Source: Candidatus Magasanikbacteria bacterium RIFOXYD1_FULL_40_23 (GTDB lineage Bacteria > Patescibacteriota > Patescibacteriia > Magasanikbacterales > GWA2-37-8). From it: 64,000 nucleotides of DNA. The notes under the pieces are model-generated. The model had not been told where the DNA came from. It searched no databases and saw nothing but the letters and a program-made list of their open reading frames with translations. The stretch spans positions 62,161-126,160 of the forward strand of contig MFRA01000001.1 in assembly GCA_001783215.1 (NCBI GenBank), in the 5' to 3' direction. Numbering within the stretch: the stretch's first letter is position 1; each line of letters opens with the position of its first letter. Both the position numbers and the translations under genes were made by a program. Shown piece after piece: positions 1-64,000 of the stretch.

Positions 1-5
1 TTAGT

Positions 6-1199
6 TTGTTGCCGTTTGCTTGGGCAACGGCCGGATCGTTTAGTTTGCCTGTAAATTTTGGATTGCTTATTTGGCTGTTTTTAGTTTTACTGATTTTAAA
101 AAGAATTAATTTACCAACCAAAGAACAGAAATTAGTTCTTATTGTAGGCGGTGTTAGTTTATTTTTTGGCTACTCCCTGTTTTTTATTTTATTCTGGCTA
201 ATGTGGGCTGTAGCAGAATTTTTAATTTGGCAATTTGTAAATCCGGCAAAATTAAAAAAGGCAGCACTAGTGTTAATCTGCTCCCTCGCAATTCCGGCTG
301 TAGAATTAATTGCAGGTTATAGTAAGTTTGACCCAGATATAAATTGGTTAGGTCAAATCAAGCAACTGCTGGGTAACCTCTCTGCGTTTTATTTGGCTAG
401 CGGTCCAAGGCCACACGATATCGCTACTGGCAATATTATTTTTAATCAAACTCCACTATCGGTATTTGTACCAAACCTGATTACCTACTGGAGATGGTGG
501 CTGGTAGTTTTTTCTATTTGTTTTTTTGGTGTAGTTATATATGGTTTTATAAAAATCTGTCGTGATAATAAAATAAATAATCAATGGTTGGGCATAGTTG
601 CGCCTGGAATTATATTTGGTTATATAATTAGTAACTATTTTTTATCAGGTTCACATATCTTGGCCCGAAGATTAGACGGCGTGGTGGTTCTTTTTTTAAT
701 GTTATTATTTTTCTACGGACTTACAAAAATTTATCAGCGTTTTGTTTGGAAAAATAAAACATGGCAAATATTAGCTATGCTTGTTCTATCTTTGGGTATT
801 ACGGCTTCGTATTCTCTGGGTCCGGATACAAATACTGTGAATGTGGGTGAATATGAAGCAGCGAGTTATGTCTGGTTGCAAGAGCAATTATCCGAGAAGC
901 CGTGTGTATTAGCAGATACCTATCCACTTTTGGCGTTAGAAGCAGTTTCTGCTAAGCAAATTATCGGTGGTGGTTTTCCAATAGATGCAGATTTTGGCCA
1001 GCCAGAAAGGGTAAAATCCTTTGAGCAGATGAATATTGCTATAAATGATAATTTATTAAATCAGGTTGGGCAGTTAACAGATGCAGACCACTGTTGGTTT
1101 ATTGGTAAAGCAGAAAACTTTCAAAAACAAGGGATTTTGAAAGCAGAAAATGTTTTTGGAGACTCGGCCATTATACGATATAATATCGTAAATAATTAA
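6..1199 (+). CDS. polytopic membrane protein of unknown function; ORF opens at window edge so true start may lie upstream
   Basis: 397-aa ORF; several long hydrophobic segments (LLIWLFLVLLIL, FFGYSLFFILFWLMWAV, WWLVVFSICFFGVVIYGF) followed by hydrophilic C-terminal half. Confidence 0.5.
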   Translation: MLPFAWATAGSFSLPVNFGLLIWLFLVLLILKRINLPTKEQKLVLIVGGVSLFFGYSLFFILFWLMWAVAEFLIWQFVNPAKLKKAALVLICSLAIPAVELIAGYSKFDPDINWLGQIKQLLGNLSAFYLASGPRPHDIATGNIIFNQTPLSVFVPNLITYWRWWLVVFSICFFGVVIYGFIKICRDNKINNQWLGIVAPGIIFGYIISNYFLSGSHILARRLDGVVVLFLMLLFFYGLTKIYQRFVWKNKTWQILAMLVLSLGITASYSLGPDTNTVNVGEYEAASYVWLQEQLSEKPCVLADTYPLLALEAVSAKQIIGGGFPIDADFGQPERVKSFEQMNIAINDNLLNQVGQLTDADHCWFIGKAENFQKQGILKAENVFGDSAIIRYNIVNN

Positions 1200-1208
1200 A
1201 ATTTTATT

Positions 1209-1613
1209 ATGCTAGACTGTCTTTTTTGTAAAATAGTTGCCGGAGAAATTCCAAATTACACTGTCTATGAAGACGAAAATGTTTTGGCTTTTTTGGATAT
1301 TCATCCTTGCTCCAAAGGCCATACGGTAGTTGTGCCTAAAAAACATTTTGGTAATTTATGGGATATGAGTGTAGAAGAATTTCAAATTTTAACATCTGGT
1401 TTGCGTGTAGCCGCAGAACAAGTACGGGCAAAGATTAGTCCGGATGGTATGAATATTGGAATAAACAACGAAAAAGCTGCAGGTCAGGCTGTAGGGCATG
1501 TGCATTGGCATATTATTCCTAGGTGGAATGATGATGGCGGTACTAGTATGCACGGCATAGTTCGCAATGGTGCAGAAGTAGATGTAAAAGAGACGGCTAA
1601 ATTGTTTATATAG
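1209..1613 (+). CDS. HIT-family (histidine triad) nucleotide hydrolase
   Basis: C-terminal HVHWHIIPR histidine-triad motif, ~134 aa size typical of HINT proteins. Confidence 0.8.
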   Translation: MLDCLFCKIVAGEIPNYTVYEDENVLAFLDIHPCSKGHTVVVPKKHFGNLWDMSVEEFQILTSGLRVAAEQVRAKISPDGMNIGINNEKAAGQAVGHVHWHIIPRWNDDGGTSMHGIVRNGAEVDVKETAKLFI

Positions 1614-1616
1614 CGT

Positions 1617-2171
1617 ATGTCAAAATTTAAAAAAGTATCTTCAGAGGTTAGGCACAAAAATCCTTGGTGGGAATACAAATGCGATAAAATAATTAGAGCC
1701 GATGGAAGTGAAGGAGAGTATTGTTATGTAGAAACGCCTGGCAATGTAATTATTGTCCCTATTTTGGACGATGGGCGCGTGGTTTTGGTAAGACAGTTTA
1801 GATATCTAGACGACAAAAACAGTGTGGAATTTCCTGGTGGAGGAATGGTAAAAGGTGAGACACCGGCCGAAGCAGCCAAAAGAGAGCTGTTAGAAGAATC
1901 TGGCTATGCAACAGACAATTTAATAAGTATCGGTTCGTTTGAGCCTTCTGTGGGTGTGATAAAGGATTTATCGCATGTTTTTATTGCCAACGAACTAGCG
2001 CGAGTACAAGAACCGAAATCAGATGCGTTTGAAAGTACCGAAGTTTTTGTACGACGAATTGATGAATTTGAAGATATGATAAAACGAGGTGAAATTTGGA
2101 ACGGGCAGTTGCTTGCCGCATGGACGCTCGCTCGAAATTTAGTAGTCAAGAATCTTGGTAGTGAAGAGTAG
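1617..2171 (+). CDS. NUDIX hydrolase (ADP-ribose pyrophosphatase-like)
   Basis: Nudix box GGGMVKGETPAEAAKRELLEESG (GX5EX7REUXEEXGU pattern). Confidence 0.8.
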   Translation: MSKFKKVSSEVRHKNPWWEYKCDKIIRADGSEGEYCYVETPGNVIIVPILDDGRVVLVRQFRYLDDKNSVEFPGGGMVKGETPAEAAKRELLEESGYATDNLISIGSFEPSVGVIKDLSHVFIANELARVQEPKSDAFESTEVFVRRIDEFEDMIKRGEIWNGQLLAAWTLARNLVVKNLGSEE

Positions 2172-2229
2172 TTTGTGATATACTTTATCTAGACTTCTGT
2201 TGTAGGTTTAGGTAAGACTAAAAAATACT

Positions 2230-4239
2230 ATGTCAGAACCAAGTGAAAAAGTGTTAAATAGTCTGGGTAATCCCGAGATTAATTTTTTTGCATCTACAAA
2301 TTTTCGCAATAATAACAGAAAGTTTGGTATAAAACTCGACGATCGTCGCCGTCATATGTATGTAGTAGGCAAAACCGGCATGGGTAAAACTACTTTGCTA
2401 GAAAATATGGTGCTAAACGATATCTACGCAGGCCATGGTGTAGGCGTGGTAGATCCGCACGGAGATTTTGCCGAAAAAATCATTGATTATATTCCGCCAA
2501 ATCGTATAAACGATGTGGTGTATTTTAATCCTTCAGACATTGATTTTCCAATTGGCTTCAATATTCTAGAATCAATTGATCCGCGCTACCGTCATTTGGT
2601 AGCATCGGGTCTTATGGGTGTGTTCAAAAAAATCTGGCCAGATGTTTGGAGTGCTCGTATGGAATATATTTTAAACAACACTCTTTTGGCATTGCTAGAA
2701 TTTCCAAACACTACTCTGCTTGGTATAAACAGATTGCTGGCCGACGACGGTTATCGCAAGCGCGTGGTGCGAAACTTAAAAGATCCGGTAATCAAAGCTT
2801 TTTGGGAAACAGAATTTGCGGGTTATAACGATAGGTACAAGCAAGAAGCTGTGGCGCCGGTACAAAACAAAATCGGTCAATTTTTGTCCGCTTCAGTTAT
2901 TCGCAATATCGTGGCGCAAGTTAAATCGCGTATCAACATTCGCGAAATTATGGATAACAAAAAAATATTTATCATGAACTTGTCCAAAGGTAGAATCGGA
3001 GAAGATAATTCCAGATTGTTAGGCGGCATGTTGATTACCAAAATTCAGTTGGCCGCCATGGAAAGAGTAGATACTCCGGAGCGTGATCGTAAAGATTTTT
3101 TCTTATACGTAGACGAATTTCAAAACTTTGCTACCGAAAGTTTTTCTAACATCTTATCTGAAGCTCGTAAGTACCGATTAGATTTAACTATGGCTCACCA
3201 GTACATGGAGCAGTTAGATGAAACAGTTCTGGCTGCCGTTATTGGTAACGTAGGTACTTTGGTTACTTTTAGAGTTGGTTCTACCGATGCCGAAGTTTTA
3301 GCCAAAGAATTTGCTCCTACTTTTATAGAAACTGATTTGGTTAACTTAACCAAATTTCAAATTTATTTAAAACTCATGATAGACGGTGTGGCTTCGCAAC
3401 CTTTTTCTGCCAACACCTTGTCGCCAATTAATATTTCTACTCAAAGCACAGATAAGGTCATTAGAGTTTCTCGTGAACGCTATGCCACCAACCGCGAAAA
3501 CATAGAAGACAAAATCATGCGTTGGACTGGTATGGAAAACGGTGGAACTGGTGACACCGATGAAGACGAAGACGATAAGTTGGACCCAGATGAAAACTAT
3601 ACCCAAGACGAAGAGGGTATGCCGGTGCTTATAGAAAAAAAGATAGTACCATCTCCAGCTCCTAAACCAAAACCAGAACCTCCAAAATTATCAGTTGCCA
3701 AACACGATATTAAATCGAATAAGAATTTAGATATAAAACAAAGTCGTCCAGTATCGTTGGTTGATGCTACTCAAAAGGGGATCAGTCTTTCTCAGGCAAT
3801 GCCAACAAGTAAGTCGGGGCATTCAAGTTTTAGTTCTGGCAAAACAGATCAGAACAGAAAACCAAATGTTTCTAATAGCCATGGCGGCGGAAACAGAAGA
3901 AACGATCAAAGACCGGGAGGAGGAAGCCAAAGACCTTCAGGCCAGTTGCAACCAAGGCAATTTGTAGAAAGTAAACCGAAACCAGTTTCTGCATCGCTAA
4001 GCCAGACACCTTCAGTTATGCCAAACACGGCTCCTTCTGCGCCAGCCACACCCGCAGAAAACAAACCTATGGTAGAGCCTTCGCTATTGTTAGCAAAGCC
4101 ATTGTCTGAGCAGGTAGTTAATGTCTTGCCAGCTGTTAAGGATGAATCAGCGCAAGCCCCGGCGCTTTTGGTTAACCAAGAGCCAAAAACATCTGGTGGC
4201 AAGATGTTTCCAAGCAGAATAATAAAGATAGATGAGTAG
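2230..4239 (+). CDS. P-loop ATPase of TraD/TraG/VirD4 coupling-protein type with long Pro/Ser/Gly-rich low-complexity C-terminal tail
   Basis: Walker A VVGKTGMGKTT, Walker B FLYVDEFQNF, downstream TMAHQ motif typical of coupling-protein/AAA_10 family; last ~250 aa are S/P/G/Q-rich. Confidence 0.5.
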   Translation: MSEPSEKVLNSLGNPEINFFASTNFRNNNRKFGIKLDDRRRHMYVVGKTGMGKTTLLENMVLNDIYAGHGVGVVDPHGDFAEKIIDYIPPNRINDVVYFNPSDIDFPIGFNILESIDPRYRHLVASGLMGVFKKIWPDVWSARMEYILNNTLLALLEFPNTTLLGINRLLADDGYRKRVVRNLKDPVIKAFWETEFAGYNDRYKQEAVAPVQNKIGQFLSASVIRNIVAQVKSRINIREIMDNKKIFIMNLSKGRIGEDNSRLLGGMLITKIQLAAMERVDTPERDRKDFFLYVDEFQNFATESFSNILSEARKYRLDLTMAHQYMEQLDETVLAAVIGNVGTLVTFRVGSTDAEVLAKEFAPTFIETDLVNLTKFQIYLKLMIDGVASQPFSANTLSPINISTQSTDKVIRVSRERYATNRENIEDKIMRWTGMENGGTGDTDEDEDDKLDPDENYTQDEEGMPVLIEKKIVPSPAPKPKPEPPKLSVAKHDIKSNKNLDIKQSRPVSLVDATQKGISLSQAMPTSKSGHSSFSSGKTDQNRKPNVSNSHGGGNRRNDQRPGGGSQRPSGQLQPRQFVESKPKPVSASLSQTPSVMPNTAPSAPATPAENKPMVEPSLLLAKPLSEQVVNVLPAVKDESAQAPALLVNQEPKTSGGKMFPSRIIKIDE

Positions 4240-4296
4240 TAATCTGTGTTATTGACAGCTCCGATAAAACAAAGGTCAGTCTAAACACTTATTTTT

Positions 4297-7200
4297 ATGG
4301 ATGAAAAGCGCAACATTGCTGAATCTCATTATTTTACTGTTGTGTTATTTTTTATACTTACACTTACCGTTACGATAATCGGTATCTTTTTTTCTATTAA
4401 GGTAATTCGTGGAGCGGAAATTATTAACTGGACTCAAACTGATTGGCAAAGTGGAGTAGATAGTGGTGTTATTGCGACCAGCGCTTCAAATCAAACTGGT
4501 TGGACACAGTATTCCAGTGTAACTAATCTTTCTGCTACTTCATCGCCTGGGGATTTAAAACTCGCCACTACAAGTTCTATCGCAACAGACGATGGAACCT
4601 TTAGTGCTACAGGTCTTGCCACAGGAGGTGGGTTAAGCAATGGCACAGTAGTGAGTACGACTGTTTCCGAAAGCGGTGCGGCTGCGAGTGTTCGGCTCGC
4701 AGTAAACGCAACGACATCGGTAAATATTTTTGATTCTACGATGCCACCGGTGCCCGGAACAGTTTCAACGGGTAGCGGCATGATTCGAAATGGTGATGAT
4801 GACGAGATTTATGTGATTCAACCTGGTACGGGCTTTCACAAATATTCTGTTTCCGGTAATTCTTGGACGACACTTGCTGTTGTGCCTGGCACTGTTGGTG
4901 CGGGCAGTGAAATGATTCGCAATGGCTCGGACAATGATATTTATCTTCTTCAAGGTGGTGGTACTGGCATTTATAAGTACTCTATTTCTGACAATTCTTG
5001 GACCACACTTACTGTTGTGCCTGGTACTATTGGTAACGGTGGCACCATGATTCGTAACGGTTCGAGCGATGATATATATGTGCTCCAAGGTGGCAATGCG
5101 ACTGGCTTTTATCGTTATTCCATTGCCAGTGATACTTGGAGTGCGTTAACAGTAGTGCCAGCCACAGTTAACACTGGTGGTACTATGATTCGTAATGGCT
5201 CAGATAACGACATTTACGTTCTAGAAGGTACTGGCAGTAGTGCGTTTTTTAGATATTCCATTTCCGATAACTCTTGGACAACGCTTACAGCTGCGCCAGC
5301 TGTCGCCGGCAATGGAGCTACCATGATTCGTAATGGCTCAGACGATAACTTTTACTTTATTCCCAGCTCTTCTGGGGGCAGTACCGCTTTTTACAGCTAC
5401 TCCATCGCCAGTAATACTTGGAGTACATTAACAGTAGTACCAGCCTTTCTTTCTGGTCCCGCTTCCATGTTTCGGAGTGGGTCGGATGATTATATATATC
5501 TATTTCAAGGTGCCGTCACCAGCGCGTTTTTTAGGTACTCCATTTCTGGCAATTCCTGGACTACACTCACGGCACTGCCTGGCAATACTACAGTCAGTGG
5601 CGTTATGGTTCGAAATGGTTTGGATGACCAAATTTATGTTCTGGCAGCTGCCGCTACCAACGGTTTTTTTAAGTATTCTGTTTCTGGTAATTCTTGGGAA
5701 GGTTCAGGGGTTAGTTCAATACCAGCAGTTCCTGGCGCAGTTGGCACAGGTAGCGCTATGATCCGTAATGGCGCTGATGACGATGTGTATGTGCTCCAAG
5801 GCGGCAGCGCAACTGGCTTCTATCATTTTTCCATTGCCAGTAATACTTGGAATACATTAACCGTCGTGCCAGCTTCGGTTTCTACAGGTGCTTCCATGAT
5901 TCGCAATGGTAGTGATGATAATATTTATGTGCTTACAGGCAATGGCACTGGTTTCTATAGTTATTCTATTTCTGGCAATTCTTGGGCAACGCTTACTGTC
6001 GTGCCAGCTTCGGTTTCTACAGGTGCTTCCATGATTCGCAATGGTAGTGATGATAATATTTATGTGCTTACAGGCAATGGCACTGGTTTCTATAGTTATT
6101 CTATTTCTGGCAATTCTTGGGCAACGCTTACTGTCGTGCCAGCTTCGGTTTCTACAGGTGCTTCCATGATTCGCAATGGTAGTGATAATAACATTTATGT
6201 TTTAAGAGGTGCTAGCACTGGTTTTTATAGTTATTCTATCTCTGACAATTCTTGGACGACACTTACTGTTGTACCTGCTTCAATTGGAAGCGGTTCTTCC
6301 ATGATTCGTAATGGTTCGGACGATAGTATTTATGTCCTTCGAGGGGGGAGTACTGGTTTCTATTCTTATTCCATTTCTGGCAATTCCTGGACAACGCTTA
6401 CTGTTGTACCTTCCACTGTCGGTGCGGGTGGTAGTATGATTCGCAATGGTTCGGATGATGATATTTATATTCTTCGAGGCAATACTAGTAATGCGTTTTA
6501 TCGGTATTCCATATCTGGCAATGCTTGGACTACGCTTGTTACCGTACCAGTAAGTGTTGCTGCGGGCTGCATCATGATGCGTAATGGTGCTGACCATGAG
6601 TTATATATACTTCAAGGAAATAGCACCTCTAGCCTTTGGCGTTATCTCATAAACACCACGACATATTCCACGTCTGGTACTTTTACTTCAGCAGTCATTG
6701 ATACGGCCGGTGCGGCAACTTTTGGAAACATTTCTTGGACATCAGCGCTTCCAGTGAGCACAACATTAACGTTTGCGACGCGCTCAGGTGCTACTGCCAG
6801 TCCTGATGGTACATGGTCGGACTGGAGTACAGAACTTTCCAATTCTGCTGGCAGTGCCATAGTTTCGCCTGTAGCGCGATATATTCAGTATCGCGGTACG
6901 TTCGGCACATCCAATACAGCCAAAACCCCAACTCTCAGTAATTTTTCTTTAGCTTATAGCGCATATCAGCTCACTGGAAATTTAGTGTCATCTGTTTTCA
7001 ATACTGGTGAAGTTGATAATATCATGGGGGGTATTTCATGGACAGAAGATGTTTCACTTCCCACCAGCACAACTGTTACTGTATCCTTACGTACCGCTGC
7101 TTCTGCCGACAGTTTGATTGGTTCTTGGGTAGATTTTACTAACACTATAACGAATTGTACCAAATCATCCAGTACGGTTTCTTGTACGATTGATGCTTTG

Positions 7201-8061
7201 CCAACGGCGTTTAAATCTGGGGATGATGATCAGTATTTTCAATATAAAATTACCCTAACTTCCCCAGATGGCGTTGCTTCTCCGTCTGTTGGTGGTGTTG
7301 TTTTGTCTTATACTCAGCTGGATGCTGCTAGCGCAAGCGCGGGTGTTGCTTTTCCGGTAAATCAACTTGTTATATTAATTCCAACCGCTTCTACTTCTAG
7401 TGGCTCTGCAACTTCAACGCAGGAACAGATCCGTTCAAAAATTATTGAGGATGAAGCTCTAATTTTAAAAATGGAAGAGGCTGGACAAAAAGTGCCGATA
7501 GCGCTAAATCTATCCGCAAGAGATTATAAGGGGTTGTTTACTAAAGTCTTTGCATTCGGCTCTAAGAATATCGAAGTAAAAACCTTGCAACAGTTTTTGA
7601 ATGTCGCTGGGTTTATTGTAGCAAAAATGGGGCCAGGATCTCCCGGGAATGAAACTATTTTCTTTGGTAAATTAACAGAAGCGGCGCTTGCGAAATTTCA
7701 AGTATTCAATGGCATTACTATTGCACAAGGGAAGTTGGATCTTGAGACGCGTATTTTTATTGAAAATCTTAGTGGTACAATGTTGCCACAGTTATCAAAC
7801 GATAGAGTCCTTTCTCCTATTTTTACTCGTGATTTAAAATTAAAAATGACAGGAGAGGATGTCCGTTATCTTCAGATGTTTTTAAACAGTAAAGGCTTTA
7901 TTGTTGCTCCGTATGGCCCAGGATCTCCCGGGAATGAAACTATTTTCTTTGGTAAATTAACAGAAGCGGCGCTTGCAAAATTTAAAGTCAAGAATGATCT
8001 GCAGCCTTCATCTGGCTATCTTGATTCTAATACCAGGTCATTTATCAAATCCTTGCGTTAA
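4297..8061 (+). CDS. giant cell-surface repeat protein: N-terminal membrane anchor, ~17 tandem 45-aa repeats, two C-terminal peptidoglycan-binding (PG_binding_1-like) modules
   Basis: TM segment FTVVLFFILTLTVTIIGIFF; repeats of pattern MIRNGSDDxIYVLxGxxTGFYxYSISxNSWTTLTVVPAxV; two copies of FLNxxGFIVAxxGPGSPGNETIFFGKLTEAALAKF near C-terminus. Confidence 0.7.
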   Translation: MDEKRNIAESHYFTVVLFFILTLTVTIIGIFFSIKVIRGAEIINWTQTDWQSGVDSGVIATSASNQTGWTQYSSVTNLSATSSPGDLKLATTSSIATDDGTFSATGLATGGGLSNGTVVSTTVSESGAAASVRLAVNATTSVNIFDSTMPPVPGTVSTGSGMIRNGDDDEIYVIQPGTGFHKYSVSGNSWTTLAVVPGTVGAGSEMIRNGSDNDIYLLQGGGTGIYKYSISDNSWTTLTVVPGTIGNGGTMIRNGSSDDIYVLQGGNATGFYRYSIASDTWSALTVVPATVNTGGTMIRNGSDNDIYVLEGTGSSAFFRYSISDNSWTTLTAAPAVAGNGATMIRNGSDDNFYFIPSSSGGSTAFYSYSIASNTWSTLTVVPAFLSGPASMFRSGSDDYIYLFQGAVTSAFFRYSISGNSWTTLTALPGNTTVSGVMVRNGLDDQIYVLAAAATNGFFKYSVSGNSWEGSGVSSIPAVPGAVGTGSAMIRNGADDDVYVLQGGSATGFYHFSIASNTWNTLTVVPASVSTGASMIRNGSDDNIYVLTGNGTGFYSYSISGNSWATLTVVPASVSTGASMIRNGSDDNIYVLTGNGTGFYSYSISGNSWATLTVVPASVSTGASMIRNGSDNNIYVLRGASTGFYSYSISDNSWTTLTVVPASIGSGSSMIRNGSDDSIYVLRGGSTGFYSYSISGNSWTTLTVVPSTVGAGGSMIRNGSDDDIYILRGNTSNAFYRYSISGNAWTTLVTVPVSVAAGCIMMRNGADHELYILQGNSTSSLWRYLINTTTYSTSGTFTSAVIDTAGAATFGNISWTSALPVSTTLTFATRSGATASPDGTWSDWSTELSNSAGSAIVSPVARYIQYRGTFGTSNTAKTPTLSNFSLAYSAYQLTGNLVSSVFNTGEVDNIMGGISWTEDVSLPTSTTVTVSLRTAASADSLIGSWVDFTNTITNCTKSSSTVSCTIDALPTAFKSGDDDQYFQYKITLTSPDGVASPSVGGVVLSYTQLDAASASAGVAFPVNQLVILIPTASTSSGSATSTQEQIRSKIIEDEALILKMEEAGQKVPIALNLSARDYKGLFTKVFAFGSKNIEVKTLQQFLNVAGFIVAKMGPGSPGNETIFFGKLTEAALAKFQVFNGITIAQGKLDLETRIFIENLSGTMLPQLSNDRVLSPIFTRDLKLKMTGEDVRYLQMFLNSKGFIVAPYGPGSPGNETIFFGKLTEAALAKFKVKNDLQPSSGYLDSNTRSFIKSLR
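5866..6135 (+). repeat. two perfectly identical tandem 135-bp units (45 codons each) inside the repeat-protein gene; a third unit continues with divergence
   Basis: 5866-6000 and 6001-6135 are identical base for base (gtgccagcttcggtttctacaggtgcttccatgattcgcaatgg...cttactgtc). Confidence 0.85.
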
Positions 8062-8101
8062 AAGTAGATAATGTTGTATGACTAAGAAGTTATGTAGATA
8101 A

Positions 8102-8130
8102 TTGACAAAAGCAGTAATTTGTGCTATTAT
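8102..8130 (+). promoter_or_regulatory. sigma70-like promoter (TTGACA-17-TATTAT) preceding long 5' leader of zinc-ribbon gene
   Basis: ttgaca at 8102-8107, 17-nt spacer, tattat at 8125-8130; ~140 nt of untranslated leader before ATG at 8272. Confidence 0.45.
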
Positions 8131-8271
8131 CGTAAGTAATAATTTGGGGTACAGAAGTACCAACGGAAGTTCCCAAAATTTTATTCAGCCGTAGCCCCTC
8201 AAGGGTGTGGGCGGAAGGTCGAATTTATAAAATCTCAAAAACCATTTTGGGAACAAAAAACACAAAACTAT

Positions 8272-8574
8272 ATGGCATTCGACGGAACAAGACAAATGTA
8301 TAATGTGGATCTAAGTTGCGCTAAATGCGGAACTCACATCTCACAATTGCCTTTTGAGCCAAAGGGTGATCGCCCAGTTTATTGCTTTGAATGCAATAAA
8401 GCCTATCGTCAAGATAGACCAAGTGATCGTGGTCCTCGCGCTCCAAGACAAATGTATAGCGTTAATGTAGCATGTGCTCAATGCGGCACCCAGATTACGG
8501 AATTACCATTCCAACCATCTGGAGATAAGCCAGTTTATTGCAGAGACTGCATGATGGCTCGCAGAAATTCCTAA
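8272..8574 (+). CDS. small protein with two tandem CxxC-x(n)-CxxC zinc-ribbon modules
   Basis: internal duplication: MYNVDLSCAKCGTHISQLPFEPKGDRPVYCFECNKAYRQDR and MYSVNVACAQCGTQITELPFQPSGDKPVYCRDCMMARR. Confidence 0.6.
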   Translation: MAFDGTRQMYNVDLSCAKCGTHISQLPFEPKGDRPVYCFECNKAYRQDRPSDRGPRAPRQMYSVNVACAQCGTQITELPFQPSGDKPVYCRDCMMARRNS

Positions 8575-8590
8575 TTGAATTTTTAAAACA

Positions 8591-8627
8591 AAAACACCTT
8601 CCTTAACCGGAGGGTGTTTTGTTTTTT
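8591..8627 (+). terminator. intrinsic terminator after zinc-ribbon gene
   Basis: aaacaccttccttaaccggagggtgttttgtttttt: ~9-bp stem (one mismatch) followed by T-run. Confidence 0.6.
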
Positions 8628-8869
8628 ATATTATTTTATTTTAAATTACATTTTGTACCTTTTGAAACACTCCTTTCTCCCCACTTCTTTAGTAGAAGTG
8701 GGCAAGAATCGCTCACGGTGGAAAGGATTCAGAAAATTTAGGGCTCGTTTTCGTTAATTTTTAAAACTCGACAATTACTTATAATAATTGTCTCAAACAT
8801 TAAAAATTTACCTCGCCCAAAGGGCGAGGCTAACACTCAAACTCATCTCTAAATTTTAACTTCACCTTT

Positions 8870-9110
8870 CCAAAGTTCGCCTGGACACCGGACAACGTTG
8901 TCCGTCGGCTGTCCTCCGAGCATATGGCGAATGATGCTACTGGCCACGGTGAGGGTGAATGGTGCCTTTTTAGGCACGGATAGTCATAAGGTATATGCTG
9001 ATTGACTGTCCGAGTGAACCTGAATCGATTGGCAGTAGCGGAACGAGACATCCGCGAGGCAGTTTTGGGGTATCACCCCGTTTTGCTGACAAAATGGGGT
9101 GATGAGTTGT
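8870..9110 (+). ncRNA. candidate structured ncRNA; local motifs resemble RNase P RNA conserved regions but the element is short and P4 could not be confirmed
   Basis: G+C-rich non-coding segment between two AT-rich spacers; GAGGGTGAATGGTGCC...GGCAC resembles AGGGUGAAA-GGUGC..GCACC (P10.1-P12) and GATTGACTGTCCGAGTGAACC resembles the AAUGACUGUCC..ACAGAACCC region; ends in hairpin CACCCCG...TGGGGTG + T-rich tail (9060-9110). Confidence 0.3.
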
Positions 9111-9152
9111 TTTATTCTTGAAAAAAATCCTAAAATAAGGTAGTTTATCGCT

Positions 9153-10226
9153 ATGCCAAAAACAAAAATAAAACAAAAAATTCTTATTGCTATGAGTGGC
9201 GGGGTAGATTCTTCTGTAGCCGCAGCTCTTTTGGTTGCCAAAGGATACAATGTCACTGGCGCATTTATGGTTAATTATGACGAAGCCAAAGGCACAGAGC
9301 GTTGTTGGACAGGGGATTATCAAGACGCTTTGCGAGTGGCTGCCAAAGTAGGCATTCCGCTTCTGCGTTGGGATTTTGTAAAAGATTATAAAAAAACAGT
9401 TTTGGATTATATGTATAGCGAATACAAGCTTGGGCGAACTCCAAACCCAGATGTTTTGTGCAATAAATTTATAAAATTTGGCGCTTGGCTCGCAAAAGCC
9501 AAAGAACTTGGTTTTGATAAAATTGCTACTGGTCATTATACTGGTGTGCGACAAGATAAGAAAACAAAAATGTTTGAGTTGGTGCAAGCCAAAGACAAAA
9601 ACAAAGATCAAACATATTTTTTGCATCAATTAAATCAAGAGCAGTTAGCGCACACATTATTTCCAATTGGTAATTACACCAAACCGCAAATTAGAAAATT
9701 GGCCAAAAAATTTGGTTTGCCAAATGCGGAAAAAGAAGAAAGCATGGGTATCTGTTTTGTTGGTGAGGTGCCGATGAAAGATTTTTTGATGAAAGAAATT
9801 AAATCTAAAAAAGGGAAAATAATTTTAAGCACCGGAGAAGTTATAGGCGAACACGACGGTTTGCCGTTTTATACTATTGGCCAAAGAAACTTGGGAGTAA
9901 AAACAGATTCTAACAAGCCGTTGTATGTTGTAGATAAAAGAGGTGAGAGTAATGAGTTGGTGGTTGGATACGAAAATGATAAGTTGTTATATAAAAAAGA
10001 AGCAGAAGTTGTAGATGTGAGCTGGGTTAATGAGAAAAAAATTAAATTACCTTTAAATTGTGAAGTTCGTTTGCGCCATCGTCAGCCGTTACAGAAAGTA
10101 AAAGTAGAAATGAAAGGTGGTAAAGTAATTTTAAAGTTTTTCAAATCTCAACGAGCCGTAACCCCGGGTCAGTTTGCTGTATTTTATAAAAAAGATTTGT
10201 GTTTGGGTGGGGGAGTGATTGTTTAA
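9153..10226 (+). CDS. mnmA: tRNA-specific 2-thiouridylase MnmA
   Basis: PP-loop ILIAMSGGVDSSVAAALL; length and C-terminal domain typical of MnmA/TrmU. Confidence 0.9.
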   Translation: MPKTKIKQKILIAMSGGVDSSVAAALLVAKGYNVTGAFMVNYDEAKGTERCWTGDYQDALRVAAKVGIPLLRWDFVKDYKKTVLDYMYSEYKLGRTPNPDVLCNKFIKFGAWLAKAKELGFDKIATGHYTGVRQDKKTKMFELVQAKDKNKDQTYFLHQLNQEQLAHTLFPIGNYTKPQIRKLAKKFGLPNAEKEESMGICFVGEVPMKDFLMKEIKSKKGKIILSTGEVIGEHDGLPFYTIGQRNLGVKTDSNKPLYVVDKRGESNELVVGYENDKLLYKKEAEVVDVSWVNEKKIKLPLNCEVRLRHRQPLQKVKVEMKGGKVILKFFKSQRAVTPGQFAVFYKKDLCLGGGVIV

Positions 10227-10323
10227 AAAAAAGTGACCTACCAGTCTGCTCTACGCGTCTGCCGCTTCCCCAAAATTAGGTAGGCGGTGACATGCGGGAT
10301 TGCGCAGGACAAACTGATAAGTC
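10225..10323 (-). ncRNA. candidate ~100-nt small transcript antisense-oriented at mnmA 3' end
   Basis: minus-strand TTGACA(10358-10353)-17-TAGTCT(10335-10330) promoter; hairpin CCTACC(10237-42)...GGTAGG(10279-84) followed on minus strand by T-run (A-run 10225-10232 on plus); only a 24-codon SD-less ORF inside. Confidence 0.25.
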
Positions 10324-10931
10324 ATTTTTAGACTATGCTTATTTTTGTGTTTTGTCAATGCTATTAATAGGAGGGGATTTTTTTGAATAAAAAAAGGCCT
10401 CTGTCGACGCACTACTTTACCAGCCCTACGTTCGGCGGAGTGCACAAAGACGTTGTCGTCTGTGCTACCGTCCTGTGGAGATTGTTTCAGCTCCGTGAAC
10501 GTAATCGTTGGGGTGGGGTTGTAGATGCGCCTAAGAGGCCAAAGTCTATGGGTGTGCGTGTAGGATTGCGCTTTGCCTAAGCTAGGCGCTTTGGGATAAC
10601 TATTCCCAGTCCGGTTTGCTTGCTAGCTTTGCAGCTAGGGCGAAAACGGGCCCCGTCTACGCAGTTTTTTCTCCTGTTTGTTGTTTCGAGGTGGTTGATA
10701 GTGGTCGTTTCCTTCTACGTTGCAGGTCTCCTTAGAAGGAGTAGGGAGCCTGCCAACTCCAGTGTGCTGTGCGCGAGATGAGGACGGAGTTGTTGTCCTC
10801 GTTTTGAACCAGTTAACGTTCGTAAGTTTGGGTTACCGTGTTGTCTACCTAAGTGGCATGGCCAAAGGGATCTACCCCAGGTCCCGCTGGGGAACACGGT
10901 TCGCGACAGCAAAAAGAAAATACCACATCCC

Positions 10932-12887
10932 TTGAATTTTGTCAAGGGGGGTGGTATGATTTATTCGAAAACTATTATGCTAACCACAAAACAAATCCGT
11001 CAAAAATATCTAGACTTTTTTCAATCAAAAGGCCATGCAGTTATGGCTTCTGCTTTGCTTATTCCAGACAATGACCCAACTACGCTTTTTACTGGCTCCG
11101 GCATGCAGCCAATGGTGCCGTATTTATTGGGTCAAAAGCATCCGCTTGGAACTCGTATTGCCGATTCTCAAAAATGTTTTCGTAGCCAAGACATAGACGA
11201 AGTAGGTGACAATCGCCATACTGTATTTTTTGAAATGCTTGGCAATTGGTCTTTGGGTGATTATTTCAAAAACGAACAAATCCCGTGGATGTGGGAATTT
11301 ATTACCAAAGAATTAAATTTGGATCCAAAGAAATTATATTTTACTTGTTTTAAAGGTAATGAAAGTTTGGGAATTCCAAAAGACGAAGAATCGGCTGGCC
11401 TTTGGCAAAAACAATTTGCAAGTATTGGTATAGATGCCAAAGTGGGCGAGAATCCAGAAGTAAATGGTATGGGCGAAGGCGAGCGTATTTTTTATTACGA
11501 TGAAAAGAAAAACTGGTGGAGCCGAAGCGGTGTGCCGGGCAATATGCCAGAGGGTGAACCAGGCGGACCAGACACAGAAATGTTTTGGGATTTTGGCGTA
11601 GAGCTTGGCCAACACGCCAAATCCAAATATTCTTCACAGCCTTGCCATGTAAATTGTGACTGCGGTCGGTTTATGGAAATCGGCAACAATGTATTTATGC
11701 AGTATAAAAAAACTGCTGCTGGTTTTGAATTATTATCACAAAAAAATGTAGACTTCGGCGGTGGATTAGAACGTATGGCCGCTGCCGTAAACAACGACAT
11801 GGATATTTTTAAAATAGATCTATTTGATGGCATGCGACAGAAATTAGAAGATTTGTCTGGTAAACAATATGGTGCTTTTGAAAAAGAAACCTACGCATTT
11901 CGTGTGGTCATGGATCATTTACGTGCAGCTACATTTTTGGTAGGCGACGGTGTTTTTCCTTCCAACAAAGATCAGGGTTATTATGTTCGCCGTCTTATCC
12001 GTCGTTCAGTTCGTTTTGCAGAATGGCTTGGTATTACCGAAAATTTTACTACAAAAATTGTTGAATCTGTTATTCTTCAGTATGAAGATGCCTATCCAAA
12101 TTTAGTGGAGAAAAAAGACTCCATTTTAGATGGTGTTAGTAAGGAAGAAGAGAAGTTTCGTCGTACTTTATCGCAGGGCTTAAAAATTTTTAGAGAAAAA
12201 ACCGCAACTTTATCTGAAGGTCAAACAATTTCAACTGAAGATGCTTTTGATTTATATCAATCCTATGGATTTCCTATTGAGCTAACCGAGGATTTAGCAA
12301 GAGAAAATGGTCTTATTTTAGATCGGTTAGCTTTTGATGCTAAACGTAAAGAACACCAAGAATTATCTCGTGCCGGCGGAGAACAAAAGTTCCACGGCGG
12401 TTTGGCAGATCATTCCGAAATTTCTACCAGGTATCATACTGCCACTCACTTGCTTCATGCGGTGTTGCTCAAAATTTTGGGCCCACACGCTCTTCAACGT
12501 GGAAGTAATATTACCCAAGAACGCATGCGTTTTGATTTTCCTCATCCACAAAAAATGACTCCAGAAGAAATTAAACTAGCCGAAGATTTGGTAAACGCTG
12601 CTATTGCCAAAGATTATCCAGTAAGTTGGGCTGAAATGTCTTTTGAAGAAGCTAAGGCCAAAGGTGCCATTGGTTTATTTGAAGATAGATATCAGCCAAT
12701 TGTAAAAGTATATACAATGGGAGATATAAACGAAAAAGCTGTAGCAGACCCAAGCTCACCAACCTTTAGTAGAGAAGTCTGTGGTGGTCCGCATGTAGAA
12801 CACACCGGTTTGGTAGGTAAATTTAAAATTGTAAAAGAAGAGGCGGTTAGCGCGGGGATGAGAAGAATAAAAGCAATTATAGAATAA
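10932..12887 (+). CDS. alaS: alanyl-tRNA synthetase, short form lacking C-terminal C-Ala domain; true start probably internal Met near 10977
   Basis: QIRQKYLDFFQSKGH N-terminal AlaRS signature, editing-domain HTATHLLHAV (HxxxH) and CGGPHVEH zinc motif; ORF ends shortly after editing domain. Confidence 0.9.
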   Translation: MNFVKGGGMIYSKTIMLTTKQIRQKYLDFFQSKGHAVMASALLIPDNDPTTLFTGSGMQPMVPYLLGQKHPLGTRIADSQKCFRSQDIDEVGDNRHTVFFEMLGNWSLGDYFKNEQIPWMWEFITKELNLDPKKLYFTCFKGNESLGIPKDEESAGLWQKQFASIGIDAKVGENPEVNGMGEGERIFYYDEKKNWWSRSGVPGNMPEGEPGGPDTEMFWDFGVELGQHAKSKYSSQPCHVNCDCGRFMEIGNNVFMQYKKTAAGFELLSQKNVDFGGGLERMAAAVNNDMDIFKIDLFDGMRQKLEDLSGKQYGAFEKETYAFRVVMDHLRAATFLVGDGVFPSNKDQGYYVRRLIRRSVRFAEWLGITENFTTKIVESVILQYEDAYPNLVEKKDSILDGVSKEEEKFRRTLSQGLKIFREKTATLSEGQTISTEDAFDLYQSYGFPIELTEDLARENGLILDRLAFDAKRKEHQELSRAGGEQKFHGGLADHSEISTRYHTATHLLHAVLLKILGPHALQRGSNITQERMRFDFPHPQKMTPEEIKLAEDLVNAAIAKDYPVSWAEMSFEEAKAKGAIGLFEDRYQPIVKVYTMGDINEKAVADPSSPTFSREVCGGPHVEHTGLVGKFKIVKEEAVSAGMRRIKAIIE

Positions 12888-12892
12888 GTTTT

Positions 12893-13546
12893 ATGTCAGA
12901 AGTCCCTTTTAAACACGAGCTAGAAGAAAGCGAATATAGACCAAGCACTACAGATGCCCTCAAGTCTTTTAAAGACCGTCCGGACAAGGTGGTCAGAGTA
13001 TATGATGGCGGCAGGACAGATTATAAGGAACATATTGCGGAGCTAAATGAAAGCAAAAAACATTTTAAAGAAATGGAAGAAGAATACGGTATCCGAGTGG
13101 TGAATATGGATTTTGTAATTGGCAAAGACGAAAACGATAGAGTTGTTACATATACAGTCGTAGATAATATAATCGGTAAAAATTTAGATAAAATTTATGA
13201 ATTCCCGACTGCTTTAAAGCAAAAAGTAGAGAACCTTTTTTATTCTTTAGCAAAATATTATAATGACAAGTTTGATGCTAAGACCAAATTTTGGTCAGAT
13301 TTCAGAAACGATCAATTTGTTTATGGTCACAAAATTAATGAAACAGAAGATAGCTTTTATCTGGTAGATGTAGATCCGGCAATTTCTAACGTAAAAGGCA
13401 GTGAATTTTTTTTTGCAGAAATTATCGATTGTTTGTGGCATTATTTGCTAAAGGTTGAAAAAAGATTTAAACCGCCGGTAGAATTTTCTAAAACTAGACA
13501 AATGATTGCTGAAATCAAAGATAAAATTTCTAAGGAATCAAAATAA
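12893..13546 (+). CDS. hypothetical protein
   Basis: 217-aa ORF, hydrophilic, no motif I can assign. Confidence 0.5.
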   Translation: MSEVPFKHELEESEYRPSTTDALKSFKDRPDKVVRVYDGGRTDYKEHIAELNESKKHFKEMEEEYGIRVVNMDFVIGKDENDRVVTYTVVDNIIGKNLDKIYEFPTALKQKVENLFYSLAKYYNDKFDAKTKFWSDFRNDQFVYGHKINETEDSFYLVDVDPAISNVKGSEFFFAEIIDCLWHYLLKVEKRFKPPVEFSKTRQMIAEIKDKISKESK

Positions 13547-13550
13547 ATAT

Positions 13551-13997
13551 ATGGTCAAAAAAATAGCAATGCATCTTTGGTTAGCCCGTCATCAGTTTAT
13601 ACGCTATTTTTTTGTTGGCTTTAGCGGTCTATTTTTGGATATGGGTACGCTGTATGTGCTTACAGACCTTTTGCATATCAGGCCAGTGTTGGCAGTAGGC
13701 ATAAATGGTCTAGTTATGCTTAACTATATATTTTTCTTAAATAAATACTGGACATTTAAATCAAACGGCGTTACTCATAAGCAAATGATTAAATACTTTG
13801 TTTTGTCTGGATTTAATTACGTGGTTGCGATTATTTGGATGTATTTTTTCAATGAAAAACTGGGTATAAATCACTTGTTAGCTAGAGTCTCCAATATCAT
13901 CGTTTCGGTAGCTTGGAACTTCTTATTATACAAGTTTTGGGTCTATAAACACCAAGATTCAGGAGAAGTTTTGGAAATCCCAGTAAAAAACGGCTAA
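13551..13997 (+). CDS. GtrA-like small membrane protein (start taken at MVKKIAM after upstream stop)
   Basis: four hydrophobic segments and RYFFVGFSGLFLDMG N-terminal region typical of GtrA family. Confidence 0.65.
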   Translation: MVKKIAMHLWLARHQFIRYFFVGFSGLFLDMGTLYVLTDLLHIRPVLAVGINGLVMLNYIFFLNKYWTFKSNGVTHKQMIKYFVLSGFNYVVAIIWMYFFNEKLGINHLLARVSNIIVSVAWNFLLYKFWVYKHQDSGEVLEIPVKNG

Positions 13998-14078
13998 AAT
14001 GTGTATAACAGTCGTTTTTTGCTCTTGACTTAGTTTAAATTTTAGGCTAAGATATAACAGTTATTAATTTCAAAAACA

Positions 14079-14294
14079 ATGGCTAAAACAGACCTAATAG
14101 AGTTAAAAGGCAGGATAGAAGAGCTTTTGCCGGCCACAACTTTTAAAGTAAAGTTGGAAAGCGGCCAAATTGTGCTCGGTCATTTGTCAGGTAAATTAAG
14201 AATGAACAAGATCAGATTGAGCCTTGGGGATAGTGTAAGGGTAGAAATGACCCCATACGACTTGACAAAAGGACGAATAACGTATAGATTCTAG
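14079..14294 (+). CDS. infA: translation initiation factor IF-1
   Basis: 71 aa, S1-like IF-1 sequence ...[38 protein letters not shown]. Confidence 0.9.
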
Positions 14295-14335
14295 GCAGGA
14301 TAACAATTAAATTTCATCTAGGCCAGTAAAGCCGA

Positions 14336-14400
14336 AGAGTATAGGGGCTAAAGCCCATATATTCATCTCGGCCTCACAAATAAGAATAAATTCTTATTTG
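14336..14400 (+). repeat. partial/diverged copy of the intergenic hairpin repeat (see 17251, 47476, 56441)
   Basis: tataggggctaaagcccatatat core shared with the three full copies; followed by second hairpin tcggcctcacaaataagaataaattcttatttggttcggcc. Confidence 0.4.
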
Positions 14401-14563
14401 GTTCGGCCTTCAATGAATATCAACCATTGCGGTGTAGCTGGATAGTAGTTATACAACGTCTAAATGTCCGTATAACTTAACCATCTGGTGCTGATATCGC
14501 GGCAGTGGTTGGTATTTTTTGAAACTAAAAATCAGATTAATAAAAATTCATTAGTACAAATCT

Positions 14564-14677
14564 ATGAAAGTTCGAGTATCCGTAAAGAAAATGTGTATCA
14601 AATGTAAGACAGTGCGCCGTAAAGCACGCGTTTGTGTTATCTGCGAAAATCCAAAGCACAAACAAAGACAAGGTTAA
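14564..14677 (+). CDS. rpmJ: ribosomal protein L36 (37 aa; below ORF-track size cut-off)
   Basis: translation [37 protein letters not shown] with C-x2-C-x12-C-x4-H zinc ribbon; position between infA and rpsM. Confidence 0.85.
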
Positions 14678-14715
14678 TTATATTATTTTAAATAACAAAT
14701 CTTAAATTCCAAAGT

Positions 14716-15102
14716 ATGAGAGTAGCCGGCATAAGCATTCCTAAAGAAAAAAGAATCGTAGTCGCCCTAAACTATATTTATGGCGTTGGCCCAACATTAT
14801 CCAAAAAGATTTTGGCCAAAGCAAAAATTGACGAAAATACTCGCACCAAGAATCTTACTCCAGAGCAAGAAGATGCTTTGCGTTTGATAATTGAAAAAGA
14901 ATATAAAACAGAAGGTGACTTACGTCGTGAAGTGCAGGCTAATATCAAACGCTTAAAAGATATCAAAGCTTACAGAGGTATTCGCCACATGAAGCACTTG
15001 CCAGTAAGAGGTCAACGCACCAAAACCAACTCCCGCACTGTTCGCGGCAATGTTCGCAAGACTATGGGAAGTGGTCGTAAGCCAGAAGGTTTGAAGACCT
15101 AA
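14716..15102 (+). CDS. rpsM: ribosomal protein S13
   Basis: MRVAGISIPKEKRIVVALNYIYGVGPTLSKKIL S13 N-terminus; conserved order rpmJ-rpsM-rpsK-rpsD-rpoA-rplQ. Confidence 0.95.
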   Translation: MRVAGISIPKEKRIVVALNYIYGVGPTLSKKILAKAKIDENTRTKNLTPEQEDALRLIIEKEYKTEGDLRREVQANIKRLKDIKAYRGIRHMKHLPVRGQRTKTNSRTVRGNVRKTMGSGRKPEGLKT

Positions 15103-15197
15103 AGCTTGCTAGTTTTTAATTTACAGCGTCGGGTTTCAAAGGACGTTACCCGACATGATTTCGCTAAATCAACAAATCAGATAATAATATTCAAAAT

Positions 15198-15647
15198 ATG
15201 TCAGACGCTCAAACACAAGTAAACCCAACTGCCACCGAAGCTGTTTCAGCCGGTAAAGCTCCAGTTGTTAAAAAAGGCAAGAAAAAGAAGGTTGTAAAAC
15301 AGATTTCCAACGGAAATGCTTTTATTCAAGCTTCATACAACAACACTATTGTTAGTATCACCGATGCAAACGGCGATGTTTTAAGCTGGTCTTCTTCTGG
15401 TAAAGTAGGTTTTAAAGGACCAAAGAAAGCTACTCCTTATGCTGCCGGTATGGTAGTAAAAGATGCGGTAGATAAAATTGCTGCTTACGGACTAAAAGAT
15501 ATCCATGTATTTGTAAAAGGCATTGGTGGTGGCCGAGAAGGCGCTATCCGTGGTTTACACCTAAATGGTCTTAATGTTTTATCCATCAGCGACGTCACCC
15601 CGATTCCACACAATGGTTGCCGCGCTCCGGGAAGACGCAGAGTTTAA
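15198..15647 (+). CDS. rpsK: ribosomal protein S11
   Basis: [29 protein letters not shown]11 core. Confidence 0.95.
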
Positions 15648-15746
15648 TATAAGCAAAGCTTGAAATTTCGTCGGGCTTCGCAAAAATAAAATAAATTTTC
15701 TTTTTAACTCACCCCTAGAAATTATAAATTACTATAAAAACCAAGT

Positions 15747-16355
15747 ATGGCAAGAGATCTAAAACCAAAACACAAATTTTGCAGAAAATACGGACAGAAG
15801 CTTTGTGATTCTCCAAAATGTCCAGTTACCAAGCGCAGTTATGCCGCTGGTGTTCATGGTCCAAGTAAGAAACACACCAAGCAATCTGTTTATGGTAAAC
15901 AATTATTTGAAAAACAAAAAGCCAAACAATTGTATGGTTTGTTAGAAAAACAGTTTTCAAACTACGTAGCTGAAGCTTCAAACAAAACCGGTGACACTTC
16001 CAAATTTTTGGTTAACTATTTAGAATCTAGACTAGACAATGTTATTTACCGTGCCGGACTTGCATCTTCCAGACGTGCCGGCAGACAATTGGTAAGTCAC
16101 GGTCATATTCTTGTAAATGGAAAGAAATTAGATATTCCTTCTTACCGCGTACGTGTAGGAGAAGAGATTTCTTTGTCCGACAAGAGTAAAGCAAGTGCGC
16201 TTTTTGAAAAGATTTCCGAAAAATTAAGTAAGGTAGAAGCGCCAGGTTGGTTAGGTCTTGATCCAAAAAAAGTTTCTGCCAAAGTGCTTAATGCTCCAAC
16301 TGTGGATGATCCAGGTTACGATGCAAAGTCTATCATTGAGTTTTACTCACGCTAA
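15747..16355 (+). CDS. rpsD: ribosomal protein S4
   Basis: MARDLKPKHKFCRKYGQKLCDSPKCP zinc-binding S4 N-terminus, S4 RNA-binding domain. Confidence 0.95.
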   Translation: MARDLKPKHKFCRKYGQKLCDSPKCPVTKRSYAAGVHGPSKKHTKQSVYGKQLFEKQKAKQLYGLLEKQFSNYVAEASNKTGDTSKFLVNYLESRLDNVIYRAGLASSRRAGRQLVSHGHILVNGKKLDIPSYRVRVGEEISLSDKSKASALFEKISEKLSKVEAPGWLGLDPKKVSAKVLNAPTVDDPGYDAKSIIEFYSR

Positions 16356-16435
16356 TAAATAACGGTCGCCTTTGCTACGGCTTCGGCGCACCAAAGGAGG
16401 GGACATTCCCCACATAAACTAAATAAGTTAAAACT

Positions 16436-17233
16436 ATGGAAAATCTATTACTACCATCAAAAGTAGAGTTCGTGCCAGGCGACAGTCCAAACAAAGGGTC
16501 TCTAGTTGTATCTCCTTGTTTTTATGGTTATGGCACCACTTTAGGTAATACACTAAGACGTGTTTTGTTATCTTCTTTGCCAGGAGCTGCTGTAGAGGCG
16601 CTCAAAATCAAAGGCGTTCAACACGAATTTAGTTCTGCCGATGGATTAAAGGAAGATGTTATTGATATTATTTTAAACTTAAAACAATTGGCTGTAAGAG
16701 TATTTACCGAAGAGCCAGTTACTTTGCATATTAGTAAAAAAGGCCCTGGTCTAGTTACTGGTGCCGACATTGAAGCAAATTCCAATGCCGAAGTTATGAA
16801 CCCAGAATTGGTTTTGGCTACACTTACTTCCAGCAAACCTTTTGAAATGGATTTGATTGTTGGTCGTGGTCGTGGTTTCCGCCCTGTAGAAGAAAAAGAC
16901 AAAAAACATTATGATTTGGGAACTATCGTAATTGATTCTATTTATACTCCAATCAAAGATGTTGGCTACAATGTTGAATATACTCGCGTGGGTGATATTA
17001 CTAACTACGAAAAGCTAACTTTGAATATCGAAACCAACGGTACAATTTCTCCTGGTGAAGCCGTAAAGCAAACCGTTCAAATTATTATGGATCACTTCTC
17101 AGTTATTTCTGGCGCTGCCAATGAAATGGTTTTGGATATGCCAATGCCTGTTGTAGCAAAAGCAGAAGAGAGTGAAGAAGAAGACGAAGAAAAGAAAGTT
17201 AAGAAAGCAAAAAAAGTTTCTAAGAAAAAGTAA
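16436..17233 (+). CDS. rpoA: RNA polymerase alpha subunit, N-terminal domain only (no alpha-CTD); ends in short acidic/lysine tail
   Basis: alpha-NTD sequence FVPGDSPNKGSLVVSPCFYGYGTTLGNTLRRVLLSSLPGAAV...; 265 aa ends EESEEEDEEKKVKKAKKVSKKK with no helix-hairpin-helix CTD. Confidence 0.9.
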   Translation: MENLLLPSKVEFVPGDSPNKGSLVVSPCFYGYGTTLGNTLRRVLLSSLPGAAVEALKIKGVQHEFSSADGLKEDVIDIILNLKQLAVRVFTEEPVTLHISKKGPGLVTGADIEANSNAEVMNPELVLATLTSSKPFEMDLIVGRGRGFRPVEEKDKKHYDLGTIVIDSIYTPIKDVGYNVEYTRVGDITNYEKLTLNIETNGTISPGEAVKQTVQIIMDHFSVISGAANEMVLDMPMPVVAKAEESEEEDEEKKVKKAKKVSKKK

Positions 17234-17250
17234 TTTAAATCAGAAAGGGC

Positions 17251-17332
17251 TATTATATGGGCTAAAGCCCATATATACTCATTCACTCGGAAATAAACTA
17301 GCAAGCTATTTATTTCCTCATTCAATTCGTAT
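17251..17332 (+). repeat. ~85-bp intergenic repeat with hairpin ATATGGGC-TAAA-GCCCATAT, abutting rplQ start codon
   Basis: tattatatgggctaaagcccatatatactcattcactcgg...cattcaattcgtat immediately followed by ATG of rplQ; two further full copies in window. Confidence 0.8.
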
Positions 17333-17683
17333 ATGAGACATAAGAGCAAAAAAGTTACCCTAGATAGAAAAACAGCTGCGCGCCGATCTCTAATGGCCAA
17401 TATGGCAGAGAGCTTGGTTTTGTATGAAAAGATAAAAACTACCAAGGCCAAAGCCAAGGCTGTTCGTTCTTATGTAGAACGACTTATAACCAAAGCCAAA
17501 GGCCAAGACCTTACTGCTCGCAGAGAGCTAATGAAAGTTTTGTATACCGAAAATGCTATCAAGAAATTGTTGGAAGTGCTTGCTCCAAAATACAAAGATA
17601 GAAAAGGCGGCTATACCAGAATAGTTCTGTTCAAAAACAGAAAAGGTGACGGAGCCGAAGAGGTAATTCTAGAATTAGTTTAA
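17333..17683 (+). CDS. rplQ: ribosomal protein L17
   Basis: MRHKSKKVTLDRKTAARRSLMANMAESL L17 signature. Confidence 0.95.
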   Translation: MRHKSKKVTLDRKTAARRSLMANMAESLVLYEKIKTTKAKAKAVRSYVERLITKAKGQDLTARRELMKVLYTENAIKKLLEVLAPKYKDRKGGYTRIVLFKNRKGDGAEEVILELV

Positions 17684-17696
17684 TTATCCACATTAT

Positions 17697-18044
17697 ATGA
17701 AAAGAGAAAAGTTTACCATCGACGCTTCTGGCCAAATAGTTGGCCGACTAGCTACCAAAATAGCCATGATTTTGATGGGAAAAAATAAACCAGATTTTCA
17801 ACCACATATTGATTCCGGAGATAAAGTAGAAATTTTAAATGTGGGTGAACTTCGTTTTACCGGCAAAAAAATGGATGCCAAAGGATTTAGACACCACAGT
17901 AACTACCCAGGTGGTTTAAAGACTGTTATGGTGAAAGATTTGATGAGAGATAATCCAAAAGAAGTTATTTTGCACGCTGTTTCTAGAATGTTGCCAAAAA
18001 ACAAAACAAGAACTACCAGATTAAAACGCGTATCTTTCAAATAA
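17697..18044 (+). CDS. rplM: ribosomal protein L13
   Basis: L13-like sequence, position upstream of rpsI. Confidence 0.9.
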   Translation: MKREKFTIDASGQIVGRLATKIAMILMGKNKPDFQPHIDSGDKVEILNVGELRFTGKKMDAKGFRHHSNYPGGLKTVMVKDLMRDNPKEVILHAVSRMLPKNKTRTTRLKRVSFK

Positions 18045-18060
18045 ATAATAGAACTGATGT

Positions 18061-18504
18061 ATGACAAAAATTGTTAAGAAAAAAGTAGAGAAAAAAGAAG
18101 AAAAATCTGCCGATAAAGGTGAGATGATTCGTACCGTAGGCCGCCGCAAAAGAGCTGCTGCTCGCGTGCAAATCAAACCAGGTACCGGAGAAATTACCGT
18201 AAATGGTAAGCCTTTGGCTGAATACTTTCCATATTTTGAATGGCAAAATATCGTAAAGGCTCCCCTTGCTGCTACTGGAAAAGAAAAAACTTTTGATGTT
18301 TCTATAAAAATCAATGGTGGCGGCAAAAAAGGCCAAGCTGTTTCTGTACAGTTGGGAATTGCCCGCGCTTTGGTAAAATGGAACGAAGATTTAAAGAAAG
18401 CTTTAAAGACTCAAGGATACCTAACCAGAGATGCTCGTATCAAGGAAAGAAAGAAGCCAGGTTTGAAGAAAGCTCGCAGAGCTCCACAGTGGTCCAAACG
18501 TTAA
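18061..18504 (+). CDS. rpsI: ribosomal protein S9
   Basis: C-terminal KKPGLKKARRAPQWSKR S9 signature. Confidence 0.95.
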   Translation: MTKIVKKKVEKKEEKSADKGEMIRTVGRRKRAAARVQIKPGTGEITVNGKPLAEYFPYFEWQNIVKAPLAATGKEKTFDVSIKINGGGKKGQAVSVQLGIARALVKWNEDLKKALKTQGYLTRDARIKERKKPGLKKARRAPQWSKR

Positions 18505-18521
18505 TACAAATTTTATTTCAG

Positions 18522-18550
18522 AAAAGCTCCGATTCGGGGCTTTTTTGTTT
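18522..18550 (+). terminator. intrinsic terminator after rpsI
   Basis: aagctccgattcggggctttttt hairpin plus T-run. Confidence 0.55.
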
Positions 18551-18614
18551 AGTTTGCTTTTTATATTTTTTATTGTTATACTCGGGTCAAGTTAATTAAA
18601 AAATTTAGTAATTT

Positions 18615-19556
18615 ATGAGTAAAATAAAGTTGGCGTTTATTATTTTAATCAGCATACTTTTTGGAGCGGGGATTATCTTGGCAGGTTTTTGGTTTTTGTC
18701 CGGTAAGTTGTTTAGTGCTTGGACAGATAAGATTGTAGCTGTTAATCAACAGAGTGTTGTGCAAAGTACTCCCGTACAACCTGGGGATTGTTCTCTTCCT
18801 GTAAGTAAAGATATGGCTTTGTTAGATAAGCATGAAACAGTCAGACAAGCATCGCTCAAATGTACAGCTTTTGAAGAAGAAAAGTTACAATATGATTTTG
18901 ATCCAAAAAACGCTCTTACCTGGGACAATGCTTTTCCATCACGAGAAAACTGGGCAAATAGATTAAAAATTTTTAAAAAAGCTACGAAGGGAATTACGTC
19001 TGCATATTATGTTGAAAAGTACGATTTTACGTTTAGTTTTCCATATGATTGGGATGTTTTGGTGACACCACCTGGATATGATAGAAAGTATAGGATTGTT
19101 TTAAGTAATCCAGGAAATCAGCTGGTTCGTCCTATGGTTATAACAGTTCAAGATTACAACAGTTCATCTGATGTGGCTAGTGAATGGGTCCAGAATGAAT
19201 CTGGTCATACGGTACTGACAAAATTAGGGCTGCTTCAAAAGAAAAAACAGATTGAAAATTCTGTTAAATCTGCTGATGGTTATGGTAAGTTTGTAGTTTT
19301 TGGAAATGATTACAGTACTTCAGAATATCATAATTTTTATCGTCACGCGGAATTCTTTATAGGCAATAATCTAATTACTATTATTCAGCCACTTTCTGTA
19401 ATAGTTCCAGATACTACTGGGTATGGAAAGGAGCAAGAAGAACTGTTATCTAAAATTAATAATGGATCCGTGGATGGTCTGGTTTCTGTCGAAGTTAAAT
19501 TAATTGATTTTATTGCCGCTTTTTTTCGCCAAGATTCTTTGTATCCTGGAGATTAA
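18615..19556 (+). CDS. membrane-anchored hypothetical protein
   Basis: N-terminal TM FIILISILFGAGIILAGFWFL then 280-aa hydrophilic domain. Confidence 0.5.
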   Translation: MSKIKLAFIILISILFGAGIILAGFWFLSGKLFSAWTDKIVAVNQQSVVQSTPVQPGDCSLPVSKDMALLDKHETVRQASLKCTAFEEEKLQYDFDPKNALTWDNAFPSRENWANRLKIFKKATKGITSAYYVEKYDFTFSFPYDWDVLVTPPGYDRKYRIVLSNPGNQLVRPMVITVQDYNSSSDVASEWVQNESGHTVLTKLGLLQKKKQIENSVKSADGYGKFVVFGNDYSTSEYHNFYRHAEFFIGNNLITIIQPLSVIVPDTTGYGKEQEELLSKINNGSVDGLVSVEVKLIDFIAAFFRQDSLYPGD

Positions 19557-19621
19557 GCATTCTTTTGGCACTTTCGTTATATCTTGGTATTCTTGTGGTA
19601 TAAATCACTCAAAAAATCAAT

Positions 19622-20344
19622 ATGCGACAAGCCTCCACTCTAATATTTTTATCAGGCTTGCTATTTACCGTTACCGGCTGTGGCAGTGTTGATAATTCTT
19701 CGCAACCTACAACTTCTTCAACTCCTATAACTGTCAACACAAGTACCGTGGTGACTACACCCTCTCCAATTATTGTGCCTACCACTACTATTGCTGTTAC
19801 GTCTACTACGAACACGACAACAGATTCTATCAATTTTTTAAAAAGAATTGAAAATATTAGTAAAGCGTTGAAAGAAAAAGGTATTGCTAATAAGTATAAA
19901 AATATTTCAGAATCAATGGATGTCGGCGCTCGATATGTTTTTACATTTGAAACTTCTTTGTCAGATTATAAATTATTTGTTATGACGCCTGATTTTGCCT
20001 CGGGTGTTGGTGAGGGTGGCCCAACCTCGTTTACTCCTAAGAATATAGATTTTTCTGCGAGTCAAAATGAAATAGTTGCTCAGTTACAAAAACCAGGAGG
20101 GTATAAAGAAAATAATATACAATATTCAAAAAAAGTGACCACCAATCTTTGGATTTTTGGGGACTTTGGGTATGCCGAGCCAAATTACTTTGTGCAAGCA
20201 TTAGCAAAGGATTCTGCTGGCTTCGGGTATTTGCTCCAGGTAGATGTGCCTGATAGTAAATACATAAATCGTGCGGAGGAAGCGTTCCTTGAAGTAAATG
20301 GTAATGCTATTACTCAAAATATATTTTCAACTGTTGTCCGCTAG
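19622..20344 (+). CDS. lipoprotein of unknown function with Thr/Ser/Pro-rich linker
   Basis: lipobox LLFTVTGCGS; TTSSTPITVNTSTVVTTPSPIIVPTTTIAVTSTTNTTT linker. Confidence 0.5.
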   Translation: MRQASTLIFLSGLLFTVTGCGSVDNSSQPTTSSTPITVNTSTVVTTPSPIIVPTTTIAVTSTTNTTTDSINFLKRIENISKALKEKGIANKYKNISESMDVGARYVFTFETSLSDYKLFVMTPDFASGVGEGGPTSFTPKNIDFSASQNEIVAQLQKPGGYKENNIQYSKKVTTNLWIFGDFGYAEPNYFVQALAKDSAGFGYLLQVDVPDSKYINRAEEAFLEVNGNAITQNIFSTVVR

Positions 20345-20435
20345 GCTTTATTTGCACCCATCCTAGCCTCGGCTTCGGTGGGTCTTTTTGTTTTGTTGTT
20401 TTTCTCGATTTTATAGGGTAAAATAAGGGGGATAT

Positions 20436-21887
20436 ATGTCCTATACCGTAGCCCAAAATACGTCGTTTCTTACCATTGCCTCTGTCTTGCAGAAGGTAAT
20501 TTCTTTTTTTTATTTTATCTTTGTTGCTCGTATTGTAGGGGTAGAGAACACGGGTGTATATTTCTTTGCTATTAGTTTTACCACTATTTTTACAGTCGTA
20601 GCCGATTTTGGTATGGGGCCGGTGCTCACCCGCGAAGCATCTCGATTTCCAGACAGAACCGAAAGTTATTTTAATACTGTATTTTGGAGCAAAATATTGT
20701 TTGGGCTGTGTGCGTATTTATTAGTAGTTTTATTTGCCAATATTCTTAAATATCCGGAAACTACTAAACTGCTTATCTATATCTCCGGTATCACCATGTT
20801 TTTTGATACGCTCGCTACCGCGTTCAATAGTATTTTTCGCGCCAAGAAAAATCTGATCTATGAATCTATTGGCGTTATTATTTCTCAATTTACCACTTTA
20901 GTTATCGGTACGTTTGCTCTGCTAAACCATTGGCCACTCGTTTGGCTTATTTTGGCTTACACCATCCCAAGTTTTTTTAATTTGTTATATATCAGCGGTT
21001 TCCTCAAAAAAGTATACGGCGTCGGTGTGCGTTTTGTTTGGAATTCATCCGTATTTAAAATTTTCTTTATTACGGCTTTACCGTTTGCGCTCGCTGGAAT
21101 TATCGGTCGATTATATTCATATAGCGACTCACTCCTTATGTCCAAAATTCTTACTGCCAAAGAGTTGGGTTGGTGGAGCGTGCCATACAAAATCACCTTT
21201 GCTTTTCAGTTTATACCGGTTGCGCTCTCTGCCAGTGTCTACCCGGTCTTTAGTAGCCTGTTTTTGACCGATAAAATGGCTGTAGGAGCGTTATTCGAGA
21301 AATCATGGCGTTATCTGTTCGCCATCATTTTCCCTGTGTCTTTTGGCCTTATAGCGGTCGCAGAGCCGGTTATCAAACGGGTGTTTGGTGCCGAATATAT
21401 ACCTTCTATTATTCCGTTGCGTATTCTGCTAATCAGTCTTATTTTCGGCTTTTTGTCGTTTATTACTGGTGCGCTCCTTAATGCTATAAACAAACAAAAA
21501 ACTCAAACCAGTCTAATGGCTTTGGCGCTTACAGTTAGTATTGTTTTAAATCTAATCCTGTTGCCTGTACTAAAAATAACCGGAGCAGCCATCTCGGCTC
21601 TAGTAAGTAATTTTATTCTTTGTATGGTTGGTTTTTATCTATCTACCAAACAGGTAAATATAAATTTAAAAAATATTATCAAATATTTAAACCAAACTTT
21701 GTGGCCAGCGCTAATTATGGGTGCAGTGGTATATGGCCTATCTTTCAAAATTCATTATCTAGTTACGATTGTTATCGGTGGTGTTATTTATCTCGGCTTG
21801 CTGTACTATAATAAAGTTATAGATAAAGCAATGGTATTAAGTATAATAGAAAAAGTAAGAATGAAAAAAACTCAACCAACTGTATAA
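20436..21887 (+). CDS. polysaccharide/lipid-linked oligosaccharide flippase (Wzx/MurJ-like MOP superfamily)
   Basis: 483 aa, ~12-14 hydrophobic segments, next to glycosyltransferases. Confidence 0.65.
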   Translation: MSYTVAQNTSFLTIASVLQKVISFFYFIFVARIVGVENTGVYFFAISFTTIFTVVADFGMGPVLTREASRFPDRTESYFNTVFWSKILFGLCAYLLVVLFANILKYPETTKLLIYISGITMFFDTLATAFNSIFRAKKNLIYESIGVIISQFTTLVIGTFALLNHWPLVWLILAYTIPSFFNLLYISGFLKKVYGVGVRFVWNSSVFKIFFITALPFALAGIIGRLYSYSDSLLMSKILTAKELGWWSVPYKITFAFQFIPVALSASVYPVFSSLFLTDKMAVGALFEKSWRYLFAIIFPVSFGLIAVAEPVIKRVFGAEYIPSIIPLRILLISLIFGFLSFITGALLNAINKQKTQTSLMALALTVSIVLNLILLPVLKITGAAISALVSNFILCMVGFYLSTKQVNINLKNIIKYLNQTLWPALIMGAVVYGLSFKIHYLVTIVIGGVIYLGLLYYNKVIDKAMVLSIIEKVRMKKTQPTV

Positions 21888-21898
21888 ACTAATTTTGT

Positions 21899-23011
21899 AT
21901 GAAAACCCTAATCATCACCCTAGAATATCCACCTCAAATCGGAGGTATCGCATCATATACATACAACCTAGCCAAAAACATGTCTCCAGAAGATGTAATT
22001 GTTTATGCTCCCAAAATGTTAGGGGATACCGATATAGACAAGAAAAATCCTTGGAAAGTAATTCGCACCAAGCCGTTTTTTGCATTCTTTTGGCCCCGCT
22101 GGATCAAAATGCTTTGGCAAGTTTGGAACCTGGTAAAACAAGAAAACATTGGTCAAATTTATGTGCATCATACTTTGCCAGCCGGCTACGTGGCATATTT
22201 GATAAAGAAATTTAAACGCGTTCCATATACGGTATTTTTTCATGGCACAGATTTGGCTTTGGGATTAAAAAATAAAAAGAGAAAATTAAAACAAGTTTGC
22301 TCAAGTGCAGAAAAAATTATTGTAAATAGTATTTATCTAAAAAATCAATTCTTAAACCATTTCGAAGATTTGGAAGCCAAGATGGTCGTTATCTATCCTT
22401 GCCCAGATAAAATATTTTTGGATAGAGCTCCAGAAGCGGAGCTCAAAAAAATGAAATCACAATTGGCTCTAGAGGGTAAAAAGGTAATAGTTACGGTGGC
22501 GCGCATGAGTGAAGGCAAAGGTTATCCGCACCTTATTCGCTTACTTCCAAAAATTTTGGAGAAAGTACCAAATTTGGTTTGGCTTATGATAGGGGATGGT
22601 CCAAAAAAAGACGAAATTATAGCAGCTATCCAAAAGAATTATTTACAAAATGTTACTCGTTTTATTGGGTTTGTACCATATACCGAATTGCCAAAGTATT
22701 ATCAAATTTCCGATGCGTTTGTATTGTTAACCCACCCAGACGAAGCGTCTGGCCAAGAAGCCTGGGGCACTTCGTTTATAGAAGCCGCTGCTTCTGGTTT
22801 GCCCGCTGTGGCTGGGCGTTCTGGTGGTGTAGAAGAAGCTGTACAAAATTTGGTTACCGGTTTGATAGTAGATGTATATCAAGACCAAAGTATCGTATCA
22901 GCAGTTTCTGATTTACTGCGAGAAACAGAATATGCCAAAAAGATGGGAGAAGCAGGCAGGCAGAGAGTATTGAGTGAATTTACTTGGGAGAAACAGCTGC
23001 AGAAGCTTTAG
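21899..23011 (+). CDS. glycosyltransferase family 4
   Basis: C-terminal GT4 motif region EGKGYPHLI...FIEAAASGLPAVAGRSGGVEE. Confidence 0.8.
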   Translation: MKTLIITLEYPPQIGGIASYTYNLAKNMSPEDVIVYAPKMLGDTDIDKKNPWKVIRTKPFFAFFWPRWIKMLWQVWNLVKQENIGQIYVHHTLPAGYVAYLIKKFKRVPYTVFFHGTDLALGLKNKKRKLKQVCSSAEKIIVNSIYLKNQFLNHFEDLEAKMVVIYPCPDKIFLDRAPEAELKKMKSQLALEGKKVIVTVARMSEGKGYPHLIRLLPKILEKVPNLVWLMIGDGPKKDEIIAAIQKNYLQNVTRFIGFVPYTELPKYYQISDAFVLLTHPDEASGQEAWGTSFIEAAASGLPAVAGRSGGVEEAVQNLVTGLIVDVYQDQSIVSAVSDLLRETEYAKKMGEAGRQRVLSEFTWEKQLQKL

Positions 23012-23020
23012 TGATTATTG

Positions 23021-23537
23021 TATGGAAAAAGAAATTATCAATGAGAAACTAAAAAAAGAGATTCTTTTAATGGTTGAGGATGATCAAAAAATGAGAAGTG
23101 GTGATCAGTGGAATTCAGAGATTGATAGGTTAAATACTGAAAGAATAAAAATAATTATTTCACAATATGGGTGGCCAGGAAAATCACTTGTAGGTGAGGA
23201 GGGGGCAAATGGGGTGTGGCTTTTGGTGCAGCACGCTGATCATGATGTGGAATTTCAGAAACATGCCTTAAAATTCTTGCAAGAAGCAGTTGCTAATGAA
23301 GAGGCAGAAAAAAGCAATGAAGCCTACCTGGTAGATAGAATAAAAGTCAATACAGGCCAGCCGCAACTTTTTGGAACACAATTTTATGAAGATGAAAAAG
23401 GACAATTTGGTCCGCGACCAATTGAAGATCCAGAAAATGTTGAAGAAAGAAGGCGAATATTCGGTCTAGAACCTTTCTCGGAGTATCAGCAGCTAATGGA
23501 GCGCAAGCATACGGAACTTAAAAATAAAGAAAAATAG
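23021..23537 (+). CDS. hypothetical protein (start taken at MEKEIINEK)
   Basis: hydrophilic 172-aa ORF, no motif assigned. Confidence 0.4.
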
Positions 23538-23561
23538 AATAATAAATTTTAGGAGTTAATT

Positions 23562-24287
23562 ATGCAACCACTCATTAGTGTAATCATTCCAGTCTACAAC
23601 CACGCTCACACCCTAAAAACTTCTATAGAAGGTATTTTTCGTCAAACCTACAGACCGCTAGAAGTGATAGTGGTAGACGACGGCAGTACAGATAATTTTG
23701 AAGAAGCGGTAAAGGAGTGTCTGGCTCTAACAGAAAAAGAATGTATTGGCGAAGGTAGTTTATTATCTGTAATTTCTCAACCAAACGCCGGTGCGCCAGC
23801 TGCGCGTAACCGCGGTTTTGCAGCTTCCAAAGGCGAGTATGTTATATTTTGGGATGCAGATACAATATCCGATCCAAACATGCTGCAAAAAATGTATAAA
23901 GCTTTGCAAAACAACCCACAAGCCGTCTATGCCTATAGTCAATTTAAATTTGGTTGGAAAACATTCAAGAGCCAAGAATTTAATTCAGAAAAATTAAAAC
24001 AAATAAATTATATAGATGTCACTTCGCTTATTCGCCGTAAAGATTTTGTTGGCTTTGATGAAAAAATAAAACGTTTCCAAGATTGGGATTTGTGGCTTAG
24101 TATGTTGGAGCAGGGGAAGATAGGCGTTTTTGTGCCAGAAGTTTTGTATAAAAAAATTGTTGCAGGCAGAGTAGGTATAAGCAATTGGCTGCCAAGTTTT
24201 TTTTATAAGTTACCATGGAAGAGTAAGCAGGTACAAAAGTACGACGATGCCAAAGAAATTATTGTAAAAAAACATAAACTAGTATAA
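23562..24287 (+). CDS. glycosyltransferase family 2
   Basis: ISVIIPVYNHAHTLKTSIEGIFRQTYRPLEVIVVDDGSTDN GT2 N-terminal signature, DAD motif (FWDADT). Confidence 0.8.
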   Translation: MQPLISVIIPVYNHAHTLKTSIEGIFRQTYRPLEVIVVDDGSTDNFEEAVKECLALTEKECIGEGSLLSVISQPNAGAPAARNRGFAASKGEYVIFWDADTISDPNMLQKMYKALQNNPQAVYAYSQFKFGWKTFKSQEFNSEKLKQINYIDVTSLIRRKDFVGFDEKIKRFQDWDLWLSMLEQGKIGVFVPEVLYKKIVAGRVGISNWLPSFFYKLPWKSKQVQKYDDAKEIIVKKHKLV

Positions 24288-24295
24288 AAGTTTTT

Positions 24296-24835
24296 ATGGT
24301 TTCAGAAGAAAAAAATTATGCATACATAGACGGTGCAAATTTGCATAAAGGTGTACAAGACACTGGGTGGATTTTAGATTATAAAAAATTTCGTATTTGG
24401 CTAAAGGAAAAGTACGGAGTAGTACAAGCCTATGTATTTATTGGCTTTATTTCAAAAAATAAAGATCTGTATACGTATCTTCAAGAATGCGGATTTGTTT
24501 TGGTTTATAAAGATATTACTTACGGGAGTAATGGCTCTATAAAAGGAAATTGTGATGCTGATTTAGTATTACGCGTAACACGAGATGCCTATGAAAATAA
24601 TTGTGAAAAAGCTGTATTAGTTTCAAGTGATGGGGATTATGCGGGATTGGTTAAATTTCTTCAAGAAAAAGATAAGTTTAGGGCAATTCTCTCGCCTTCT
24701 TTACCAGAAAAATGCTCTATTTTGTTAAAAAGAACCGACGCTACGATATCCTACTTAATTGATCAAAAAGGCACTTTGGGTATAAAAGAAAAAGCCCCCG
24801 GTAAGGACGAAACCTTACAGGGGTCTTTTTCGTAG
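24296..24835 (+). CDS. NYN/LabA-like domain protein
   Basis: YAYIDGANLHKG...CDADLVL pattern of NYN (DUF88) nucleases. Confidence 0.65.
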   Translation: MVSEEKNYAYIDGANLHKGVQDTGWILDYKKFRIWLKEKYGVVQAYVFIGFISKNKDLYTYLQECGFVLVYKDITYGSNGSIKGNCDADLVLRVTRDAYENNCEKAVLVSSDGDYAGLVKFLQEKDKFRAILSPSLPEKCSILLKRTDATISYLIDQKGTLGIKEKAPGKDETLQGSFS

Positions 24836-24910
24836 TAATTACCTGTAATATACTTGAATTTTTGACAAATGTCAATAGTTATCCCCAAATAAATTAACTT
24901 TATAAAATAT

Positions 24911-25258
24911 ATGCCAAGCCTAGAAGAATTACAGAAAAAAATAATTGCGTTTCGCGACGCACGCGACTGGAAACAGTTCCATACACCAAAAGACTTGGCC
25001 ATCGGGTTATTGCTAGAAGCCGGAGAAGTGGCCGAGCATTTTCATTGGAAAAATGAAGAAGATTTAAAAGAATATATAAAAACCCACAAAGAAGAAATCG
25101 GCGACGAAATGGGCGATGTGTTGAATTACCTACTCATTATGGCCAATGATTTTGGCATAGATTTGGCCGATGCGACAGATAAAAAAATAGATAAAAATGC
25201 GCAGAAGTATCCGGTGGAGAAGTCTAGGGGGAGGAGTGCGAAGTATACGGAGTTGTAA
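24911..25258 (+). CDS. MazG-like nucleotide pyrophosphohydrolase
   Basis: EAGEVAEHFHWKNEE...EEIGDEMGDVLNYLLIMANDFGIDL MazG EEXX(E/D) motifs. Confidence 0.75.
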   Translation: MPSLEELQKKIIAFRDARDWKQFHTPKDLAIGLLLEAGEVAEHFHWKNEEDLKEYIKTHKEEIGDEMGDVLNYLLIMANDFGIDLADATDKKIDKNAQKYPVEKSRGRSAKYTEL

Positions 25259-25273
25259 ATTAATAATTTTAAT

Positions 25274-25999
25274 ATGGATAATCAGTCTTTAAAATCTAAA
25301 GAATCTAACGTGGGTCTAGTCAAAAAAGTGTTTGAGTACACTTCATATTTTTTTGGCGCAGCCTTTCTTTGTGGATTTCTCGTATGGAATGTTTATCTAT
25401 ATGGTTTAGGTTTTAAAGAAGATGATATTCTTCAAATCCGTTTTATTTTTACCGGAATATGTTTTCTTATTATTAGTACACCAGTTATCGTTTTATCGGT
25501 ATATATAAATAAAAAAATAAATCCAAAAAATATTTTTTGGAAATTTTTTCGTGATTATGTTTGCGTTCTGCTCATTGTAATTTATTTAATTTCTTATATT
25601 TCTTTTTTGTTTGCTAGAATCCCCATTGCGTTAGGTGGTGGGAGGCCAAGAGGGTTGGCTATTATAACTGATACGACTAATTTAGATTTTTTATCTAAGT
25701 TTGGTATTCCTAAGGGTGAAAGTAGCGAAACTCAAACTGCAAATATATGTATCGCTTATGAAAATGAAAAAATAATAGTAATTTTGTTAGGCGATAGAGT
25801 TATGCAGATTAAAAAAGAAGGTTTTCTAGGGTTTGTTAGTTTGCCGGGGGATTCTGTAAGTCTTAATAGAGAATGTTCTCAAGTAGCAAACTTTTGGATA
25901 AAAAGATCTTTTATGTTTGAATTTATGACAGACCAAAAAATAAAGGATAAAATTTTATCAGAGGAGTCATTAAATGATAATGATGTATGTTCGGGCTAA
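25274..25999 (+). CDS. membrane protein of unknown function
   Basis: three N-terminal hydrophobic segments, C-terminal soluble part. Confidence 0.5.
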   Translation: MDNQSLKSKESNVGLVKKVFEYTSYFFGAAFLCGFLVWNVYLYGLGFKEDDILQIRFIFTGICFLIISTPVIVLSVYINKKINPKNIFWKFFRDYVCVLLIVIYLISYISFLFARIPIALGGGRPRGLAIITDTTNLDFLSKFGIPKGESSETQTANICIAYENEKIIVILLGDRVMQIKKEGFLGFVSLPGDSVSLNRECSQVANFWIKRSFMFEFMTDQKIKDKILSEESLNDNDVCSG

Positions 26000-26613
26000 C
26001 AAAACAAGAACTAAAAATATTTAAAAAACTTTCTACTCCCATAAAAATCCAAGATTTTTTGGATGCCATGCCGGTGAATTGGGAGAGGAAAGGGGAGACT
26101 TACATGTCTCCGCGCCGGGTGTTAAGGTCGAAAAAAATGCATTGTTTTGAAGGTGCACTTTTTGCAGCCGCAGCTCTTTGGCTAAACGGCGAACAGCCAC
26201 TGCTAATGGATTTTCAGAACAAAGGCGACGAAGACCACGTGGTTGCTTTGTATAAACGCAACGGTTATTGGGGCGCAATAAGTAAAACAAATCATTCTAC
26301 ATTGCGCTATCGCGATCCGGTATACAAAACTATTCGCGAATTGGCAATGTCTTACTTCCACGAATATTGGAATAATAAAAACGGCAAAAAAACTTTATTT
26401 GCCTACTCTACGAAACCGTTTGATCTCCGCAAATATGGAAAAAAATGGATAACATCTGAAGAAGATTTATATGATTTTGTGCAAGATGTAGACGATGCAC
26501 CCCATACACAAGTTATTCCGAAAAAGAATTCCAAGTTTCTTCGTCTAGCAGATTCTATGGAAAGACGAGTGGGTAAAATTATTGAGTGGAAAAAAATAGA
26601 TCCGAGAACTTAA
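25987..26613 (+). CDS. hypothetical protein (possible papain/transglutaminase-like Cys-His fold, weak)
   Basis: MHCFEGALFAAAALW ... EDHVVALYKRNGYWGAIS arrangement of Cys then His; not firm. Confidence 0.4.
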   Translation: MFGLTKQELKIFKKLSTPIKIQDFLDAMPVNWERKGETYMSPRRVLRSKKMHCFEGALFAAAALWLNGEQPLLMDFQNKGDEDHVVALYKRNGYWGAISKTNHSTLRYRDPVYKTIRELAMSYFHEYWNNKNGKKTLFAYSTKPFDLRKYGKKWITSEEDLYDFVQDVDDAPHTQVIPKKNSKFLRLADSMERRVGKIIEWKKIDPRT

Positions 26614-26630
26614 GAATTAATTATTCAGTT

Positions 26631-26700
26631 GTCATTCTGAGCAATGCGAAGAATCCCTCTTTTTCAAACGAAAGGGATCCTTCACCCCGTTCAGGATGAC
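26631..26700. repeat. REP-like imperfect palindromic element GTCATTCTGAGC...GTTCAGGATGAC
   Basis: outer arms gtcattctgagc / gttcaggatgac and inner arms gaagaatccctc / gggatccttcac form a ~30-bp imperfect hairpin right after a stop codon. Confidence 0.7.
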
Positions 26701-26774
26701 AATGAGTCGGTATGACAGTGTGTAGTGTTTGGTTGTATAATTGTAAATAGGTTTAACTCATTTAATCTATTTGT

Positions 26775-27065
26775 ATGCAAGTAAAACAGCTAAAAGCAGA
26801 AGTTGGATCTGGAAAGGACATTATGATTGTGGATGTGCGAGAGCATGACGAGTACGAAAAAGGCGAAAAAATGGACGAGGCTACCAATATACCGATGGGT
26901 CAGATGTTTATTGAAGCTTCGCAAGGAAGATTGCCAAAAGATAAAAAAATTATCACGGTTTGTAAAAGCGGAACCAGATGTCAGATTGTGGCTAAAGAGC
27001 TGAAAGAAAAAGGATACGACATTGAATTTTTAGAAGGTGGAATGGATGCTTGGAAAGGAGAATAA
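26775..27065 (+). CDS. single-domain rhodanese-like sulfurtransferase
   Basis: active-site loop CKSGTRC and terminal GGMDAWK. Confidence 0.8.
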   Translation: MQVKQLKAEVGSGKDIMIVDVREHDEYEKGEKMDEATNIPMGQMFIEASQGRLPKDKKIITVCKSGTRCQIVAKELKEKGYDIEFLEGGMDAWKGE

Positions 27066-27077
27066 TAAATTGTATTA

Positions 27078-27476
27078 GTGTTTGTGCAAATTCCTGAGAA
27101 TGAACTAGTCGTTACCTTTGCCAGATCATCTGGAGCCGGTGGGCAAAATGTAAATAAAACCTCTACCAAAGTTTTTGTACATTGGTCGGTAGGGAAGTCT
27201 TTTGTGTTGTCTGAAGAAGAAAAAAATAGAGTGCGAACCAAATTGGCCAATAGAATAAATAATGAAGATGAGCTTGTAATAGCTTCCGAAGAGGAGCGAT
27301 CGCAATTGCAAAATAGGGAATCGGCTGTAACTAGATTGCAAGAGTTGGTAAACGAGGCGTTGTATGTGCCAAAAGTGCGCAGGGCAACTAGGCCAACCAG
27401 ATCTTCTAAATTAAAACGTCTTGAATCAAAAAAGATACGATCGCAGATAAAAACTGCCAGAAAAAGTTTGGAATAA
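27078..27476 (+). CDS. arfB: ArfB/YaeJ-type peptidyl-tRNA hydrolase (GGQ protein)
   Basis: SSGAGGQNVNKTSTKV GGQ motif plus basic C-terminal tail, ~130 aa. Confidence 0.75.
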   Translation: MFVQIPENELVVTFARSSGAGGQNVNKTSTKVFVHWSVGKSFVLSEEEKNRVRTKLANRINNEDELVIASEEERSQLQNRESAVTRLQELVNEALYVPKVRRATRPTRSSKLKRLESKKIRSQIKTARKSLE

Positions 27477-27477
27477 T

Positions 27478-27726
27478 ATGTATTATTTATACATCCTGGA
27501 ATGTGCGGACAAAAGCCTGTATACTGGTATAACGGTAGATTTGGAGCGTAGGGTAATTGAACATAATACTTCGAAGATAGGGGCTAAATATACCAGAGCC
27601 AGACGGCCGGTAAAATTGGTTTACCAAAAAAGATTTCGGAATCGGTCCAATGCTTCTAAGGCTGAGGCTAAAGTAAAAGGGTTGAGTAGAGAAGAAAAAT
27701 TGGAATTAATTAATCAAGTCGTATAG
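27478..27726 (+). CDS. GIY-YIG nuclease-domain protein
   Basis: MYYLYILECADKSLYTGITVDLERRVIEHN. Confidence 0.8.
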   Translation: MYYLYILECADKSLYTGITVDLERRVIEHNTSKIGAKYTRARRPVKLVYQKRFRNRSNASKAEAKVKGLSREEKLELINQVV

Positions 27727-27729
27727 GCT

Positions 27730-27830
27730 GTCATCCCGACTAAAGTGGAGGGATCCCTTAAACATAGTAAGTTCTAGTAACTAAGTGTAAGGGATTCCTC
27801 GACTTCGCTACAGCTCCGCTCGGAATGACA
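27730..27830. repeat. REP-like palindromic element, variant copy (GTCATCCCGAC...GCTCGGAATGACA)
   Basis: gtcatcccgac..gagggatccctta....taagggattcctcgac..gctcggaatgaca; same family as 26631 and 48521. Confidence 0.6.
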
Positions 27831-27856
27831 ATCGACAGTGTATTTAACTAAATGTT

Positions 27857-29524
27857 ATGACCCAAGAGCAAGCGCTGGAAATACTAAAAACCGGTGCTAA
27901 TGTTTTTTTAACCGGAGAACCCGGAGCAGGTAAGACGCATACTATAAATGAGTACGCGCGGTATTTGCGTGCCCGCAGTATAGAGCCGTCCATTACCGCT
28001 TCTACAGGTATCGCCGCTACGCATTTGGGCGGAATGACTATCTACTCTTGGAGCGGAATCGGTATTCGAAAATATTTGGATAAATACGAATTAGATAAAA
28101 TTTCTACAACCGAATATTTGGCCAAGCGTATTCGTCGTGCCAAAGTATTGATAATAGACGAAGTGTCTATGCTTTCTCCCGAAACTTTGGATATGGTGGA
28201 TGTGGTTTGCAGAAGCATAAGACAAAATAACGAAGCGTTCGGCGCGTTGCAAGTTATTTTTGTGGGTGATTTTTTTCAGTTGCCGCCAATTGTGAGAAAT
28301 GAGTTTGATCAAAATAGTCAGAGTTCAATGTTACAAACTCCCAAAGCACGTTTTGCTTACGACAGTGGTGCGTGGCAAAGAGCAAAGCCAATGATTTGTT
28401 ATCTTACCGAACAGCACCGCCAAGACGATGATGTATTTTTACAAATTTTGTCTGCTATCCGCAATAATAGTTTTGGCGCAGAGCATTTGGCAGAAGTTAA
28501 AAAGAGAAGAGTGGGAGCCGATACCGGACCAGAAAAAGCGGTGAAACTTTATACGCATAATATAAATGTAGATAGAACAAACGATGCCATGCTTGCCACC
28601 TTTGTAAACAGGCCGGTAACTTTTAGTATGTACACCAAAGGTTCTCCATCGCTAGTGGCATCTTTGCAAAAAGGTTGTTTGTCGCCAGCCACCCTTATTT
28701 TAAAAGCTGGAGCCAAAGTAATGTTTACCAAAAATAATCCGAAAGAAGGATTTGTAAATGGAACGCTTGGTACGGTAGAAGGGTTTGATAGTTATGTGGG
28801 GTTACCCATAATTCGTACCAACGATGGTCGTAAAATTACTGTAGAAAAAATGGAATGGAGTGTGGAAGAAAACGGAAAGATAAGAGCCAAGATTGAACAA
28901 GTGCCATTGCGTTTGGCTTGGGCTATAACAGTGCACAAAAGCCAAGGAATGAGTCTAGAAGAAGCGATAATGGATTTAACGGATGTATTTGAGTTTGGGC
29001 AAGGGTATGTGGCCTTGTCGCGTGTACGCAGGCTTTCTGGTTTGTATTTACTTGGTTGGAACGAAAGAGCGTTTCAGGTACATCCGGAAGTGCTGGCCAA
29101 AGATATAGATTTTCGGGCTAGCTCCGATGGTGCGCAAGAAGCATTTGGTAAAATTCCAAAAGAAGAATTGGAAACAATGCATAAAAATTTTATGAAGGTG
29201 TGCGGAGGGGATATAAAAGAAAAACCAGTGGCTGATTTGGAATCTGGTGATGAAATAAAATATGCGCCGGTAAATGGTAATGATTATGTGCCAGGAAAGA
29301 AAAAAAATAAATCTAGTAAAAAAGAAAAAGGCCACGGTTTTGATAAAATAAGAGAAAAACATCCAAACGCATTTCGTCCGTGGAGCAAAGAACAAGACGA
29401 AGAATTAAGAGAATTTTTTTCTAATGGTATACCGATAGAAGAATTGTCTAAAACTTTTGGCCGTAAAACCGGTGCGATTACTATGCGACTAGTGAAGCTT
29501 GGGTTGGTAGAAGAGGGTGAATAA
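27857..29524 (+). CDS. PIF1/RecD-like SF1 helicase with C-terminal HTH-like extension
   Basis: Walker A GEPGAGKTHT, LIIDEVSM Walker B, FVGDFFQLPPI, helicase C-terminal motifs; C-terminus RPWSKEQDEELREFF...GAITMRLVKLGL. Confidence 0.75.
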   Translation: MTQEQALEILKTGANVFLTGEPGAGKTHTINEYARYLRARSIEPSITASTGIAATHLGGMTIYSWSGIGIRKYLDKYELDKISTTEYLAKRIRRAKVLIIDEVSMLSPETLDMVDVVCRSIRQNNEAFGALQVIFVGDFFQLPPIVRNEFDQNSQSSMLQTPKARFAYDSGAWQRAKPMICYLTEQHRQDDDVFLQILSAIRNNSFGAEHLAEVKKRRVGADTGPEKAVKLYTHNINVDRTNDAMLATFVNRPVTFSMYTKGSPSLVASLQKGCLSPATLILKAGAKVMFTKNNPKEGFVNGTLGTVEGFDSYVGLPIIRTNDGRKITVEKMEWSVEENGKIRAKIEQVPLRLAWAITVHKSQGMSLEEAIMDLTDVFEFGQGYVALSRVRRLSGLYLLGWNERAFQVHPEVLAKDIDFRASSDGAQEAFGKIPKEELETMHKNFMKVCGGDIKEKPVADLESGDEIKYAPVNGNDYVPGKKKNKSSKKEKGHGFDKIREKHPNAFRPWSKEQDEELREFFSNGIPIEELSKTFGRKTGAITMRLVKLGLVEEGE

Positions 29525-29549
29525 ATTAAATTTGCTTTAAAAATATTTC

Positions 29550-29578
29550 GAGCCCCGGGATGTGTGTCCTCGGGGCTC
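29550..29578 (-). terminator. intrinsic terminator of island gene 29607-29909
   Basis: gagccccgggatgtgtgtcctcggggctc hairpin; on minus strand followed by T-run (cgaaatattttt). Confidence 0.65.
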
Positions 29579-29606
29579 TTGTGTGTCTTGCGGGCGAGTA
29601 TGTCGT

Positions 29607-29909
29607 CTACTTGATGGCCTCGATCTTCTCGAGGACGTTGCGGCGACTCATCCGACCGACGAAGAAGTCCTGATCGAAATGGTCGGTGAGGGTGATCACC
29701 ATCGTGCGGTTGTGGTCGCGGCCCCAGTCGTTGGTGAACCGGACGATCCCGAGGATCTTCTGGTCATCCGCCGACAGCGATACGTACCCGCCGCCGATCA
29801 TCCCCGACAAGTACTGCAGGTCGGGGATCGCCTCCTTCTTGAAGGTGACCTTGACCTGCTTCTTGCCCTTGAGTGCTTCTTCGAGCGCCTTCACGATCTG
29901 GTCTTGCAT
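29607..29909 (-). CDS. small protein (100 aa) of unknown function, G+C-rich island 1, paralog of 30067-30369
   Basis: start at MQDQIV preceded by GGAGG 8 nt upstream; own promoter and terminator; N- and C-terminal similarity to neighbour (MQxxI..EAL.G..K..V..K..A.P.D ... VT.T...D.D.FV..M......EKIE). Confidence 0.55.
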   Translation of the reverse strand: MQDQIVKALEEALKGKKQVKVTFKKEAIPDLQYLSGMIGGGYVSLSADDQKILGIVRFTNDWGRDHNRTMVITLTDHFDQDFFVGRMSRRNVLEKIEAIK

Positions 29910-29965
29910 CTGAGCCTCCAACATTCATCTTGGGCGTAAGTACCCAAGAAGGTCACTAGGACCGA

Positions 29966-29997
29966 ATAAAATATCATATATTTTGGCTTTTGTCAAT
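29966..29997 (-). promoter_or_regulatory. sigma70-like promoter TTGACA-17-TATTTT for 29607-29909
   Basis: minus-strand reading ccaTTGACAaaagccaaaatatatgaTATTTT; leader ~50 nt with hairpin TCTTGGG..CCCAAGA. Confidence 0.5.
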
Positions 29998-30027
29998 GGT
30001 AGTGTGTTTTTAAAAATAAAAAAAACG

Positions 30028-30053
30028 AGCCCGGGACATGTGTCCTGGGGGCT
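30028..30053 (-). terminator. intrinsic terminator of island gene 30067-30369
   Basis: gagcccgggacatgtgtcctgggggctc hairpin, near-identical to 29550 hairpin; T-run on minus strand. Confidence 0.65.
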
Positions 30054-30066
30054 CTGTTGCAGGGGT

Positions 30067-30369
30067 CTAGGCAATGACTTCGATCTTCTCGACGGCGTTG
30101 CACATCTCCCGAACAAATTGGTCTCTGTCGACTACCTTGGTAAACGTTACCGCAACGGCGCGGTCGTCTTGGCTTTTCCATTGGCGATACCTTTGGAAGT
30201 GCATAAGGCCAGCTCGGCAGCTTGCCGTTAGCCATAGCATGCCACGATTGAACATGGACATTAGGCGTTTGACATCACCCGGTGCTGCATCTTCTTTGAG
30301 AAGGACCTCGATTTTACGGGTGCCCTGTAGGGCTTCGTCTGTGACTCGGGCGATTTTTGCTTGCATCTT
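30067..30369 (-). CDS. small protein (100 aa) of unknown function, G+C-rich island 1, paralog of 29607-29909
   Basis: start at MQAKIARV with AGAGGT SD; ORF-track upstream extension lacks SD; own promoter/terminator. Confidence 0.55.
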   Translation of the reverse strand, partial: KMQAKIARVTDEALQGTRKIEVLLKEDAAPGDVKRLMSMFNRGMLWLTASCRAGLMHFQRYRQWKSQDDRAVAVTFTKVVDRDQFVREMCNAVEKIEVIA

Positions 30370-30424
30370 TACCTCTTGCGTTGGTTTCGCACCCGAAGGC
30401 ACGGGAAAATGGCTAGGGTTGCAT

Positions 30425-30453
30425 AGAATACCATATATTTTTGAATTTGTCAA
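30425..30453 (-). promoter_or_regulatory. sigma70-like promoter TTGACA-17-TATTCT for 30067-30369
   Basis: minus-strand reading aaTTGACAaattcaaaaatatatggTATTCT, similar over its length to the 29966 promoter. Confidence 0.5.
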
Positions 30454-30549
30454 TTATTTAAGCTAAAAGTGTAGATTTGCCAGTGTCTGGCTTGTAGAAT
30501 TTAAAAAAGAGGGGTACAATGCAGCCAAATTAATTTAACTATACAATTT

Positions 30550-33294
30550 ATGCAGAATAGAAATATTTTGGGAGGGATAAGGAAAGTCTTAAAAATCAGC
30601 GCTATCGGTGTCGCTTTTTTTGTTTTTGGAGTGCCGAATTTGGTTAATGCTTTGGTAATCCTGCCAAATAGCGTGCCGATGATAGAGCCTTTAAATAATG
30701 CAGAGTATTCGTATGGGGTAAAACCCAGTGAAAGTTTCTTGCCGGAGCAACCTGTGTTTAAAGTTATTTATACAGATGATGATAACGATGCTCCGTTTTA
30801 TTTGAATGTCGTTGTAAATGGCATACCATATTCTATGGCGCTGGTTCCTGGCCAAGAAGGAGAATATTTTGATGGGTTACAATATGAGTTTGTTACACCT
30901 ACAGGTACTTTCGAGGTTGGTACGTATTCGTATTATTTTGAATCTAGTGATGGGCAATATACATATCCGTGGATGTCCAGTGAATCTGGAGATATTATAA
31001 ACTATGCGCGCATGCCAGAATTAGGTACTAGAACTTTTGAAATAAAAGCAGGGTCGAACGATCCGGTGATTATTATTCCTGGGATTTTGGGAACAGAGTT
31101 AGTGAGAGGTGATGAAACTTTATGGTTGGATTTGGTAAGAACTATGATTACGCCAGGGGACGAATTTTTGGATCCGCTGATGATGAATGTTGATGGGGTT
31201 GGTACTGATCCCCAGGTTATGCCTGGGGATGTAGTTAGGGTCAAAGGAAATATATTAATAAAATTTCACTATCTTGATTTGCTGATTAGTGAGTTTAACA
31301 GTATTGGTTATCAGGAAAATACTGATTTATTTGTTTTTCCTTATGACTGGCGTTTAGATAATGCGTCTACAGCCCAAAAACTAAAAGATAAAATCGAGTC
31401 TGTTTTGAGGCAAACGGGAAGTGCTAAAGTAACTTTGGTTGCGCATAGTATGGGAGGTTTGATTGCAAAACAATATATCGTAAACAATGGTTCGGATAAA
31501 GTAGATAAGTTAATTTTTATTGGCACTCCGCATCTTGGTTCTCCGGATGCTGCTAAAACAATATTGTTTGGCAGTAATTTAGGAATTGAATTTGTATTTT
31601 CTTTTTTAAATGAGCTAGAAATTAAAAAAATTGCTCAAAACATGCCGTCAATTTACCAGCTTTTACCGAGTCCTGCATATTTCGCTAAACTAGGAGGGTA
31701 TTTTTACGACCTAACTATTCATAAAGTTTTCAATTTTGATGAAACATCTGCGTATCTGAGCGGTCAAGGTAGTAATCAGAGTATGCTTGACGGAGTCGCC
31801 AGCTTTCATTCTTCGCTTGATAATTTAGATTTTTCCAACATAAAAACATATAATATTATAGGTTGTAAGACAGAAACAATTACAAAAATAATTCGCCGTA
31901 ACAGTGAAGTTGGTGGTGATGAGTATTATATTGGTATGCAAACTGGTGACGGAACAGTCCCGCTCGGTAGTTCTGATTTGGCAGGTTTTACAGGGGTAGA
32001 AAATTTTTATGTGAAAAATACTGTTCATAGTAAAATGCCCAGTCTTGATAATATAAGAATGTTGGTTACTGAAATTATTGGCAATACCGTAGATAAAGAT
32101 GCTTTACCAATAGATGTCGAAATGAATAAGGAGGGTTGTGAAGTAACAGGTAAATTAGTTTCAGTCCATAGTCCGGTTGATTTGCATGTGTATGACGCTA
32201 GCGGAAATCATGCAGGTCCGATTGAAAACGGTGATCTTGAGCAAAATATACCAGGAGCAACCTACAAAAATATTGCCAATAATAAATTTATTTTTTTACC
32301 GGAAGACAATAATCAAATTTATACTATTAAACTTGACGCAACTGCCACTGGAACTTTTAGTTTCCGGGTTCAAAATATTATAAGTGATCAGCCAGAAAAA
32401 ACTGTGTATTATAATGATATACAGATTGTTCCACAAAGTAGTGCTGAGATTGAAATATCTCCTTACAGTTCTGATACAAATTTACAATTTGATATTAACG
32501 GAACAGGAAATCATGTCGCCATCCCTGCTAACTCAGTTCTTAGTGAGGATGAATTAGAAGATTATACAAAACCAACGACCACTATCTTTATAGTCGGTAC
32601 TGTTGGGGGTAATGGTTGGTATGTTTCCACTACATCTATTTCGCTCTCGGCAACCGATGATAATTCTGGTATACTTAGAATAGAGTATAGTTTAGACAAT
32701 GGCGCTGTATGGCAGCCGTATTCCGCACCGTTTGTTATTTCTGAGCAAGGTATAAGCACTGTATTATATAAATCAATTGACCGAGCTGGTAACAAAGGAG
32801 AGGTGGGGCAAGCCATTATATATATTGATACTGAATCACCTGAAGCAATTATCGTATTTGATCCTGATAAAAAAGATATTGTGATAAGTGGAGAGGATAA
32901 TCTAACACCAGTTGGTATTTACGATTTAGGTAGTAGGGTAACTTTAATTGACGAGGCGGGAAATAGCACTACATTGAATTTTGTTGAAAAAAATCGTAAG
33001 TGGTCTTATACAACTGCGTTGAAGAGTATTTTATATAACGGAGTTGAATTAGAAAAAATAACTAAAAATAGATTTAATTTTAAGTGGAAATATAAACATG
33101 ATAATTTAACAGAGCTAGAACAAAGTATTTTACTGAAAGATGTTTTTAGATTAAGAGCCGAGTATAATTTAAAGAAAAACATTACATATATTCGTGGTAA
33201 AGATGCCGAAACTGGAAAAATCAAGGAAAAAATGGATGGCTTAGTTCTGGTTAAAATTAAAACTAGTAAAGGGAGTTTAAACTACAATTATTAA
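30550..33294 (+). CDS. secreted/anchored giant protein with lipase-like alpha/beta-hydrolase domain and C-terminal beta-rich (Ig-like) region
   Basis: N-terminal signal/TM ISAIGVAFFVFGVPNLVNA; VTLVAHSMGGLIAKQY (AHSMG lipase pentapeptide as in Bacillus LipA); PVIIIPGILGTEL oxyanion-region-like. Confidence 0.65.
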   Translation: MQNRNILGGIRKVLKISAIGVAFFVFGVPNLVNALVILPNSVPMIEPLNNAEYSYGVKPSESFLPEQPVFKVIYTDDDNDAPFYLNVVVNGIPYSMALVPGQEGEYFDGLQYEFVTPTGTFEVGTYSYYFESSDGQYTYPWMSSESGDIINYARMPELGTRTFEIKAGSNDPVIIIPGILGTELVRGDETLWLDLVRTMITPGDEFLDPLMMNVDGVGTDPQVMPGDVVRVKGNILIKFHYLDLLISEFNSIGYQENTDLFVFPYDWRLDNASTAQKLKDKIESVLRQTGSAKVTLVAHSMGGLIAKQYIVNNGSDKVDKLIFIGTPHLGSPDAAKTILFGSNLGIEFVFSFLNELEIKKIAQNMPSIYQLLPSPAYFAKLGGYFYDLTIHKVFNFDETSAYLSGQGSNQSMLDGVASFHSSLDNLDFSNIKTYNIIGCKTETITKIIRRNSEVGGDEYYIGMQTGDGTVPLGSSDLAGFTGVENFYVKNTVHSKMPSLDNIRMLVTEIIGNTVDKDALPIDVEMNKEGCEVTGKLVSVHSPVDLHVYDASGNHAGPIENGDLEQNIPGATYKNIANNKFIFLPEDNNQIYTIKLDATATGTFSFRVQNIISDQPEKTVYYNDIQIVPQSSAEIEISPYSSDTNLQFDINGTGNHVAIPANSVLSEDELEDYTKPTTTIFIVGTVGGNGWYVSTTSISLSATDDNSGILRIEYSLDNGAVWQPYSAPFVISEQGISTVLYKSIDRAGNKGEVGQAIIYIDTESPEAIIVFDPDKKDIVISGEDNLTPVGIYDLGSRVTLIDEAGNSTTLNFVEKNRKWSYTTALKSILYNGVELEKITKNRFNFKWKYKHDNLTELEQSILLKDVFRLRAEYNLKKNITYIRGKDAETGKIKEKMDGLVLVKIKTSKGSLNYNY

Positions 33295-33301
33295 CTTTTT
33301 T

Positions 33302-33601
33302 ATGATTAAAAAATCAGTGTTAATTTTAGCCGTTGTTCTACCGTGGGTTCTGATATTAATTTTTGGTTTATTTGGGCTTGAAACAAGGAGTCATTTTTTT
33401 CAAGAAAATGAAGTGCGGATTAAGATTTCGTTGCTAGTAATTGTTCTGTTAGCGTGTATATTTAGTGGTATTAACTTATTTAAAGAGAAACAAAAAAATT
33501 ATTTAAAAATATTAAAAGCGGCCGTGTTTTTAGGAATATTTATAATTACATTTTTGTCAATGTGGTTTATCCTTGCCCTAAGAAATGGTGTAAGGTTCTA
33601 A
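33302..33601 (+). CDS. small membrane protein
   Basis: three hydrophobic segments in 99 aa. Confidence 0.45.
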   Translation: MIKKSVLILAVVLPWVLILIFGLFGLETRSHFFQENEVRIKISLLVIVLLACIFSGINLFKEKQKNYLKILKAAVFLGIFIITFLSMWFILALRNGVRF

Positions 33602-34089
33602 TATTTATAAAAAATAAAATCGTGTTATCAGATTATAACCCAACAATAAGAAGGTGTAAAAATTATCTAAAAACTTTTTTATATAGTTTGTTTTTGTTTG
33701 CAATTTCTTTAGGTATTACATATTTCCTGTGTCCGTTTACAGCTAAAATATTCTGTTACATTGGCGGGCCTAGAGAATGTTCAGGCGGCTTCTCCAGTAT
33801 TGATTTTTCTCCGGTTATAGGTATTTTACTTAATTATTTATTTTTTATACCATTGTTATTTATAGTTTTTGGTGATAAAAATAAGTATTGGTGGATTGGT
33901 GTTACGCAATTTTTAATGTTTTTATTTTTAATTCGTGTTTTTTACTCCCCAGTGTACTTTTTAGCTGGAATCTTTAATCTTTTGCCATTTATTTTATCAA
34001 TATTTTTAGGCGTAGCTTTAGGGTTGATAATTGTTAAAATTAAAAACATTGTTTTAAAAAATAAAATGAAATCTACTGTTAAAAAGTAA
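33562..34089 (+). CDS. membrane protein with KYWWIG motif (start uncertain; overlaps preceding ORF)
   Basis: four hydrophobic segments; GDKNKYWWIGVTQFLMFLFL paralogous to motif in 34246 ORF. Confidence 0.45.
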   Translation: MVYPCPKKWCKVLIFIKNKIVLSDYNPTIRRCKNYLKTFLYSLFLFAISLGITYFLCPFTAKIFCYIGGPRECSGGFSSIDFSPVIGILLNYLFFIPLLFIVFGDKNKYWWIGVTQFLMFLFLIRVFYSPVYFLAGIFNLLPFILSIFLGVALGLIIVKIKNIVLKNKMKSTVKK

Positions 34090-34245
34090 TCAAACGAATT
34101 GAGCGAGCGGAAAAGGTGGTTGATCGTATTTTGGCTAAGCAATTATTGCGAAATTTATCTCGTTATCAAACACGAGGTTGGCTAAATAACGAAGCGTATA
34201 ATTTATTAATAGAGGATATTAATTGGTTGTTAAATAATTAAAATT

Positions 34246-34605
34246 ATGAAAAAATTCCTACTAGTTTTAGGGTGGCTAGTTAGTTCGATTTTGTTCGCTG
34301 TATTTTTTGGCCGTTTATATTATTATTTAGGATTTTCAAAAGGCGGAGGGTTATTTTTGTCATCTAATTTTTTTGACGATTTTATTAATGGTTTATTTCC
34401 TTCTTATATATTTTTCCTCACCCTCCTCTTCACCGCCTTCGGTGGCACCAAAAAATACTGGTGGATTGGAATTGCTTTAATCCCGGCAGTGTTATTTGAA
34501 GTAGCGTTTGATTTACAGCATATTTATTTTCCTGTCGCTGTTGGTTTGGTAGGTTGGTTGTTAGGGAAGGGAGTAAACATGTTAGTAGAAAAACATAAGT
34601 TATAA
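34246..34605 (+). CDS. small membrane protein with KYWWIG motif (paralog of preceding gene)
   Basis: GGTKKYWWIGIALIPAVLFEV. Confidence 0.5.
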   Translation: MKKFLLVLGWLVSSILFAVFFGRLYYYLGFSKGGGLFLSSNFFDDFINGLFPSYIFFLTLLFTAFGGTKKYWWIGIALIPAVLFEVAFDLQHIYFPVAVGLVGWLLGKGVNMLVEKHKL

Positions 34606-34620
34606 ACCCTACTAAACCAT

Positions 34621-35145
34621 ATGTCAATCTTCGACATAGCACTTCTTATCATCGTTGCTGGTTTCGCTTTGTTTGGTTTGTGGTTTGGTTTGGTGCACAC
34701 TTTGGGTTCTTTAATCGGTACCATTGTAGGTGTTTATTTAGCCAGCCGATTTTATGGAGTGGTAGCCAATTGGATTATAAATTTTACCGGCTGGAATCAA
34801 AATTATATAACTGTTATCGTTTTCATCGTTTCTTTTCTCTTAATTACTAGACTAGTCGGATTTGTTTTTTGGCTTCTGCAAAAATTCTTATCTATTTTTA
34901 CAAGTCTGCCGTTTATCAAGGGGTTAGATAGAATATTAGGAATGGTTTTTGGAGCTATAGAAGGCGCGTTGGTAGTTGGTATTTCTTTGTATTTCATCGC
35001 TCGTTTTCCAATTAGTTTAATGTTTATGGGTGGACTTGCCGAATCTCAAGTTGCTCCGCCTTTGGTACGTTTGGCTTCTATTCTTATTCCACTCTTCCCC
35101 GAAGCTTTGCGAATGTTGCGAAGTACAGTGGAGAGCCTGATTTAA
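34621..35145 (+). CDS. cvpA: CvpA-family membrane protein
   Basis: MSIFDIALLIIVAGFALFGLWFGLVHTLGSLIGTIVGVYLASRFY typical CvpA N-terminus, 4 TM. Confidence 0.7.
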   Translation: MSIFDIALLIIVAGFALFGLWFGLVHTLGSLIGTIVGVYLASRFYGVVANWIINFTGWNQNYITVIVFIVSFLLITRLVGFVFWLLQKFLSIFTSLPFIKGLDRILGMVFGAIEGALVVGISLYFIARFPISLMFMGGLAESQVAPPLVRLASILIPLFPEALRMLRSTVESLI

Positions 35146-35156
35146 TAAATACCCAA

Positions 35157-35192
35157 GAGATCCCTCGTCGCTATGGCTCGCTCGGGATGACA
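35157..35192. repeat. partial REP-like element (GAGATCCCTCGTCGC...GCTCGGGATGACA)
   Basis: shares gctcgggatgaca / gatccctc arms with 27730 copy. Confidence 0.45.
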
Positions 35193-35199
35193 TTAGAAA

Positions 35200-36060
35200 T
35201 TGTTTATGTTTGATACGCACTGCCATGTACAGTTTAATGGTTTTAAAGATGATGCTGAAGAGGTAATAAAAAAATGCGGTGACAAAAAAATGATTTTGAA
35301 TTTGGTTGGTACTCAAAAAGATACTAGTCGTGCCGGGGTAGAGATGGCCAACAAATTTCCGTTTACCTATGCCAGCATCGGGCTTCATCCAGTTCATCTT
35401 TTTTCTACTCATATAGACGAAGAAGAGAGTAAGTTTTTGTCGCGCGAAGAAACTTTTGATTATGAGTATTATAAAAATTTGGGACAGAGTAAAAAAGTAA
35501 TAGCAGTGGGGGAGTGTGGATTGGATTTATATAGATTACCAGAAGGACGAACAGTAGAAGAAGTGCTAGAAAAACAAAAAGAAACTTTTGCGTTGCAATA
35601 TAAATTGGCGCAAGAATTAAATGTGGCATTGGTAATTCATGTGCGAGAGGCGCACGAGCAGATGATAGAACTTTTGAAAAAACTTTCTAACAACGGTTCG
35701 GTGCGCGGAACGGTGCATTGTTATACCAGCAATTGGCATTTTGCCCAGCAGTATCTAGATATAGGTTTAAATATAGGTTTCACCGGTGTGATTACTTTTC
35801 CTCCAAGAAAAGCAGATCCACAAGCGCAAACAGATTTGCTAGAAGTAGTAAAAAATTGTCCGCTAGATAAAATAGTAGTAGAAACAGATGCGCCGTACTT
35901 GGCGCCGTTGCCATATAGAGGCCAAAGATGTGAACCGCAAATGGTGGAGCAAACCATTCGAAAAATTGCTCAATTAAAAAATATTTCCTTTGAAGAAGCG
36001 GAAAAAGCTACGACCGAAAACGCCAAAAAATTATTTAGAATTTCTTCTGAAAAAAATTGA
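35200..36060 (+). CDS. tatD: TatD-family metal-dependent DNase/hydrolase
   Basis: MFDTHCHVQF N-terminal HxH, GLHP, GECGLD, VIHVREA, ETDAPYL motifs. Confidence 0.9.
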   Translation: MFMFDTHCHVQFNGFKDDAEEVIKKCGDKKMILNLVGTQKDTSRAGVEMANKFPFTYASIGLHPVHLFSTHIDEEESKFLSREETFDYEYYKNLGQSKKVIAVGECGLDLYRLPEGRTVEEVLEKQKETFALQYKLAQELNVALVIHVREAHEQMIELLKKLSNNGSVRGTVHCYTSNWHFAQQYLDIGLNIGFTGVITFPPRKADPQAQTDLLEVVKNCPLDKIVVETDAPYLAPLPYRGQRCEPQMVEQTIRKIAQLKNISFEEAEKATTENAKKLFRISSEKN

Positions 36061-36111
36061 ACCCCGCACCGAACATCGGGCGAGGTAAAGCGTGGGTGTT
36101 GACCGCGAGAG

Positions 36112-36369
36112 TTATCGGGGTACACGCACCTTTTGGGGTCCGTACCTTCTACAGGCGATGTCTTCCTCGGTAATATCGTTGAGGTCGAATTCCATGGAAG
36201 GCGTAAAACCGCCGGTCATGCTAGTGAAGAAGTCCTCTAGCCACTGGTTGAATTCCTTGCCCAGGGACTGTAAGAACGCAATCGTCCAGTAGGTCAGCTC
36301 TTCTCCCAAGGAGCTGAGAGAATCTGACAATTCGTCAATCAACTTCTGAAACTCACTTTTCTTCTTCAT
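36112..36369 (-). CDS. small acidic protein (85 aa), G+C-rich island 2
   Basis: AGAGGA SD before ATG; upstream TTGACC promoter-like box (36420-36415); MKKKSEFQKLIDELSDSLSSLGEELTYW... Confidence 0.5.
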   Translation of the reverse strand: MKKKSEFQKLIDELSDSLSSLGEELTYWTIAFLQSLGKEFNQWLEDFFTSMTGGFTPSMEFDLNDITEEDIACRRYGPQKVRVPR

Positions 36370-36432
36370 GGGTTCCTCTTCCCAGTATTTAACCTATCAT
36401 ATTTTAGATTAGACGGTCAATTATATACAGTA

Positions 36433-36467
36433 ACAAAAAACACTCTGTATTATAGAGTGTTTTTTGT
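36433..36467. terminator. bidirectional intrinsic terminator (A-run / palindrome / T-run)
   Basis: aaaaaacactctgtattatagagtgttttttg: stem AACACTCT/AGAGTGTT flanked by A6 and T6. Confidence 0.65.
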
Positions 36468-36603
36468 TATCCGAGTGAGGTTATATGGCTGCAAATTTGT
36501 TCACCACCATCTTTCTAAAAGACAAGTTTTATCTCTAGAAAGATAGTGAGGTGGCGAACGAATGTTGCCAGGCTCACTGTTAAACGACGTTATAGTCGGA
36601 GGG

Positions 36604-36984
36604 CTAGAAGCCCAGTGTTGCGAGAGCCTGATCGGCTTCGTCGGGAGAGCAAGTGCCCATCCGTTGAGCGATCATGATCTGGCTCGCAACAGGTGTTGCT
36701 TGCGGCAACAATTCCTCGAGCACAGACCGGCGCAAAACCATGAGCGCTTGCAGAATCGAGAGTCGATCCAACAAGGGCAGGTTCTTCTGCTGGATGCGCA
36801 ACGCAAGGACCCGAAGGTCCATTGTGCCGAACAGTACCATGCAGGCTTCGTTGTGTGAGCGAAAGCTCGGGGACTGGAAACCCCCGGGCAGTTCGCGTAA
36901 ACTGCCATCCTGGCAGAGCTCCCCAGTAGCGAGGATGAACTGACCAGTGTGGCCGATGGGCTTGACGAAAACTCGCTCGTTCAT
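36604..36984 (-). CDS. small protein (126 aa), island 2 (start at MNERVFV)
   Basis: GGAGG 10 nt upstream of ATG; balanced composition unlike overlapping Arg/Ser-rich alternative frames; own promoter. Confidence 0.55.
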   Translation of the reverse strand: MNERVFVKPIGHTGQFILATGELCQDGSLRELPGGFQSPSFRSHNEACMVLFGTMDLRVLALRIQQKNLPLLDRLSILQALMVLRRSVLEELLPQATPVASQIMIAQRMGTCSPDEADQALATLGF

Positions 36985-37049
36985 AATGATGGCCTCCAAG
37001 CCTGGTTGAGAGAACGGTTTGTTCCCTCAGCGGGCAGAAAGAACGCGTT

Positions 37050-37109
37050 ATTTTGCCGAGGGAAAGGAAAAGACGATCTTTTCGTATGTTCTTTTCCCTG
37101 GCAAAAGGC
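37050..37109 (-). promoter_or_regulatory. conserved structured 5' UTR hairpin (UUUUGCCAGGG...CCCUCGGCAAAA), copy 1 of 3
   Basis: transcript reads ccttttgccagggaaaagaacatacgaaaagatcgtcttttcctttccctcggcaaaat; outer and inner inverted repeats; ~90 nt upstream of start codon. Confidence 0.55.
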
Positions 37110-37138
37110 GTTACTGCGTGGATTGTAAAGAGCTCTGT

Positions 37139-37167
37139 AATATAGGTTAAAATCTTGCCTTTGTCAA
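37139..37167 (-). promoter_or_regulatory. sigma70-like promoter TTGACA-17-TATATT for 36604-36984
   Basis: minus strand taTTGACAaaggcaagattttaaccTATATT. Confidence 0.55.
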
Positions 37168-37367
37168 TAGGCAAACCCACCACTCTATTTGGAAATATAC
37201 CACTGGGGATATATAATCAATATACACCTAAGATGTGCCTAAAGTTACAATCTATACAAAAAATCAAAAACAGCCTTATCTAAAGCTGTTTTTTAATGGC
37301 GACGTCGTGGTATGCACGACGTCGGCGAGTCGTAATTCTTCTAAACCCGTATCATCAGTCCTGTGGA

Positions 37368-37634
37368 CTAGATGATCTCGAGTTCGACCCTCTCGTACTT
37401 GATTCCCGGATGGGTGGGCTCGTCCCAGTCGAAGTATAGCTCATACACCGCTTCGTCAACGGCAGCAGCGATCTCTTCTGGTGTTCCCAACAACATCGGC
37501 ATGGAGTCGTTGTCGTTTGCAGTCTCCTCGGTTTGAGGAGTGCTTCCGTTGTCTTCTAGAGACTGACCACGTTGATGGGTCATCAGCACGGATTCTGCAA
37601 GTGCGAGGAACTGCGGATCTTCAGGACGAATCAT
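37368..37634 (-). CDS. small acidic protein (88 aa), island 2
   Basis: AGGAG SD; MIRPEDPQFLALAESVLMTHQRGQSLEDNG...; own promoter. Confidence 0.5.
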   Translation of the reverse strand: MIRPEDPQFLALAESVLMTHQRGQSLEDNGSTPQTEETANDNDSMPMLLGTPEEIAAAVDEAVYELYFDWDEPTHPGIKYERVELEII

Positions 37635-37714
37635 TCAGTAGCTCCTAGGAGAGTGGGGTTTATCAATACGAGACGACGCGCAAGTTTGGTTGCGGTGTCT
37701 CATTATGACCAAAA

Positions 37715-37743
37715 ACCATACCATAAAATGTTGTTAAAGTCAA
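37715..37743 (-). promoter_or_regulatory. sigma70-like promoter TTGACT-17-TATGGT for 37368-37634
   Basis: minus strand cTTGACTttaacaacattttatggTATGGT. Confidence 0.5.
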
Positions 37744-37770
37744 GAGCGTAGGGTAGAAAATGATTAAAAT

Positions 37771-37817
37771 AAAAAAAGCCTCGCTTTCGCAAGGCGTCGC
37801 CGTGTATTTTGTTTTTT
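37771..37817. terminator. bidirectional intrinsic terminator
   Basis: aaaaaaagcctcgctttcgcaaggcg...tattttgttttttgg: hairpin GCCTCGC/GCAAGGC with A-run and T-run flanks. Confidence 0.55.
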
Positions 37818-37824
37818 GGCTGTT

Positions 37825-38184
37825 TTAGCCAACAATTATGGATCGCTTGACCCGATTTTCCGTAAGGTAATCAATCACTTCGGAAAGGTCTGGGTTGCTG
37901 TTTCGGATATCTCTGAAACGTGTGTTGAGCAGAGACTTTTTTCCAAAGATAGATCTTGCATACGGCAATCCATTTTGGACTATTCTCTTGACGTCGAAAC
38001 GTCTATCTTTGTTCGGCCCTTCGAAGATAACGACAGTTTCGTCATCTTCGACGATTACAGAGCAGCTCCAATCTTCTTCGCCCACCAACAGATGTGGTGG
38101 ACCAGAATCATCTTTGGGCGGTTCAAGTTTTAGCACGAGCAGGTTGATGCTGCGGAGCAAACCCATGATATGTTGTACCGTCAT
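37825..38184 (-). CDS. small protein (119 aa), island 2
   Basis: GGTGAGG SD; promoter TTGAAA-17-TATATT upstream; plus-strand overlapping ORF lacks signals. Confidence 0.5.
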   Translation of the reverse strand: MTVQHIMGLLRSINLLVLKLEPPKDDSGPPHLLVGEEDWSCSVIVEDDETVVIFEGPNKDRRFDVKRIVQNGLPYARSIFGKKSLLNTRFRDIRNSNPDLSEVIDYLTENRVKRSIIVG

Positions 38185-38217
38185 GGTGCCTCACCCTTTG
38201 GTTGTTTAGTATAGACG

Positions 38218-38246
38218 AATATACCACCAAACCTTTATTTTTTCAA
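38218..38246 (-). promoter_or_regulatory. sigma70-like promoter TTGAAA-17-TATATT for 37825-38184
   Basis: minus strand gcTTGAAAaaataaaggtttggtggTATATT. Confidence 0.5.
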
Positions 38247-38312
38247 GCTAAATTTACAACGTCACTCTTTAGCGGATGTTGCGTGGTATAACTTAATTAA
38301 GTCAAAAAAAAG

Positions 38313-38362
38313 ACCTCGTATTGAAGTTGCCTTGGGGGCTATTCAATACGAGGCTGAACGTC
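38313..38362 (-). terminator. intrinsic terminator of 38403-38798
   Basis: 12-bp stem CCTCGTATTGAA/TTCAATACGAGG with 16-nt loop, T8 on minus strand. Confidence 0.65.
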
Positions 38363-38402
38363 TTGGTCTGCTTTGCGACTGATGTCGCTGGTAGAACCTA
38401 GT

Positions 38403-38798
38403 CTACTGCTGAGCGGTGTTGCGGGGGTACAAGTAGATGTAGCACCCCGTGTCGTGCGAGTCGACCGCGTAGCCGGTCTGGTCCTTCTCGGCCTCGAGGC
38501 GGAGCTCGACGTTGGTCGGCAGGCTGCGGACGATCGCGTTGATCTCCTTGTTGGCCTTGGCGCAGGGGATGCGGCCGAGGCGAGCGCGGAGCTCGAGGTC
38601 CTGGATCTCCTTGATCGCGGCCTTGAGCTGCTTCTTGCTGATGCTCTTGGCAGCCGCGGCGCGCACGGGCTTCTTCTCGTTGGTGTCGTTCGCCTTCGAG
38701 ACGAAGCCGGCGTCGGCGTGGGCCGTGCTGATGCCGAGGTCGAACAGGGCGATGAAGCCGACGGTCAGGGCGATGGCGATGATGGCGATGCGGGTCAT
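38403..38798 (-). CDS. small secreted protein (131 aa, signal peptide), island 2
   Basis: MTRIAIIAIALTVGFIALFDLGISTAHA signal-peptide-like N-terminus; GAGGAG SD; lysine/alanine-rich mature part. Confidence 0.55.
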   Translation of the reverse strand: MTRIAIIAIALTVGFIALFDLGISTAHADAGFVSKANDTNEKKPVRAAAAKSISKKQLKAAIKEIQDLELRARLGRIPCAKANKEINAIVRSLPTNVELRLEAEKDQTGYAVDSHDTGCYIYLYPRNTAQQ

Positions 38799-38857
38799 GG
38801 GACTCTCCTCGGTAACGGGTTCGTAACGTTAACTGCTTGCCGGCGCACAAAGGTGTG

Positions 38858-38914
38858 CTTTTGTGCCGGGGAAGTGAAAGTGTAGCCTCTACACTCCCTT
38901 TTCCCTGGCAAAAC
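38858..38914 (-). promoter_or_regulatory. conserved structured 5' UTR hairpin, copy 2 of 3
   Basis: transcript reads cgttttgccagggaaaagggagtgtagaggctacactttcacttccccggcacaaaag; same outer arms UUUUGCCAGGG/CCCCGGCA.AAAA. Confidence 0.55.
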
Positions 38915-38945
38915 GCAAACAGTTATTATTAAAGATCAACAGACA

Positions 38946-38974
38946 ACTATACCATAAAACTAGGACTTTGTCAA
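38946..38974 (-). promoter_or_regulatory. sigma70-like promoter TTGACA-17-TATAGT for 38403-38798
   Basis: minus strand ccTTGACAaagtcctagttttatggTATAGT. Confidence 0.55.
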
Positions 38975-39040
38975 GGGGTTGATTTGGCGAAATCACGTCG
39001 CGTAGCGTCCATTGAACGCGACGTTTGGCTAATTTTAGGC

Positions 39041-39084
39041 AAAAAAACAGCGCTACCTACACCTAGTTGGTGAGTGGTAGCGCC
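39041..39084 (-). terminator. intrinsic terminator of 39116-39529
   Basis: minus strand gcgctaccactcaccaactaggtgtaggtagcgc then tgttttttt. Confidence 0.55.
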
Positions 39085-39115
39085 TGCGTTGGTACGGCTC
39101 TAGTCGCAGTTGCGA

Positions 39116-39529
39116 CTATGGCCAGATAAGTGGAATGTCCATGCTGGGGTAGATGGCCTCCAGGGTGTAGAGGTCCATGTCCATCACGGACAGGTACCAC
39201 TCGAAGTCGAAGAGTTCGACGGAAGTCGTGGGAGGGTTAGCATCCCACCAAGCACAGTTGCCAAACCGCCACCTTCGCAGAGCTTCGTAGTACTCCGCTT
39301 CCAGCTCGACAAGCTTGTCTCGACAAGCTTGGCTAGTCGTGCCGCCGATATAGCGACAGGTAAGCTTTGGGTATTGGAGCTGGCTCTCGGCGAGGGTGTA
39401 TCGCTGCTTCAGCTTCTTGCACGTATCGTAGTCGTACGTGCCCGAGGGTGGCGTATCGGCATAGGCCGTGCCGACGTTCGGCAGCAGCATGCCCAGAGCA
39501 ATACACATCGCGATCAGGATCTTCACCAT
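39116..39529 (-). CDS. small secreted Cys-containing protein (137 aa), island 2 (start at MVKILIAM)
   Basis: GGAGAG SD before internal Met; MVKILIAMCIALGMLLPNVGTAYA signal peptide; four Cys in mature part. Confidence 0.55.
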   Translation of the reverse strand: MVKILIAMCIALGMLLPNVGTAYADTPPSGTYDYDTCKKLKQRYTLAESQLQYPKLTCRYIGGTTSQACRDKLVELEAEYYEALRRWRFGNCAWWDANPPTTSVELFDFEWYLSVMDMDLYTLEAIYPSMDIPLIWP

Positions 39530-39564
39530 TTCTCTGTCTCTCCAATTTCTTCTGTGACGGTTGA

Positions 39565-39619
39565 TTTTTACCAAGACGAAAGAAGCTACGAATTTCGCAT
39601 ATTCTTTTATCTCGGTAAA
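39565..39619 (-). promoter_or_regulatory. conserved structured 5' UTR hairpin, copy 3 of 3 (with compensatory ACC:GGU for GCC:GGC)
   Basis: transcript reads ctttaccgagataaaagaatatgcgaaattcgtagcttctttcgtcttggtaaaaat. Confidence 0.55.
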
Positions 39620-39652
39620 GAGCAGACCGCTTGGTTAAATGAGCGATTCGCC

Positions 39653-39682
39653 ATCTTATATTAAAAAATGCCTTTTGTCAAT
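39653..39682 (-). promoter_or_regulatory. sigma70-like promoter TTGACA-17-TAAGAT for 39116-39529
   Basis: minus strand taTTGACAaaaggcattttttaataTAAGAT. Confidence 0.45.
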
Positions 39683-39699
39683 AGTCGGACTAGTAGATC

Positions 39700-40010
39700 A
39701 TTTTCAAAAATCCTTGATTTTACTTTGATTTACATGTAAAATAATCGCGTTCTTACCATTTTGTATAGCTTAACCACTTCGCGTATGGAACAGGAATAAT
39801 TACAAAATCTTCCAGTCGTGATTACCAGATTTTGTCCTTTAAAATCATCGAAAGTTTTGGTGCTTCTATTGCAGTACCAGTGGTAAGATTTGTTCTAATC
39901 GGTCAATACTTTGATAAAAAATATAACTTATAACCGTTGTTTACTGTTATAGCCTTTGTGCTGGCCGCTGCCACCACTCAAAACGCAAAAAAACTATTTA
40001 GTAAAATGAT
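39700..40010 (+). pseudogene. decayed duplicate of atp-operon promoter plus atpZ/atpI-like gene (direct repeat of 43355-43660)
   Basis: ~85% identical by eye to 43355-43660 including TTGA(t/c)T promoter; reading frame broken: atggaacaggaaTAA after 4 codons and second in-frame TAA where intact copy has LSP. Confidence 0.7.
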
Positions 40011-40023
40011 GTTATAATTAAGT

Positions 40024-40854
40024 ATGAATGAAATAAAACACGGAATGGATCCGGAGACTGCTCGAGAAGAGGGAAGAAAATCTGTTCGTGAAACGCTAGC
40101 GCATACGTTAGGGTTTATTGCTCAGCGCATAGATGCGGAAGGGTTAGATTCGCTAGAGGACGATGCGGTTAAAGCTTTGTGTAGTTATAGAATGGGAGAT
40201 GCGCTTAGGGTGGAAGTTGAGATTCCAAAATCAATAAGGAAGTTTTTTGCAGAACGAAAAGATTTTTCCGTTTTAAAAAAAGTTTTAGAAGACACAACCG
40301 AAACGATGAATAAAATTATCTCCAATCCCGATATCTTTGTTACTGGTACTTCTGATTCAGAAGAACAGAAAATAATTAATAAACAACTTGTTACAGAACG
40401 CGACCAGGCTGAAAGTTTGTATAGAGTATTGGTTTGGAAAGCTGTGCTGCACCATCTTGCTCCTACAGATATTGCTGGTTTTACAGAATTTTGTGAATGT
40501 ATAGAGCGTTATGATGCAATGCTTGTGTCGCGAGGTATAACACGTAAGGCAGCCTCTAGCTTGCTTGGAAACCGCTTTTTCTTATTGGAAAAATCGCAAA
40601 GTTGGGTAGAAAAATTGTCGCACCCGGAAGGTGCGAAAAATCGGCCATTTTCTGAAGCTGAACCGAACTTAGAGAGTGTGAGCAACTATATTGTTGATGG
40701 TAATTCCGCTGAATGGGTCGAGGGCTATGCCGCTCAGAATGTTCAATTTAAAACAGATTTAATAGAAAAGATCCATTCTTTTATAGATATTAATGAAGAG
40801 GTAAGTGTACGGGCTAGTGAATGGTTAAAAAATCAGCAGTCGCTAGAAAATTAA
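40024..40854 (+). CDS. hypothetical protein (276 aa), cassette gene 1
   Basis: hydrophilic ORF, no motif assigned. Confidence 0.5.
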   Translation: MNEIKHGMDPETAREEGRKSVRETLAHTLGFIAQRIDAEGLDSLEDDAVKALCSYRMGDALRVEVEIPKSIRKFFAERKDFSVLKKVLEDTTETMNKIISNPDIFVTGTSDSEEQKIINKQLVTERDQAESLYRVLVWKAVLHHLAPTDIAGFTEFCECIERYDAMLVSRGITRKAASSLLGNRFFLLEKSQSWVEKLSHPEGAKNRPFSEAEPNLESVSNYIVDGNSAEWVEGYAAQNVQFKTDLIEKIHSFIDINEEVSVRASEWLKNQQSLEN

Positions 40855-40858
40855 ATAA

Positions 40859-41806
40859 TTAGTTTGTTATATCATCTTCTTTATCAAAAGAAAATTGACC
40901 ATCAGGACAGTTGAAAAGTTTATCAAATAGTAGGCGGGGATCAGGGTATTTTGTTATTACACTATGGAAGGCTTGTGCAATCTCATTCCCTCCATCATTT
41001 TCTGCACTTTGCTCTCCAGCAGTATGGTTTGAAGGAAGCAGGTCTTCAAATTCCTCTAACTGACGTAGCGTTTCGGTAGACAACTCCGGCGGGTAATGTA
41101 TGTTATAATCATATAGTCTCTGGCTAGCGGCAAAGCTTTCCATTGCGTCTTCGGGAGATTCGCCCGGTTCAAGGTTTATTGTAGCGGTTATATTTCCGTT
41201 TTTTACCGCTTGGGTTGATTTATTATCTGCAATTATTTCCAATTCTTTACGGCGTGCTTCTGGAACAAGTTTCATGTAGTGTGCGGGAATCTCAACGCTA
41301 GAAGCGTACTGCACTATTTGATTTTCTAAAAAAATAACAAATGTATCGCGAGCTACAGTCAAAATATCTTTATTATTACTACGGTATTCTAGGAGTAAAT
41401 ATGCCCTTTGAGGCAGTAGCTGTTCTACTATTACCGATAAGGCAGTACGCTGAAATCCGGGAAGTTTTTCCCATATTCCTTTTAGTGCAGCTTCATTTAT
41501 TTTAATTTTTTCGATCGGGGTCCAGTCTGGATTAAAGTTGTTTCGTACACCCTCGAGACTATATAATAGTAACATAGCTACAAAAGCCGGTAAATCTCTT
41601 GCGGTGGCCATTAAATTTTTATCCTCTAGTACTCGTAAGTATTGTGCTTCGGCAGGGGTTAGTGGTTTTTGGTTTTCTACAGCAAGCATCTTTTCGTATT
41701 CATCAACTAAACTGTTGTAAGCTTTTTTTGACTCTGGAGATAGGATAAGTTCTAAGGATGGTTCATCGGCCGTCAGTGCGTCAAAATGGTGTCTTTGATT
41801 ATCCAT
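40859..41806 (-). CDS. hypothetical protein (315 aa), cassette gene 2, convergent with gene 1
   Basis: hydrophilic acidic ORF on minus strand, stops 5 nt from gene-1 stop. Confidence 0.5.
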   Translation of the reverse strand: MDNQRHHFDALTADEPSLELILSPESKKAYNSLVDEYEKMLAVENQKPLTPAEAQYLRVLEDKNLMATARDLPAFVAMLLLYSLEGVRNNFNPDWTPIEKIKINEAALKGIWEKLPGFQRTALSVIVEQLLPQRAYLLLEYRSNNKDILTVARDTFVIFLENQIVQYASSVEIPAHYMKLVPEARRKELEIIADNKSTQAVKNGNITATINLEPGESPEDAMESFAASQRLYDYNIHYPPELSTETLRQLEEFEDLLPSNHTAGEQSAENDGGNEIAQAFHSVITKYPDPRLLFDKLFNCPDGQFSFDKEDDITN

Positions 41807-41960
41807 AAATCAAATTTAATTTAAAAACTTATTAATATACTAACATCTTAATTCTAAGACAGTCAATTCAAGCTTTTATTTAGTTGATTTTTCTATTAAA
41901 AAGGGCTAAACTTTCCATGTCCCCACCTTTAATTTATAAGATTTTATTTAATATAATAGT

Positions 41961-42440
41961 ATGGCCGAGCATTTTGAAGGCGGTTATCATTCAAAAGAAG
42001 AACCGACAACAGTCGAAGTAGATCAAGACGAAGAATGGAAGTTTGCTTCGGCCCCAGCCGTTATTGAAACAACAGGGCTTGGTCCTTGCTTTGGTATAAT
42101 TATTTATGATCCCGAAAGCAAGTCTGCCTTTCTCGGGCATTTTGTTGACCCCCGTACAAATGGTTTTGATGGCATGCTAGCAGAAGCTAAAAAACATTTC
42201 AAAGATTTTACCAATTTGCAGGCATATGTTGGTGGAGGTGAACCAAATCCCGACGATGCTCCCTATTTTAAAGAAGACAAAGCCAAAAGAACCTTTGTAA
42301 AAAACAAGTTACTTCAAAGCGGGTTTAACAAGGAGAAGCTCAAAATTAAATATCAGGACTCAAACCAAAGTACGATTTTAAGAATTGATACGGTTACTGG
42401 AAACGTAGATTGGGACACCGAAGACGAGGATAACTATTGA
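41961..42440 (+). CDS. CheD-like (glutamine deamidase fold) protein, cassette gene 3
   Basis: TTGLGPCFGIIIYDPESKSAFLGHFVDP matches CheD catalytic-Cys block (T.LGSCV.V.LYDP....GG..H.MLP); 159 aa = CheD size; TATAAT ends 3 nt before ATG (possibly leaderless). Confidence 0.45.
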   Translation: MAEHFEGGYHSKEEPTTVEVDQDEEWKFASAPAVIETTGLGPCFGIIIYDPESKSAFLGHFVDPRTNGFDGMLAEAKKHFKDFTNLQAYVGGGEPNPDDAPYFKEDKAKRTFVKNKLLQSGFNKEKLKIKYQDSNQSTILRIDTVTGNVDWDTEDEDNY

Positions 42441-42501
42441 CACCTCTTAAATGTTCCACTACCCAGAATAAACGATTTTTTATTATTTAAATTTTATTTA
42501 T

Positions 42502-43341
42502 ATGGGAGAACGAAGGAAAAACCCCTCAGAAGCAGTGGGTGCTGGTAAAAAAGAAAAACATGAATTTAAGTTTAAGGAATTAAGCGAGGAAGAAAGATAT
42601 GATGAAGCGAAAAAAAACGCTCGTATGGTTCTCAAAGAACTTGCTCCGGCAGGTTCTACCGATGATACTCAGGTGGCATATCACTGGAACGAACACGACT
42701 TTGATTCCAATCCGAAAATAGCAACTATTGGAGAATTGCGTATAATGATAGAGCACATGGAAGATTGTAATGCGGGAGGGCCAGGGTATCCTGGTATGCG
42801 TTTTACTATTTCTCATTTAAGTGTGGGGGATGAATTTGTAAGGCGTGAACGCGTGGTATCTTTTTGTCGTGAGGCTAGGTTAAAAAATTTATCCAAATGG
42901 GGTCCGTTAGAAGACGACGCTGTTATTTGGGTAACCACCACGAAACGCCCGCAACCAAGGAAAACAATAGTGAGAGAGTGGTTGGGAATGTTGGGAAAAT
43001 TAGATTACGCTGCTGCAGAAGCAGATAACGAAATGGGAGGGGAACACATTGTTTCTATTGATCCAAATTTTGATCCAAAAAAATGGGACGAGGAAAACCG
43101 TAGAGAACAGGTTGGAATGATACAAAAGGTAATTGATGCTGTAGAAAACCGGGGCCGATTGTTAGAAGGGTTAGAAGCAAGAAAAGACAAGTCTCTAGTA
43201 CGCCTTTTTTTTCCTAAGACTGGCGAGAGTATCACTCTAACGCCTAAAAAAATGCGTTTACATATTCAGTCATTATCACGTGGTGTTCTTGAAGACCAGG
43301 AGCCAATTTTTACCGACGTCTATGCATCTGAGGATAATTAA
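42502..43341 (+). CDS. hypothetical protein (279 aa), cassette gene 4
   Basis: hydrophilic ORF, no motif assigned. Confidence 0.5.
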   Translation: MGERRKNPSEAVGAGKKEKHEFKFKELSEEERYDEAKKNARMVLKELAPAGSTDDTQVAYHWNEHDFDSNPKIATIGELRIMIEHMEDCNAGGPGYPGMRFTISHLSVGDEFVRRERVVSFCREARLKNLSKWGPLEDDAVIWVTTTKRPQPRKTIVREWLGMLGKLDYAAAEADNEMGGEHIVSIDPNFDPKKWDEENRREQVGMIQKVIDAVENRGRLLEGLEARKDKSLVRLFFPKTGESITLTPKKMRLHIQSLSRGVLEDQEPIFTDVYASEDN

Positions 43342-43372
43342 TTTTTACCAAAGGCATTATTTTTCAAAAACC

Positions 43373-43401
43373 TTGACTTTTCTAGGATTTATATGTAAAA
43401 T
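43373..43401 (+). promoter_or_regulatory. sigma70-like promoter TTGACT-17-TAAAAT of atp operon
   Basis: ccTTGACTtttctaggatttatatgTAAAAT; duplicated (degenerate) at 39712-39740. Confidence 0.55.
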
Positions 43402-43443
43402 AGTCGCGTTCTTACCGTTTTATATAGATTCGTTACTTAACGT

Positions 43444-43719
43444 ATGGAACCGCAAAACCCACAAAAATCTTCCGGCCGTGATTACCAGATATTGGCCTTC
43501 AAAATCATCGGAAGTTTTGGTGCTTCTATCGCAGTGCCGGTAGTAGGATTTGTTCTAATCGGTCAATACTTTGATAAAAAATATAGCTTGTCACCGCTGT
43601 TTACTATATTAGCCTTTGTGCTGGCCGCTGCAATTTCTGCAAAGATAATCCACAAACAAGCAAAAAGTTTTGGCGCAGAATACAAAAGGTTAAATGATGC
43701 TGGAAAGATAATCAAGTAA
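43444..43719 (+). CDS. AtpZ/AtpI-like small membrane protein preceding atpB
   Basis: 91 aa, two hydrophobic segments, position immediately upstream of F0 a-subunit. Confidence 0.5.
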   Translation: MEPQNPQKSSGRDYQILAFKIIGSFGASIAVPVVGFVLIGQYFDKKYSLSPLFTILAFVLAAAISAKIIHKQAKSFGAEYKRLNDAGKIIK

Positions 43720-43723
43720 ATTT

Positions 43724-44518
43724 ATGTCAGAAATACACATTCCAACTCTGGCTCCGGAAACAATATTTCATATTGGCAAGTTTCCGATTACCAACACTAT
43801 GGTAAATGTCTGGTTGGCTATTGCGTTATTTTTAATCCTAGGACTATTTTTACGAAAACAAATAAAACTCAAACCAGGAAAAACTCAAAACTTTATAGAA
43901 TATTTCTTAGAAAAACTTTTTGTATATTTTGACCAGGTAACCGGAAGCCGCAAAAAAACAATGCAGTTTCTGCCAATTACCGGGTCAATTTTTTTCTTTA
44001 TATTATTATCTAACTGGTTAGGCTTACTCCCTGGTACCGGTAGTATTTTTGTTGGAGAAGCGCCACTACTTCGTCCAGCAAATACAGATTTAAATCTTAC
44101 CGTGGCTATGGCACTTGTCTCTGTTATTTCCTCACACCTGTTTGGATTATTTAGCGTAGGTGTATTTACACACTTAAATAAATTTATTCAGATTGGTACA
44201 TTTTTCAAGAGTCTTACCAAAGGTCCGATTGCAATTTTTACAGCTATTATAGAATTAGTGGTAGGTCTTATCGAAATTATTAGTGAAATGGCCAAAGTGT
44301 TGTCTTTATCTCTCAGATTATTTGGAAATATTTTTGCCGGAGAAGTTCTTATTACTGTAATCAGTAGTATTGCGGTGGCAATTGTGCCGGCTCCATTTAT
44401 GATGCTAGAGCTTTTGGTAGGTTTAATTCAGGCCAGCGTATTTACAATGCTTACACTTGTATACCTAACTGTTTTAACTACCAAACCACATGGAAGTCAT
44501 GACGAAGAAAAACATTAA
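43724..44518 (+). CDS. atpB: F0F1 ATP synthase subunit a
   Basis: LSLSLRLFGNIFAGEVL conserved Arg region of subunit a. Confidence 0.9.
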   Translation: MSEIHIPTLAPETIFHIGKFPITNTMVNVWLAIALFLILGLFLRKQIKLKPGKTQNFIEYFLEKLFVYFDQVTGSRKKTMQFLPITGSIFFFILLSNWLGLLPGTGSIFVGEAPLLRPANTDLNLTVAMALVSVISSHLFGLFSVGVFTHLNKFIQIGTFFKSLTKGPIAIFTAIIELVVGLIEIISEMAKVLSLSLRLFGNIFAGEVLITVISSIAVAIVPAPFMMLELLVGLIQASVFTMLTLVYLTVLTTKPHGSHDEEKH

Positions 44519-44640
44519 GTAGTTTGTTTAGTTAGTTAGCCCCCGGGTTAGTTAACTAATAGTCTAATTAATTAAGATGTCGCTCCGCGAGGTAAAACCC
44601 AAACCCCCTCGACCGGATTTGATATCAGAAAGGTAAAAAT

Positions 44641-44862
44641 ATGGAACATGAGTCCATCGTAGTTTTGGCCAAGGGTCTTACCATGGCTATCGGCGGTTTT
44701 GCTCCAGCTCTTGCTATCGGCAGTTTGGTAGCCAAGGCCATGGAAGCTATCGGTCGCAACCCAGAAGCATCCGACAAATTGTTTGTACCGATGTTGCTTG
44801 GTGCAGCTTTTGCTGAAGCTATTGCTATTTACGCATTGGTTGTAGTATTTACTTTGAAATAA
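44641..44862 (+). CDS. atpE: F0F1 ATP synthase subunit c
   Basis: 73-aa hairpin proteolipid, GLTMAIGGFAPALAIG ... AIGRNPEA. Confidence 0.9.
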   Translation: MEHESIVVLAKGLTMAIGGFAPALAIGSLVAKAMEAIGRNPEASDKLFVPMLLGAAFAEAIAIYALVVVFTLK

Positions 44863-45005
44863 AAAGTTATTTTATATTGGATGGGTCTTTCGTTTTTTTA
44901 AGGCCCAACCCAACGAAATAATTTTTTGAATCAAGAAGCGCGAATTATGGAGTATGGGAATAAAACAACCATGATTCATAATTCTTAATTCATAATTCTA
45001 GTTAT

Positions 45006-45563
45006 ATGTTTACTAATATTGCACACGCCTCCGAAGTAGCCAAAGAAACTGCCGAAGCCACCGCCGAAAGTGGAGTTTTGGCATCTCTTGGAATTAACGG
45101 TACATTGTTTATATTCCAGCTTGTAAACTTTGCTTTGGTAGCGCTTATACTTTGGTTTTTAATTTTAAAACCACTTACCAAAAAGATGGCCGAGAGACAA
45201 AAAATGATTGATGACAGTATAGATAATGCAAAAAAGATAGAAACTAATTTGGGAGCAAGTGAAAAGAAGTATCAAGAAAAAATAGATCAAGCCAAAGTTG
45301 ATGCCAATAAAATAATTGAAAAGGCTAGTTTGGAATCATTGGCAGTTGCTGAAGTGGCGAAAGAAAAAACCAGAAAAGAAATAGAGCAATTGGTAGAAAC
45401 TGCTAGAAAAAATATTAAAACCGAAAGAGAAGAATCTATAAACGAAATAAAAGAACAAACTGCCAGTTTGGTAGTGGCTGCGGCCGAAAAGATTTTGGGT
45501 ACTAAAGTAGATGCGTCCAAAGATGAAAAAATAATTGATGAAGCTGTAAAAAGCATGAAATAA
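45006..45563 (+). CDS. atpF: F0F1 ATP synthase subunit b
   Basis: N-terminal TM then long charged coiled-coil; operon position. Confidence 0.8.
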   Translation: MFTNIAHASEVAKETAEATAESGVLASLGINGTLFIFQLVNFALVALILWFLILKPLTKKMAERQKMIDDSIDNAKKIETNLGASEKKYQEKIDQAKVDANKIIEKASLESLAVAEVAKEKTRKEIEQLVETARKNIKTEREESINEIKEQTASLVVAAAEKILGTKVDASKDEKIIDEAVKSMK

Positions 45564-45573
45564 ATTTATAAAT

Positions 45574-45963
45574 GTGAAAAAGCAAAGTAATTTACAATTT
45601 GCCAAAGCGCTTTATCAGGTCACCAAAGACTTGCCAAAGGATAAGCTCCCAGAAGTAATAAGGCAATTTTTTGTTATTTTGCAAAAATATAATAAGCTTA
45701 AAAAAATAGATTATATAGTAGAAGAGTTTGAAAGGTATTCCAAAAAACAATCAGGCATAAAAACAATAGAGATAGAAACGGTAGTCAAGCTAGATGGTAA
45801 GATAAAAAATAAAATAGAAAAAGTATTCGGAGAAGATTCGGAAATAACAGAAAAGATAAACAAAGAAATGCTCGGTGGAATAAAAATAAAAGTGGATGAC
45901 ACGGTCTACGACGCAAGCCTAAAGACGCAGTTAAATAAATTAAAACAATTTTTACAAGCTTAA
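45574..45963 (+). CDS. atpH: F0F1 ATP synthase subunit delta (short, 129 aa)
   Basis: C-terminal OSCP-like [27 protein letters not shown]; operon position. Confidence 0.7.
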
Positions 45964-45974
45964 TTAAAACCTTT

Positions 45975-47471
45975 ATGTCCACAAATAACATTGTTGAAGA
46001 AATCCGAAAAAACATCTCTCTGTTCCAAAAAGAAACCGAAAAAGAAGAGACAGGTAAAGTTATCGAAGTAGGTGATGGTATCGCTCGTCTTTCTGGGCTT
46101 TCCAAATGCCAAGCTAGTGAAATGCTTGAGTTCGGATCTGGCGAAGAAACCACCTATGGTTTGGCTTTAAACTTGGAAGAAGAAACTGTTGGTTGTGTGC
46201 TTCTCGGAGAATACCGACATATTAAAGAAGGGGATACTGTAAAGCGAACAAACAGAATTTTGTCTGTACCGGTTGGAGACGAATTGGTGGGTAGAGTGGT
46301 AAACCCCCTTGGTCAAGCTATAGACGGAGGCAAAGAAATTAAAACTGGTAAATTTGCTCCAATTGAAAAAATCGCTCCTGGTGTAATGACTCGTGAGCCA
46401 GTAAGTCAACCATTACAAACTGGTATCAAAGCTATCGATGCTCTTATTCCAGTTGGCCGTGGTCAGCGCGAACTTATTATCGGTGATCGTCAGACTGGTA
46501 AAACTGCTGTAGCAATCGATGCAATTATCAACCAAAAAGGCAAAGATATTATCTGTGTTTACGTTGCCGTTGGTCAGAAAGAATCCAAAGTTGCCCGTAT
46601 CGTGGCCAAACTAAAAGAAGCTGGAGCAATGGAATATACAATCGTAGTTGTAGCCGGCGCATCTCAGCCTGCAGCGATGTCTTATATCGCTCCATACTCT
46701 GGTGTAGCAATGGCCGAGTATTTTATGGACAAAGGTAAAGATGTTTTGTGTGTTTATGACGATTTAACCAAACAAGCTTGGGCATACAGAGAAATTTCTT
46801 TGTTGTTACGAAGACCTCCAGGTCGTGAAGCTTACCCTGGTGATGTGTTTTATTTACACTCCCGCTTGCTAGAACGATCTTGCCGTCGCAACAAAGAATC
46901 TGGCGGTGGTTCTATTACCGCTCTTCCTATTATCGAAACTCAAGCCGGAGATATTTCTGCCTATATTCCTACCAACGTAATTTCTATTACCGACGGTCAG
47001 ATTTTCTTGGAAACAGATTTGTTCTATAAAGGTATTCGCCCAGCTTTAAACGTTGGTGTATCTGTGTCTCGTGTAGGTGGCGCCGCTCAAATTAAACCAA
47101 TGAAAAAAGTTGCTGGTAAATTAAAATTGGCCATGGCCCAGTTCCGTGAAATGGAAGCCTTTGCCCAATTTTCTTCTGATTTGGATGCCGAAACAAAAAA
47201 CCAGATTGATCTTGGTCAAAGATTGGCTGAAGTTTTGAAACAACCTCAGTATGAACCAGTATCTGTTTCCCAGCAAGTTGCAGTAATTTATGCAGTAAGT
47301 AATGGTTTTGCAAGTTCTGTGGCTGTAAAAGATATGAAAGAATGGGAAGTTGGATTGCATGCATTCTTGGAAAAATCTAAAGGATCATTGCTAGAAAAAA
47401 TTGAAGCAGGGGAATGGGATGAAAAGATCGAAAAAGAATTGAAAGAAGCTTGCGGACAATATAAAAAATAA
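45975..47471 (+). CDS. atpA: F0F1 ATP synthase subunit alpha
   Basis: Walker [11 protein letters not shown], alpha-specific motifs. Confidence 0.95.
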
Positions 47472-47475
47472 ATTT

Positions 47476-47560
47476 CGATTATATGGGCTAAAGCCCCATA
47501 TATACTCATTCGTTCGAAAATATTTTAGCAAGCTAAATATTTTACTCACTCACTTCGTAT
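47476..47560 (+). repeat. ~85-bp intergenic hairpin repeat abutting atpG start codon
   Basis: cgattatatgggctaaagccccatatatactcattcgttcgaaaatattttagcaagctaaatattttactcactcacttcgtat then ATG. Confidence 0.8.
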
Positions 47561-48505
47561 ATGGCAATTAATACAAAAGTAATCAAACGCCGCCTTAAAT
47601 CTATTGGTAGTACCAAAAAAATTACCAAAGCTATGGAGATGATTGCGGCTGCCAAAATGCGCAAAGCGGTAAGCGCTGCTATAGATACGCGCGCTTATTC
47701 CAGCTTGGCTTGGGAACTTTTGGTTAACTTGTCCAAAACTCAAAAAGTACAAATTCCATTGTTGGAAGCAAGGCAAGTAAAAAAGATTTTGGTTATCATG
47801 ATTACTTCTAATCGTGGTTTGTGTGGTAGTTTTAATGCCAATATTATAAAAAAGACCGCTCTGCAAATGAAGGATCCAAAAAATATTGCTAAACAGGTAA
47901 TTGATGGAAAAGAAATATTGCCAAGCGACAGAGTAGAGGTAGATGTAATTGGTATTGGTAAAAAAGGCGCAGACTTTGCCAAAAAGATGGGCTACAACCT
48001 TACCGCCGCTTTTTCTAACATGACAGATACTCCAAATTTTGATGATGCGTTACCGATTGCCAAAATGGTAATAGATGCATATGAGAAAAAAACTTACGAC
48101 AAAGTAATTGTTGCTTATACCGATTTTAAATCGGCTTTAGTGCAAACTGCCAGACTACGACAAGTGTTGCCAATATCCGAATCTGATTTAGAAAAAACTT
48201 TATTTGATACAGAAGAAAAAAACTCTGTAAAAGAAAAAACAAATTTAAATGATTATTTATTTGAACCAAACAGAACTGATGTTTTACAAATAATTTTACC
48301 AAGGCTGGTTGAAACACAAATTTATCAAACGATGCTAGAATCTTCGGCCAGTGAACATAGTAGTCGTATGGTGGCTATGAAAGCTGCTAGTGAAGCAGCC
48401 AAAGATATGATAAGTGAATTAAATTTAACATTTAATAAAGCTAGACAAGCGGGCATCACCCAAGAGATCGCAGAGATCGCAGGTGGGGCAGCAGCGCTAG
48501 AATAA
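47561..48505 (+). CDS. atpG: F0F1 ATP synthase subunit gamma
   Basis: MAINTKVIKRRLKSIGSTKKITKAMEMIAAAK N-terminus; C-terminal helix. Confidence 0.9.
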   Translation: MAINTKVIKRRLKSIGSTKKITKAMEMIAAAKMRKAVSAAIDTRAYSSLAWELLVNLSKTQKVQIPLLEARQVKKILVIMITSNRGLCGSFNANIIKKTALQMKDPKNIAKQVIDGKEILPSDRVEVDVIGIGKKGADFAKKMGYNLTAAFSNMTDTPNFDDALPIAKMVIDAYEKKTYDKVIVAYTDFKSALVQTARLRQVLPISESDLEKTLFDTEEKNSVKEKTNLNDYLFEPNRTDVLQIILPRLVETQIYQTMLESSASEHSSRMVAMKAASEAAKDMISELNLTFNKARQAGITQEIAEIAGGAAALE

Positions 48506-48520
48506 AATTTCTTTTCACTT

Positions 48521-48592
48521 GTCATTCTGAGCAAAGCTGAAGAATCCCTCTTGTCCCAATGAAAGGGATCCTTCACTCCGTTCAGGATGACA
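48521..48592. repeat. REP-like palindromic element (full copy, same family as 26631)
   Basis: gtcattctgagcaaagctgaagaatccctc...gggatccttcactccgttcaggatgaca. Confidence 0.7.
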
Positions 48593-48629
48593 GCCTAAAA
48601 AAATAACTAATAAATAAAATTAAATATCA

Positions 48630-48655
48630 GATCCTGAAACCAGTTCAGGATGACA
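48630..48655. repeat. short hairpin sharing the GTTCAGGATGACA arm
   Basis: gatcctgaaaccagttcaggatgaca. Confidence 0.5.
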
Positions 48656-48660
48656 AATAA

Positions 48661-50034
<1,374 letters not shown>

Positions 50035-50078
50035 TTAAGCCTGCCGGATTAAGGGCAGGCGTAAAGATCGGTAAGGCA

Positions 50079-50363
50079 CTATTCTGGAAATGGAAGGAAC
50101 GACATAACACGGAGAGTTTCATATGGAGGAGAGTGGTGAAAGCGGGGGCAAATGTCACCAAGATAATCCCACAACTCTTTTTCTCCAAGATCCTCACGCA
50201 AATTCTCCCAGTTATACCTCTGAACTGGTTTAGACAGTAAATTAGTTAAACGGTCAAGGATCTCAATCGTAGCAGAAACTTTAAGCACCCTTGCCTCCAT
50301 AAAATTACCAATCTTATCAAAAGCATGGATAAGGAGCAACCATTCTCTAGATTTCTGTGACAT
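50079..50363 (-). CDS. small protein (94 aa) encoded antisense between atpD and atpC
   Basis: AGGAGG 8 nt before ATG; minus-strand promoter TTGACA-17-TATACT; shares hairpin terminator GCCTGCC..GGCAGGC (50039-50061) with atpD. Confidence 0.45.
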   Translation of the reverse strand: MSQKSREWLLLIHAFDKIGNFMEARVLKVSATIEILDRLTNLLSKPVQRYNWENLREDLGEKELWDYLGDICPRFHHSPPYETLRVMSFLPFPE

Positions 50364-50384
50364 GGTAAGATCCTCCTAGAAAGG

Positions 50385-50413
50385 AGTATAGAAAAATAAA
50401 AATTTTATGTCAA
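50385..50413 (-). promoter_or_regulatory. sigma70-like promoter TTGACA-17-TATACT for the antisense small gene; -35 overlaps atpC start codon
   Basis: minus strand gtgTTGACAtaaaatttttatttttcTATACT. Confidence 0.45.
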
Positions 50414-50838
50414 CACTAAAATTCAAAATCGTAACACCGGAAAAAACAATTTACGAAAATGAAATTTTCCAAGCCACTATTCCTACTATGGAAGGTGAGA
50501 TTACGGTTCTTCCAAATCATATTCCACTTATTTCTGTTCTCAAAGCCGGTGAATTAAAATTCAAAGATAAAGAAGGTGAACAGCAAATGGCAGTCTCTGG
50601 TGGATTTTTGGAAGTAAGAGGAAAAAATGAAATTGTAATTTTAGCAGATCATGCGCAGAGAGTAGCCGAGATAGATGTGGATAAAGCCGAAGAAGCTCGC
50701 GCACGTGCTGAAGAACAAATGGCAAATCTAAAGAATGCTCAAGATGTAGATTATGCAAAACTTCAAGCTATAATGGATAGAGAATTAAACAAATTGCGAG
50801 TCGCAAAAAAGTATAAAAATCTTCCAATTAGTAAATAA
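50407..50838 (+). CDS. atpC: F0F1 ATP synthase subunit epsilon
   Basis: 143 aa, beta-sandwich plus C-terminal helical hairpin, operon position. Confidence 0.85.
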   Translation: MSTLKFKIVTPEKTIYENEIFQATIPTMEGEITVLPNHIPLISVLKAGELKFKDKEGEQQMAVSGGFLEVRGKNEIVILADHAQRVAEIDVDKAEEARARAEEQMANLKNAQDVDYAKLQAIMDRELNKLRVAKKYKNLPISK

Positions 50839-50847
50839 TAAATCTGA

Positions 50848-50876
50848 TTGACAAGCCGTTGTAAATAAGGTATATA
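50848..50876 (+). promoter_or_regulatory. sigma70 consensus promoter TTGACA-17-TATATA for Cys-rich peptide gene
   Basis: ttgacaagccgttgtaaataaggtatata. Confidence 0.55.
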
Positions 50877-50932
50877 TATTGGATATAATTTAGTCGTTCC
50901 TAAACGACCTCTAAATCATAATCTTATATCCT

Positions 50933-51067
50933 ATGGAAAAGTGTCAAAAATGTAGAACTGTACTTGAAGAGATGAATGATTCTTGTTTATGTAATGAAAG
51001 CGTTTGTGTGCGTTGTTGCGGATGTGATGAAAGCTGTGGTTGCGAATGTATTGATAAACAAAGTTAA
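50933..51067 (+). CDS. 44-aa cysteine-rich peptide (11 Cys); below ORF-track size cut-off
   Basis: translation MEKCQKCRTVLEEMNDSCLCNESVCVRCCGCDESCGCECIDKQS; dedicated promoter and downstream terminator; no SD. Confidence 0.5.
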   Translation: MEKCQKCRTVLEEMNDSCLCNESVCVRCCGCDESCGCECIDKQS

Positions 51068-51146
51068 CTATTACTTCTTTAAATTTTCAACTTCCTAGCC
51101 AATATTAGTAACATTTTGGCTTTTCTTACGTCTTCTATTGTATAAT

Positions 51147-51168
51147 AACCTTTGTAAAAAGGGTTTTT
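51147..51168 (+). terminator. intrinsic terminator after Cys-rich peptide gene
   Basis: aacctttgtaaaaagggttttt. Confidence 0.45.
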
Positions 51169-51200
51169 GACTGTTTTTGCAATAAAACAGCGTTTATTTT

Positions 51201-52964
51201 ATGCAAGAAAATACCAAAAAAACACTTGGAATATTCTGGAAGTATACAATGAAATACTGGCCAGCTTTTTTTATTACCGTATTTTTTTTGGTCGTAGGTG
51301 CGATTATTACTGTTATTACTCCAATTTATCTCAAAAAGATAGTTGATTTAATGTCTGCCGGCTCTTTGGCTAGAAATGAAACATACAAAAACTTAATGAG
51401 TATTTTGTCTGTTATAGTTATATTATATATTGTGGAATGGGCAGCTTGGCGCATATCCACCTATTTTGCGGGTAGGGTAGAGTTGCGAGTGATGGCAGAT
51501 TTAAGCAATGCCTGTTTTAAATATTTACATAAACTATCTTTTAACTTTTTTAATAATAATTTTGTCGGTTCTTTGGTAAAACGGGTTAATTGGTTTACCC
51601 GCGCTTACGAAGGCATTATAGAAGTATTTTTCTGGGATCTTTTCTTGGTCGTTGTTAGAATCGGCCTAATGCTGGTAGTTATTTTCCAACGTAATACGAT
51701 TTTAGGATGGAGTTTAGTTGGTTGGATTGTCTGTTTTTTGGTTTTCAATCAAATGTTTGTAAAGTTTAAATTAAAATATAATCTAAAAAGAAACGACGCC
51801 GAAACTAAAGCCACTGGAATTTTGGCAGATACTATTACCAACCATTTGAACGTGAAGTTGTTTACTGGTTATAAACATGAAGAAAAGAGATATGGCGATA
51901 TTACAAACGAAGTAAAAAAATGGCGCACAATTACTTGGAATTTAGATACACTGTTCGAAGCGGTGCAGAGCTTTTTTATGTTTGCGCTAGACGTTGGTAT
52001 TTTGTATTTGGCCATCACATTTTGGAAAAAAGGTACGCTTACGGTAGGTGATCTGGTTCTACTTCAAACCTATTTGTTCGGCATGATTTCTATGTTGTGG
52101 AGTTTTGGTAGAAATATACGTAGAATTTATAATCATTTGGCCGATGCAGAAGAGATGACGGTGATGTTTAATACGCCACCAGAGATTGTAGATCTGTCTA
52201 AAGCCGTAGCTTTGAAACCGGGAGCCGGAAAAATAGAATTCAAAAATGTTTCTTTTAACTATAATCAAACCAAAGAAATTTTAAAGAAACTAAACTTGGT
52301 TATTTCTCCGCAAGAAAAGATAGCTTTGGTTGGTCCGTCCGGAGCCGGCAAAAGTACGATTACAAAATTATTACTACGCCTTTATGAATTGTCTGCTGGT
52401 AAAATTTTGGTGGATAACCAAGATATCTCTAAAGTAAAAATGGAAAGTCTTTGGCAGAATGTTAGCTTGGTGCCACAAGATCCGATACTATTTCACCGCA
52501 CACTGCTCGAAAATATTCGTTATGGTAAGCCAGACGCTACCGAAGCCGAGGTTTTTGAAGCTGCCAAATTGGCGCACTGCGATGAATTTATAAAAGACTT
52601 CCCAGAAGGTTATGCCACTTTTGTGGGTGAAAGAGGTGTTAAATTGTCTGGCGGAGAACGCCAGCGTGTGGCTATTGCTAGAGCTATACTGCACAACGCC
52701 CCGATTCTAATTTTAGACGAAGCTACTTCTAGTCTTGATTCTGAATCAGAACAACTAATCCAAAAAGCGCTAGATGTTTTGATAAAAGGTAAAACAGTGA
52801 TTGTGATTGCGCACAGACTTTCTACTATTATGAAAATGGATAGGATTTTGGTAGTAAAAGATGGAAAAATTACTGAAACTGGCTCCCATAAAGAACTATT
52901 GCAAAAAGAAGATGGTATATACAAAAAGCTTTGGGAAGTGCAAGCGGGTGGATTTATTGCTTAA
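51201..52964 (+). CDS. ABC exporter, fused permease + ATPase (MsbA/MdlB-like)
   Basis: six N-terminal TM segments; Walker A GPSGAGKST, signature LSGGERQRVAIARAIL, Walker B ILILDEAT. Confidence 0.85.
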   Translation: MQENTKKTLGIFWKYTMKYWPAFFITVFFLVVGAIITVITPIYLKKIVDLMSAGSLARNETYKNLMSILSVIVILYIVEWAAWRISTYFAGRVELRVMADLSNACFKYLHKLSFNFFNNNFVGSLVKRVNWFTRAYEGIIEVFFWDLFLVVVRIGLMLVVIFQRNTILGWSLVGWIVCFLVFNQMFVKFKLKYNLKRNDAETKATGILADTITNHLNVKLFTGYKHEEKRYGDITNEVKKWRTITWNLDTLFEAVQSFFMFALDVGILYLAITFWKKGTLTVGDLVLLQTYLFGMISMLWSFGRNIRRIYNHLADAEEMTVMFNTPPEIVDLSKAVALKPGAGKIEFKNVSFNYNQTKEILKKLNLVISPQEKIALVGPSGAGKSTITKLLLRLYELSAGKILVDNQDISKVKMESLWQNVSLVPQDPILFHRTLLENIRYGKPDATEAEVFEAAKLAHCDEFIKDFPEGYATFVGERGVKLSGGERQRVAIARAILHNAPILILDEATSSLDSESEQLIQKALDVLIKGKTVIVIAHRLSTIMKMDRILVVKDGKITETGSHKELLQKEDGIYKKLWEVQAGGFIA

Positions 52965-53063
52965 ATTGGCGCATTGCCAAACAGGCAAATTTTGGTATAC
53001 TAAGGACAGCTAAGCAGGCTGTTTTTATGTAGTTTTAGGCACTAAAGATAGAAATTTAAGTAT

Positions 53064-56000
53064 ATGACCACAGGTTCTGCAAAATCCGTAAACGATGCTG
53101 TTTTCTTGCAAAAATACAAAAAATTAAACGAGCAGCAAAAATTAGCCGTAGATACAATTGAAGGTGCGGTACTAGTGATTGCTGGCCCAGGTTCTGGTAA
53201 AACAGAGCTTTTAAGTTTGCGCGTAGCTAATATTTTACAAAAAGGCGATGTTTATCCGTCCAATATTTTGTGTTTAACCTTTACTGACTTTGCCGCCAAA
53301 AACATGAGTGATAGGTTGTCTGCCCTAATAGGAGTAGATGCACACAGAGTAGCGATACATACATTTCATAGCTTTGCTCTAAATATCAAAAATCGTTTTC
53401 AAGAAAATTTTTACGAAGCCCAAAAAATGAATGCTTCCGACGAGTTAATTCAGATAGAAACACTTTCCGAAATACTTGCCACCTTGCCATTGTCGGACGC
53501 CTTAAGTAAAAAAGATGCAACTGGTGCTTATTTTTATTTAAATAGTATAAAAGACAGAATTGGTAAATTAAAAAAGGCTGGCATAACGCCGCTAGAATAT
53601 CAAAAGATACTTAATACAAACTCTGTTTGTTATAAAGAAATTGAAAAAATACTCATCCCAGCTTTTCAAGACAGAATATCAAAAAGTCTTCGTGATGAGC
53701 TGCCAAAGATAATTGCGCAGATAGATGCGATTAAAACGCCAAGTGTGCCGGTAGATCATAGTAGTCTTTTTGATTACAAAGAATTATTAATGCAATCTCT
53801 TTCTTTTGCTTACGAAAAATCAGTAGAAGAAAACGGCACAAAATCACTAACCGTTTGGAAAGATGAATGGTTGAAAAAAGATTCAGATACCAAAGAATTA
53901 CATCTGAAAGATGCGCACCAGTTAGAGAGGAACATATCTCTTGCGCAAGTTTATAAAATTTATCAAGAAAAAATGCTTTTGGCCGGGTATGTAGACTTTG
54001 ACGATATGATTATGGATCTTCTTCGTGTGTTGCATAGTAAAAAGGGGATACTTAGTCAACTCCAGGAGCAGTACCAATATATTTTGGTAGATGAGTTTCA
54101 AGATACAAATGATGCTCAGATGCGAATTATAAATTTGCTTGCAGATAATTCGGTGAACGAAAACAATCCTAATATAATGGTGGTGGGGGACGATGATCAA
54201 GCTGTTTATAAATTTCAAGGTGCCGAAATAAATAATATTTTACAATTTAAAAAACAGTATCCAAAAGCCAAAATAATAACCCTCTCCAAGAATTATCGCT
54301 CTACCAAAGAGATTGTTGATTTTTCGCAAATTATTATTTCTCAAGGCGATGTTCGTCTAACAAATCAAGTTAAAGAAATAGAAAAAAAGCTAGAAGCAGC
54401 CAATCCAAATATTGCTGAAGGCGCTATCGTGGCGCACACTTTTGATACCGCTCTTCACGAATATGCATATGTGGCCACCGAAATAAAAAATAAAATTGAT
54501 AGTGGTGTAAATCCAGATGATATTGCTGTTATAGCCAGAAATCACTATCAGTTGGAGATGGTGTCCACTTATTTGGAAACAGAAAATATTCCCATTAAAT
54601 ACGAAAAGCAGAGAAATATATTAAACGAACCACAAATACAGCAACTTATATCGCTAGCTCGTTTAGTAGAATCAATTTCAAGTAGTAGTACAAATTACCA
54701 AAATGACTTATTACCAATCGTGTTATCATTTCCGTTTTGGGAAATTGAACGCCAAACAATTTGGCAGTTGTCTATTGATGCCAGTAAGACTATAAAAAGT
54801 GATAAAAATGGTCGTTGGATAGATGTTATGCTTGCTGGTGAAAATGCTCATCTAAAAAATATAGCTAATTGGCTACTAACTCTGGCAGGTGAGGCTCAGA
54901 CAGATCCGCTAGATTCAATGTTTGATAAGTTAATTGGACCAGAAGAAGAAATGGATTCTTTCTCCTCTCCGTTTCGCCGTTTTTATTTTAGCAAAGAAAA
55001 ATACGAGCAAAACCCTAGAGCCTATTTGCAGTTTTTATCAAGTTTAAATACCTTTAAAAATACAATTTCTCTGTACGGTACCAGAACAAATTCTCCTCGC
55101 TTAGCAAGCTTGGTGGCCTGTGTGGATGTTTACCAGAAAAATAATTTAGCGATTACTGATACAAGTCCATATTTAAGTGGTACAAATGCGGTTTCTCTAC
55201 TTACTGCGCACAAAGCAAAAGGGTCGGAGTTTGATACCGTGTTTGTGGTAAATTGCCAAAATGATGTTTGGGCAAAATCACAAGGTAGAGATATGATTGC
55301 GTTTCCAAAGAATCTACCAATTGATCCATCTGGCGATACGCTAGATGATTTCTTGCGTATCTTTTTTGTGGCTTTAACTAGAGCAAAAAGACATTTATAT
55401 GTTACTAGTTATATAAAAGAAGAAAATGGCAAAGACTCTTTGCAGATTCCTTTCTTGGAGCCGTCTATCTTTGCTGATTTTGATCATAAGATAGATGCTG
55501 CTCACCAAAAAATGGAACTACTACATACAATAAAAACTTTAGAGAAAAACATTCTTCCAAAAGTTGGGCCGATTGCTACAGACGAACGCCCGATCCTTCA
55601 ACCATTATTGGATAATTATATAATGAGCGTAACTCACCTAAACAATTTTCTTGATGTTGAAAAAGGCGGACCGCACCATTTCTTTGAACAGAATTTTTTG
55701 CGATTCCCTCAGGCAAAATCAGCGCACACATCTTATGGTACAGCTATGCACGAAACAATGCAGGGTATTTATAATTATATAAAAAGTACGGGCAAAAAAC
55801 CTTCGCTATCAAAAGCGCAAGAAATTTTTAAAGAGAAATTAGTGCAGCAAGCAATGAGCGAACAGGATTTTAAAAACTATCTTGAAGAGGGTAATAGTGC
55901 CTGGAAAGTCTATATAGAAAAAGTAAGCGATCGTTTTGATCCGTCCCATTGGATAGAAACTGATTTTAGAACGCAAAGTGTAATGATTGAGAATGTCCAA

Positions 56001-56420
56001 ATTACAGGTAAAATAGATAAGATTGTTCCCAATGAGCAGGACAAGGTGTTGGAAGTTTATGATTTTAAAACAGGAAAACCCCAAAAAGATTGGAATGGAA
56101 AAAATGAAATTAAAAAAATCCAACTTCATAATTATAAAAGACAGCTTGTCTTCTATAAACTTTTGGTAGAAGGTTCACGTGATTTTCATAAATACAGAGT
56201 AAACAATGGATACTTGGAGTTCTTGAATCCTGCTAGCGACGAAGAAATGGTCGTGTTGCCATATGTGATTACTTCCGAAGATGTGGAGAGGCTAAAGAAA
56301 TTAATACAGGCTGTTTATAACAAGATACAAGCGTTAGACTTTTTGGATGTTAATAAGTATGAGCCAACTTTGGAGGGTATGCTTCAATTTGAAGATGATT
56401 TAATAAATGGTGTGGTTTAA
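53064..56420 (+). CDS. UvrD-family helicase fused to C-terminal PD-(D/E)xK nuclease domain (AddA/RecB-like)
   Basis: N-terminal IAGPGSGKTELL, YILVDEFQDTN, C-terminal GKIDKIV...EVYDFKTGK nuclease-like block. Confidence 0.7.
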   Translation: MTTGSAKSVNDAVFLQKYKKLNEQQKLAVDTIEGAVLVIAGPGSGKTELLSLRVANILQKGDVYPSNILCLTFTDFAAKNMSDRLSALIGVDAHRVAIHTFHSFALNIKNRFQENFYEAQKMNASDELIQIETLSEILATLPLSDALSKKDATGAYFYLNSIKDRIGKLKKAGITPLEYQKILNTNSVCYKEIEKILIPAFQDRISKSLRDELPKIIAQIDAIKTPSVPVDHSSLFDYKELLMQSLSFAYEKSVEENGTKSLTVWKDEWLKKDSDTKELHLKDAHQLERNISLAQVYKIYQEKMLLAGYVDFDDMIMDLLRVLHSKKGILSQLQEQYQYILVDEFQDTNDAQMRIINLLADNSVNENNPNIMVVGDDDQAVYKFQGAEINNILQFKKQYPKAKIITLSKNYRSTKEIVDFSQIIISQGDVRLTNQVKEIEKKLEAANPNIAEGAIVAHTFDTALHEYAYVATEIKNKIDSGVNPDDIAVIARNHYQLEMVSTYLETENIPIKYEKQRNILNEPQIQQLISLARLVESISSSSTNYQNDLLPIVLSFPFWEIERQTIWQLSIDASKTIKSDKNGRWIDVMLAGENAHLKNIANWLLTLAGEAQTDPLDSMFDKLIGPEEEMDSFSSPFRRFYFSKEKYEQNPRAYLQFLSSLNTFKNTISLYGTRTNSPRLASLVACVDVYQKNNLAITDTSPYLSGTNAVSLLTAHKAKGSEFDTVFVVNCQNDVWAKSQGRDMIAFPKNLPIDPSGDTLDDFLRIFFVALTRAKRHLYVTSYIKEENGKDSLQIPFLEPSIFADFDHKIDAAHQKMELLHTIKTLEKNILPKVGPIATDERPILQPLLDNYIMSVTHLNNFLDVEKGGPHHFFEQNFLRFPQAKSAHTSYGTAMHETMQGIYNYIKSTGKKPSLSKAQEIFKEKLVQQAMSEQDFKNYLEEGNSAWKVYIEKVSDRFDPSHWIETDFRTQSVMIENVQITGKIDKIVPNEQDKVLEVYDFKTGKPQKDWNGKNEIKKIQLHNYKRQLVFYKLLVEGSRDFHKYRVNNGYLEFLNPASDEEMVVLPYVITSEDVERLKKLIQAVYNKIQALDFLDVNKYEPTLEGMLQFEDDLINGVV

Positions 56421-56440
56421 TTTAGATAAGTATTCTTGAT

Positions 56441-56524
56441 TTATATAGGGGCTAAAGCCACATATATACTCGTTCGCTCAAAAATATATTAGCAAGCTAA
56501 ATATTTTATTTACTCACTTCGTAT
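56441..56524 (+). repeat. ~85-bp intergenic hairpin repeat abutting start codon of DUF721-like gene
   Basis: tttatataggggctaaagccacatatatactcgttcgctcaaaaatatattagcaagctaaatattttatttactcacttcgtat then ATG; ~90% identical to 47476 copy. Confidence 0.8.
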
Positions 56525-56821
56525 ATGGCAATGCAATCACTAGGACAAATTCTAAAAAAACAAATGCCGCAAAGCTCCGCTGGCAAACAAGTGACAGCCA
56601 GCTTTATCGTAGAAAAAGCAAACCAAACTATAAAAGAACTATTTGGTGCTGGTTCATCTAAATTTTGTCAGGCTGTATATTTCAAAGATAAAACTATCGC
56701 CATTACTTGTCTTAGCTCCGTAATGGCTCAAGAAATTAAGCTAAACGAGAAAAAAATAATATCTGCAACTAACGATAAATTGGGTGTGCAAGCTATAGAA
56801 AAAGTGCGATATTTGTTCTAA
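56525..56821 (+). CDS. DUF721/DciA-like small protein
   Basis: 98 aa; pattern ...ASFIVEKANQTIKELFGAGSSKFCQAVYFKDKTIAITCLSSVMAQEIKLNEKKII... resembles DUF721 (V..F..G.L.I.V.S..WAQEL). Confidence 0.45.
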   Translation: MAMQSLGQILKKQMPQSSAGKQVTASFIVEKANQTIKELFGAGSSKFCQAVYFKDKTIAITCLSSVMAQEIKLNEKKIISATNDKLGVQAIEKVRYLF

Positions 56822-56858
56822 AATAGATACTTGCCAAACCGCCAAAACAAGGCTAAAC

Positions 56859-57278
56859 TTGACTCAGCGGAGCTTAAATTATATGTCCTTACGTCAATAC
56901 CTTATCCTAATGTCTATCGGGGCTTTAATCTGCTGGTTAGCCTGGTTTTTTGTGCTAGGTAGCACAGACCCGGCCGAGGCTGGATTTTTTGGATTTTTAT
57001 TCTTCTATACCAGTTTATTCCTAGCTCTGGCAGGTACCTTTTCAGTTATTGGTTTCCTTATCAAGAAAATAATTTTAAAAGATGACCAAGTTGTTTTTCA
57101 TCACGTGAAGTCTACTTTTAGACAGGGGATGCTACTAGCCGGAATTTTAATCGCAGGGTTAATTTTATTGCAAACAGATTTGCTTGCTTGGTGGAGCGCC
57201 ACGTTACTCGTTTTATTATTTATAGCCATAGAAGGCATTATTTTTACAAGTAGAAAATATAACAACCGAGGATTTTAA
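56859..57278 (+). CDS. membrane protein of unknown function
   Basis: four hydrophobic segments in 139 aa. Confidence 0.5.
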   Translation: MTQRSLNYMSLRQYLILMSIGALICWLAWFFVLGSTDPAEAGFFGFLFFYTSLFLALAGTFSVIGFLIKKIILKDDQVVFHHVKSTFRQGMLLAGILIAGLILLQTDLLAWWSATLLVLLFIAIEGIIFTSRKYNNRGF

Positions 57279-57286
57279 TTTAAACC

Positions 57287-58345
57287 GTGTTTTGTAAGGT
57301 TATGTTTGAAGGATTGCTAGAAAAATTTAGAAAAGATATCGGAATTGATTTGGGTACTGCCAATACTCTTGTGTATGTAAAAGGTAGAGGAATTGTGATT
57401 AATGAACCAAGTGTAGTTGCTGTAAATACTAAAACCGAACAAATCTTGGCAGTTGGCAACGAAGCCAAAGAAATGTTGGGTAAAACTCCTCCGCATATTC
57501 TTACCACTCGTCCACTTATCAGCGGTATTATTTCCGACTTTGAAGTTACCGAAAAAATGCTTAAATACTTTATTGATAAAGTTTATGAAAATAACATGAA
57601 CTTCATGACTCGCCCTAGAGTAGTGGTGGGCGCTCCGATGGAAATTACCGAAGTAGAGTTAAAAGCTATTAATGATGCGGCTACCAATGCCGGCGCGCGC
57701 GAAGTAATAGTTGTGCAAGAGCCTATGGCCGCTGCAATTGGCGCCCGTATGCCTATTCGTGAACCGATAGGCAATTTTATTGTAGAAATTGGCGGAGGTA
57801 CGGCCGAAATTGCAGTTATATCGCTTAGTGGTATCGTTACTTGGCGCTCTATTCCGGTAGCCGGAGACGAGTTAAATCGAAATATTATTCAGTATGCCCG
57901 AGATAATTTTAATTTGTTATTAGGTGAAAAACAGGCCGAAGAAATAAAAATTAAAATTGGATCTGCGATAGAGTTAAACGAACCCATGCAATTTCCAATG
58001 CGTGGCCGAGATTTGGTCTCTGGTTTGCCAAAAGAAGTTATGATTGTAGATCAACAGGTAAGAGAGGCGATTAGCAAATCACTACGAGCAATTATAGAAA
58101 ATATAAAAGGAGTGCTCGAAATTACACCGCCGGAATTGGTGGCCGATATTCATGAACGAGGCATCGTGCTTTCTGGTGGCGGAGCGCTGTTGCGTGGTTT
58201 TGATCAACTTATTACTAGAGCGGTAGAGATTCCGGTGCGTATTGCCGACGATCCGCTTACTTCGGTTGTGCGTGGTACGGGTATACTCCTAGACGAGGCA
58301 GAACTTTTAAACGAAATATCCGTTAAGAATCCAAATAGACAGTAA
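57287..58345 (+). CDS. mreB: rod shape-determining actin homologue MreB (start probably at MFEGLLEKF, 57302)
   Basis: IGIDLGTANTLVYV phosphate-1 motif, GGGTAEIAV, VLSGGGALL. Confidence 0.9.
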   Translation: MFCKVMFEGLLEKFRKDIGIDLGTANTLVYVKGRGIVINEPSVVAVNTKTEQILAVGNEAKEMLGKTPPHILTTRPLISGIISDFEVTEKMLKYFIDKVYENNMNFMTRPRVVVGAPMEITEVELKAINDAATNAGAREVIVVQEPMAAAIGARMPIREPIGNFIVEIGGGTAEIAVISLSGIVTWRSIPVAGDELNRNIIQYARDNFNLLLGEKQAEEIKIKIGSAIELNEPMQFPMRGRDLVSGLPKEVMIVDQQVREAISKSLRAIIENIKGVLEITPPELVADIHERGIVLSGGGALLRGFDQLITRAVEIPVRIADDPLTSVVRGTGILLDEAELLNEISVKNPNRQ

Positions 58346-58357
58346 TTTTTCCGGCCT

Positions 58358-59158
58358 ATGCTTCGTTTTAAAGCAAAAAACTATTTCTTCTTGGGTTTTG
58401 TTTTGGCTTTGATTATTATTTTTCATTATTTAGGTTGGTTAAACTTCTTGGAAAGGGGAGCGCGATCAATAATTGTTCCCATCTCTTCCAAAATTACTCA
58501 TTGGCGATTATCTTCGCAAGATTCTTATGATTATTTTTCTAACAAAGAAGAAGTGGTAAGTAATTACACCAAGTGTCTTGAAAAAAATCAAAACTTTGAA
58601 GTGGCTGACGCTAAACTAAAAAATTTGGAACAAGAAAATATTGAATTAAAAAAACAATTAAATTTTCTTCGCAGTCATAATTTTAAGAATGTTACGGCCG
58701 AAGTGGTGGGAAGAAATACAGATAGCGTAGAAAAAATGATTATCATAAGCGCGGGCGAAACTTCTGGAATAAAATTGAATCAGCCTGTTGTGGTAGGTGA
58801 TGGAATATTGGTTGGCACTATTGCCAAGGTAGAGAAAAATATTTCTATGGTTCGGCTTATAAACGATAACCAAAGTAAAATTGCAGCTACACTGCTAAAC
58901 AAAGATGGAAGTTTGGGTGTGGTAGAAGGCGGTTACGGACTTAGTATAAAGATGAATTTTATCCCTAGAAATGAAACTGTGCTTATCGGTGATCAGATAA
59001 TTACGTCTGGAATGGAACAAACCATACCGCGCGGATTGCTCATTGGAGAAGTGGCTATTGCCGAAAACGAAGCCTATCAGCCGTTTCAGCAAGCGGTTCT
59101 GACTGCCAGCACAGATCTTTCCAAACTATTTATTGTGAGTGTTTTAGTTTCTAACTAG
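58358..59158 (+). CDS. mreC: rod shape-determining protein MreC
   Basis: N-terminal TM, coiled-coil (LKNLEQENIELKKQLNFL), beta-rich C-terminal domain; follows mreB. Confidence 0.8.
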   Translation: MLRFKAKNYFFLGFVLALIIIFHYLGWLNFLERGARSIIVPISSKITHWRLSSQDSYDYFSNKEEVVSNYTKCLEKNQNFEVADAKLKNLEQENIELKKQLNFLRSHNFKNVTAEVVGRNTDSVEKMIIISAGETSGIKLNQPVVVGDGILVGTIAKVEKNISMVRLINDNQSKIAATLLNKDGSLGVVEGGYGLSIKMNFIPRNETVLIGDQIITSGMEQTIPRGLLIGEVAIAENEAYQPFQQAVLTASTDLSKLFIVSVLVSN

Positions 59159-59165
59159 CGATTGT

Positions 59166-59708
59166 ATGCAAACACTTTGGAAAATAATAATGTTTTTTTT
59201 GTCTATTTTCCTTATATTAGCCGCTCATATTTTTGTTGTTAATTTTTTGCCATTTCCTTTTAGCCATATAAACATCATCTTTTCTCTCTCTTTACTTATT
59301 TTAACTATATCTCCAAGTAGTAGGGTGCTGTGGCTGGCTCTTATTACCTCTTATGTTTCCGAGTTGTTTAGCAGCATACCTTTTGGTATTGGTACGGCAG
59401 CTCTTTTTATTAGCCTGCTTATTATAAATTGGTTTCAGTTAAATATCCTCACTAACCGTTCGGTTTATATGATATTTCTTTCTGCTATTTTGGGCATATC
59501 TTTATATCGGGCTTTGTTTGTATTGCTGCTTACTGTAAATAATTATTTTTATAGTTTAGCCCCGCTTCCTTACAGAGAGATTTTGGCGGACGCAGGTTGG
59601 GAAGTGCTACTATCTTCTTTACTGTTGTTTTTCTTGTATCTGTTAGATGTTAAATTCTTAAGACATTTTCGTTCGTCTTCTTCAAAAAGTATACGCATGT
59701 ATGGTTAA
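59166..59708 (+). CDS. mreD: MreD-like membrane protein
   Basis: 180 aa, five hydrophobic segments, position between mreC and PBP2. Confidence 0.6.
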   Translation: MQTLWKIIMFFLSIFLILAAHIFVVNFLPFPFSHINIIFSLSLLILTISPSSRVLWLALITSYVSELFSSIPFGIGTAALFISLLIINWFQLNILTNRSVYMIFLSAILGISLYRALFVLLLTVNNYFYSLAPLPYREILADAGWEVLLSSLLLFFLYLLDVKFLRHFRSSSSKSIRMYG

Positions 59709-61671
59709 ACTATTTGATATTTCCGAAGATAAAATTCAGCGAGGGGATTTGGAAGGCAAATATAGCCACGAATGGGTGGAGGAGTCTTTTAATTTTGAAA
59801 GCCATACTGGCAAACAAATACCATTATCACATACTAGAACATATTTAGGTACCAGTATTTCCAAGAAAAATATCTTGATTATGACGCTCGTTGTAATGAC
59901 TGGATTAGCTGTGTTGTTTGGTAAAACTTTTTATTTACAGATAATAAAAGGCGGATATTACCGTGATTTGGCAGAAGGAAATAGAATTCGTTTGCGACCC
60001 ATACTTTCGGAACGGGGGATTATCTACGACAGATTTCATACAGAATTGGTAGAAAACGTGCCAAATTTTTCTCTTGCGCTTATTCCGCAAGATTTGCCGC
60101 GCAATGCCGGAAAAAGAGATGCGGTTTTAGAAAAGGTGGTCGCGCTGAGCGGGGTAAATAAGAGTCAGATAGTAGATTTATTAAAAAAATATAGCTCATA
60201 TAGCTACGCCTCTTTGGTTATAAAAGAAAATTTAGATTACGATTCGGCTTTGAAATTATATATCCAAAGTTCTTTTTTACCGGGTATTTCTATTGAAAAA
60301 GGAAGTAAAAGAAAATATATAGCTAGCGCAAATGCTTCAAGCAGTAGCTTAAGTGTTTCTCATCTGTTGGGTTATTTGGGCAAATTAAACGATCAAGAAA
60401 TAGCTCAGTTAAAAGACAAGGAAGAATATTTACCGTTTGATAATATCGGAAAAACAGGTTTAGAAAAAATCTATGAAGCTTCATTGCGCGGAGAATACGG
60501 CTTGAAAAAAGTAGAAGTAAATGCGATTGGTCAGGAGCAGAGTATTTTGGCAGAAGATCCGCCGCGTCCTGGCAGTAATTTAATTTTAACGTTAGATTTG
60601 GAAGCTCAAAAAAAATTAGAGGAGCTGACAAAAAACATGTTAGTGAAACTTGGTAAAAAACGGGCGGCGGCAATTGCTATGGATCCGCGAGATGGTTCTA
60701 TTTTGGCAATGGTAAGTTTGCCAGCGTTTAATAATAATGAATTTTCCGGAGGCATCTCTCAACAAGCATATAGTGAATATACAAACAATCCGGACCACCC
60801 GTTATTTAACAGGTCTATTGGCGGAACATATCCATCCGGATCGGTCGTAAAGCTGGTTGTAGCAGCAGCCGCTTTGGAAGAAAAAATAATTACTCCCGTT
60901 ACTGCTTTTTTGAGTACAGGTGGGTTGCAGATAGGCGATAGAATGTTTAGAGATTGGAAGTTGGGTGGTCACGGTAGTACTAATGTAACCAGAGGCATAG
61001 CCTGGTCGGTAAATACTTTTTTTTATTATGTTGGTGGTGGTTATAAAAATTTTGTCGGCTTGGGGGTAGACAGAATAATTAAGTATATGGCTTTCTTTAA
61101 TATTGGTAAAAAAACCGATATAGATTTAACCGGAGAAGCCTCGGGGTTTTTGCCAAGCAAAGACTGGAAATTCAAAACAAAGGGGGAGCAGTGGTATGTT
61201 GGTGATACGTATAACCTTTCTATTGGTCAGGGGGATTTGTTAGTTACGCCTTTGCAGGTAGCAGTTTGGACAGCGGCCGTAGCCAATGGTGGTAGTGTAG
61301 TACAGCCGCATTTGGGCATGCATTTAGAAGAACCGGTAACTCATAACAAACTACCTCTAAATTTTAAAAAAACTAGCGTGCCAGTGTCTGCAGTAAATCT
61401 GGCCACGGTACGCCTAGGGATGAAAGAATGCGTGGTTTATGGAAGTTGCCAAATTATGAAAGGCTTGCCTTTTTCTAGTGGTGGCAAGACAGGGACAGCC
61501 CAGTGGAATGCCAACAAAGATAACCACGCCTGGTTTACCTCCTTTGCTCCATATGACAACCCTCAAATAGTGGTGGCCATTCTGGTAGAAGAAGGGGAAG
61601 AGGGTAGTACAGCCGCCCAGCCAATTGCTAGGGATTTTCTGCTTTGGTGGGGCAAAAAGTACCTAGATTAG
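59701..61671 (+). CDS. mrdA: penicillin-binding protein 2 (class B transpeptidase)
   Basis: N-terminal anchor, dimerisation domain, SGSVVK (SxxK), SVN (SxN), KTGTAQ (KTG) motifs. Confidence 0.85.
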   Translation: MVKLFDISEDKIQRGDLEGKYSHEWVEESFNFESHTGKQIPLSHTRTYLGTSISKKNILIMTLVVMTGLAVLFGKTFYLQIIKGGYYRDLAEGNRIRLRPILSERGIIYDRFHTELVENVPNFSLALIPQDLPRNAGKRDAVLEKVVALSGVNKSQIVDLLKKYSSYSYASLVIKENLDYDSALKLYIQSSFLPGISIEKGSKRKYIASANASSSSLSVSHLLGYLGKLNDQEIAQLKDKEEYLPFDNIGKTGLEKIYEASLRGEYGLKKVEVNAIGQEQSILAEDPPRPGSNLILTLDLEAQKKLEELTKNMLVKLGKKRAAAIAMDPRDGSILAMVSLPAFNNNEFSGGISQQAYSEYTNNPDHPLFNRSIGGTYPSGSVVKLVVAAAALEEKIITPVTAFLSTGGLQIGDRMFRDWKLGGHGSTNVTRGIAWSVNTFFYYVGGGYKNFVGLGVDRIIKYMAFFNIGKKTDIDLTGEASGFLPSKDWKFKTKGEQWYVGDTYNLSIGQGDLLVTPLQVAVWTAAVANGGSVVQPHLGMHLEEPVTHNKLPLNFKKTSVPVSAVNLATVRLGMKECVVYGSCQIMKGLPFSSGGKTGTAQWNANKDNHAWFTSFAPYDNPQIVVAILVEEGEEGSTAAQPIARDFLLWWGKKYLD

Positions 61672-61769
61672 TATTTTGATTTTTTTTGCTGTTATGATAT
61701 ACTTTTTCTATGCCTTTATGGCTATTTTTTACCAGTTTACTCATTAATTAAACTTACAAAAGTTATTGT

Positions 61770-62240
61770 ATGTCCGATGAAAATACTCAGTATCTTACAG
61801 CTCAAGGATTAGCAGATTTACAAAAAGAATTTAATTTTTTAAAAGACACCAAAATACCGGATATTGCCAATCGTATAGATGAAGCCAAGCAGCACGGTGA
61901 TTTATCCGAAAATGCTGAGTATCATCAAGCCAAAGAAGAGATGGCTTGGGCGCAGGGAAGAAAGCAAGAAGTGCAATATATTTTGGATAATGCCGAAATA
62001 ATGAATGTTGGCAGCCAAGTTGCAGGTTCTATTTCTGTTGGCAGTACTATTACTGTAAAAACAAACGACAAAACAAAATCTTATACAATTGTAGGTCCTC
62101 AGGAAGCAGATCCAATGGAAGGCAAAATTTCCAATGAATCTCCGATGGGCGGAGCGTTTATTGGTCATAAAGTCGGTGATAAAGTAACGGTACGAACTCC
62201 GGCAGGGCAGCAAACCTATGAAATTTTAGAAGTGAAGTAA
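61770..62240 (+). CDS. greA: transcription elongation factor GreA
   Basis: N-terminal coiled-coil with DLSENAEYHQAKEE acidic tip, C-terminal FKBP-like domain. Confidence 0.9.
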   Translation: MSDENTQYLTAQGLADLQKEFNFLKDTKIPDIANRIDEAKQHGDLSENAEYHQAKEEMAWAQGRKQEVQYILDNAEIMNVGSQVAGSISVGSTITVKTNDKTKSYTIVGPQEADPMEGKISNESPMGGAFIGHKVGDKVTVRTPAGQQTYEILEVK

Positions 62241-62256
62241 CTAAATACCACATAAT

Positions 62257-63720
62257 ATGTCAGACGAAATTCGGGAGGATAAAGTTAGATTAGAAAGATT
62301 GGAATTTTTGCGTTCAAATGGTGTTAATCCGTATCCAAGCCATACCGAAGAGAGAATTTCTGTCGCTGAAGCTTTGTCTAAACCAGAAACAACTAGTGTA
62401 AAAATTGCCGGTCGTCTTGTGGCCAAAAGAGAAATGGGCAAGATCAGTTTTTCGCATATAAAAGACGCCAGTGGCAAAATGCAGATTGCTTTTTCCGAAA
62501 AAGAATTGGGCAAAGATAGTTATAAATTATTTATAAAATATTTTGATTTAGGAGATTTTTTGCATGTAGAAGGCGAACTTTTTATTACCCACAAAGGTGA
62601 GCTCACTGTTTTGGTAAAAAAATACGACTTATTAAGCAAAGCCTTGCTTCCGCTTCCAGAGAAGTTCCACGGTTTAAATGATATAGAAACCAGATATCGC
62701 CAAAGATATTTGGATCTGATTGCCAATGATGAATCTATGCGAATTGCCAAAATTCGCAGTTTGATTGTGCGAGAAATTCGAAACTATTTTGATAGTAAAG
62801 GCTTCTTTGAAGTAGAAACACCGGTATTGCAAACTTTGTATGGTGGGGCACTAGCTAAACCATTTACCACCCATCACAATGCTTTGGATATTCCTTTGTA
62901 TTTACGCGTAGCCCCCGAACTATATCTAAAACGGCTTATTGTCGGTGGGTTTGAAAAAGTATACGAAATAGCTAAATGCTTCCGAAACGAAGGTATAGAC
63001 AACAACCACAATCCAGAATTTACCCAGGTGGAATTTTATTGGGCATATGCCAACTACCAAGACCTTATGGATTTGGTAGAAGATTTATTGCCAAAAATAA
63101 TTACTACCGCTGGTTTGCCACTCAAATTTAAAGTAGGCGAAGACGAAGTAGACTTTACACCACCTTATCCCCGCAAAACTATGCGAGCGTTGATTAAAGA
63201 ATATGCCAAAATAGATATAGAGGAATTTCCAGACCAAAAATCTCTGTATGCAAAAATTAAAGATTTACATATTGATGGCGTAGATGCTAGTACCGGTTAT
63301 GGCAAAATGGTAGACGAAATATACAAAACATATGCCAGACCAAAAATTATCAATCCTGTTTTCATGACAGATCATCCGGTAGAGCTTTCTCCGTTAGCCA
63401 AAAGAAAAACCGACGATCCAAGATATGTAGAACGTCTACAGTTGGTTTGCGTTGGCGGAAACGAGCTTTGCAACGGCTTCTCCGAACTTAACGACCCGAT
63501 AGATCAAGAATCAAGATTTAAAGAACAAGAAAGATTGTCTGAAGCAGGGGATGAAGAGAGCATGCCATATGATGAAGATTTTGTAACTGCTCTCAAACAT
63601 GGTATGCCGCCAACAGCTGGTCTTGGTATGGGCATAGATAGACTAATTAAGCTTCTGCTTGATACTCAAAATTTAAAAGAAGTAATACTATTTCCAACGC
63701 TAAAACCGGAGAATAATTAG
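62257..63720 (+). CDS. lysS: lysyl-tRNA synthetase, class II
   Basis: OB-fold anticodon-binding N-terminus, class II motifs (FRNEGID, GGNELCNGFSELNDP, GLGMGIDRL). Confidence 0.95.
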   Translation: MSDEIREDKVRLERLEFLRSNGVNPYPSHTEERISVAEALSKPETTSVKIAGRLVAKREMGKISFSHIKDASGKMQIAFSEKELGKDSYKLFIKYFDLGDFLHVEGELFITHKGELTVLVKKYDLLSKALLPLPEKFHGLNDIETRYRQRYLDLIANDESMRIAKIRSLIVREIRNYFDSKGFFEVETPVLQTLYGGALAKPFTTHHNALDIPLYLRVAPELYLKRLIVGGFEKVYEIAKCFRNEGIDNNHNPEFTQVEFYWAYANYQDLMDLVEDLLPKIITTAGLPLKFKVGEDEVDFTPPYPRKTMRALIKEYAKIDIEEFPDQKSLYAKIKDLHIDGVDASTGYGKMVDEIYKTYARPKIINPVFMTDHPVELSPLAKRKTDDPRYVERLQLVCVGGNELCNGFSELNDPIDQESRFKEQERLSEAGDEESMPYDEDFVTALKHGMPPTAGLGMGIDRLIKLLLDTQNLKEVILFPTLKPENN

Positions 63721-63721
63721 T

Positions 63722-64000
63722 ATGTCAAAAAAAGTTTTAGTTTTTGGCACTTTTGATATAGTTCATGCCGGGCATATTCATATGCTAAACGAAGCCAAAG
63801 ATTATGGCGATTATCTTACGGTAATAGTTTCTAGGGATGACACAGCTGCTCAAGTAAAAGGGAATGCACCTATATATGGTGAAAACGATCGTGTAGAGGC
63901 TGTTAAAGCTTTAAGTATCGCCGATAAAGTAAGGTTGGGCAATTTGGGAGAAGATAAGTATCAGGTAATAAGGGAAGAAGATCCGGATATTATCGGTTTG
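63722..64000 (+). CDS. cytidylyltransferase-like nucleotidyltransferase (3' end beyond window)
   Basis: FGTFDIVHAGHIHML (HxGH) nucleotidyltransferase motif. Confidence 0.6.
   Translation, partial: MSKKVLVFGTFDIVHAGHIHMLNEAKDYGDYLTVIVSRDDTAAQVKGNAPIYGENDRVEAVKALSIADKVRLGNLGEDKYQVIREEDPDIIGL

Follow-up and report, generated by a model that had tools for sequence, protein, structure and literature searches.

The ATP synthase operon of Candidatus Magasanikbacteria bacterium RIFOXYD1_FULL_40_23 is preceded by two direct copies of its promoter and the 5' part of atpZ, which enclose four genes that are unrelated to ATP synthase. We propose, with a probability only slightly above even (about 0.55), that this locus holds two alternative versions of a hypervariable tatD-atpZ slot in tandem, arranged by Campbell-type insertion-duplication of circularised DNA from a relative. 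All positions refer to the analysed stretch of 64,000 nt, called the window. The first, resident unit would consist of the tatD 3' end, a GC-rich island, the atp promoter and the atpZ 5' part. The second, incoming unit (39972-43631, 3,660 nt) would consist of a tatD 3' remnant, the genes c276, c315, c159 and c279, and again the atp promoter and the atpZ 5' part.

Results

The repeat copies (39701-39971 and 43361-43631, both on the plus strand) were aligned and are identical at 231 of 270 aligned bases (85.6%), with two 1-nt indels, a start-to-start spacing of 3,660 nt and a BLAST E-value of about 1e-74. A first-pass annotation had described them as direct repeats of about 300 bp that share the atp promoter and atpZ. 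The repeats are real, but the similarity ends abruptly at 39971/43631 and at 39697/43356, giving an extent of about 271 nt instead of the claimed 310 nt or so, and the shared segment holds the conserved promoter, the 5' UTR and only the first ~63 of the 91 atpZ codons, i.e., a part of the gene. The longest identical run comprises 39 nt (39887-39925, plus strand, equal to 43547-43585). Each copy has the other as its closest relative, with 84-86% identity versus at most 76% to any orthologue.

In the downstream copy the working atp promoter (TTGACT-17-TAAAAT, 43373-43401) has hexamers that are conserved in 15 orthologous loci. It is followed by the intact atpZ (43444-43719, plus strand), which scores above the Pfam gathering threshold for the AtpZ/AtpI family (PF09527, 41.6 bits, E-value 1.3e-10, cut-off 26.6) and lies immediately upstream of atpB (start at 43724) and the remaining atp operon genes. 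The 5' part of atpZ is joined in frame to the resident 3' part, and the conserved promoter is kept beside atpZ-atpB, which suggests that ATP-synthase expression would have survived the insertion.

The upstream copy is a decayed pseudogene, as had been annotated, and lacks its 3' end. From its ATG at 39785 it reads ATG GAA CAG GAA TAA, with the stop at codon 5; a second in-frame TAA stands at the position equivalent to Ser50, and a 1-nt deletion as well as G to E and G to R replacements are present. Its promoter (TTGATT-17-TAAAAT, 39714-39742) carries a C to T exchange in the -35 hexamer, at a base that is invariant in 15 of 15 orthologues compared. The cassette genes appear to have TATAAT-type signals of their own, and together with the degenerating relic promoter this makes the duplication look like a by-product of integration rather than a regulatory device.

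Directly behind the upstream repeat, and adjoining its boundary exactly, lies a remnant of the tatD 3' end (39970-40018, plus strand), which encodes ATTQNAKKLFSKMML followed by a stop codon; the similarity is secure for 39970-40002. The resident tatD (35206-36060, plus strand, TatD_DNase, Pfam PF01026) encodes ATTENAKKLF near its C-terminus (36007-36036), and the remnant, ATTQNAKKLF, matches this segment in 9 of 10 residues. Matches of at least 7/10 occur at only two sites in the window, the resident tatD and the remnant, and no match of at least 8/10 was obtained in 100 shuffled sequences. The remnant also matches the tatD end of the sister species (L023) by BLAST. Counted by eye, 26 of 33 nucleotide positions are identical to the resident gene, and all but one of the 7 differences are synonymous. 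This would be expected if the remnant had diverged as part of a working gene in another genome, an argument that is statistically weak because the remnant is only 33-49 nt long.

The novel joint (39969-39972, plus strand) fuses atpZ at about codon 63 to a point in tatD some 17-23 codons ahead of the stop. It reads GCCGCTGC up to the joint and CACCACT behind it, a shared GC dinucleotide being the sole microhomology, and c276 begins 5 nt after the stop codon of the remnant. With the remnant at its left edge, the inserted unit would represent the whole tatD-to-atpZ interval of a homologous locus, placed in tandem behind the resident interval. The origin by duplication of promoter and atpZ that had been annotated is too simple, as the block carries the tatD 3' remnant as well and is a copy of the whole interval.

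The tatD-atp interval was compared in related genomes. The order cvpA-tatD-atpZ-atpB with a single atpZ is found across 80 Magasanikbacteria species, of which 69 have both tatD and atpZ. In these 69 species the tatD-atpZ interval does not exceed 3,046 bp (median 257 bp), compared with 7.4 kb here, and none of them shows a direct duplication of the promoter/atpZ segment. Homologues of the cassette genes were found in none of the 80 species in up to 10 kb upstream of atpB, and none of these species has a second piece of atpZ there. The sister species presents the empty site, with the GC-rich island between tatD and a single atpZ that precedes atpB. Its positions 3563-3950 align to 39558-39973 and its positions 3695-4801 to 43359-44491, so that a single 256-nt segment matches both repeat copies while each copy retains one chromosomal flank as in the sister species, the upstream copy being contiguous with the island and the downstream copy with atpB. 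The empty site and the absence of cassette genes from the relatives bear out the annotation of the four genes as an insertion.

The resident cargo of the slot (36061-39700) is a GC-rich island of small minus-strand ORFs (36112-36369, 36590-37183, 37368-37634, 37825-38184, 38403-38798 and 39116-39529), two of which, i131 and i137, start with signal-peptide-like N-termini. The GC content of the island is 0.45-0.66 and its GC3 reaches 0.98, versus a host GC3 of about 0.30. The sister species has syntenic orthologues of the island, and six species among the closest relatives, the sister species included, have GC-elevated intervals measuring 1.8-2.3 kb. A direct comparison of the interiors of island and cassette detected no mutual similarity. 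The island is ancestral to the clade, with a history separate from that of the cassette. The proposal of one accessory region of ~7 kb between tatD and the atp operon fits the 7.4-kb interval, but the island, syntenic in the sister species, does not belong to the same acquisition.

Gene calls and family searches agree with the annotated content of the cassette, i.e., two convergent hypothetical genes, a CheD-like protein and a further hypothetical gene, none of them a component of ATP synthase. The first gene, c276 (40024-40854, plus strand), has TGTTATAAT 5 nt upstream of its ATG and encodes an all-alpha protein of no recognised function, for which no match was obtained in Pfam, PHROG, NCBIfam or PADLOC. 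It has 43 distant relatives, the nearest at 31% identity, and its AF2 model (pLDDT 90) gave no fold match in the PDB. Convergent with it, c315 (40859-41806, minus strand) is an orphan ORF: no homologue was found among 5.8 billion protein clusters, and no match in protein families, PDB or viral contigs.

The third gene, c159 (41961-42440, plus strand), encodes a stand-alone putative Cys-His amidohydrolase of the CheD/NTAN1/YfiH fold. Pfam gave no match at E-values up to 0.1, CheD included, and four NCBIfam CheD models matched weakly, with 15-21 bits versus cut-offs of 240-369. A profile search hit the CheD structure 2f9z_C with an E-value of 1.4e-4 and with Cys and His aligned, and C43 and H60 do not vary among 7 family members. 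Foldseek with the AF2 model (pLDDT 79.5) returned the same structure as top match (E-value 2.5e-8, TM 0.69/0.71), and NTAN1 and YfiH also match the fold. The structural model thus points to a protein that is CheD-like at the level of the fold, with the conserved Cys/His pair, and that misses the sequence threshold of the family; at this level the annotation was right. In comparison with the chemoreceptor glutamine deamidase CheD, c159 shares the fold and the aligned Cys/His pair but scores ten-fold below the family cut-offs and has no chemotaxis neighbours: neither at this locus nor around five homologues were chemotaxis genes (cheC, receptors) found, the neighbours being transposases, HTH, HEPN/MNT, GIY-YIG and dnaG. 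For c159 there are 7 clusters in varied contexts.

For the last gene, c279 (42502-43341, plus strand), which encodes a hypothetical protein, only one homologue was found (71% identity), in the unrelated context of L104; c279 also accompanies c159 in L007. From the unrelated distributions of the four genes, the cargo of the donor would itself have been a mosaic. The GC3 of the cassette (0.30-0.34) lies within that of host genes (0.28-0.37), which fits a related donor.

Discussion

The locus shows the features of a Campbell-type event, i.e., a flanking direct duplication, one native flank per copy, an empty site in relatives and a novel joint, and a series of four steps would account for them. 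The donor would have been a related Magasanikbacterium with the four genes directly between tatD and atpZ. A donor fragment that began ~20 codons upstream of the tatD stop and ended at atpZ codon ~63 would have been circularised through an illegitimate joint, now seen at 39971/39972 as the closing joint of the circular intermediate. Finally, the circle would have integrated by one RecA-type crossover within the 271-nt promoter/atpZ homology. An allele of the donor type, with tatD directly followed by c276, was found in none of the genomes or contigs examined.

The final structure is symmetrical, as a circle of either unit with a crossover in either homology gives the same product. Since the island is present in close relatives, the cassette is taken as the newcomer by parsimony. 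If the donor sequence already had only 85% identity to the resident one, a crossover within these 271 nt would be inefficient.

The strongest competitor, which we nevertheless consider unlikely, is a two-step origin in one genome, in which unequal or illegitimate exchange duplicated everything between the tatD 3' end and atpZ codon 63, the island included, and the four genes later replaced the cargo of the second copy. Both the joint of atpZ codon 63 with the tatD 3' end and the flanking repeats would arise in this way as well, and the lengths of the two units (~3.96 kb and 3.66 kb) are close. However, two rare events are needed, the interiors retain no residual similarity, and the replacement would have only 33-49 nt as its left homology arm. 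In addition, a dead fragment is expected to change at random codon positions, whereas the differences in the remnant are mostly synonymous.

A further possibility, less probable again, is that the 3,660-nt unit is still active: homologous recombination between the repeats would excise or amplify it, and some members of the population would have it as a circle or tandem array. This would account for L122, a 3-kb scaffold with the order c159'-c279-hybrid repeat-tatD remnant-c276-c315', which is the exact junction of a circle or tandem array. Its hybrid repeat switches type cleanly at the 39-nt run: 32 of 32 diagnostic sites to the left are of the downstream type and 7 of 7 to the right of the upstream type, and the scaffold has 4 private SNPs absent from other strains. 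However, L122 is short, has low coverage and an N gap, and may be mis-assembled, since the switch lies exactly where a mis-walk in a de Bruijn graph would occur. A single contig in the whole protein collection carries the hybrid ORF, the unit has no recognisable gene for replication or recombination, and the reciprocal collapsed chromosome was not seen in the contigs examined.

The same contigs bear on the expectation that the cassette can readily be lost, with population variants in which the repeats collapse to one. None of the contigs returned for i137 (12), atpZ (15), c159 (18) or c276 (19) has a single collapsed repeat, and every one that is long enough to decide carries the cassette. With copies that differ by 14%, a longest identical run of 39 nt and a decayed relic, ready loss is not supported. 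Some variability does exist, in the form of L122 and of L007, where c159-c279 has a different left neighbour, but it is not the predicted collapse.

It is very improbable that a site-specific integrative element or transposon entered atpZ and brought its own replacement 5' end, like prophage-like elements that restore their target. The target gene is indeed restored by the copy adjoining the insert, and direct repeats flank the insert. However, searches of the four cassette proteins against Pfam, NCBIfam, PHROGs and PADLOC gave no integrase, recombinase or transposase domain, terminal inverted repeats were looked for at the cassette without success, and a 271-nt duplication far exceeds any target duplication of a transposase. 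The composition is native, nothing similar was found in phage, plasmid or viral collections, and the tatD remnant is left unexplained. An integrase-mediated genomic island or prophage (no tyrosine or serine recombinase, no foreign composition) and a transposon or insertion sequence (no transposase, no inverted repeats, no short duplication) were each rejected.

An assembly artefact, in which the shared promoter/atpZ segment led to a false join of two strain alleles of the interval, is effectively refuted: the structure does resemble two alleles in a row and L122 shows that assemblers can make alternative joins, but the copies differ by 14% and are not collapsed strain variants, the joint at 39971/39972, absent from either hypothetical allele, is 100% identical in IDBA-UD, MEGAHIT, SPAdes, JGI and Logan contigs from different samples, and the junction with its surrounding structure recurs at 99.9-100% identity in these independent assemblies.

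The proposed insertion-duplication has experimental counterparts. In E. coli, recircularised incoming DNA was integrated by a single crossover that duplicated 109-950 bp of the homologous locus (PMC3240628), and in Neisseria, which is naturally transformable, insertion-duplication with circular DNA is routinely used (PMC11658436). As in these cases, the insert lies between direct copies of one chromosomal segment with one native flank each, one copy of the interrupted gene is truncated, and a dedicated recombinase is not needed. In contrast to them, the present case is natural and fixed in an uncultivated Patescibacteria lineage from groundwater, its copies are 14% diverged, its circular intermediate is inferred, and the "vector" would be the homologous interval of a relative, the tatD remnant marking the joint of the circle. 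Foreign cargo beside a homologous anchor, with one illegitimate joint of little or no microhomology, also recalls homology-facilitated illegitimate recombination (defined in PMC3240628). In its classical form that process uses linear DNA and usually deletes recipient sequence, whereas here the anchor is duplicated, which points to a substrate that is circular or to two copies of the chromosome.

Integrative elements that bring a substitute end for their target gene include e14 in icd and islands in tRNA and tmRNA genes. The locus resembles them in that the insert supplies a similar, non-identical version of the displaced part, the target stays intact and a diverged partial copy remains on the far side. 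However, such elements have an integrase and a short identical core, neither of which was found here, and in this locus the 5' end and promoter are duplicated instead of the 3' end. The case is thus a natural example of a known mechanism, ordinary in kind, and not a new kind of element.

More far-reaching, and slightly less probable still than an activity of the unit as such, is the idea of the 3.66-kb unit as a mobile cassette of Magasanikbacteria that is alive and needs no integrase. A piece of the highly conserved atp promoter/atpZ would serve it for homing; host recombination would release the unit as a circle, L122 being the circle or a tandem array, and the unit would re-enter related genomes by a single crossover that always restores the essential operon, with c159 and c279 as selfish or defensive payload. 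If this were true, the payload encoded by c159 would be a putative deamidase of the CheD fold, often located beside toxin-antitoxin and transposase genes.

Direct repeats flank the four-gene cassette

The four genes c276 (40024-40854, plus strand), c315 (40859-41806, minus strand), c159 (41961-42440, plus strand) and c279 (42502-43341, plus strand) lie between two direct repeat copies at 39701-39971 and 43361-43631. In the alignment of the copies 231 of 270 bases are identical (85.6%; BLAST E ~1e-74), with two single-base indels, a longest identical run of 39 nt and a spacing of 3,660 nt. The direct repeats reported in the first-pass annotation are thus present, but not at the proposed length of ~310 nt, as similarity is lost abruptly at both edges and the repeat is therefore ~271 nt long.

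The downstream copy holds the sigma-70-type atp promoter (TTGACT-17-TAAAAT, 43373-43401), a leader of ~40 nt and the first ~63 of the 91 codons of atpZ (43444-43719; PF09527, 41.6 bits, cut-off 26.6). This gene is followed by atpB and the remaining genes of the F-type ATP-synthase operon. The upstream copy is indeed a pseudogene, as had been proposed: codon 5 is a stop, a further TAA follows, and 1 nt has been deleted. In addition, glycines of the membrane segment are replaced by Glu and Arg, and the -35 hexamer carries a C to T change at a base that is invariant in 15 of 15 orthologous promoters compared. Identity between the two copies is 84-86%, whereas it does not exceed 76% to any orthologue.

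The sister species carries an empty site

The window proteins were mapped onto 80 loci from different species, obtained via atpB. The order cvpA-tatD-atpZ-atpB is conserved across these loci with at most one atpZ per locus, and homologues of the cassette genes were found in none of them. For 69 species the gap between tatD and atpZ has a median of 257 bp (range 23-3,046 bp) and the promoter/atpZ segment is never directly duplicated; in the window the gap is 7,383 bp.

The site is empty in the sister species L023, whose atpB is 86% identical. Positions 3563-3950 of the L023 locus align with window 39558-39973, a stretch that runs from the island edge through the divergent promoter region to codon ~63 of atpZ, and positions 3695-4801 align with window 43359-44491. 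A single 256-nt segment of L023 is thus the counterpart of both copies in the window, and each copy retains the native flank on one side. The comparison of the tatD-atp interval in relatives, with the empty site in L023 and the same four genes at none of the 80 loci, supports the reading of the cassette as an insertion flanked by repeats.

A tatD remnant marks the left edge of the insert

Directly 3' of the upstream repeat, positions 39970-40018 encode ATTQNAKKLFSKMML followed by a stop codon, a remnant of the TatD C-terminus that had been missed in the first reading of the locus. The resident TatD ends in ATTENAKKLFRISSEKN and that of L023 in ATTENAKKLFNISL, each again up to the stop codon. 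Within the window only the real tatD and the remnant site match the TatD peptide at 7 or more of 10 residues, and 100 shuffled windows gave no match at 8 or more of 10. The remnant matches the resident tatD at 26 of 33 nt, and a count by eye gave six synonymous changes among the seven differences. The start of c276 follows 5 nt after the stop codon of the remnant.

With the tatD 3' end on its left and the promoter and the 5' part of atpZ on its right, the inserted block (39972-43631) thus appears to be the complete tatD-to-atpZ interval of a homologous locus, with the four genes as cargo. The resident interval, with the GC-rich island as cargo, precedes it in tandem, and a comparison of island and cassette gave no similarity between the two cargos. 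Parsimony over the relatives points to the four-gene unit as the newcomer.

A single crossover is the simplest proposed route

The simplest route to this arrangement would be a circularised donor and a single crossover. A donor fragment would have been closed where atpZ codon ~63 now meets the 3' end of tatD (the two have only a GC dinucleotide in common), and the circle would then have integrated via one homologous crossover within the 271 nt of shared sequence, i.e., by Campbell-type insertion-duplication. Such an event requires neither an integrase or transposase nor terminal inverted repeats, consistent with the absence of all of these here: searches of the cassette proteins against Pfam, NCBIfam, PHROGs and PADLOC detected no integrase or transposase and nothing beyond weak CheD matches, and terminal inverted repeats are not present at the insert. 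A direct experimental precedent is known from E. coli, where incoming DNA recircularised and integrated by a single crossover, with a duplication of 109-950 bp at the homologous locus (PMC3240628). In Neisseria transformation with circular DNA also leads to insertion-duplication (PMC11658436). After the event the conserved promoter is retained and atpB still adjoins an intact atpZ, which is presumably why the event could be fixed.

In the main rival scenario the whole interval was first duplicated in tandem and one cargo was replaced later. However, this needs two events, and the duplication would have left no trace, as the cargos are without similarity. Single-crossover integration of a circular donor is the simpler explanation. 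Co-option of the relic promoter to drive c276 fits poorly with the loss of the otherwise invariant -35 base, and c276 has TGTTATAAT of its own just upstream.

Age, stability and strain variants

The joint at 39971/39972 was found in every contig carrying the locus, which recurs at 99.9-100% identity in several groundwater samples and with different assemblers; an assembly artefact is therefore excluded. The upstream relic carries two or more nonsense mutations, a frameshift, radical replacements and a mutated promoter, and since all sampled strains have these defects in common, the insertion is not recent. When the substitutions were polarised with outgroups, 18 proved to be derived in the downstream copy and 17 in the upstream copy, with 9 ambiguous. 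In the coding part the upstream-derived changes fall mainly on codon positions 1 and 2, the downstream-derived ones mainly on position 3. Neither these counts nor the 14% divergence between the copies were accepted as a clock: third positions show saturation and an AT bias, and under the single-crossover model some of the divergence may be older than the integration.

Contigs were looked up by exact protein, which yielded overlapping sets of 12 contigs for the island gene i137, 15 for atpZ, 18 for c159 and 19 for c276. Each of these contigs that is long enough to tell carries the cassette, and its ready loss, as expected in the first-pass annotation, was overstated. A metagenome pattern scan for the left flank, one repeat and the right flank had 0 matches; the positive control, the left flank, also had 0 although the JGI contigs L003 and L004 contain it.

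The variant scaffold L122 (ERZ28563735 scaffold_16082, 3,097 bp) shows the circularly permuted order c159'-c279-repeat-tatD remnant-c276-c315', with window 42062-43631 running directly into 39701-41502. The repeat in it is a hybrid with a single switch point, which lies within the 39-nt run of identity: to the left of this run 32 of 32 diagnostic sites are downstream-type, to its right 7 of 7 are upstream-type. The scaffold has four private SNPs, and its hybrid ORF occurs in one contig only. The junction could be a circular excision product, a tandem array, or a graph mis-walk or mis-assembly. Viral contigs gave no match to the hybrid junction, c315 or the c159 profile, and the plasmid and phage DNA collections gave none either.

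In a second variant, the low-coverage scaffold L007 (ERZ5996431 NODE_30193), the c159-c279 pair is 99.9% identical to that of the window. In place of c315-c276, the sequence before a junction corresponding to window 41928 holds a HEPN/MNT toxin-antitoxin pair and an ORF of 477 aa. The scaffold stems either from a strain variant or from another location at which the right half of the cassette is also present. A co-occurring strain (L011/L118, ERZ4902888) has a 118-bp deletion in i137 (39390-39507) and an in-frame 3-bp deletion in c159 (42049-42051), while the rest of the cassette is identical.

History of the GC-rich island

The GC-rich island (36061-39700) had been joined with the cassette into one accessory region of ~7 kb. 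It has a counterpart at positions 1500-3700 of L023, where the GC content reaches 0.67 and the minus-strand small-protein genes are syntenic and fast-evolving, and GC-elevated intervals of 1.8-2.3 kb are present in six of the closest species (L015, L016, L018, L019, L023 and L030). The cassette was therefore added between atpZ and an island that was present beforehand, and the island is to be regarded as ancestral and not as part of the same gain. Judged from these sequences, its history appears to be separate from and older than that of the cassette.

In a genome of 37% GC the small minus-strand genes of the island (e.g., the ORFs at 38403-38798 and 39116-39529) have a GC3 of 0.43-0.98, compared to ~0.30 in the host; the cassette genes are host-like (0.30-0.34). 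Island genes of the window and L023 are 27-32% identical, and those compared (two in the window) start with signal-peptide-like N-termini. Gene callers conflict over the strand within the island.

A 46-nt double hairpin (ACGTCGCGT...ACGCGACGT, then TGATTTCGCCAAATCA) is located at 38979-39024. It recurs with 87-93% identity at intergenic sites of other Magasanikbacteria species (L026 1295-1340 and L086 10787-10831), the L086 copy having a compensatory base-pair change, and has no match in Rfam. No Rfam family reached threshold in the island or the repeats, where only two sub-threshold chance matches were obtained, and tRNAs were not found in the window.

Elsewhere in the window two intergenic repeat families of ~50-90 nt with palindromes occur (47480-47568, 56444-56532 and 17268-17315; also 48539-48592 and 26648-26701). 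Their copies are 81-91% identical, some lie between the atp genes atpA/atpG and atpG/atpD, and they look like REP-type or terminator-type elements. In a 1,254-aa ORF (4297-8061) a repeat unit of 135-138 nt (45 aa) occurs ~12 times in tandem at 4800-6650.

The cassette genes

The family of c159 is tiny (7 clusters), with Cys43 and His60 invariant. Its profile matches Thermotoga CheD in the PDB (2f9z, E 1.4e-4) with the Cys and His aligned, and the structure model (pLDDT 79.5) has CheD as best match (E 2.5e-8, TM 0.69/0.71), followed by NTAN1, YfiH and CNF1. However, c159 stays below the CheD family thresholds, and in the contexts inspected neither c159 nor its relatives adjoin chemotaxis genes. 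The relatives adjoin transposases, a GIY-YIG gene or a small HTH gene, or lie near dnaG. c159 is read as a stand-alone putative Cys-His amidohydrolase. In three contigs (L101-L103) the homologue P0003 follows 13 nt after a gene for a 65-aa XRE-type HTH protein, with an MqsA-like antitoxin gene next in L103; this layout resembles a toxin-antitoxin module.

For c276 a confident all-alpha model was obtained that has no neighbour in the PDB. The gene has only distant relatives, whose contexts were short or uninformative, one of them after an ECF-like sigma gene. Neither c315 nor c279 has sequence relatives in the PDB; no homologue was found for c315, and the single one of c279 is in a different context. 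The genes are rare and differ in their distributions, thus the cargo is a mosaic of rare genes.

A TATAAT hexamer lies 4-6 nt before the ATG of c276 (in TGTTATAAT, 40010-40026) and of c159 (41952-41963). No Shine-Dalgarno sequence is present at either gene, and the upstream sequences suggest that both transcripts may be leaderless.

Significance

The earlier interpretation was partly right: an insertion with flanking repeats is present, while the tatD remnant was missed, an ancestral island was lumped in and the instability was overstated. The locus is a naturally occurring case of a recombination product that is well known, and does not represent a new class of element. For annotation, the pseudo-atpZ, the tatD fragment and the stand-alone CheD-fold enzyme without chemotaxis context should be flagged.

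The main interest lies in integrase-free gene gain in Patescibacteria and in the L122 junction. The locus is a clean footprint of gene gain driven by homologous recombination in an uncultivated lineage with reduced genomes, where an accessory block was acquired in a conserved slot without an integrase and the adjacent, presumably essential ATP-synthase operon stayed unbroken. In Magasanikbacteria the tatD-atpZ junction is a slot of recurrent variation, between 23 bp and 7.4 kb long, and alternative alleles of this slot can stack in tandem and not only swap.

Follow-up and report, generated by a model that had tools for sequence, protein, structure and literature searches.

Within the F1Fo ATP synthase operon of this 64,000-nucleotide stretch of DNA (the window), a reading frame of 94 codons (ORF94) lies on the minus strand between atpD and atpC, and it is very probably a real gene with independent expression signals. 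With slightly better than even confidence, we propose that it is a lineage-restricted orphan gene forming a compact, self-contained unit that converges on the atp operon and antagonises expression of the epsilon subunit encoded by atpC. By its gene arrangement, the locus is best filed as a candidate instance of the noncontiguous operon or excludon, built around a new orphan family; such operons were reportedly described by Saenz-Lahoya et al. in 2019. The F1Fo operon is among the most conserved gene arrays in bacteria, and a conserved protein gene running backward inside it makes an unusually clean case of this arrangement. The setting is a small group of uncultured groundwater bacteria with poorly understood energy metabolism, and a literature search for antisense genes in atp operons or for the ATP synthase of Magasanikbacteria returned nothing relevant.

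The ORF94 gene and its expression signals

The neighbouring operon genes are all on the plus strand: atpG (47561-48505, Pfam-confirmed), the upstream gene atpD for the F1 beta subunit (48667-50034, in the ORF list, Pfam ATP-synt_ab, E 1.5e-74), and atpC for the F1 epsilon subunit (50407-50838, Pfam ATP-synt_DE_N from residue 4). The atpD-atpC spacer, earlier given as unusually long at 370 bp, measures 372 bp; across a comparison set of 80 species-representative genomes that have a related epsilon gene, the spacers have a median length of 96 bp and reach 350 bp or more in 10. ORF94 occupies 50079-50363 of the minus strand with an ATG start, according to the ORF list and its homologues, and the expected AGGAGG Shine-Dalgarno (SD) sequence is indeed present at 50372-50377 on that strand, 8 nt upstream of the ATG. 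Sequence and promoter scan agree with the original prediction on the promoter as well, with the -35 hexamer TTGACA at 50408-50413 and the -10 hexamer TATACT at 50385-50390 (both minus strand), giving the order TTGACA, 17 nt, TATACT, 7 nt, AGGAGG, 8 nt, ATG. This is the top promoter match of the region (11 of 12 positions). The -35 hexamer lies inside atpC codons 1-3 (ATG TCA A..), spanning the TG of the ATG, the Ser2 codon TCA and the first base of codon 3, so that one codon doubles as a promoter element and the locus exemplifies overlapping signals.

The same signals accompany the gene in its other lineages. The -35 hexamer TTGACA is invariant and in all lineages is the reverse complement of the epsilon start 'ATG TCA A'; the -35/-10 spacer is 16-17 nt; the -10 hexamer is of the form TAnnnT in ten lineages (TATACT, TATTAT, TACACT, TATGCT, TACCCT) and weaker in L026 (TTAATT); the distance from -10 to SD is 6-7 nt (10 in L026); and an SD of the form (A)GGAGG, GGGAGG or AGGGAG stands 6-10 nt ahead of the ATG in all lineages. 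By its hexamers, their separation and their conserved position, this is a sigma-70-type promoter in sequence, and transcription is predicted to start about 7 nt downstream of the -10 hexamer, near 50378, right at the SD. The complete cassette was found again in 11 diverged lineages, which is beyond chance.

Across atpD, atpC and atpG of seven lineages, only 4 of the 33 invariant serine columns keep a single codon; Ser2 of epsilon, which is TCA in all seven, is one of those four, and TCA is a minority codon here. Conservation beyond the synonymous background points to a constraint on Ser2 TCA at the DNA level. Epsilon of the carriers begins MS[TI], an N-terminal extension that encodes the -35 hexamer, and epsilon of all ten close non-carriers begins M[LI]K. 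In one ORF-less relative (L019, 2910-2997) the middle of the spacer contains ATGTCAAC on the atp strand, perhaps left over from an epsilon start of the carrier type, perhaps there by chance. In carriers and non-carriers alike, atpC has no SD at the normal distance (window 50380-50406 and its equivalents in L018-L030); an A/T-rich tract, AAAAATTT, precedes the atpC ATG, with GGAG or GGGA about 16-24 nt upstream.

At the other end of the unit, a hairpin GCCTGCC-8-GGCAGGC with a 7-bp stem and an 8-nt loop (50039-50060, minus strand, terminator scan) is directly followed by the T-rich tract TTAATTATTTTAC (50026-50038, minus strand), which covers the atpD stop codon (50032-50034). This hairpin had been taken to terminate atpD too, a role that the data do not bear out: a T-run is present on the minus strand alone, the scan lists the minus strand only, and the features of an intrinsic terminator are found on that strand and are missing on the plus (atpD) strand. 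The run TTAATTATTTT after the hairpin overlaps the atpD stop, so that the last codons and stop codon of atpD supply the T-run of the ORF94 terminator. A GC-rich hairpin with 5-8 T behind it is present in every lineage, and the stems covary. In L003, L011, L017, L026, L007 and L014 the stems include G·U pairs, and since the atp strand would have C·A mismatches at these positions, the hairpin is more stable in ORF-sense than in atp-sense RNA (e.g. -23.6 versus -14.5 and -12.8 versus -8.3 kcal/mol). Because both the T-run and the G·U pairs occur on the ORF strand only, we regard the hairpin as the putative terminator of ORF94 and not of atpD.

That ORF94 encodes a protein is indicated by its homologues. 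A search of 5.8 billion proteins, complemented by an exhaustive HMMER search of 1.84 billion representatives, gave a family of 11 protein clusters including the window's own gene (P0001-P0006, P0008, P0010-P0013; 20-73% identity), with one further metagenomic copy (L098). With start codons corrected the members are 84-100 aa long, their frames are intact in all 11 clusters and in every related genome with the long spacer, and all length differences are in frame. Every member with a readable contig lies in the epsilon-beta gap on the opposite strand, and the gene order atpD (+), ORF94 (-), atpC (+) is identical in loci L001-L017, L026, L098 and L100. The closest copy (L001) is about 70-71% identical in protein with a dN/dS of 0.19, and the differences between the two by codon position [23, 10, 35] follow the 3>1>2 pattern; dN/dS is 0.13-0.34 in eight main-family pairs and 0.55 when the L017 copy is compared with the divergent one of L026. 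Flanking atp genes are saturated between the window and L001 (dS 1.3-2.0). The anticipated independent small gene antisense within the operon is thus borne out as a frame under purifying selection, with promoter, SD and terminator kept alongside. Codon-level selection, in-frame indels and a conserved start rule out a chance ORF and make a purely non-coding role very unlikely; the gene is under purifying selection and so does something.

The deposited annotation of the gene should be corrected, as 73 of the 94 codons were called. In the source genome it is the hypothetical protein A2563_01660 of 73 aa, the same short start is used in an ENA relative (L001, 2756-3037), and both public 73-aa calls (P0001, P0002) begin at the internal Met22, so that they lack the ATG linked to the SD as well as the first beta strand, which is conserved. 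These calls are 5'-truncated, because homologue alignments begin at residue 4-5 of the 94-aa form and residues W8, I12, H13, F15 and F21, invariant across nine clusters, lie upstream of the Met22 start.

Predicted read-through of the atp operon and convergent transcription

Epsilon has a dN/dS of 0.09, and such strong purifying selection means that it must be expressed. ORF94 transcription had been expected to run across the promoter-proximal region of atpC, and the promoter scan found no recognisable atpC promoter there; a simple scan of the spacers of ten lineages showed no conserved atp-sense promoter-like site, and the terminator scan showed no plus-strand (atp-sense) terminator in the spacer. 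With neither element in the spacer, atpC appears to be made by read-through from atpD, antisense across ORF94, which would be the simplest route; an unconventional atpC promoter could be invisible to a simple scan.

We propose the following course of events, modelled on the known architecture of noncontiguous operons. ORF94 transcription would begin at the sigma-70-type promoter whose -35 hexamer sits in the first three codons of atpC, translation would start from the strong SD nearly at the 5' end of the mRNA, and the transcript would end at the intrinsic terminator with its U-tract over the atpD stop codon. Polymerase arriving from atpD would either occlude the ORF94 promoter or displace polymerase from it; conversely, polymerase bound at that promoter would cover about the first 9 codons of atpC. 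Reaching from about 50378 to about 50030, the ORF94 mRNA would base-pair with the atp mRNA along the full intercistronic stretch, and initiation, elongation and a sense/antisense duplex of about 350 bp could together leave less intact atpC message. Antagonism between ORF94 and epsilon could thus plausibly come about by occlusion, by collision or by duplex processing, and by this analogy we put the chance that ORF94 does antagonise epsilon expression at about even. If true, this would be a new way to tune ATPase stoichiometry or the brake on hydrolysis.

Interference between convergent promoters is described by sitting-duck, occlusion and collision models, and the present case is similar in that a strong predicted promoter would fire head-on into a transcribed operon.

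In a noncontiguous operon, a gene on the opposite strand separates the genes of a single operon, the operon transcript overlaps the mRNA of that gene in full, and the two repress each other; according to the authors of that definition, such operons are not predictable without transcriptome data (PMC11034616). The gene arrangement is found here, as in Staphylococcus aureus: a single opposite-strand gene is flanked by co-directional operon genes, the operon transcript would cover its mRNA from end to end, and, as in many of the S. aureus cases (PMC11034616), it encodes a small protein. By the same comparison mutual repression would be expected. Unlike those cases, the co-transcription of atpD and atpC is here a prediction from sequence alone, and the host operon encodes the F1Fo ATP synthase in a clade of uncultured Patescibacteria. 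The ORF94 unit is also unusually compact next to the S. aureus examples, its -35 hexamer falling in the start-codon region of atpC downstream and its U-tract covering the stop codon of atpD upstream.

Distribution of ORF94 and insertion at the atpD-atpC junction

Among the 80 related species genomes, two carry ORF94 (L026, and L020, whose contig is identical with that of L007), and a six-frame HMM search of the 80 loci gave matches in these two carriers only. Ten close relatives, with epsilon 74-93% and beta 93-98% identical to those of the window, have spacers of 2-195 bp and no ORF94, and whatever ORF94 does would for that reason seem to be dispensable. Carriers and non-carriers are mixed in one crown clade labelled Magasanikbacteria or Patescibacteria in neighbour-joining trees of gamma, beta and epsilon (AtpG+D+C), which are shallow, of low resolution and displayed without bootstrap values. 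ORF94 also evolves faster than epsilon (36-71% versus 77-85% identity). Fast evolution and absence from many close relatives suggest that it is an accessory factor, not a core component of ATP synthase, and the locus is a clear example of an essential operon that rapidly gains and loses an accessory gene.

The most serious competing explanation, which we consider possible, at perhaps half the strength of an even bet, is that ORF94 is a selfish or neutral passenger in a hot spot that tolerates insertions; atp expression would then be affected, if at all, incidentally and without selection for it, and the overlaps with the atpC start and the atpD stop would be by-products of compaction, or would hinder deletion. 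The patchy occurrence among close relatives fits this explanation, as does the atpD-atpC spacer of other Patescibacteria, which hosts many unrelated inserts and MITE-like palindromes. Since unrelated inserts occupy the same spacer, the junction tolerates insertions and seems to be a hot spot for them. ORF94 resembles these insert genes in being small, patchy and located in that spacer. It differs from them in that they lie on the sense strand and, judged by their motifs, belong to widespread multi-copy families, and ORF94 is always antisense, is confined to a single locus and has its own conserved promoter and terminator, which counts against the passenger explanation.

The inserts themselves were observed in more distant Patescibacteria as sense-strand genes, which by eye, from their motifs, were assigned to GIY-YIG-like, four-helix-bundle, GxxExxY-like and cyclophilin-like (PPIase) families, with two other ORFs (loci L060 693-947, L081 2722-2976, L068 2587-2958, L074 2607-2981, L075 2449-2967, L092 2515-2934, L035 2120-2857 and L052 2200-2927). 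Palindromes with TGTCAT(TCC)...(GGA)ATGACA ends, resembling MITE/REP-type repeats, fill ORF-less spacers (L021 2803-2997, L023 2868-2985, L025 2961-3003, L028 2906-2997 and L030 2924-3003).

Phylogeny bears on the passenger explanation from both sides. The ORF tree conflicts with the flank tree: the window's ORF is nearest to L001 in sequence, though the L001 flanks are distant; it is 43% identical to that of L007, though the L007 flanks are closest; and L017 and L026 have sister flanks and ORFs of 20% identity. Such incongruence may reflect a cassette that moves as a passenger, and the GC3 of ORF94 lies above that of its neighbours (0.39 versus 0.22-0.31). Against movement, the flanks show no recombination mosaic; the specific candidate of a window cassette recombined from an L001-like donor was examined by sliding-window flank identity and rejected on this ground. 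The history may have been one of many clean losses or of cassette exchange. Nor does ORF94 co-vary with the F1 subunits, again as a passenger would behave; co-adaptation of F1 with ORF94 carriage was discarded as a candidate after no column of beta, gamma or epsilon separated carriers from non-carriers. On the other hand, no copy was found at any other locus or in 2.9 million viral contigs, neither mobility genes nor terminal repeats accompany ORF94, and purifying selection on it is sustained in all lineages. A first-pass family scan of genome contigs likewise gave no ORF94 match, and the window contains no paralogue.

A further and unlikely possibility is that ORF94 arose de novo from the spacer, seeded by an accidental TTGACA in the 'ATG TCA A' start. 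When de novo origin was tested, the spacers of ORF-less relatives were found to be short or unrelated, often with MITE-like palindromes.

The ORF94 protein and other features of the window

Structure prediction of the 94-aa product from a nine-sequence alignment, a check proposed at the outset, returned a confident AlphaFold2 model (pLDDT 81.7, pTM 0.72) with strands at residues 6-15 and 21-31, a helix at 33-43, a short helix at 52-58, a helix at 62-75 and a strand at 83-91. The L026/L100 subfamily was modelled with the same topology at lower confidence (pLDDT 63). Members of the family have pI values of 5.3-9.6, mostly near neutral, and GRAVY at or below about 0, and no hydrophobic segment was seen by eye. 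On this model ORF94 is a small soluble beta-beta-alpha-alpha-alpha-beta protein without known relatives, and the family is an orphan one with a confident yet unmatched fold.

Searches for relatives outside the family were negative. Pfam and NCBIfam profile searches with one or all members gave no match above cut-off, and an lp1_17_inhib match of 15.5 bits was rejected against a cut-off of 80. A PDB sequence profile search with ORF94 found nothing, and the best E values were 0.46 with Foldseek against PDB, 0.06 against BFVD and 0.09 (not significant) against PHROGs; PADLOC gave 0 matches. No homology was detectable to known ATP synthase subunits or regulators (epsilon, AtpTheta, zeta/DUF1476, IF1, AtpI), and the idea that ORF94 is a diverged inverted copy of epsilon was abandoned at an hhalign probability of 0.1%. 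The invariant polar residues H13, R25 and R85 are lost in the L026/L100 subfamily, and this failure to retain them argues against a conserved catalytic site.

Small ATP synthase inhibitors are known, including cyanobacterial AtpTheta, the alphaproteobacterial zeta subunit, IF1 and the C-terminal domain of epsilon. ORF94 falls in the same size class of under 100 aa, and its own genomic association with atp genes leaves room for a link; these inhibitors are mainly helical, whereas ORF94 is modelled as a three-stranded sheet with helices, and AtpTheta is encoded outside the operon, ORF94 inside it. It is improbable, in our view, that ORF94 serves F1Fo as a regulator or assembly factor specific to this clade, encoded beside its target genes and expressed when operon transcription falls; for any action of the protein on ATP synthase we would likewise allow only a small chance. 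The absolutely conserved gene neighbourhood in 11 lineages is what such a factor would predict, the convergent layout would naturally yield inverse expression, and precedents exist in small regulatory proteins such as AtpTheta (bioRxiv 10.1101/2021.07.30.454416; PMC9241938). The carriers are, however, all in one narrow clade, so that plain inheritance may explain the synteny; the closest relatives, with near-identical F1, lack the gene; and both the missing sequence or fold similarity to any known factor or epsilon and the loss of H13, R25 and R85 in one subfamily count against this role.

The boldest idea, and one about as doubtful, is that ORF94 is a recently evolved, clade-specific switch of the F-type ATPase: with its promoter fused to the epsilon start codon, a cell would make either epsilon or ORF94, and the protein would reinforce the resulting state via F1 or the atp mRNA. 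Fermentative Patescibacteria probably run the F-type ATPase in reverse, making a proton gradient, and epsilon is the enzyme's built-in brake on ATP hydrolysis. That the unit is instead a regulatory antisense RNA against the atpD-atpC junction, with an incidental, untranslated ORF, is very improbable: the conserved promoter and terminator and a transcript that would fully complement the intercistronic atp mRNA would suit it, but the codon-periodic substitutions with the dN/dS values given above (main family and L017-L026), indels that are all in frame, a strong SD conserved at fixed distance, the confident protein fold, the lack of an Rfam match on either strand and unremarkable folding (z = -0.9 for the ORF strand, -2.0 for the atp strand) all speak against it.

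Two further features of the window were observed apart from the proposed antisense unit. The expression signals of ORF94 had been likened to those of the genes in a GC-rich island, and this holds loosely: minus-strand ORFs do stand behind TTGACA-17-TATAxT at 36-39.7 kb. The island (about 36000-39700; 45-53% GC versus 38.7% for the window) contains several small minus-strand ORFs with first hexamers at 38974, 37167 and 39681 and some terminator-like hairpins; nearly all other genes of the window are on the plus strand. Directly downstream of atpC, a plus-strand ORF of 44 aa with 12 cysteines (MEKCQKCRTVLEEMNDSCLCNESVCVRCCGCDESCGCECIDKQS; 50933-51067) is preceded by a promoter-like TTGACA...TATATA/TGGATATAAT at about 50848-50890. 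It has no Pfam match, and in tblastn it is kept after atpC in more than 20 related loci at 51-91% identity, in ORF94 carriers and non-carriers alike; it resembles a small, conserved protein of the metal-binding or zinc-ribbon-like kind.

Follow-up and report, generated by a model that had tools for sequence, protein, structure and literature searches.

Metallothioneins are recognized operationally as proteins of low molecular weight with 15 to 30% cysteine, CxC, CxxC, and CC motifs, and few or no aromatic residues that bind several metal ions in thiolate clusters, and the alpha domain of the vertebrate proteins holds 11 cysteines in an M4S11 cluster. To our knowledge, few families of bacterial metallothionein-like proteins have been described, and we are aware of no example from the Candidate Phyla Radiation (CPR). 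Small proteins of another kind regulate the F-type ATP synthase (cyanobacterial AtpTheta, alphaproteobacterial zeta, and mitochondrial IF1), and these are not known to be Cys rich. In bacteria, metallothioneins of the SmtA/BmtA type (Pfam PF02069) coordinate four Zn within a fold that resembles a zinc finger (PMC10612145). Among ABC exporters, pumps of the Atm1 type act on metals bound to glutathione or phytochelatin (PMC9000953, PMC11143254), and the Atm1/HMT clade transports thiol-peptide metal complexes (PMC11143254). The glutathione pocket of AtAtm3 comprises T317, R324, R328, N387, Q390, L433, G437, and R441, with the transmembrane helix 6 (TM6) motif PLxxLGxVYR (PMC9000953).

We analyzed a window of 64,000 nucleotides from Candidatus Magasanikbacteria bacterium RIFOXYD1_FULL_40_23, an uncultured groundwater bacterium. 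A first-pass annotation of this DNA had described an unannotated 44-amino-acid open reading frame (ORF) with 11 cysteines directly ahead of an ABC exporter gene, and we found both genes in place, the ORF exactly as described (Table 1). The ORF begins with ATG and encodes MEKCQKCRTVLEEMNDSCLCNESVCVRCCGCDESCGCECIDKQS, a peptide of 4.9 kDa with 25% cysteine (11/44), a pI of 4.4, and a GRAVY value of -0.34. It contains CxxC, CxC, CC, and CxCxC motifs and lacks F, W, Y, and H altogether. Cysteine makes up 0.55% of the 15,343 residues encoded by the 46 window ORFs, and the binomial probability of 11 or more cysteines in 44 residues is about 1e-15. The ORF is uncalled in public assemblies of the same genome. 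The absence of a Shine-Dalgarno (SD) motif ahead of it, previously called the norm in this genome, is uninformative because the motif is indeed rare here (5/47 genes). The stretches TVLEEMNDSCLCNESVCVR and CCGCDESCGCECIDK were named as metaproteome search targets for the protein.

Table 1. Features of the locus, in positions of the window
Feature	Position	Strand	Basis and details
atpC (F-ATPase epsilon subunit), last canonical gene of the atp operon	50407..50838	+	Pfam ATP-synt_DE_N, ATP-synt_DE; synteny
Promoter-like region	50848..50889	+	TTGACA 50848-50853, 17-nt spacer, TATATA 50871-50876, perfect TATAAT 50884-50889
Leader hairpin GUCGUU-CCUA-AACGAC	50893..50908	+	Fold, -6 kcal/mol, z = -3.5
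Gene for 44-aa protein with 11 Cys, candidate new family	50933..51067	+	ORF, homologues, substitution pattern
Weak terminator-like hairpin AGCCAA/13-nt loop/UUGGCU, then UUUCUU	51097..51128	+	-6.2 kcal/mol, z = -1.8
Conserved noncoding block GTAACA ... TTACGTCTTCTATTGTATAAT	51108..51146	+	Upstream of the ABC gene; TATAAT at 51141-46
Two ABC-leader hairpins	51147-51165, 51171-51190	+	Fold
ABC half-transporter, 587 aa, membrane and nucleotide-binding domains	51201..52964	+	Pfam ABC_membrane, ABC_tran

About 20 distinct homologues at 41 to 93% identity were found in Ca. Magasanikbacteria and related Patescibacteria. All share the pattern C-x2-C-x10-C-x-C-x4-C-x2-CC-x-C-x3-C-x-C-x-C, and in the 18 distinct sequences from the fetched loci and in P0007 to P0009 the 11 cysteines are invariant down to 41% identity. 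Conservation begins at Met1, and besides the cysteines, L11 and N/D21-E22-S23 are constrained; distant members carry one to five aromatic or His residues. In lineage L040, a TGA codon stands where the family has a conserved Cys, which may reflect a sequencing error, a pseudogene, or selenocysteine. The substitution pattern shows a real gene under purifying selection: pN/pS was 0.13 in the Cys frame and 1.70 and 1.06 in the other two, and differences in the Cys ORF were distributed 37/34/131 over the three codon positions. Synonymous sites were saturated in these comparisons (dN of 0.03 to 0.2), and Cys codons across the family were balanced (TGT/TGC, 99 to 100). An overlapping 40-amino-acid ORF in the +1 frame (50976-51098) was rejected, with a pN/pS of 1.7 and a start codon that is not conserved. 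The frame-specific substitution pattern also ruled out a small RNA (sRNA), which the first-pass annotation had linked to loss of the ORF with retention of the promoter; we observed the opposite, a conserved ORF and a promoter that is not conserved.

Scans of the peptide and 10 family members against Pfam, NCBIfam, and PHROGs gave no family match. At E ≤ 10, Pfam returned nothing for the window peptide and matched a single one of the 10 members, to Fer4 with E = 0.93, and NCBIfam returned no match to the peptide, SCIFF (TIGR03973) included. A PDB profile search with the family gave only a RING domain, at a nonsignificant E value of 2.8, and an AlphaFold2 model built from a 10-sequence alignment was uninformative (pLDDT 57, pTM 0.28). 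The family occupies only 4 clusters within 1.84 billion representative proteins, and a literature search on small Cys-rich proteins of CPR bacteria or of ATP synthase operons found nothing relevant. Such a family would be new by sequence, with members limited to Ca. Magasanikbacteria and a small number of related Patescibacteria.

In composition the window peptide matches the operational description of a metallothionein, in agreement with the first-pass suggestion of a metallothionein-like or thiol-rich peptide. It resembles the metallothioneins in its small size, Cys content, motifs, lack of aromatic and His residues, and number of cysteines. It differs from them in being acidic, and its family has no homology to them and a different, invariant Cys spacing. 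The likeness to SmtA/BmtA would lie in a bacterial, cytosolic protein of about 50 residues with a rigid fold defined by cysteines, for which about four Zn would be expected. Unlike SmtA/BmtA, with its Cys9His2 ligands, the peptide has no His ligands and no Pfam match even at E ≤ 10, and it is further set apart by its spacing, taxon, and gene context.

We compared the downstream transporter with characterized ABC families. The "MsbA-type" label of the first-pass annotation did not survive this comparison: the protein falls below every NCBIfam cutoff (402 bits for TIGR02203 [MsbA] against a cutoff of 602), and its profile is closest to Atm1/ABCB7/ABCB6. The membrane domain alone scored 58 bits with NaAtm1, 53 with ABCB7, and 40 with MsbA in the PDB. 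With a membrane-domain profile, NaAtm1 was best at 89 bits, the 19 best PDB sequences were all Atm1, ABCB7, ABCB6, or ATM3 (89 to 66 bits), and the next family, TM288, followed at 60 bits, about 30 bits below the best; MsbA was absent from the matches at E ≤ 1e-10. The transporter thus shows Atm1-like affinity, its closest solved relatives are heavy-metal/thiol exporters, and this profile match makes a thiol or metal link of the locus more plausible. Like Atm1, ABCB7, ABCB6, and HMT1, it is a homodimeric half-transporter. In a low-identity pairwise alignment, four of the eight glutathione pocket positions were identical (Q272, L315, G319, and R323) and R206 was conservatively replaced by K, whereas T199, R210, and N269 of NaAtm1 were not conserved. 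In the same low-identity alignment, the TM6 kink residue Pro314 was Met, and the motif read MLWSFGRNIR. The position of R323 is R or Q among the orthologues. Because these pocket residues and Pro314 are not conserved, the substrate is probably not glutathione disulfide. The C39 peptidase domain is absent, since Pfam gave only ABC_membrane and ABC_tran, and the bacteriocin_ABC model aligned from model position 160 on, which excludes its peptidase part.

The peptide and ABC genes are adjacent in eight lineages, and an atpC tree gave the ABC-positive slot as the inferred ancestral state. The ABC gene has gone from the slot independently at least three times, with the peptide still 72 to 93% identical; it is not beside the peptide gene in L008/L010, L025 to L027, L029, and the L031-39 group, and the metagenome-assembled genomes without an adjacent ABC gene include JACOYB01, CAZUFD01, and the SRR32046557 contig. 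In L033 the pair is intact, although atpC is not adjacent. In L014, where atpC is also not adjacent, the ABC gene is paired with a different Cys-rich ORF of 59 amino acids and other Cys spacing; a homologue search with this ORF found only itself, and as a singleton it gives no independent support for a link between Cys-rich peptides and the transporter. On the atpC tree the pairing looks ancestral, and the ABC gene in the slot is dispensable for retention of the peptide.

On the other side, atpC lies immediately 5' of the peptide gene in most main-clade lineages, where the neighbors are atp genes, a helicase-nuclease gene, and dciA. The gap is 8 to 38 nt in six lineages (L001, L009, L011, L012, L016, and L025), a spacing that makes cotranscription with the atp operon probable. 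In L008 and L025, which lack the adjacent ABC gene, we read a terminator-like hairpin after the peptide gene from the sequence, so that the gene would be the last of the atp transcription unit. Other lineages have promoter-like elements ahead of the gene, some with a clear terminator before them (window/L007, L023/L040, L031/L033, and L038). The gene has a fixed slot after atpC, probably reached by read-through from the atp operon in some lineages and apparently under its own promoter in others, including the window. The whole block from the atp genes to dciA, mreBCD, and pbp2 is syntenic, and for this reason adjacency to atp genes is weak evidence. The distant members L019 to L021 and L041 are not near atp genes and have a P2-type ATPase, a cupin, and an RRM protein as neighbors, and no atp gene was seen on the 1-kb contig of L036. 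L008 and L010 have insertions between atpC and the peptide gene, L033 has no atpC within 2.5 kb upstream, and L013 has lost the peptide gene and retained the atp operon. Like AtpTheta, zeta, and IF1, the peptide has about 45 residues and a genetic association with ATP synthase, here by gene order alone; unlike them it is Cys rich, and it has no known sequence similarity to them. In every context examined, the neighbors were housekeeping or unrelated genes, with no metal resistance gene or metal sensor among them.

The promoter that the first-pass annotation called perfect matches the consensus TATAAT at only 4/6 positions of its -10 element, without the final T, which is why a consensus scan did not list it, and the region holds no more promoter-like sites than shuffles do (9 found versus 9.6 expected). 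Against an expectation of 0.10, the window contains three copies of the pattern TTGACA-N17-TATAWW; this excess and the perfect TATAAT in Table 1 make an own promoter for the peptide gene plausible. The reported hairpin in the leader proved real, and L007 has the same hairpin with one loop base changed. The promoter and this hairpin are common only to the window and L007, its closest relative, and are missing from loci in which the gene directly adjoins atpC; unlike the ORF, its flanking noncoding DNA is not conserved. Of the intrinsic terminator proposed earlier, a hairpin with a U-rich tail exists (51097-51121; 6-bp stem and 13-nt loop), but it is weak, went undetected in a terminator scan, and was equaled by 12 of 200 shuffles. 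The description as a stand-alone unit thus applies to the window lineage and some others and not to the family as a whole. The noncoding block ahead of the ABC gene, present in one copy in the window, aligns in the window, L007, L009, L011, L012, L016, and L033, and was also seen in L014; it probably serves the ABC gene as a separate promoter or operator. At the position aligned to the first ABC-leader hairpin, other lineages have a hairpin of different sequence. Rfam searches of the whole window (gathering threshold) and of 50780-51260 (E-value threshold) gave only chance-level matches, and a tRNA gene search found none.

What the peptide does can be read in several ways. If the ORF were open merely by chance, within an sRNA or an untranslated spacer, this would account for its shortness, its lack of an SD motif, and its omission by gene callers, yet selection confined to the Cys frame, retention of 11/11 cysteines at 41% identity, conservation of the ORF without its flanks, and the genome-wide rarity of SD motifs leave this reading a negligible probability. 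It is very improbable that the ORF is a Cys-codon-rich leader peptide that senses cysteinyl-tRNA and attenuates the downstream thiol exporter. Eleven Cys codons ahead of a relative of thiol pumps would suit such a device, as would the three hairpins in the interval from the ORF to the start of the ABC gene, two of which have a U-run behind them. In such an attenuator the peptide sequence is unconstrained and the ORF depends on the regulated gene downstream. However, strong purifying selection acts on the non-Cys residues and the exact spacing, at least three lineages keep the ORF without the ABC gene, the first hairpin lies 30 nt past the stop codon, outside the footprint of a terminating ribosome, and the hairpins are 3' of the conserved promoter-like block. 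The peptide might instead be cargo of the transporter, either a secreted Cys-rich bacteriocin or RiPP-like product or a metal-loaded, gene-encoded "phytochelatin," and here the adjacent, apparently ancestral pair in eight lineages, its persistence in L033 and, with the other Cys-rich ORF, in L014, and the thiol-peptide metal complexes moved by the Atm1/HMT clade (PMC11143254) are all in favor. As in SCIFF/ranthipeptide systems, with their radical-SAM maturases and PCAT exporters, a short Cys-rich ORF lies beside an ABC exporter; unlike those precursors, the peptide has no SCIFF match, maturase in the scanned genes, split into leader and core, or partner with a peptidase domain. The 44 residues contain no signal peptide or hydrophobic stretch and no conserved double glycine (across homologues, the residue at the G30 position varies among G, Q, E, A, S, and D), and conservation is uniform from Met1, with no leader and no hypervariable core. 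The scanned window genes (35.2-36.9 kb and 40.0-63.7 kb) include no maturase (radical SAM, LanM, YcaO, or similar), and none was found within 10 kb on the flanks of the related loci. This agrees with the caveat in the first-pass annotation that modification enzymes and a peptidase domain are lacking nearby, and its bacteriocin or RiPP idea is not borne out. The repeated losses of the ABC gene beside a well-conserved peptide, the promoter-like block between the two genes, and the different Cys spacing of the singleton in L014 likewise oppose the cargo reading, which we regard as doubtful overall.

Two further readings keep the peptide inside the cell. A structural zinc-finger microprotein acting through a partner, either as an accessory or regulatory factor of the F-type ATP synthase that responds to metal or redox state or as a binder of nucleic acid or the adjacent helicase, is unlikely. 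Its position straight after atpC in most main-clade lineages, the hairpins that follow the gene in L008 and L025, the rigid Cys spacing, and the sole, nonsignificant PDB match to a RING domain point to it, and the first six cysteines are spaced as in a C4C4 RING-type cross-brace; the synteny of the whole atp-to-pbp2 block, the members and insertions that separate the gene from atpC, and the atp operon of L013 without the peptide argue against it. With a little better than even confidence, we favor a new metallothionein-like metal-thiolate mini-protein that may be an optional partner of the Atm1-like pump. In its favor are the selection on the Cys frame, the invariant cysteines and the composition, the lack of a match to any other family, the slot after atpC, and the Atm1-like profile and ancestral position of the ABC gene. 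Several observations count against this reading: a strictly invariant spacing together with L11 and N/D21-E22-S23 would rather be expected of a folded module like a zinc finger than of a plastic metallothionein, the family lacks homology to all characterized metallothioneins, the AlphaFold2 model is uninformative, no metal resistance or sensor genes were found nearby, the ABC gene is not beside the peptide gene in several lineages, and the transporter shares only four of the eight glutathione pocket residues and has Met for the TM6 kink proline.

As a metal-thiolate protein, the product would be translated as a soluble, acidic mini-protein that stays in the cytoplasm and binds metal, and it is probably not a secreted, processed product. 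A metal-thiolate cluster is the most likely arrangement of the 11 invariant cysteines. Its likely load is three or four divalent ions, such as Zn or Cd, or else several Cu(I); an Fe-S center is less likely. The ancestral downstream neighbor would be the Atm1/HMT-like exporter, and the likeliest relation of the two would be an optional thiol/metal partnership, with the protein buffering metal or passing it on and the pump disposing of a thiol-bound species. A closer, though rather improbable, relation would make the gene-encoded peptide the thiol ligand of the exporter in a host assumed to lack glutathione and phytochelatin synthesis. The peptide would then capture metal, Fe-S, or persulfide species, and the pump would export the complex or strip the peptide; if true, the pair would be the gene-encoded equivalent of the phytochelatin-HMT1/ABCB6 system.

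Standard gene callers miss the peptide gene, which is a further case of a conserved microprotein lost from annotation. Since the family is tiny, easily synthesized, and recognizable from a rigid signature of 11 cysteines, the metal chemistry of its members is directly testable. The ancestral pairing with an Atm1-like pump provides a concrete substrate hypothesis for a bacterial relative of Atm1.

The 11-cysteine open reading frame (ORF) upstream of an ABC exporter that the first-pass annotation had pointed out is present in the window. It starts with ATG and encodes MEKCQKCRTVLEEMNDSCLCNESVCVRCCGCDESCGCECIDKQS (44 aa, 11 Cys, pI 4.4), with no aromatic residues or His and no hydrophobic segment, and it is uncalled in public assemblies of the same genome. 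Across 46 window ORFs (15,343 residues), Cys accounts for 0.55%, and at that rate a 44-residue peptide would contain 11 or more Cys with a binomial probability of ~1e-15. Database searches returned homologues with 89%, 80%, 72%, and 41 to 50% identity, and further ones came from scanning genome and metagenome collections. The pattern C-x2-C-x10-C-x-C-x4-C-x2-CC-x-C-x3-C-x-C-x-C was kept throughout the family set (18 different sequences from the fetched loci, together with the homologous proteins P0007 to P0009), with slightly varied spacing in locus L041. The host genomes are metagenome-assembled Ca. Magasanikbacteria and other Patescibacteria, mostly from groundwater.

Pooled over 11 sequence pairs, pN/pS was 0.13 in the Cys frame versus 1.70 and 1.06 in the two other frames, and codon positions 1, 2, and 3 carried 37, 34, and 131 differences. 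The Cys codons are divided between TGT and TGC (99 versus 100), dN is 0.03 to 0.2, and for most lineage comparisons synonymous sites have reached saturation. Since the low ratio is confined to the Cys frame, the Cys pattern is kept, and the flanking noncoding DNA is not conserved, a small RNA, raised in the first-pass annotation as the alternative, is ruled out; the conservation pattern is the opposite of the one proposed for it. On this comparative sequence evidence, the ORF is a real gene, and a spurious ORF is essentially excluded. When 1.84 billion representative proteins were searched in full with HMMER, only four clusters matched the peptide, and no matching family was found in Pfam, NCBIfam, PHROGs, or PDB. 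The family is new and unannotated, and would belong to a known general kind, small Cys-rich metal-binding proteins. In the L040 homologue, TGA replaces one invariant Cys codon (CG*GC), followed by 10 more open codons and a stop at the usual place. This TGA may reflect a sequencing error or a nonsense mutation of recent date, with selenocysteine as an improbable third possibility; by eye, L040 has no convincing SECIS-like hairpin.

Features of the peptide locus and its surroundings
Feature	Locus	Coordinates	Strand	Remark
GC-rich island	window	~36100-39700		45-58% GC versus 31-40% around; between TatD gene and atp operon
atpD-atpC gap	window	50035-50406		372 nt versus 57 nt in L001
94-aa ORF in gap	window	50363..50082	minus
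Promoter-like site of 94-aa ORF	window	50413..50385	minus	11/12
atpC	window	50407-50838		ends 94 nt before peptide ORF
TTGACA	window	50848-53		then 17-nt spacer and TATATA
Perfect TATAAT	window	50884-89		downstream of TATATA
Peptide ORF	window	50933..51067	plus
GTAACA ... TTTTACGTCTTCTATAGTAGAA block and hairpin	window	51108-51190		noncoding
ABC half-transporter	window	51201-52964		starts 133 nt past peptide ORF
Post-slot gene	window	53064-56420
TACTCACTCACTTCGTAT	window	17315-17335, 47543-47563, 56507-56527		3 matches versus 0 expected
Intrinsic terminator	L040	923-947
Peptide homologue	L040	984-1127		TGA at 1093-1095
59-aa ORF	L014	9569-9748		10 Cys
GC-rich insert	L014	6400-7200		similar to window island
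Translated repeat	L010	5786-6047		atpD-atpC spacer

We surveyed gene context by tblastn with the window's neighbors against the loci fetched by then, together with ORF maps, which gave five patterns. The order atpC, peptide, ABC, helicase-nuclease, dciA is found in the window and L007, the L001 group, L009/L012/L030, L011, the L016 group, L022 to L024, and L040; L033 has the peptide and ABC genes, and the 2.5 kb upstream contain no atpC. Without the ABC gene, the order is atpC, peptide, helicase in L025 to L027, grouped with L029, where the helicase directly follows the peptide and the available 600 nt of upstream sequence hold no atpC; atpC, a gene of 182 aa, peptide, helicase in L008 and L010; and atpC, peptide, a DUF2779 gene, dciA in L031, L032, L034, L038/L039, and L037, whose contig starts inside the peptide ORF so that atpC is not visible. 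L013 has lost the peptide, and the distant members (L019 to L021, L036, and L041) have unrelated contexts. In an atpC neighbor-joining tree, presence of the ABC gene is the inferred ancestral state, and this gene has gone from the peptide/ABC slot at least three times, with the peptide still 72 to 93% identical to that of the window. L010, which within the genome collection is nearest to the window (atpD, 98%; peptide, 93%), has no ABC gene.

The gene past the slot is swapped between lineages: it encodes a 1118-aa UvrD plus PD-(D/E)XK helicase-nuclease, a DUF2779 protein of 501 aa, or an unrelated ~980-aa helicase-nuclease (~25% identity), and dciA always comes next. Genes seem to be replaced unusually often at this position, as at a local hotspot. 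The minus-strand ORF between atpD and atpC had no Pfam match and no counterpart in related loci, and gene callers report it in other assemblies of the same genome. The L010 spacer repeat ('...IPAKAGIQ...') is of a type typical of widespread intergenic repeat elements. The GC-rich island contains overlapping ORFs on both strands with no clear gene, and L001 has a much shorter interval at the homologous place.

The transporter had been called MsbA-type, a label that profile searches did not bear out. Its only domains are ABC_membrane and ABC_tran, with no peptidase domain, and it scored below every NCBIfam cutoff, including that of MsbA (402 bits against 602). Against solved structures, the membrane domain alone scored 58 bits with NaAtm1, 53 with ABCB7, and 46 with AtATM3, then 40 with MsbA. 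A membrane-domain profile built from nine orthologues gave NaAtm1 89 bits, with the top 19 sequences all Atm1, ABCB7, ABCB6, or ATM3, followed by TM288 (60 bits) and Sav1866 (48 bits); MsbA fell outside E ≤ 1e-10. PMC9000953 gives eight conserved residues of the Atm1 glutathione pocket; in a low-identity pairwise alignment the transporter has four of them unchanged (Q, L, G, R) and a conservative replacement at another (R206 to K), and the TM6 kink Pro is Met. The transporter is therefore Atm1-like rather than an established Atm1 orthologue, and its substrate probably differs from GSSG. Members of the Atm1 clade export glutathione- or phytochelatin-bound metals and also sulfur or Fe-S species (PMC9000953, PMC11143254, PMC6424863).

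Of the "perfect" promoter described earlier for the peptide gene, the TTGACA and its spacing stand (3 instances of TTGACA-N17-TATAWW in the window versus 0.10 expected), but the -10 element matches only 4/6 consensus positions and lacks the final T, which is why a consensus scan did not report the site. The claimed leader hairpin is significant (z = -3.5), and a hairpin does occur at the proposed intrinsic terminator, although it is weak (z = -1.8, 13-nt loop). Shine-Dalgarno (SD) motifs precede only 5/47 genes, so that their absence here is, as first described, the norm in this genome and uninformative. In L001, L009, L011, L012, L016, and L025, the 8- to 38-nt gap after atpC leaves little or no space for a promoter. 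Promoter-like -10 elements precede the peptide gene in the window/L007, L023/L040, L031/L033, and L038, some of them behind a clear intrinsic terminator, as in L040, and in ABC-less lineages inspection of the sequence shows a terminator-like hairpin 3' of the gene. The predicted transcription units of the peptide vary between lineages. The sequence TACTCACTCACTTCGTAT directly adjoins the ATG of several genes, atpG and dciA included, and in L029, L034, and L038 it also lies 5' of the peptide gene; it may serve as a translation leader that works independently of SD motifs, which are rare in this genome.

Between the two genes, ABC-bearing lineages have a block that is conserved (GTAACA ... TTACGTCTTCTATAGTAgAA) and a hairpin whose sequence is specific to the lineage, an arrangement suggesting that the ABC gene has a control region of its own. 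The block, aligned in L007, L009, L011, L012, L014, L016, and L033, contains a small TTCTA/TAGAA palindrome, the hairpin 3' of it differs in each lineage, and Rfam gave no match; it may be an operator, promoter, or 5'-UTR element. In L014, the corresponding slot, immediately 5' of the ABC orthologue and its conserved leader block, is taken by a different Cys-rich ORF (MEELKTCASCSGPACMECGGCSACSTCSCGSGE...), a singleton in the protein database that has a promoter-like site and a terminator-like hairpin of its own.

Our best reading, which we consider moderately probable from sequence, is that the peptide is a metal-thiolate mini-protein for which the Atm1-like pump would be a plausible, though dispensable, partner. 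The earlier description as metallothionein-like holds for composition, which matches the operational definition (4.9 kDa, 25% Cys, no aromatics or His); metal binding itself is what we infer, as are the place of the peptide in the cell and any joint action with the transporter. The rigid Cys spacing would also fit a folded zinc-finger-type module with some partner as its target, perhaps the ATP synthase encoded by the operon that the peptide gene ends, a lesser and rather doubtful possibility. Export of the peptide itself, as the bacteriocin or RiPP first suggested or as metal-loaded cargo, is unlikely, since the peptide has no leader or signal sequence, the transporter lacks a peptidase domain, no maturase is encoded by the scanned window genes (35.2-36.9 and 40.0-63.7 kb) or the flanks of related loci, and the peptide persists where the ABC gene is gone. 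A Cys-sensing leader peptide is, like a spurious ORF, essentially excluded, if by slightly less. No unexpected mechanism is demonstrated; what is unusual about the metal-thiolate candidate is its genomic setting, at the end of the atp operon and beside an Atm1-like pump in CPR bacteria, and the family is directly testable.
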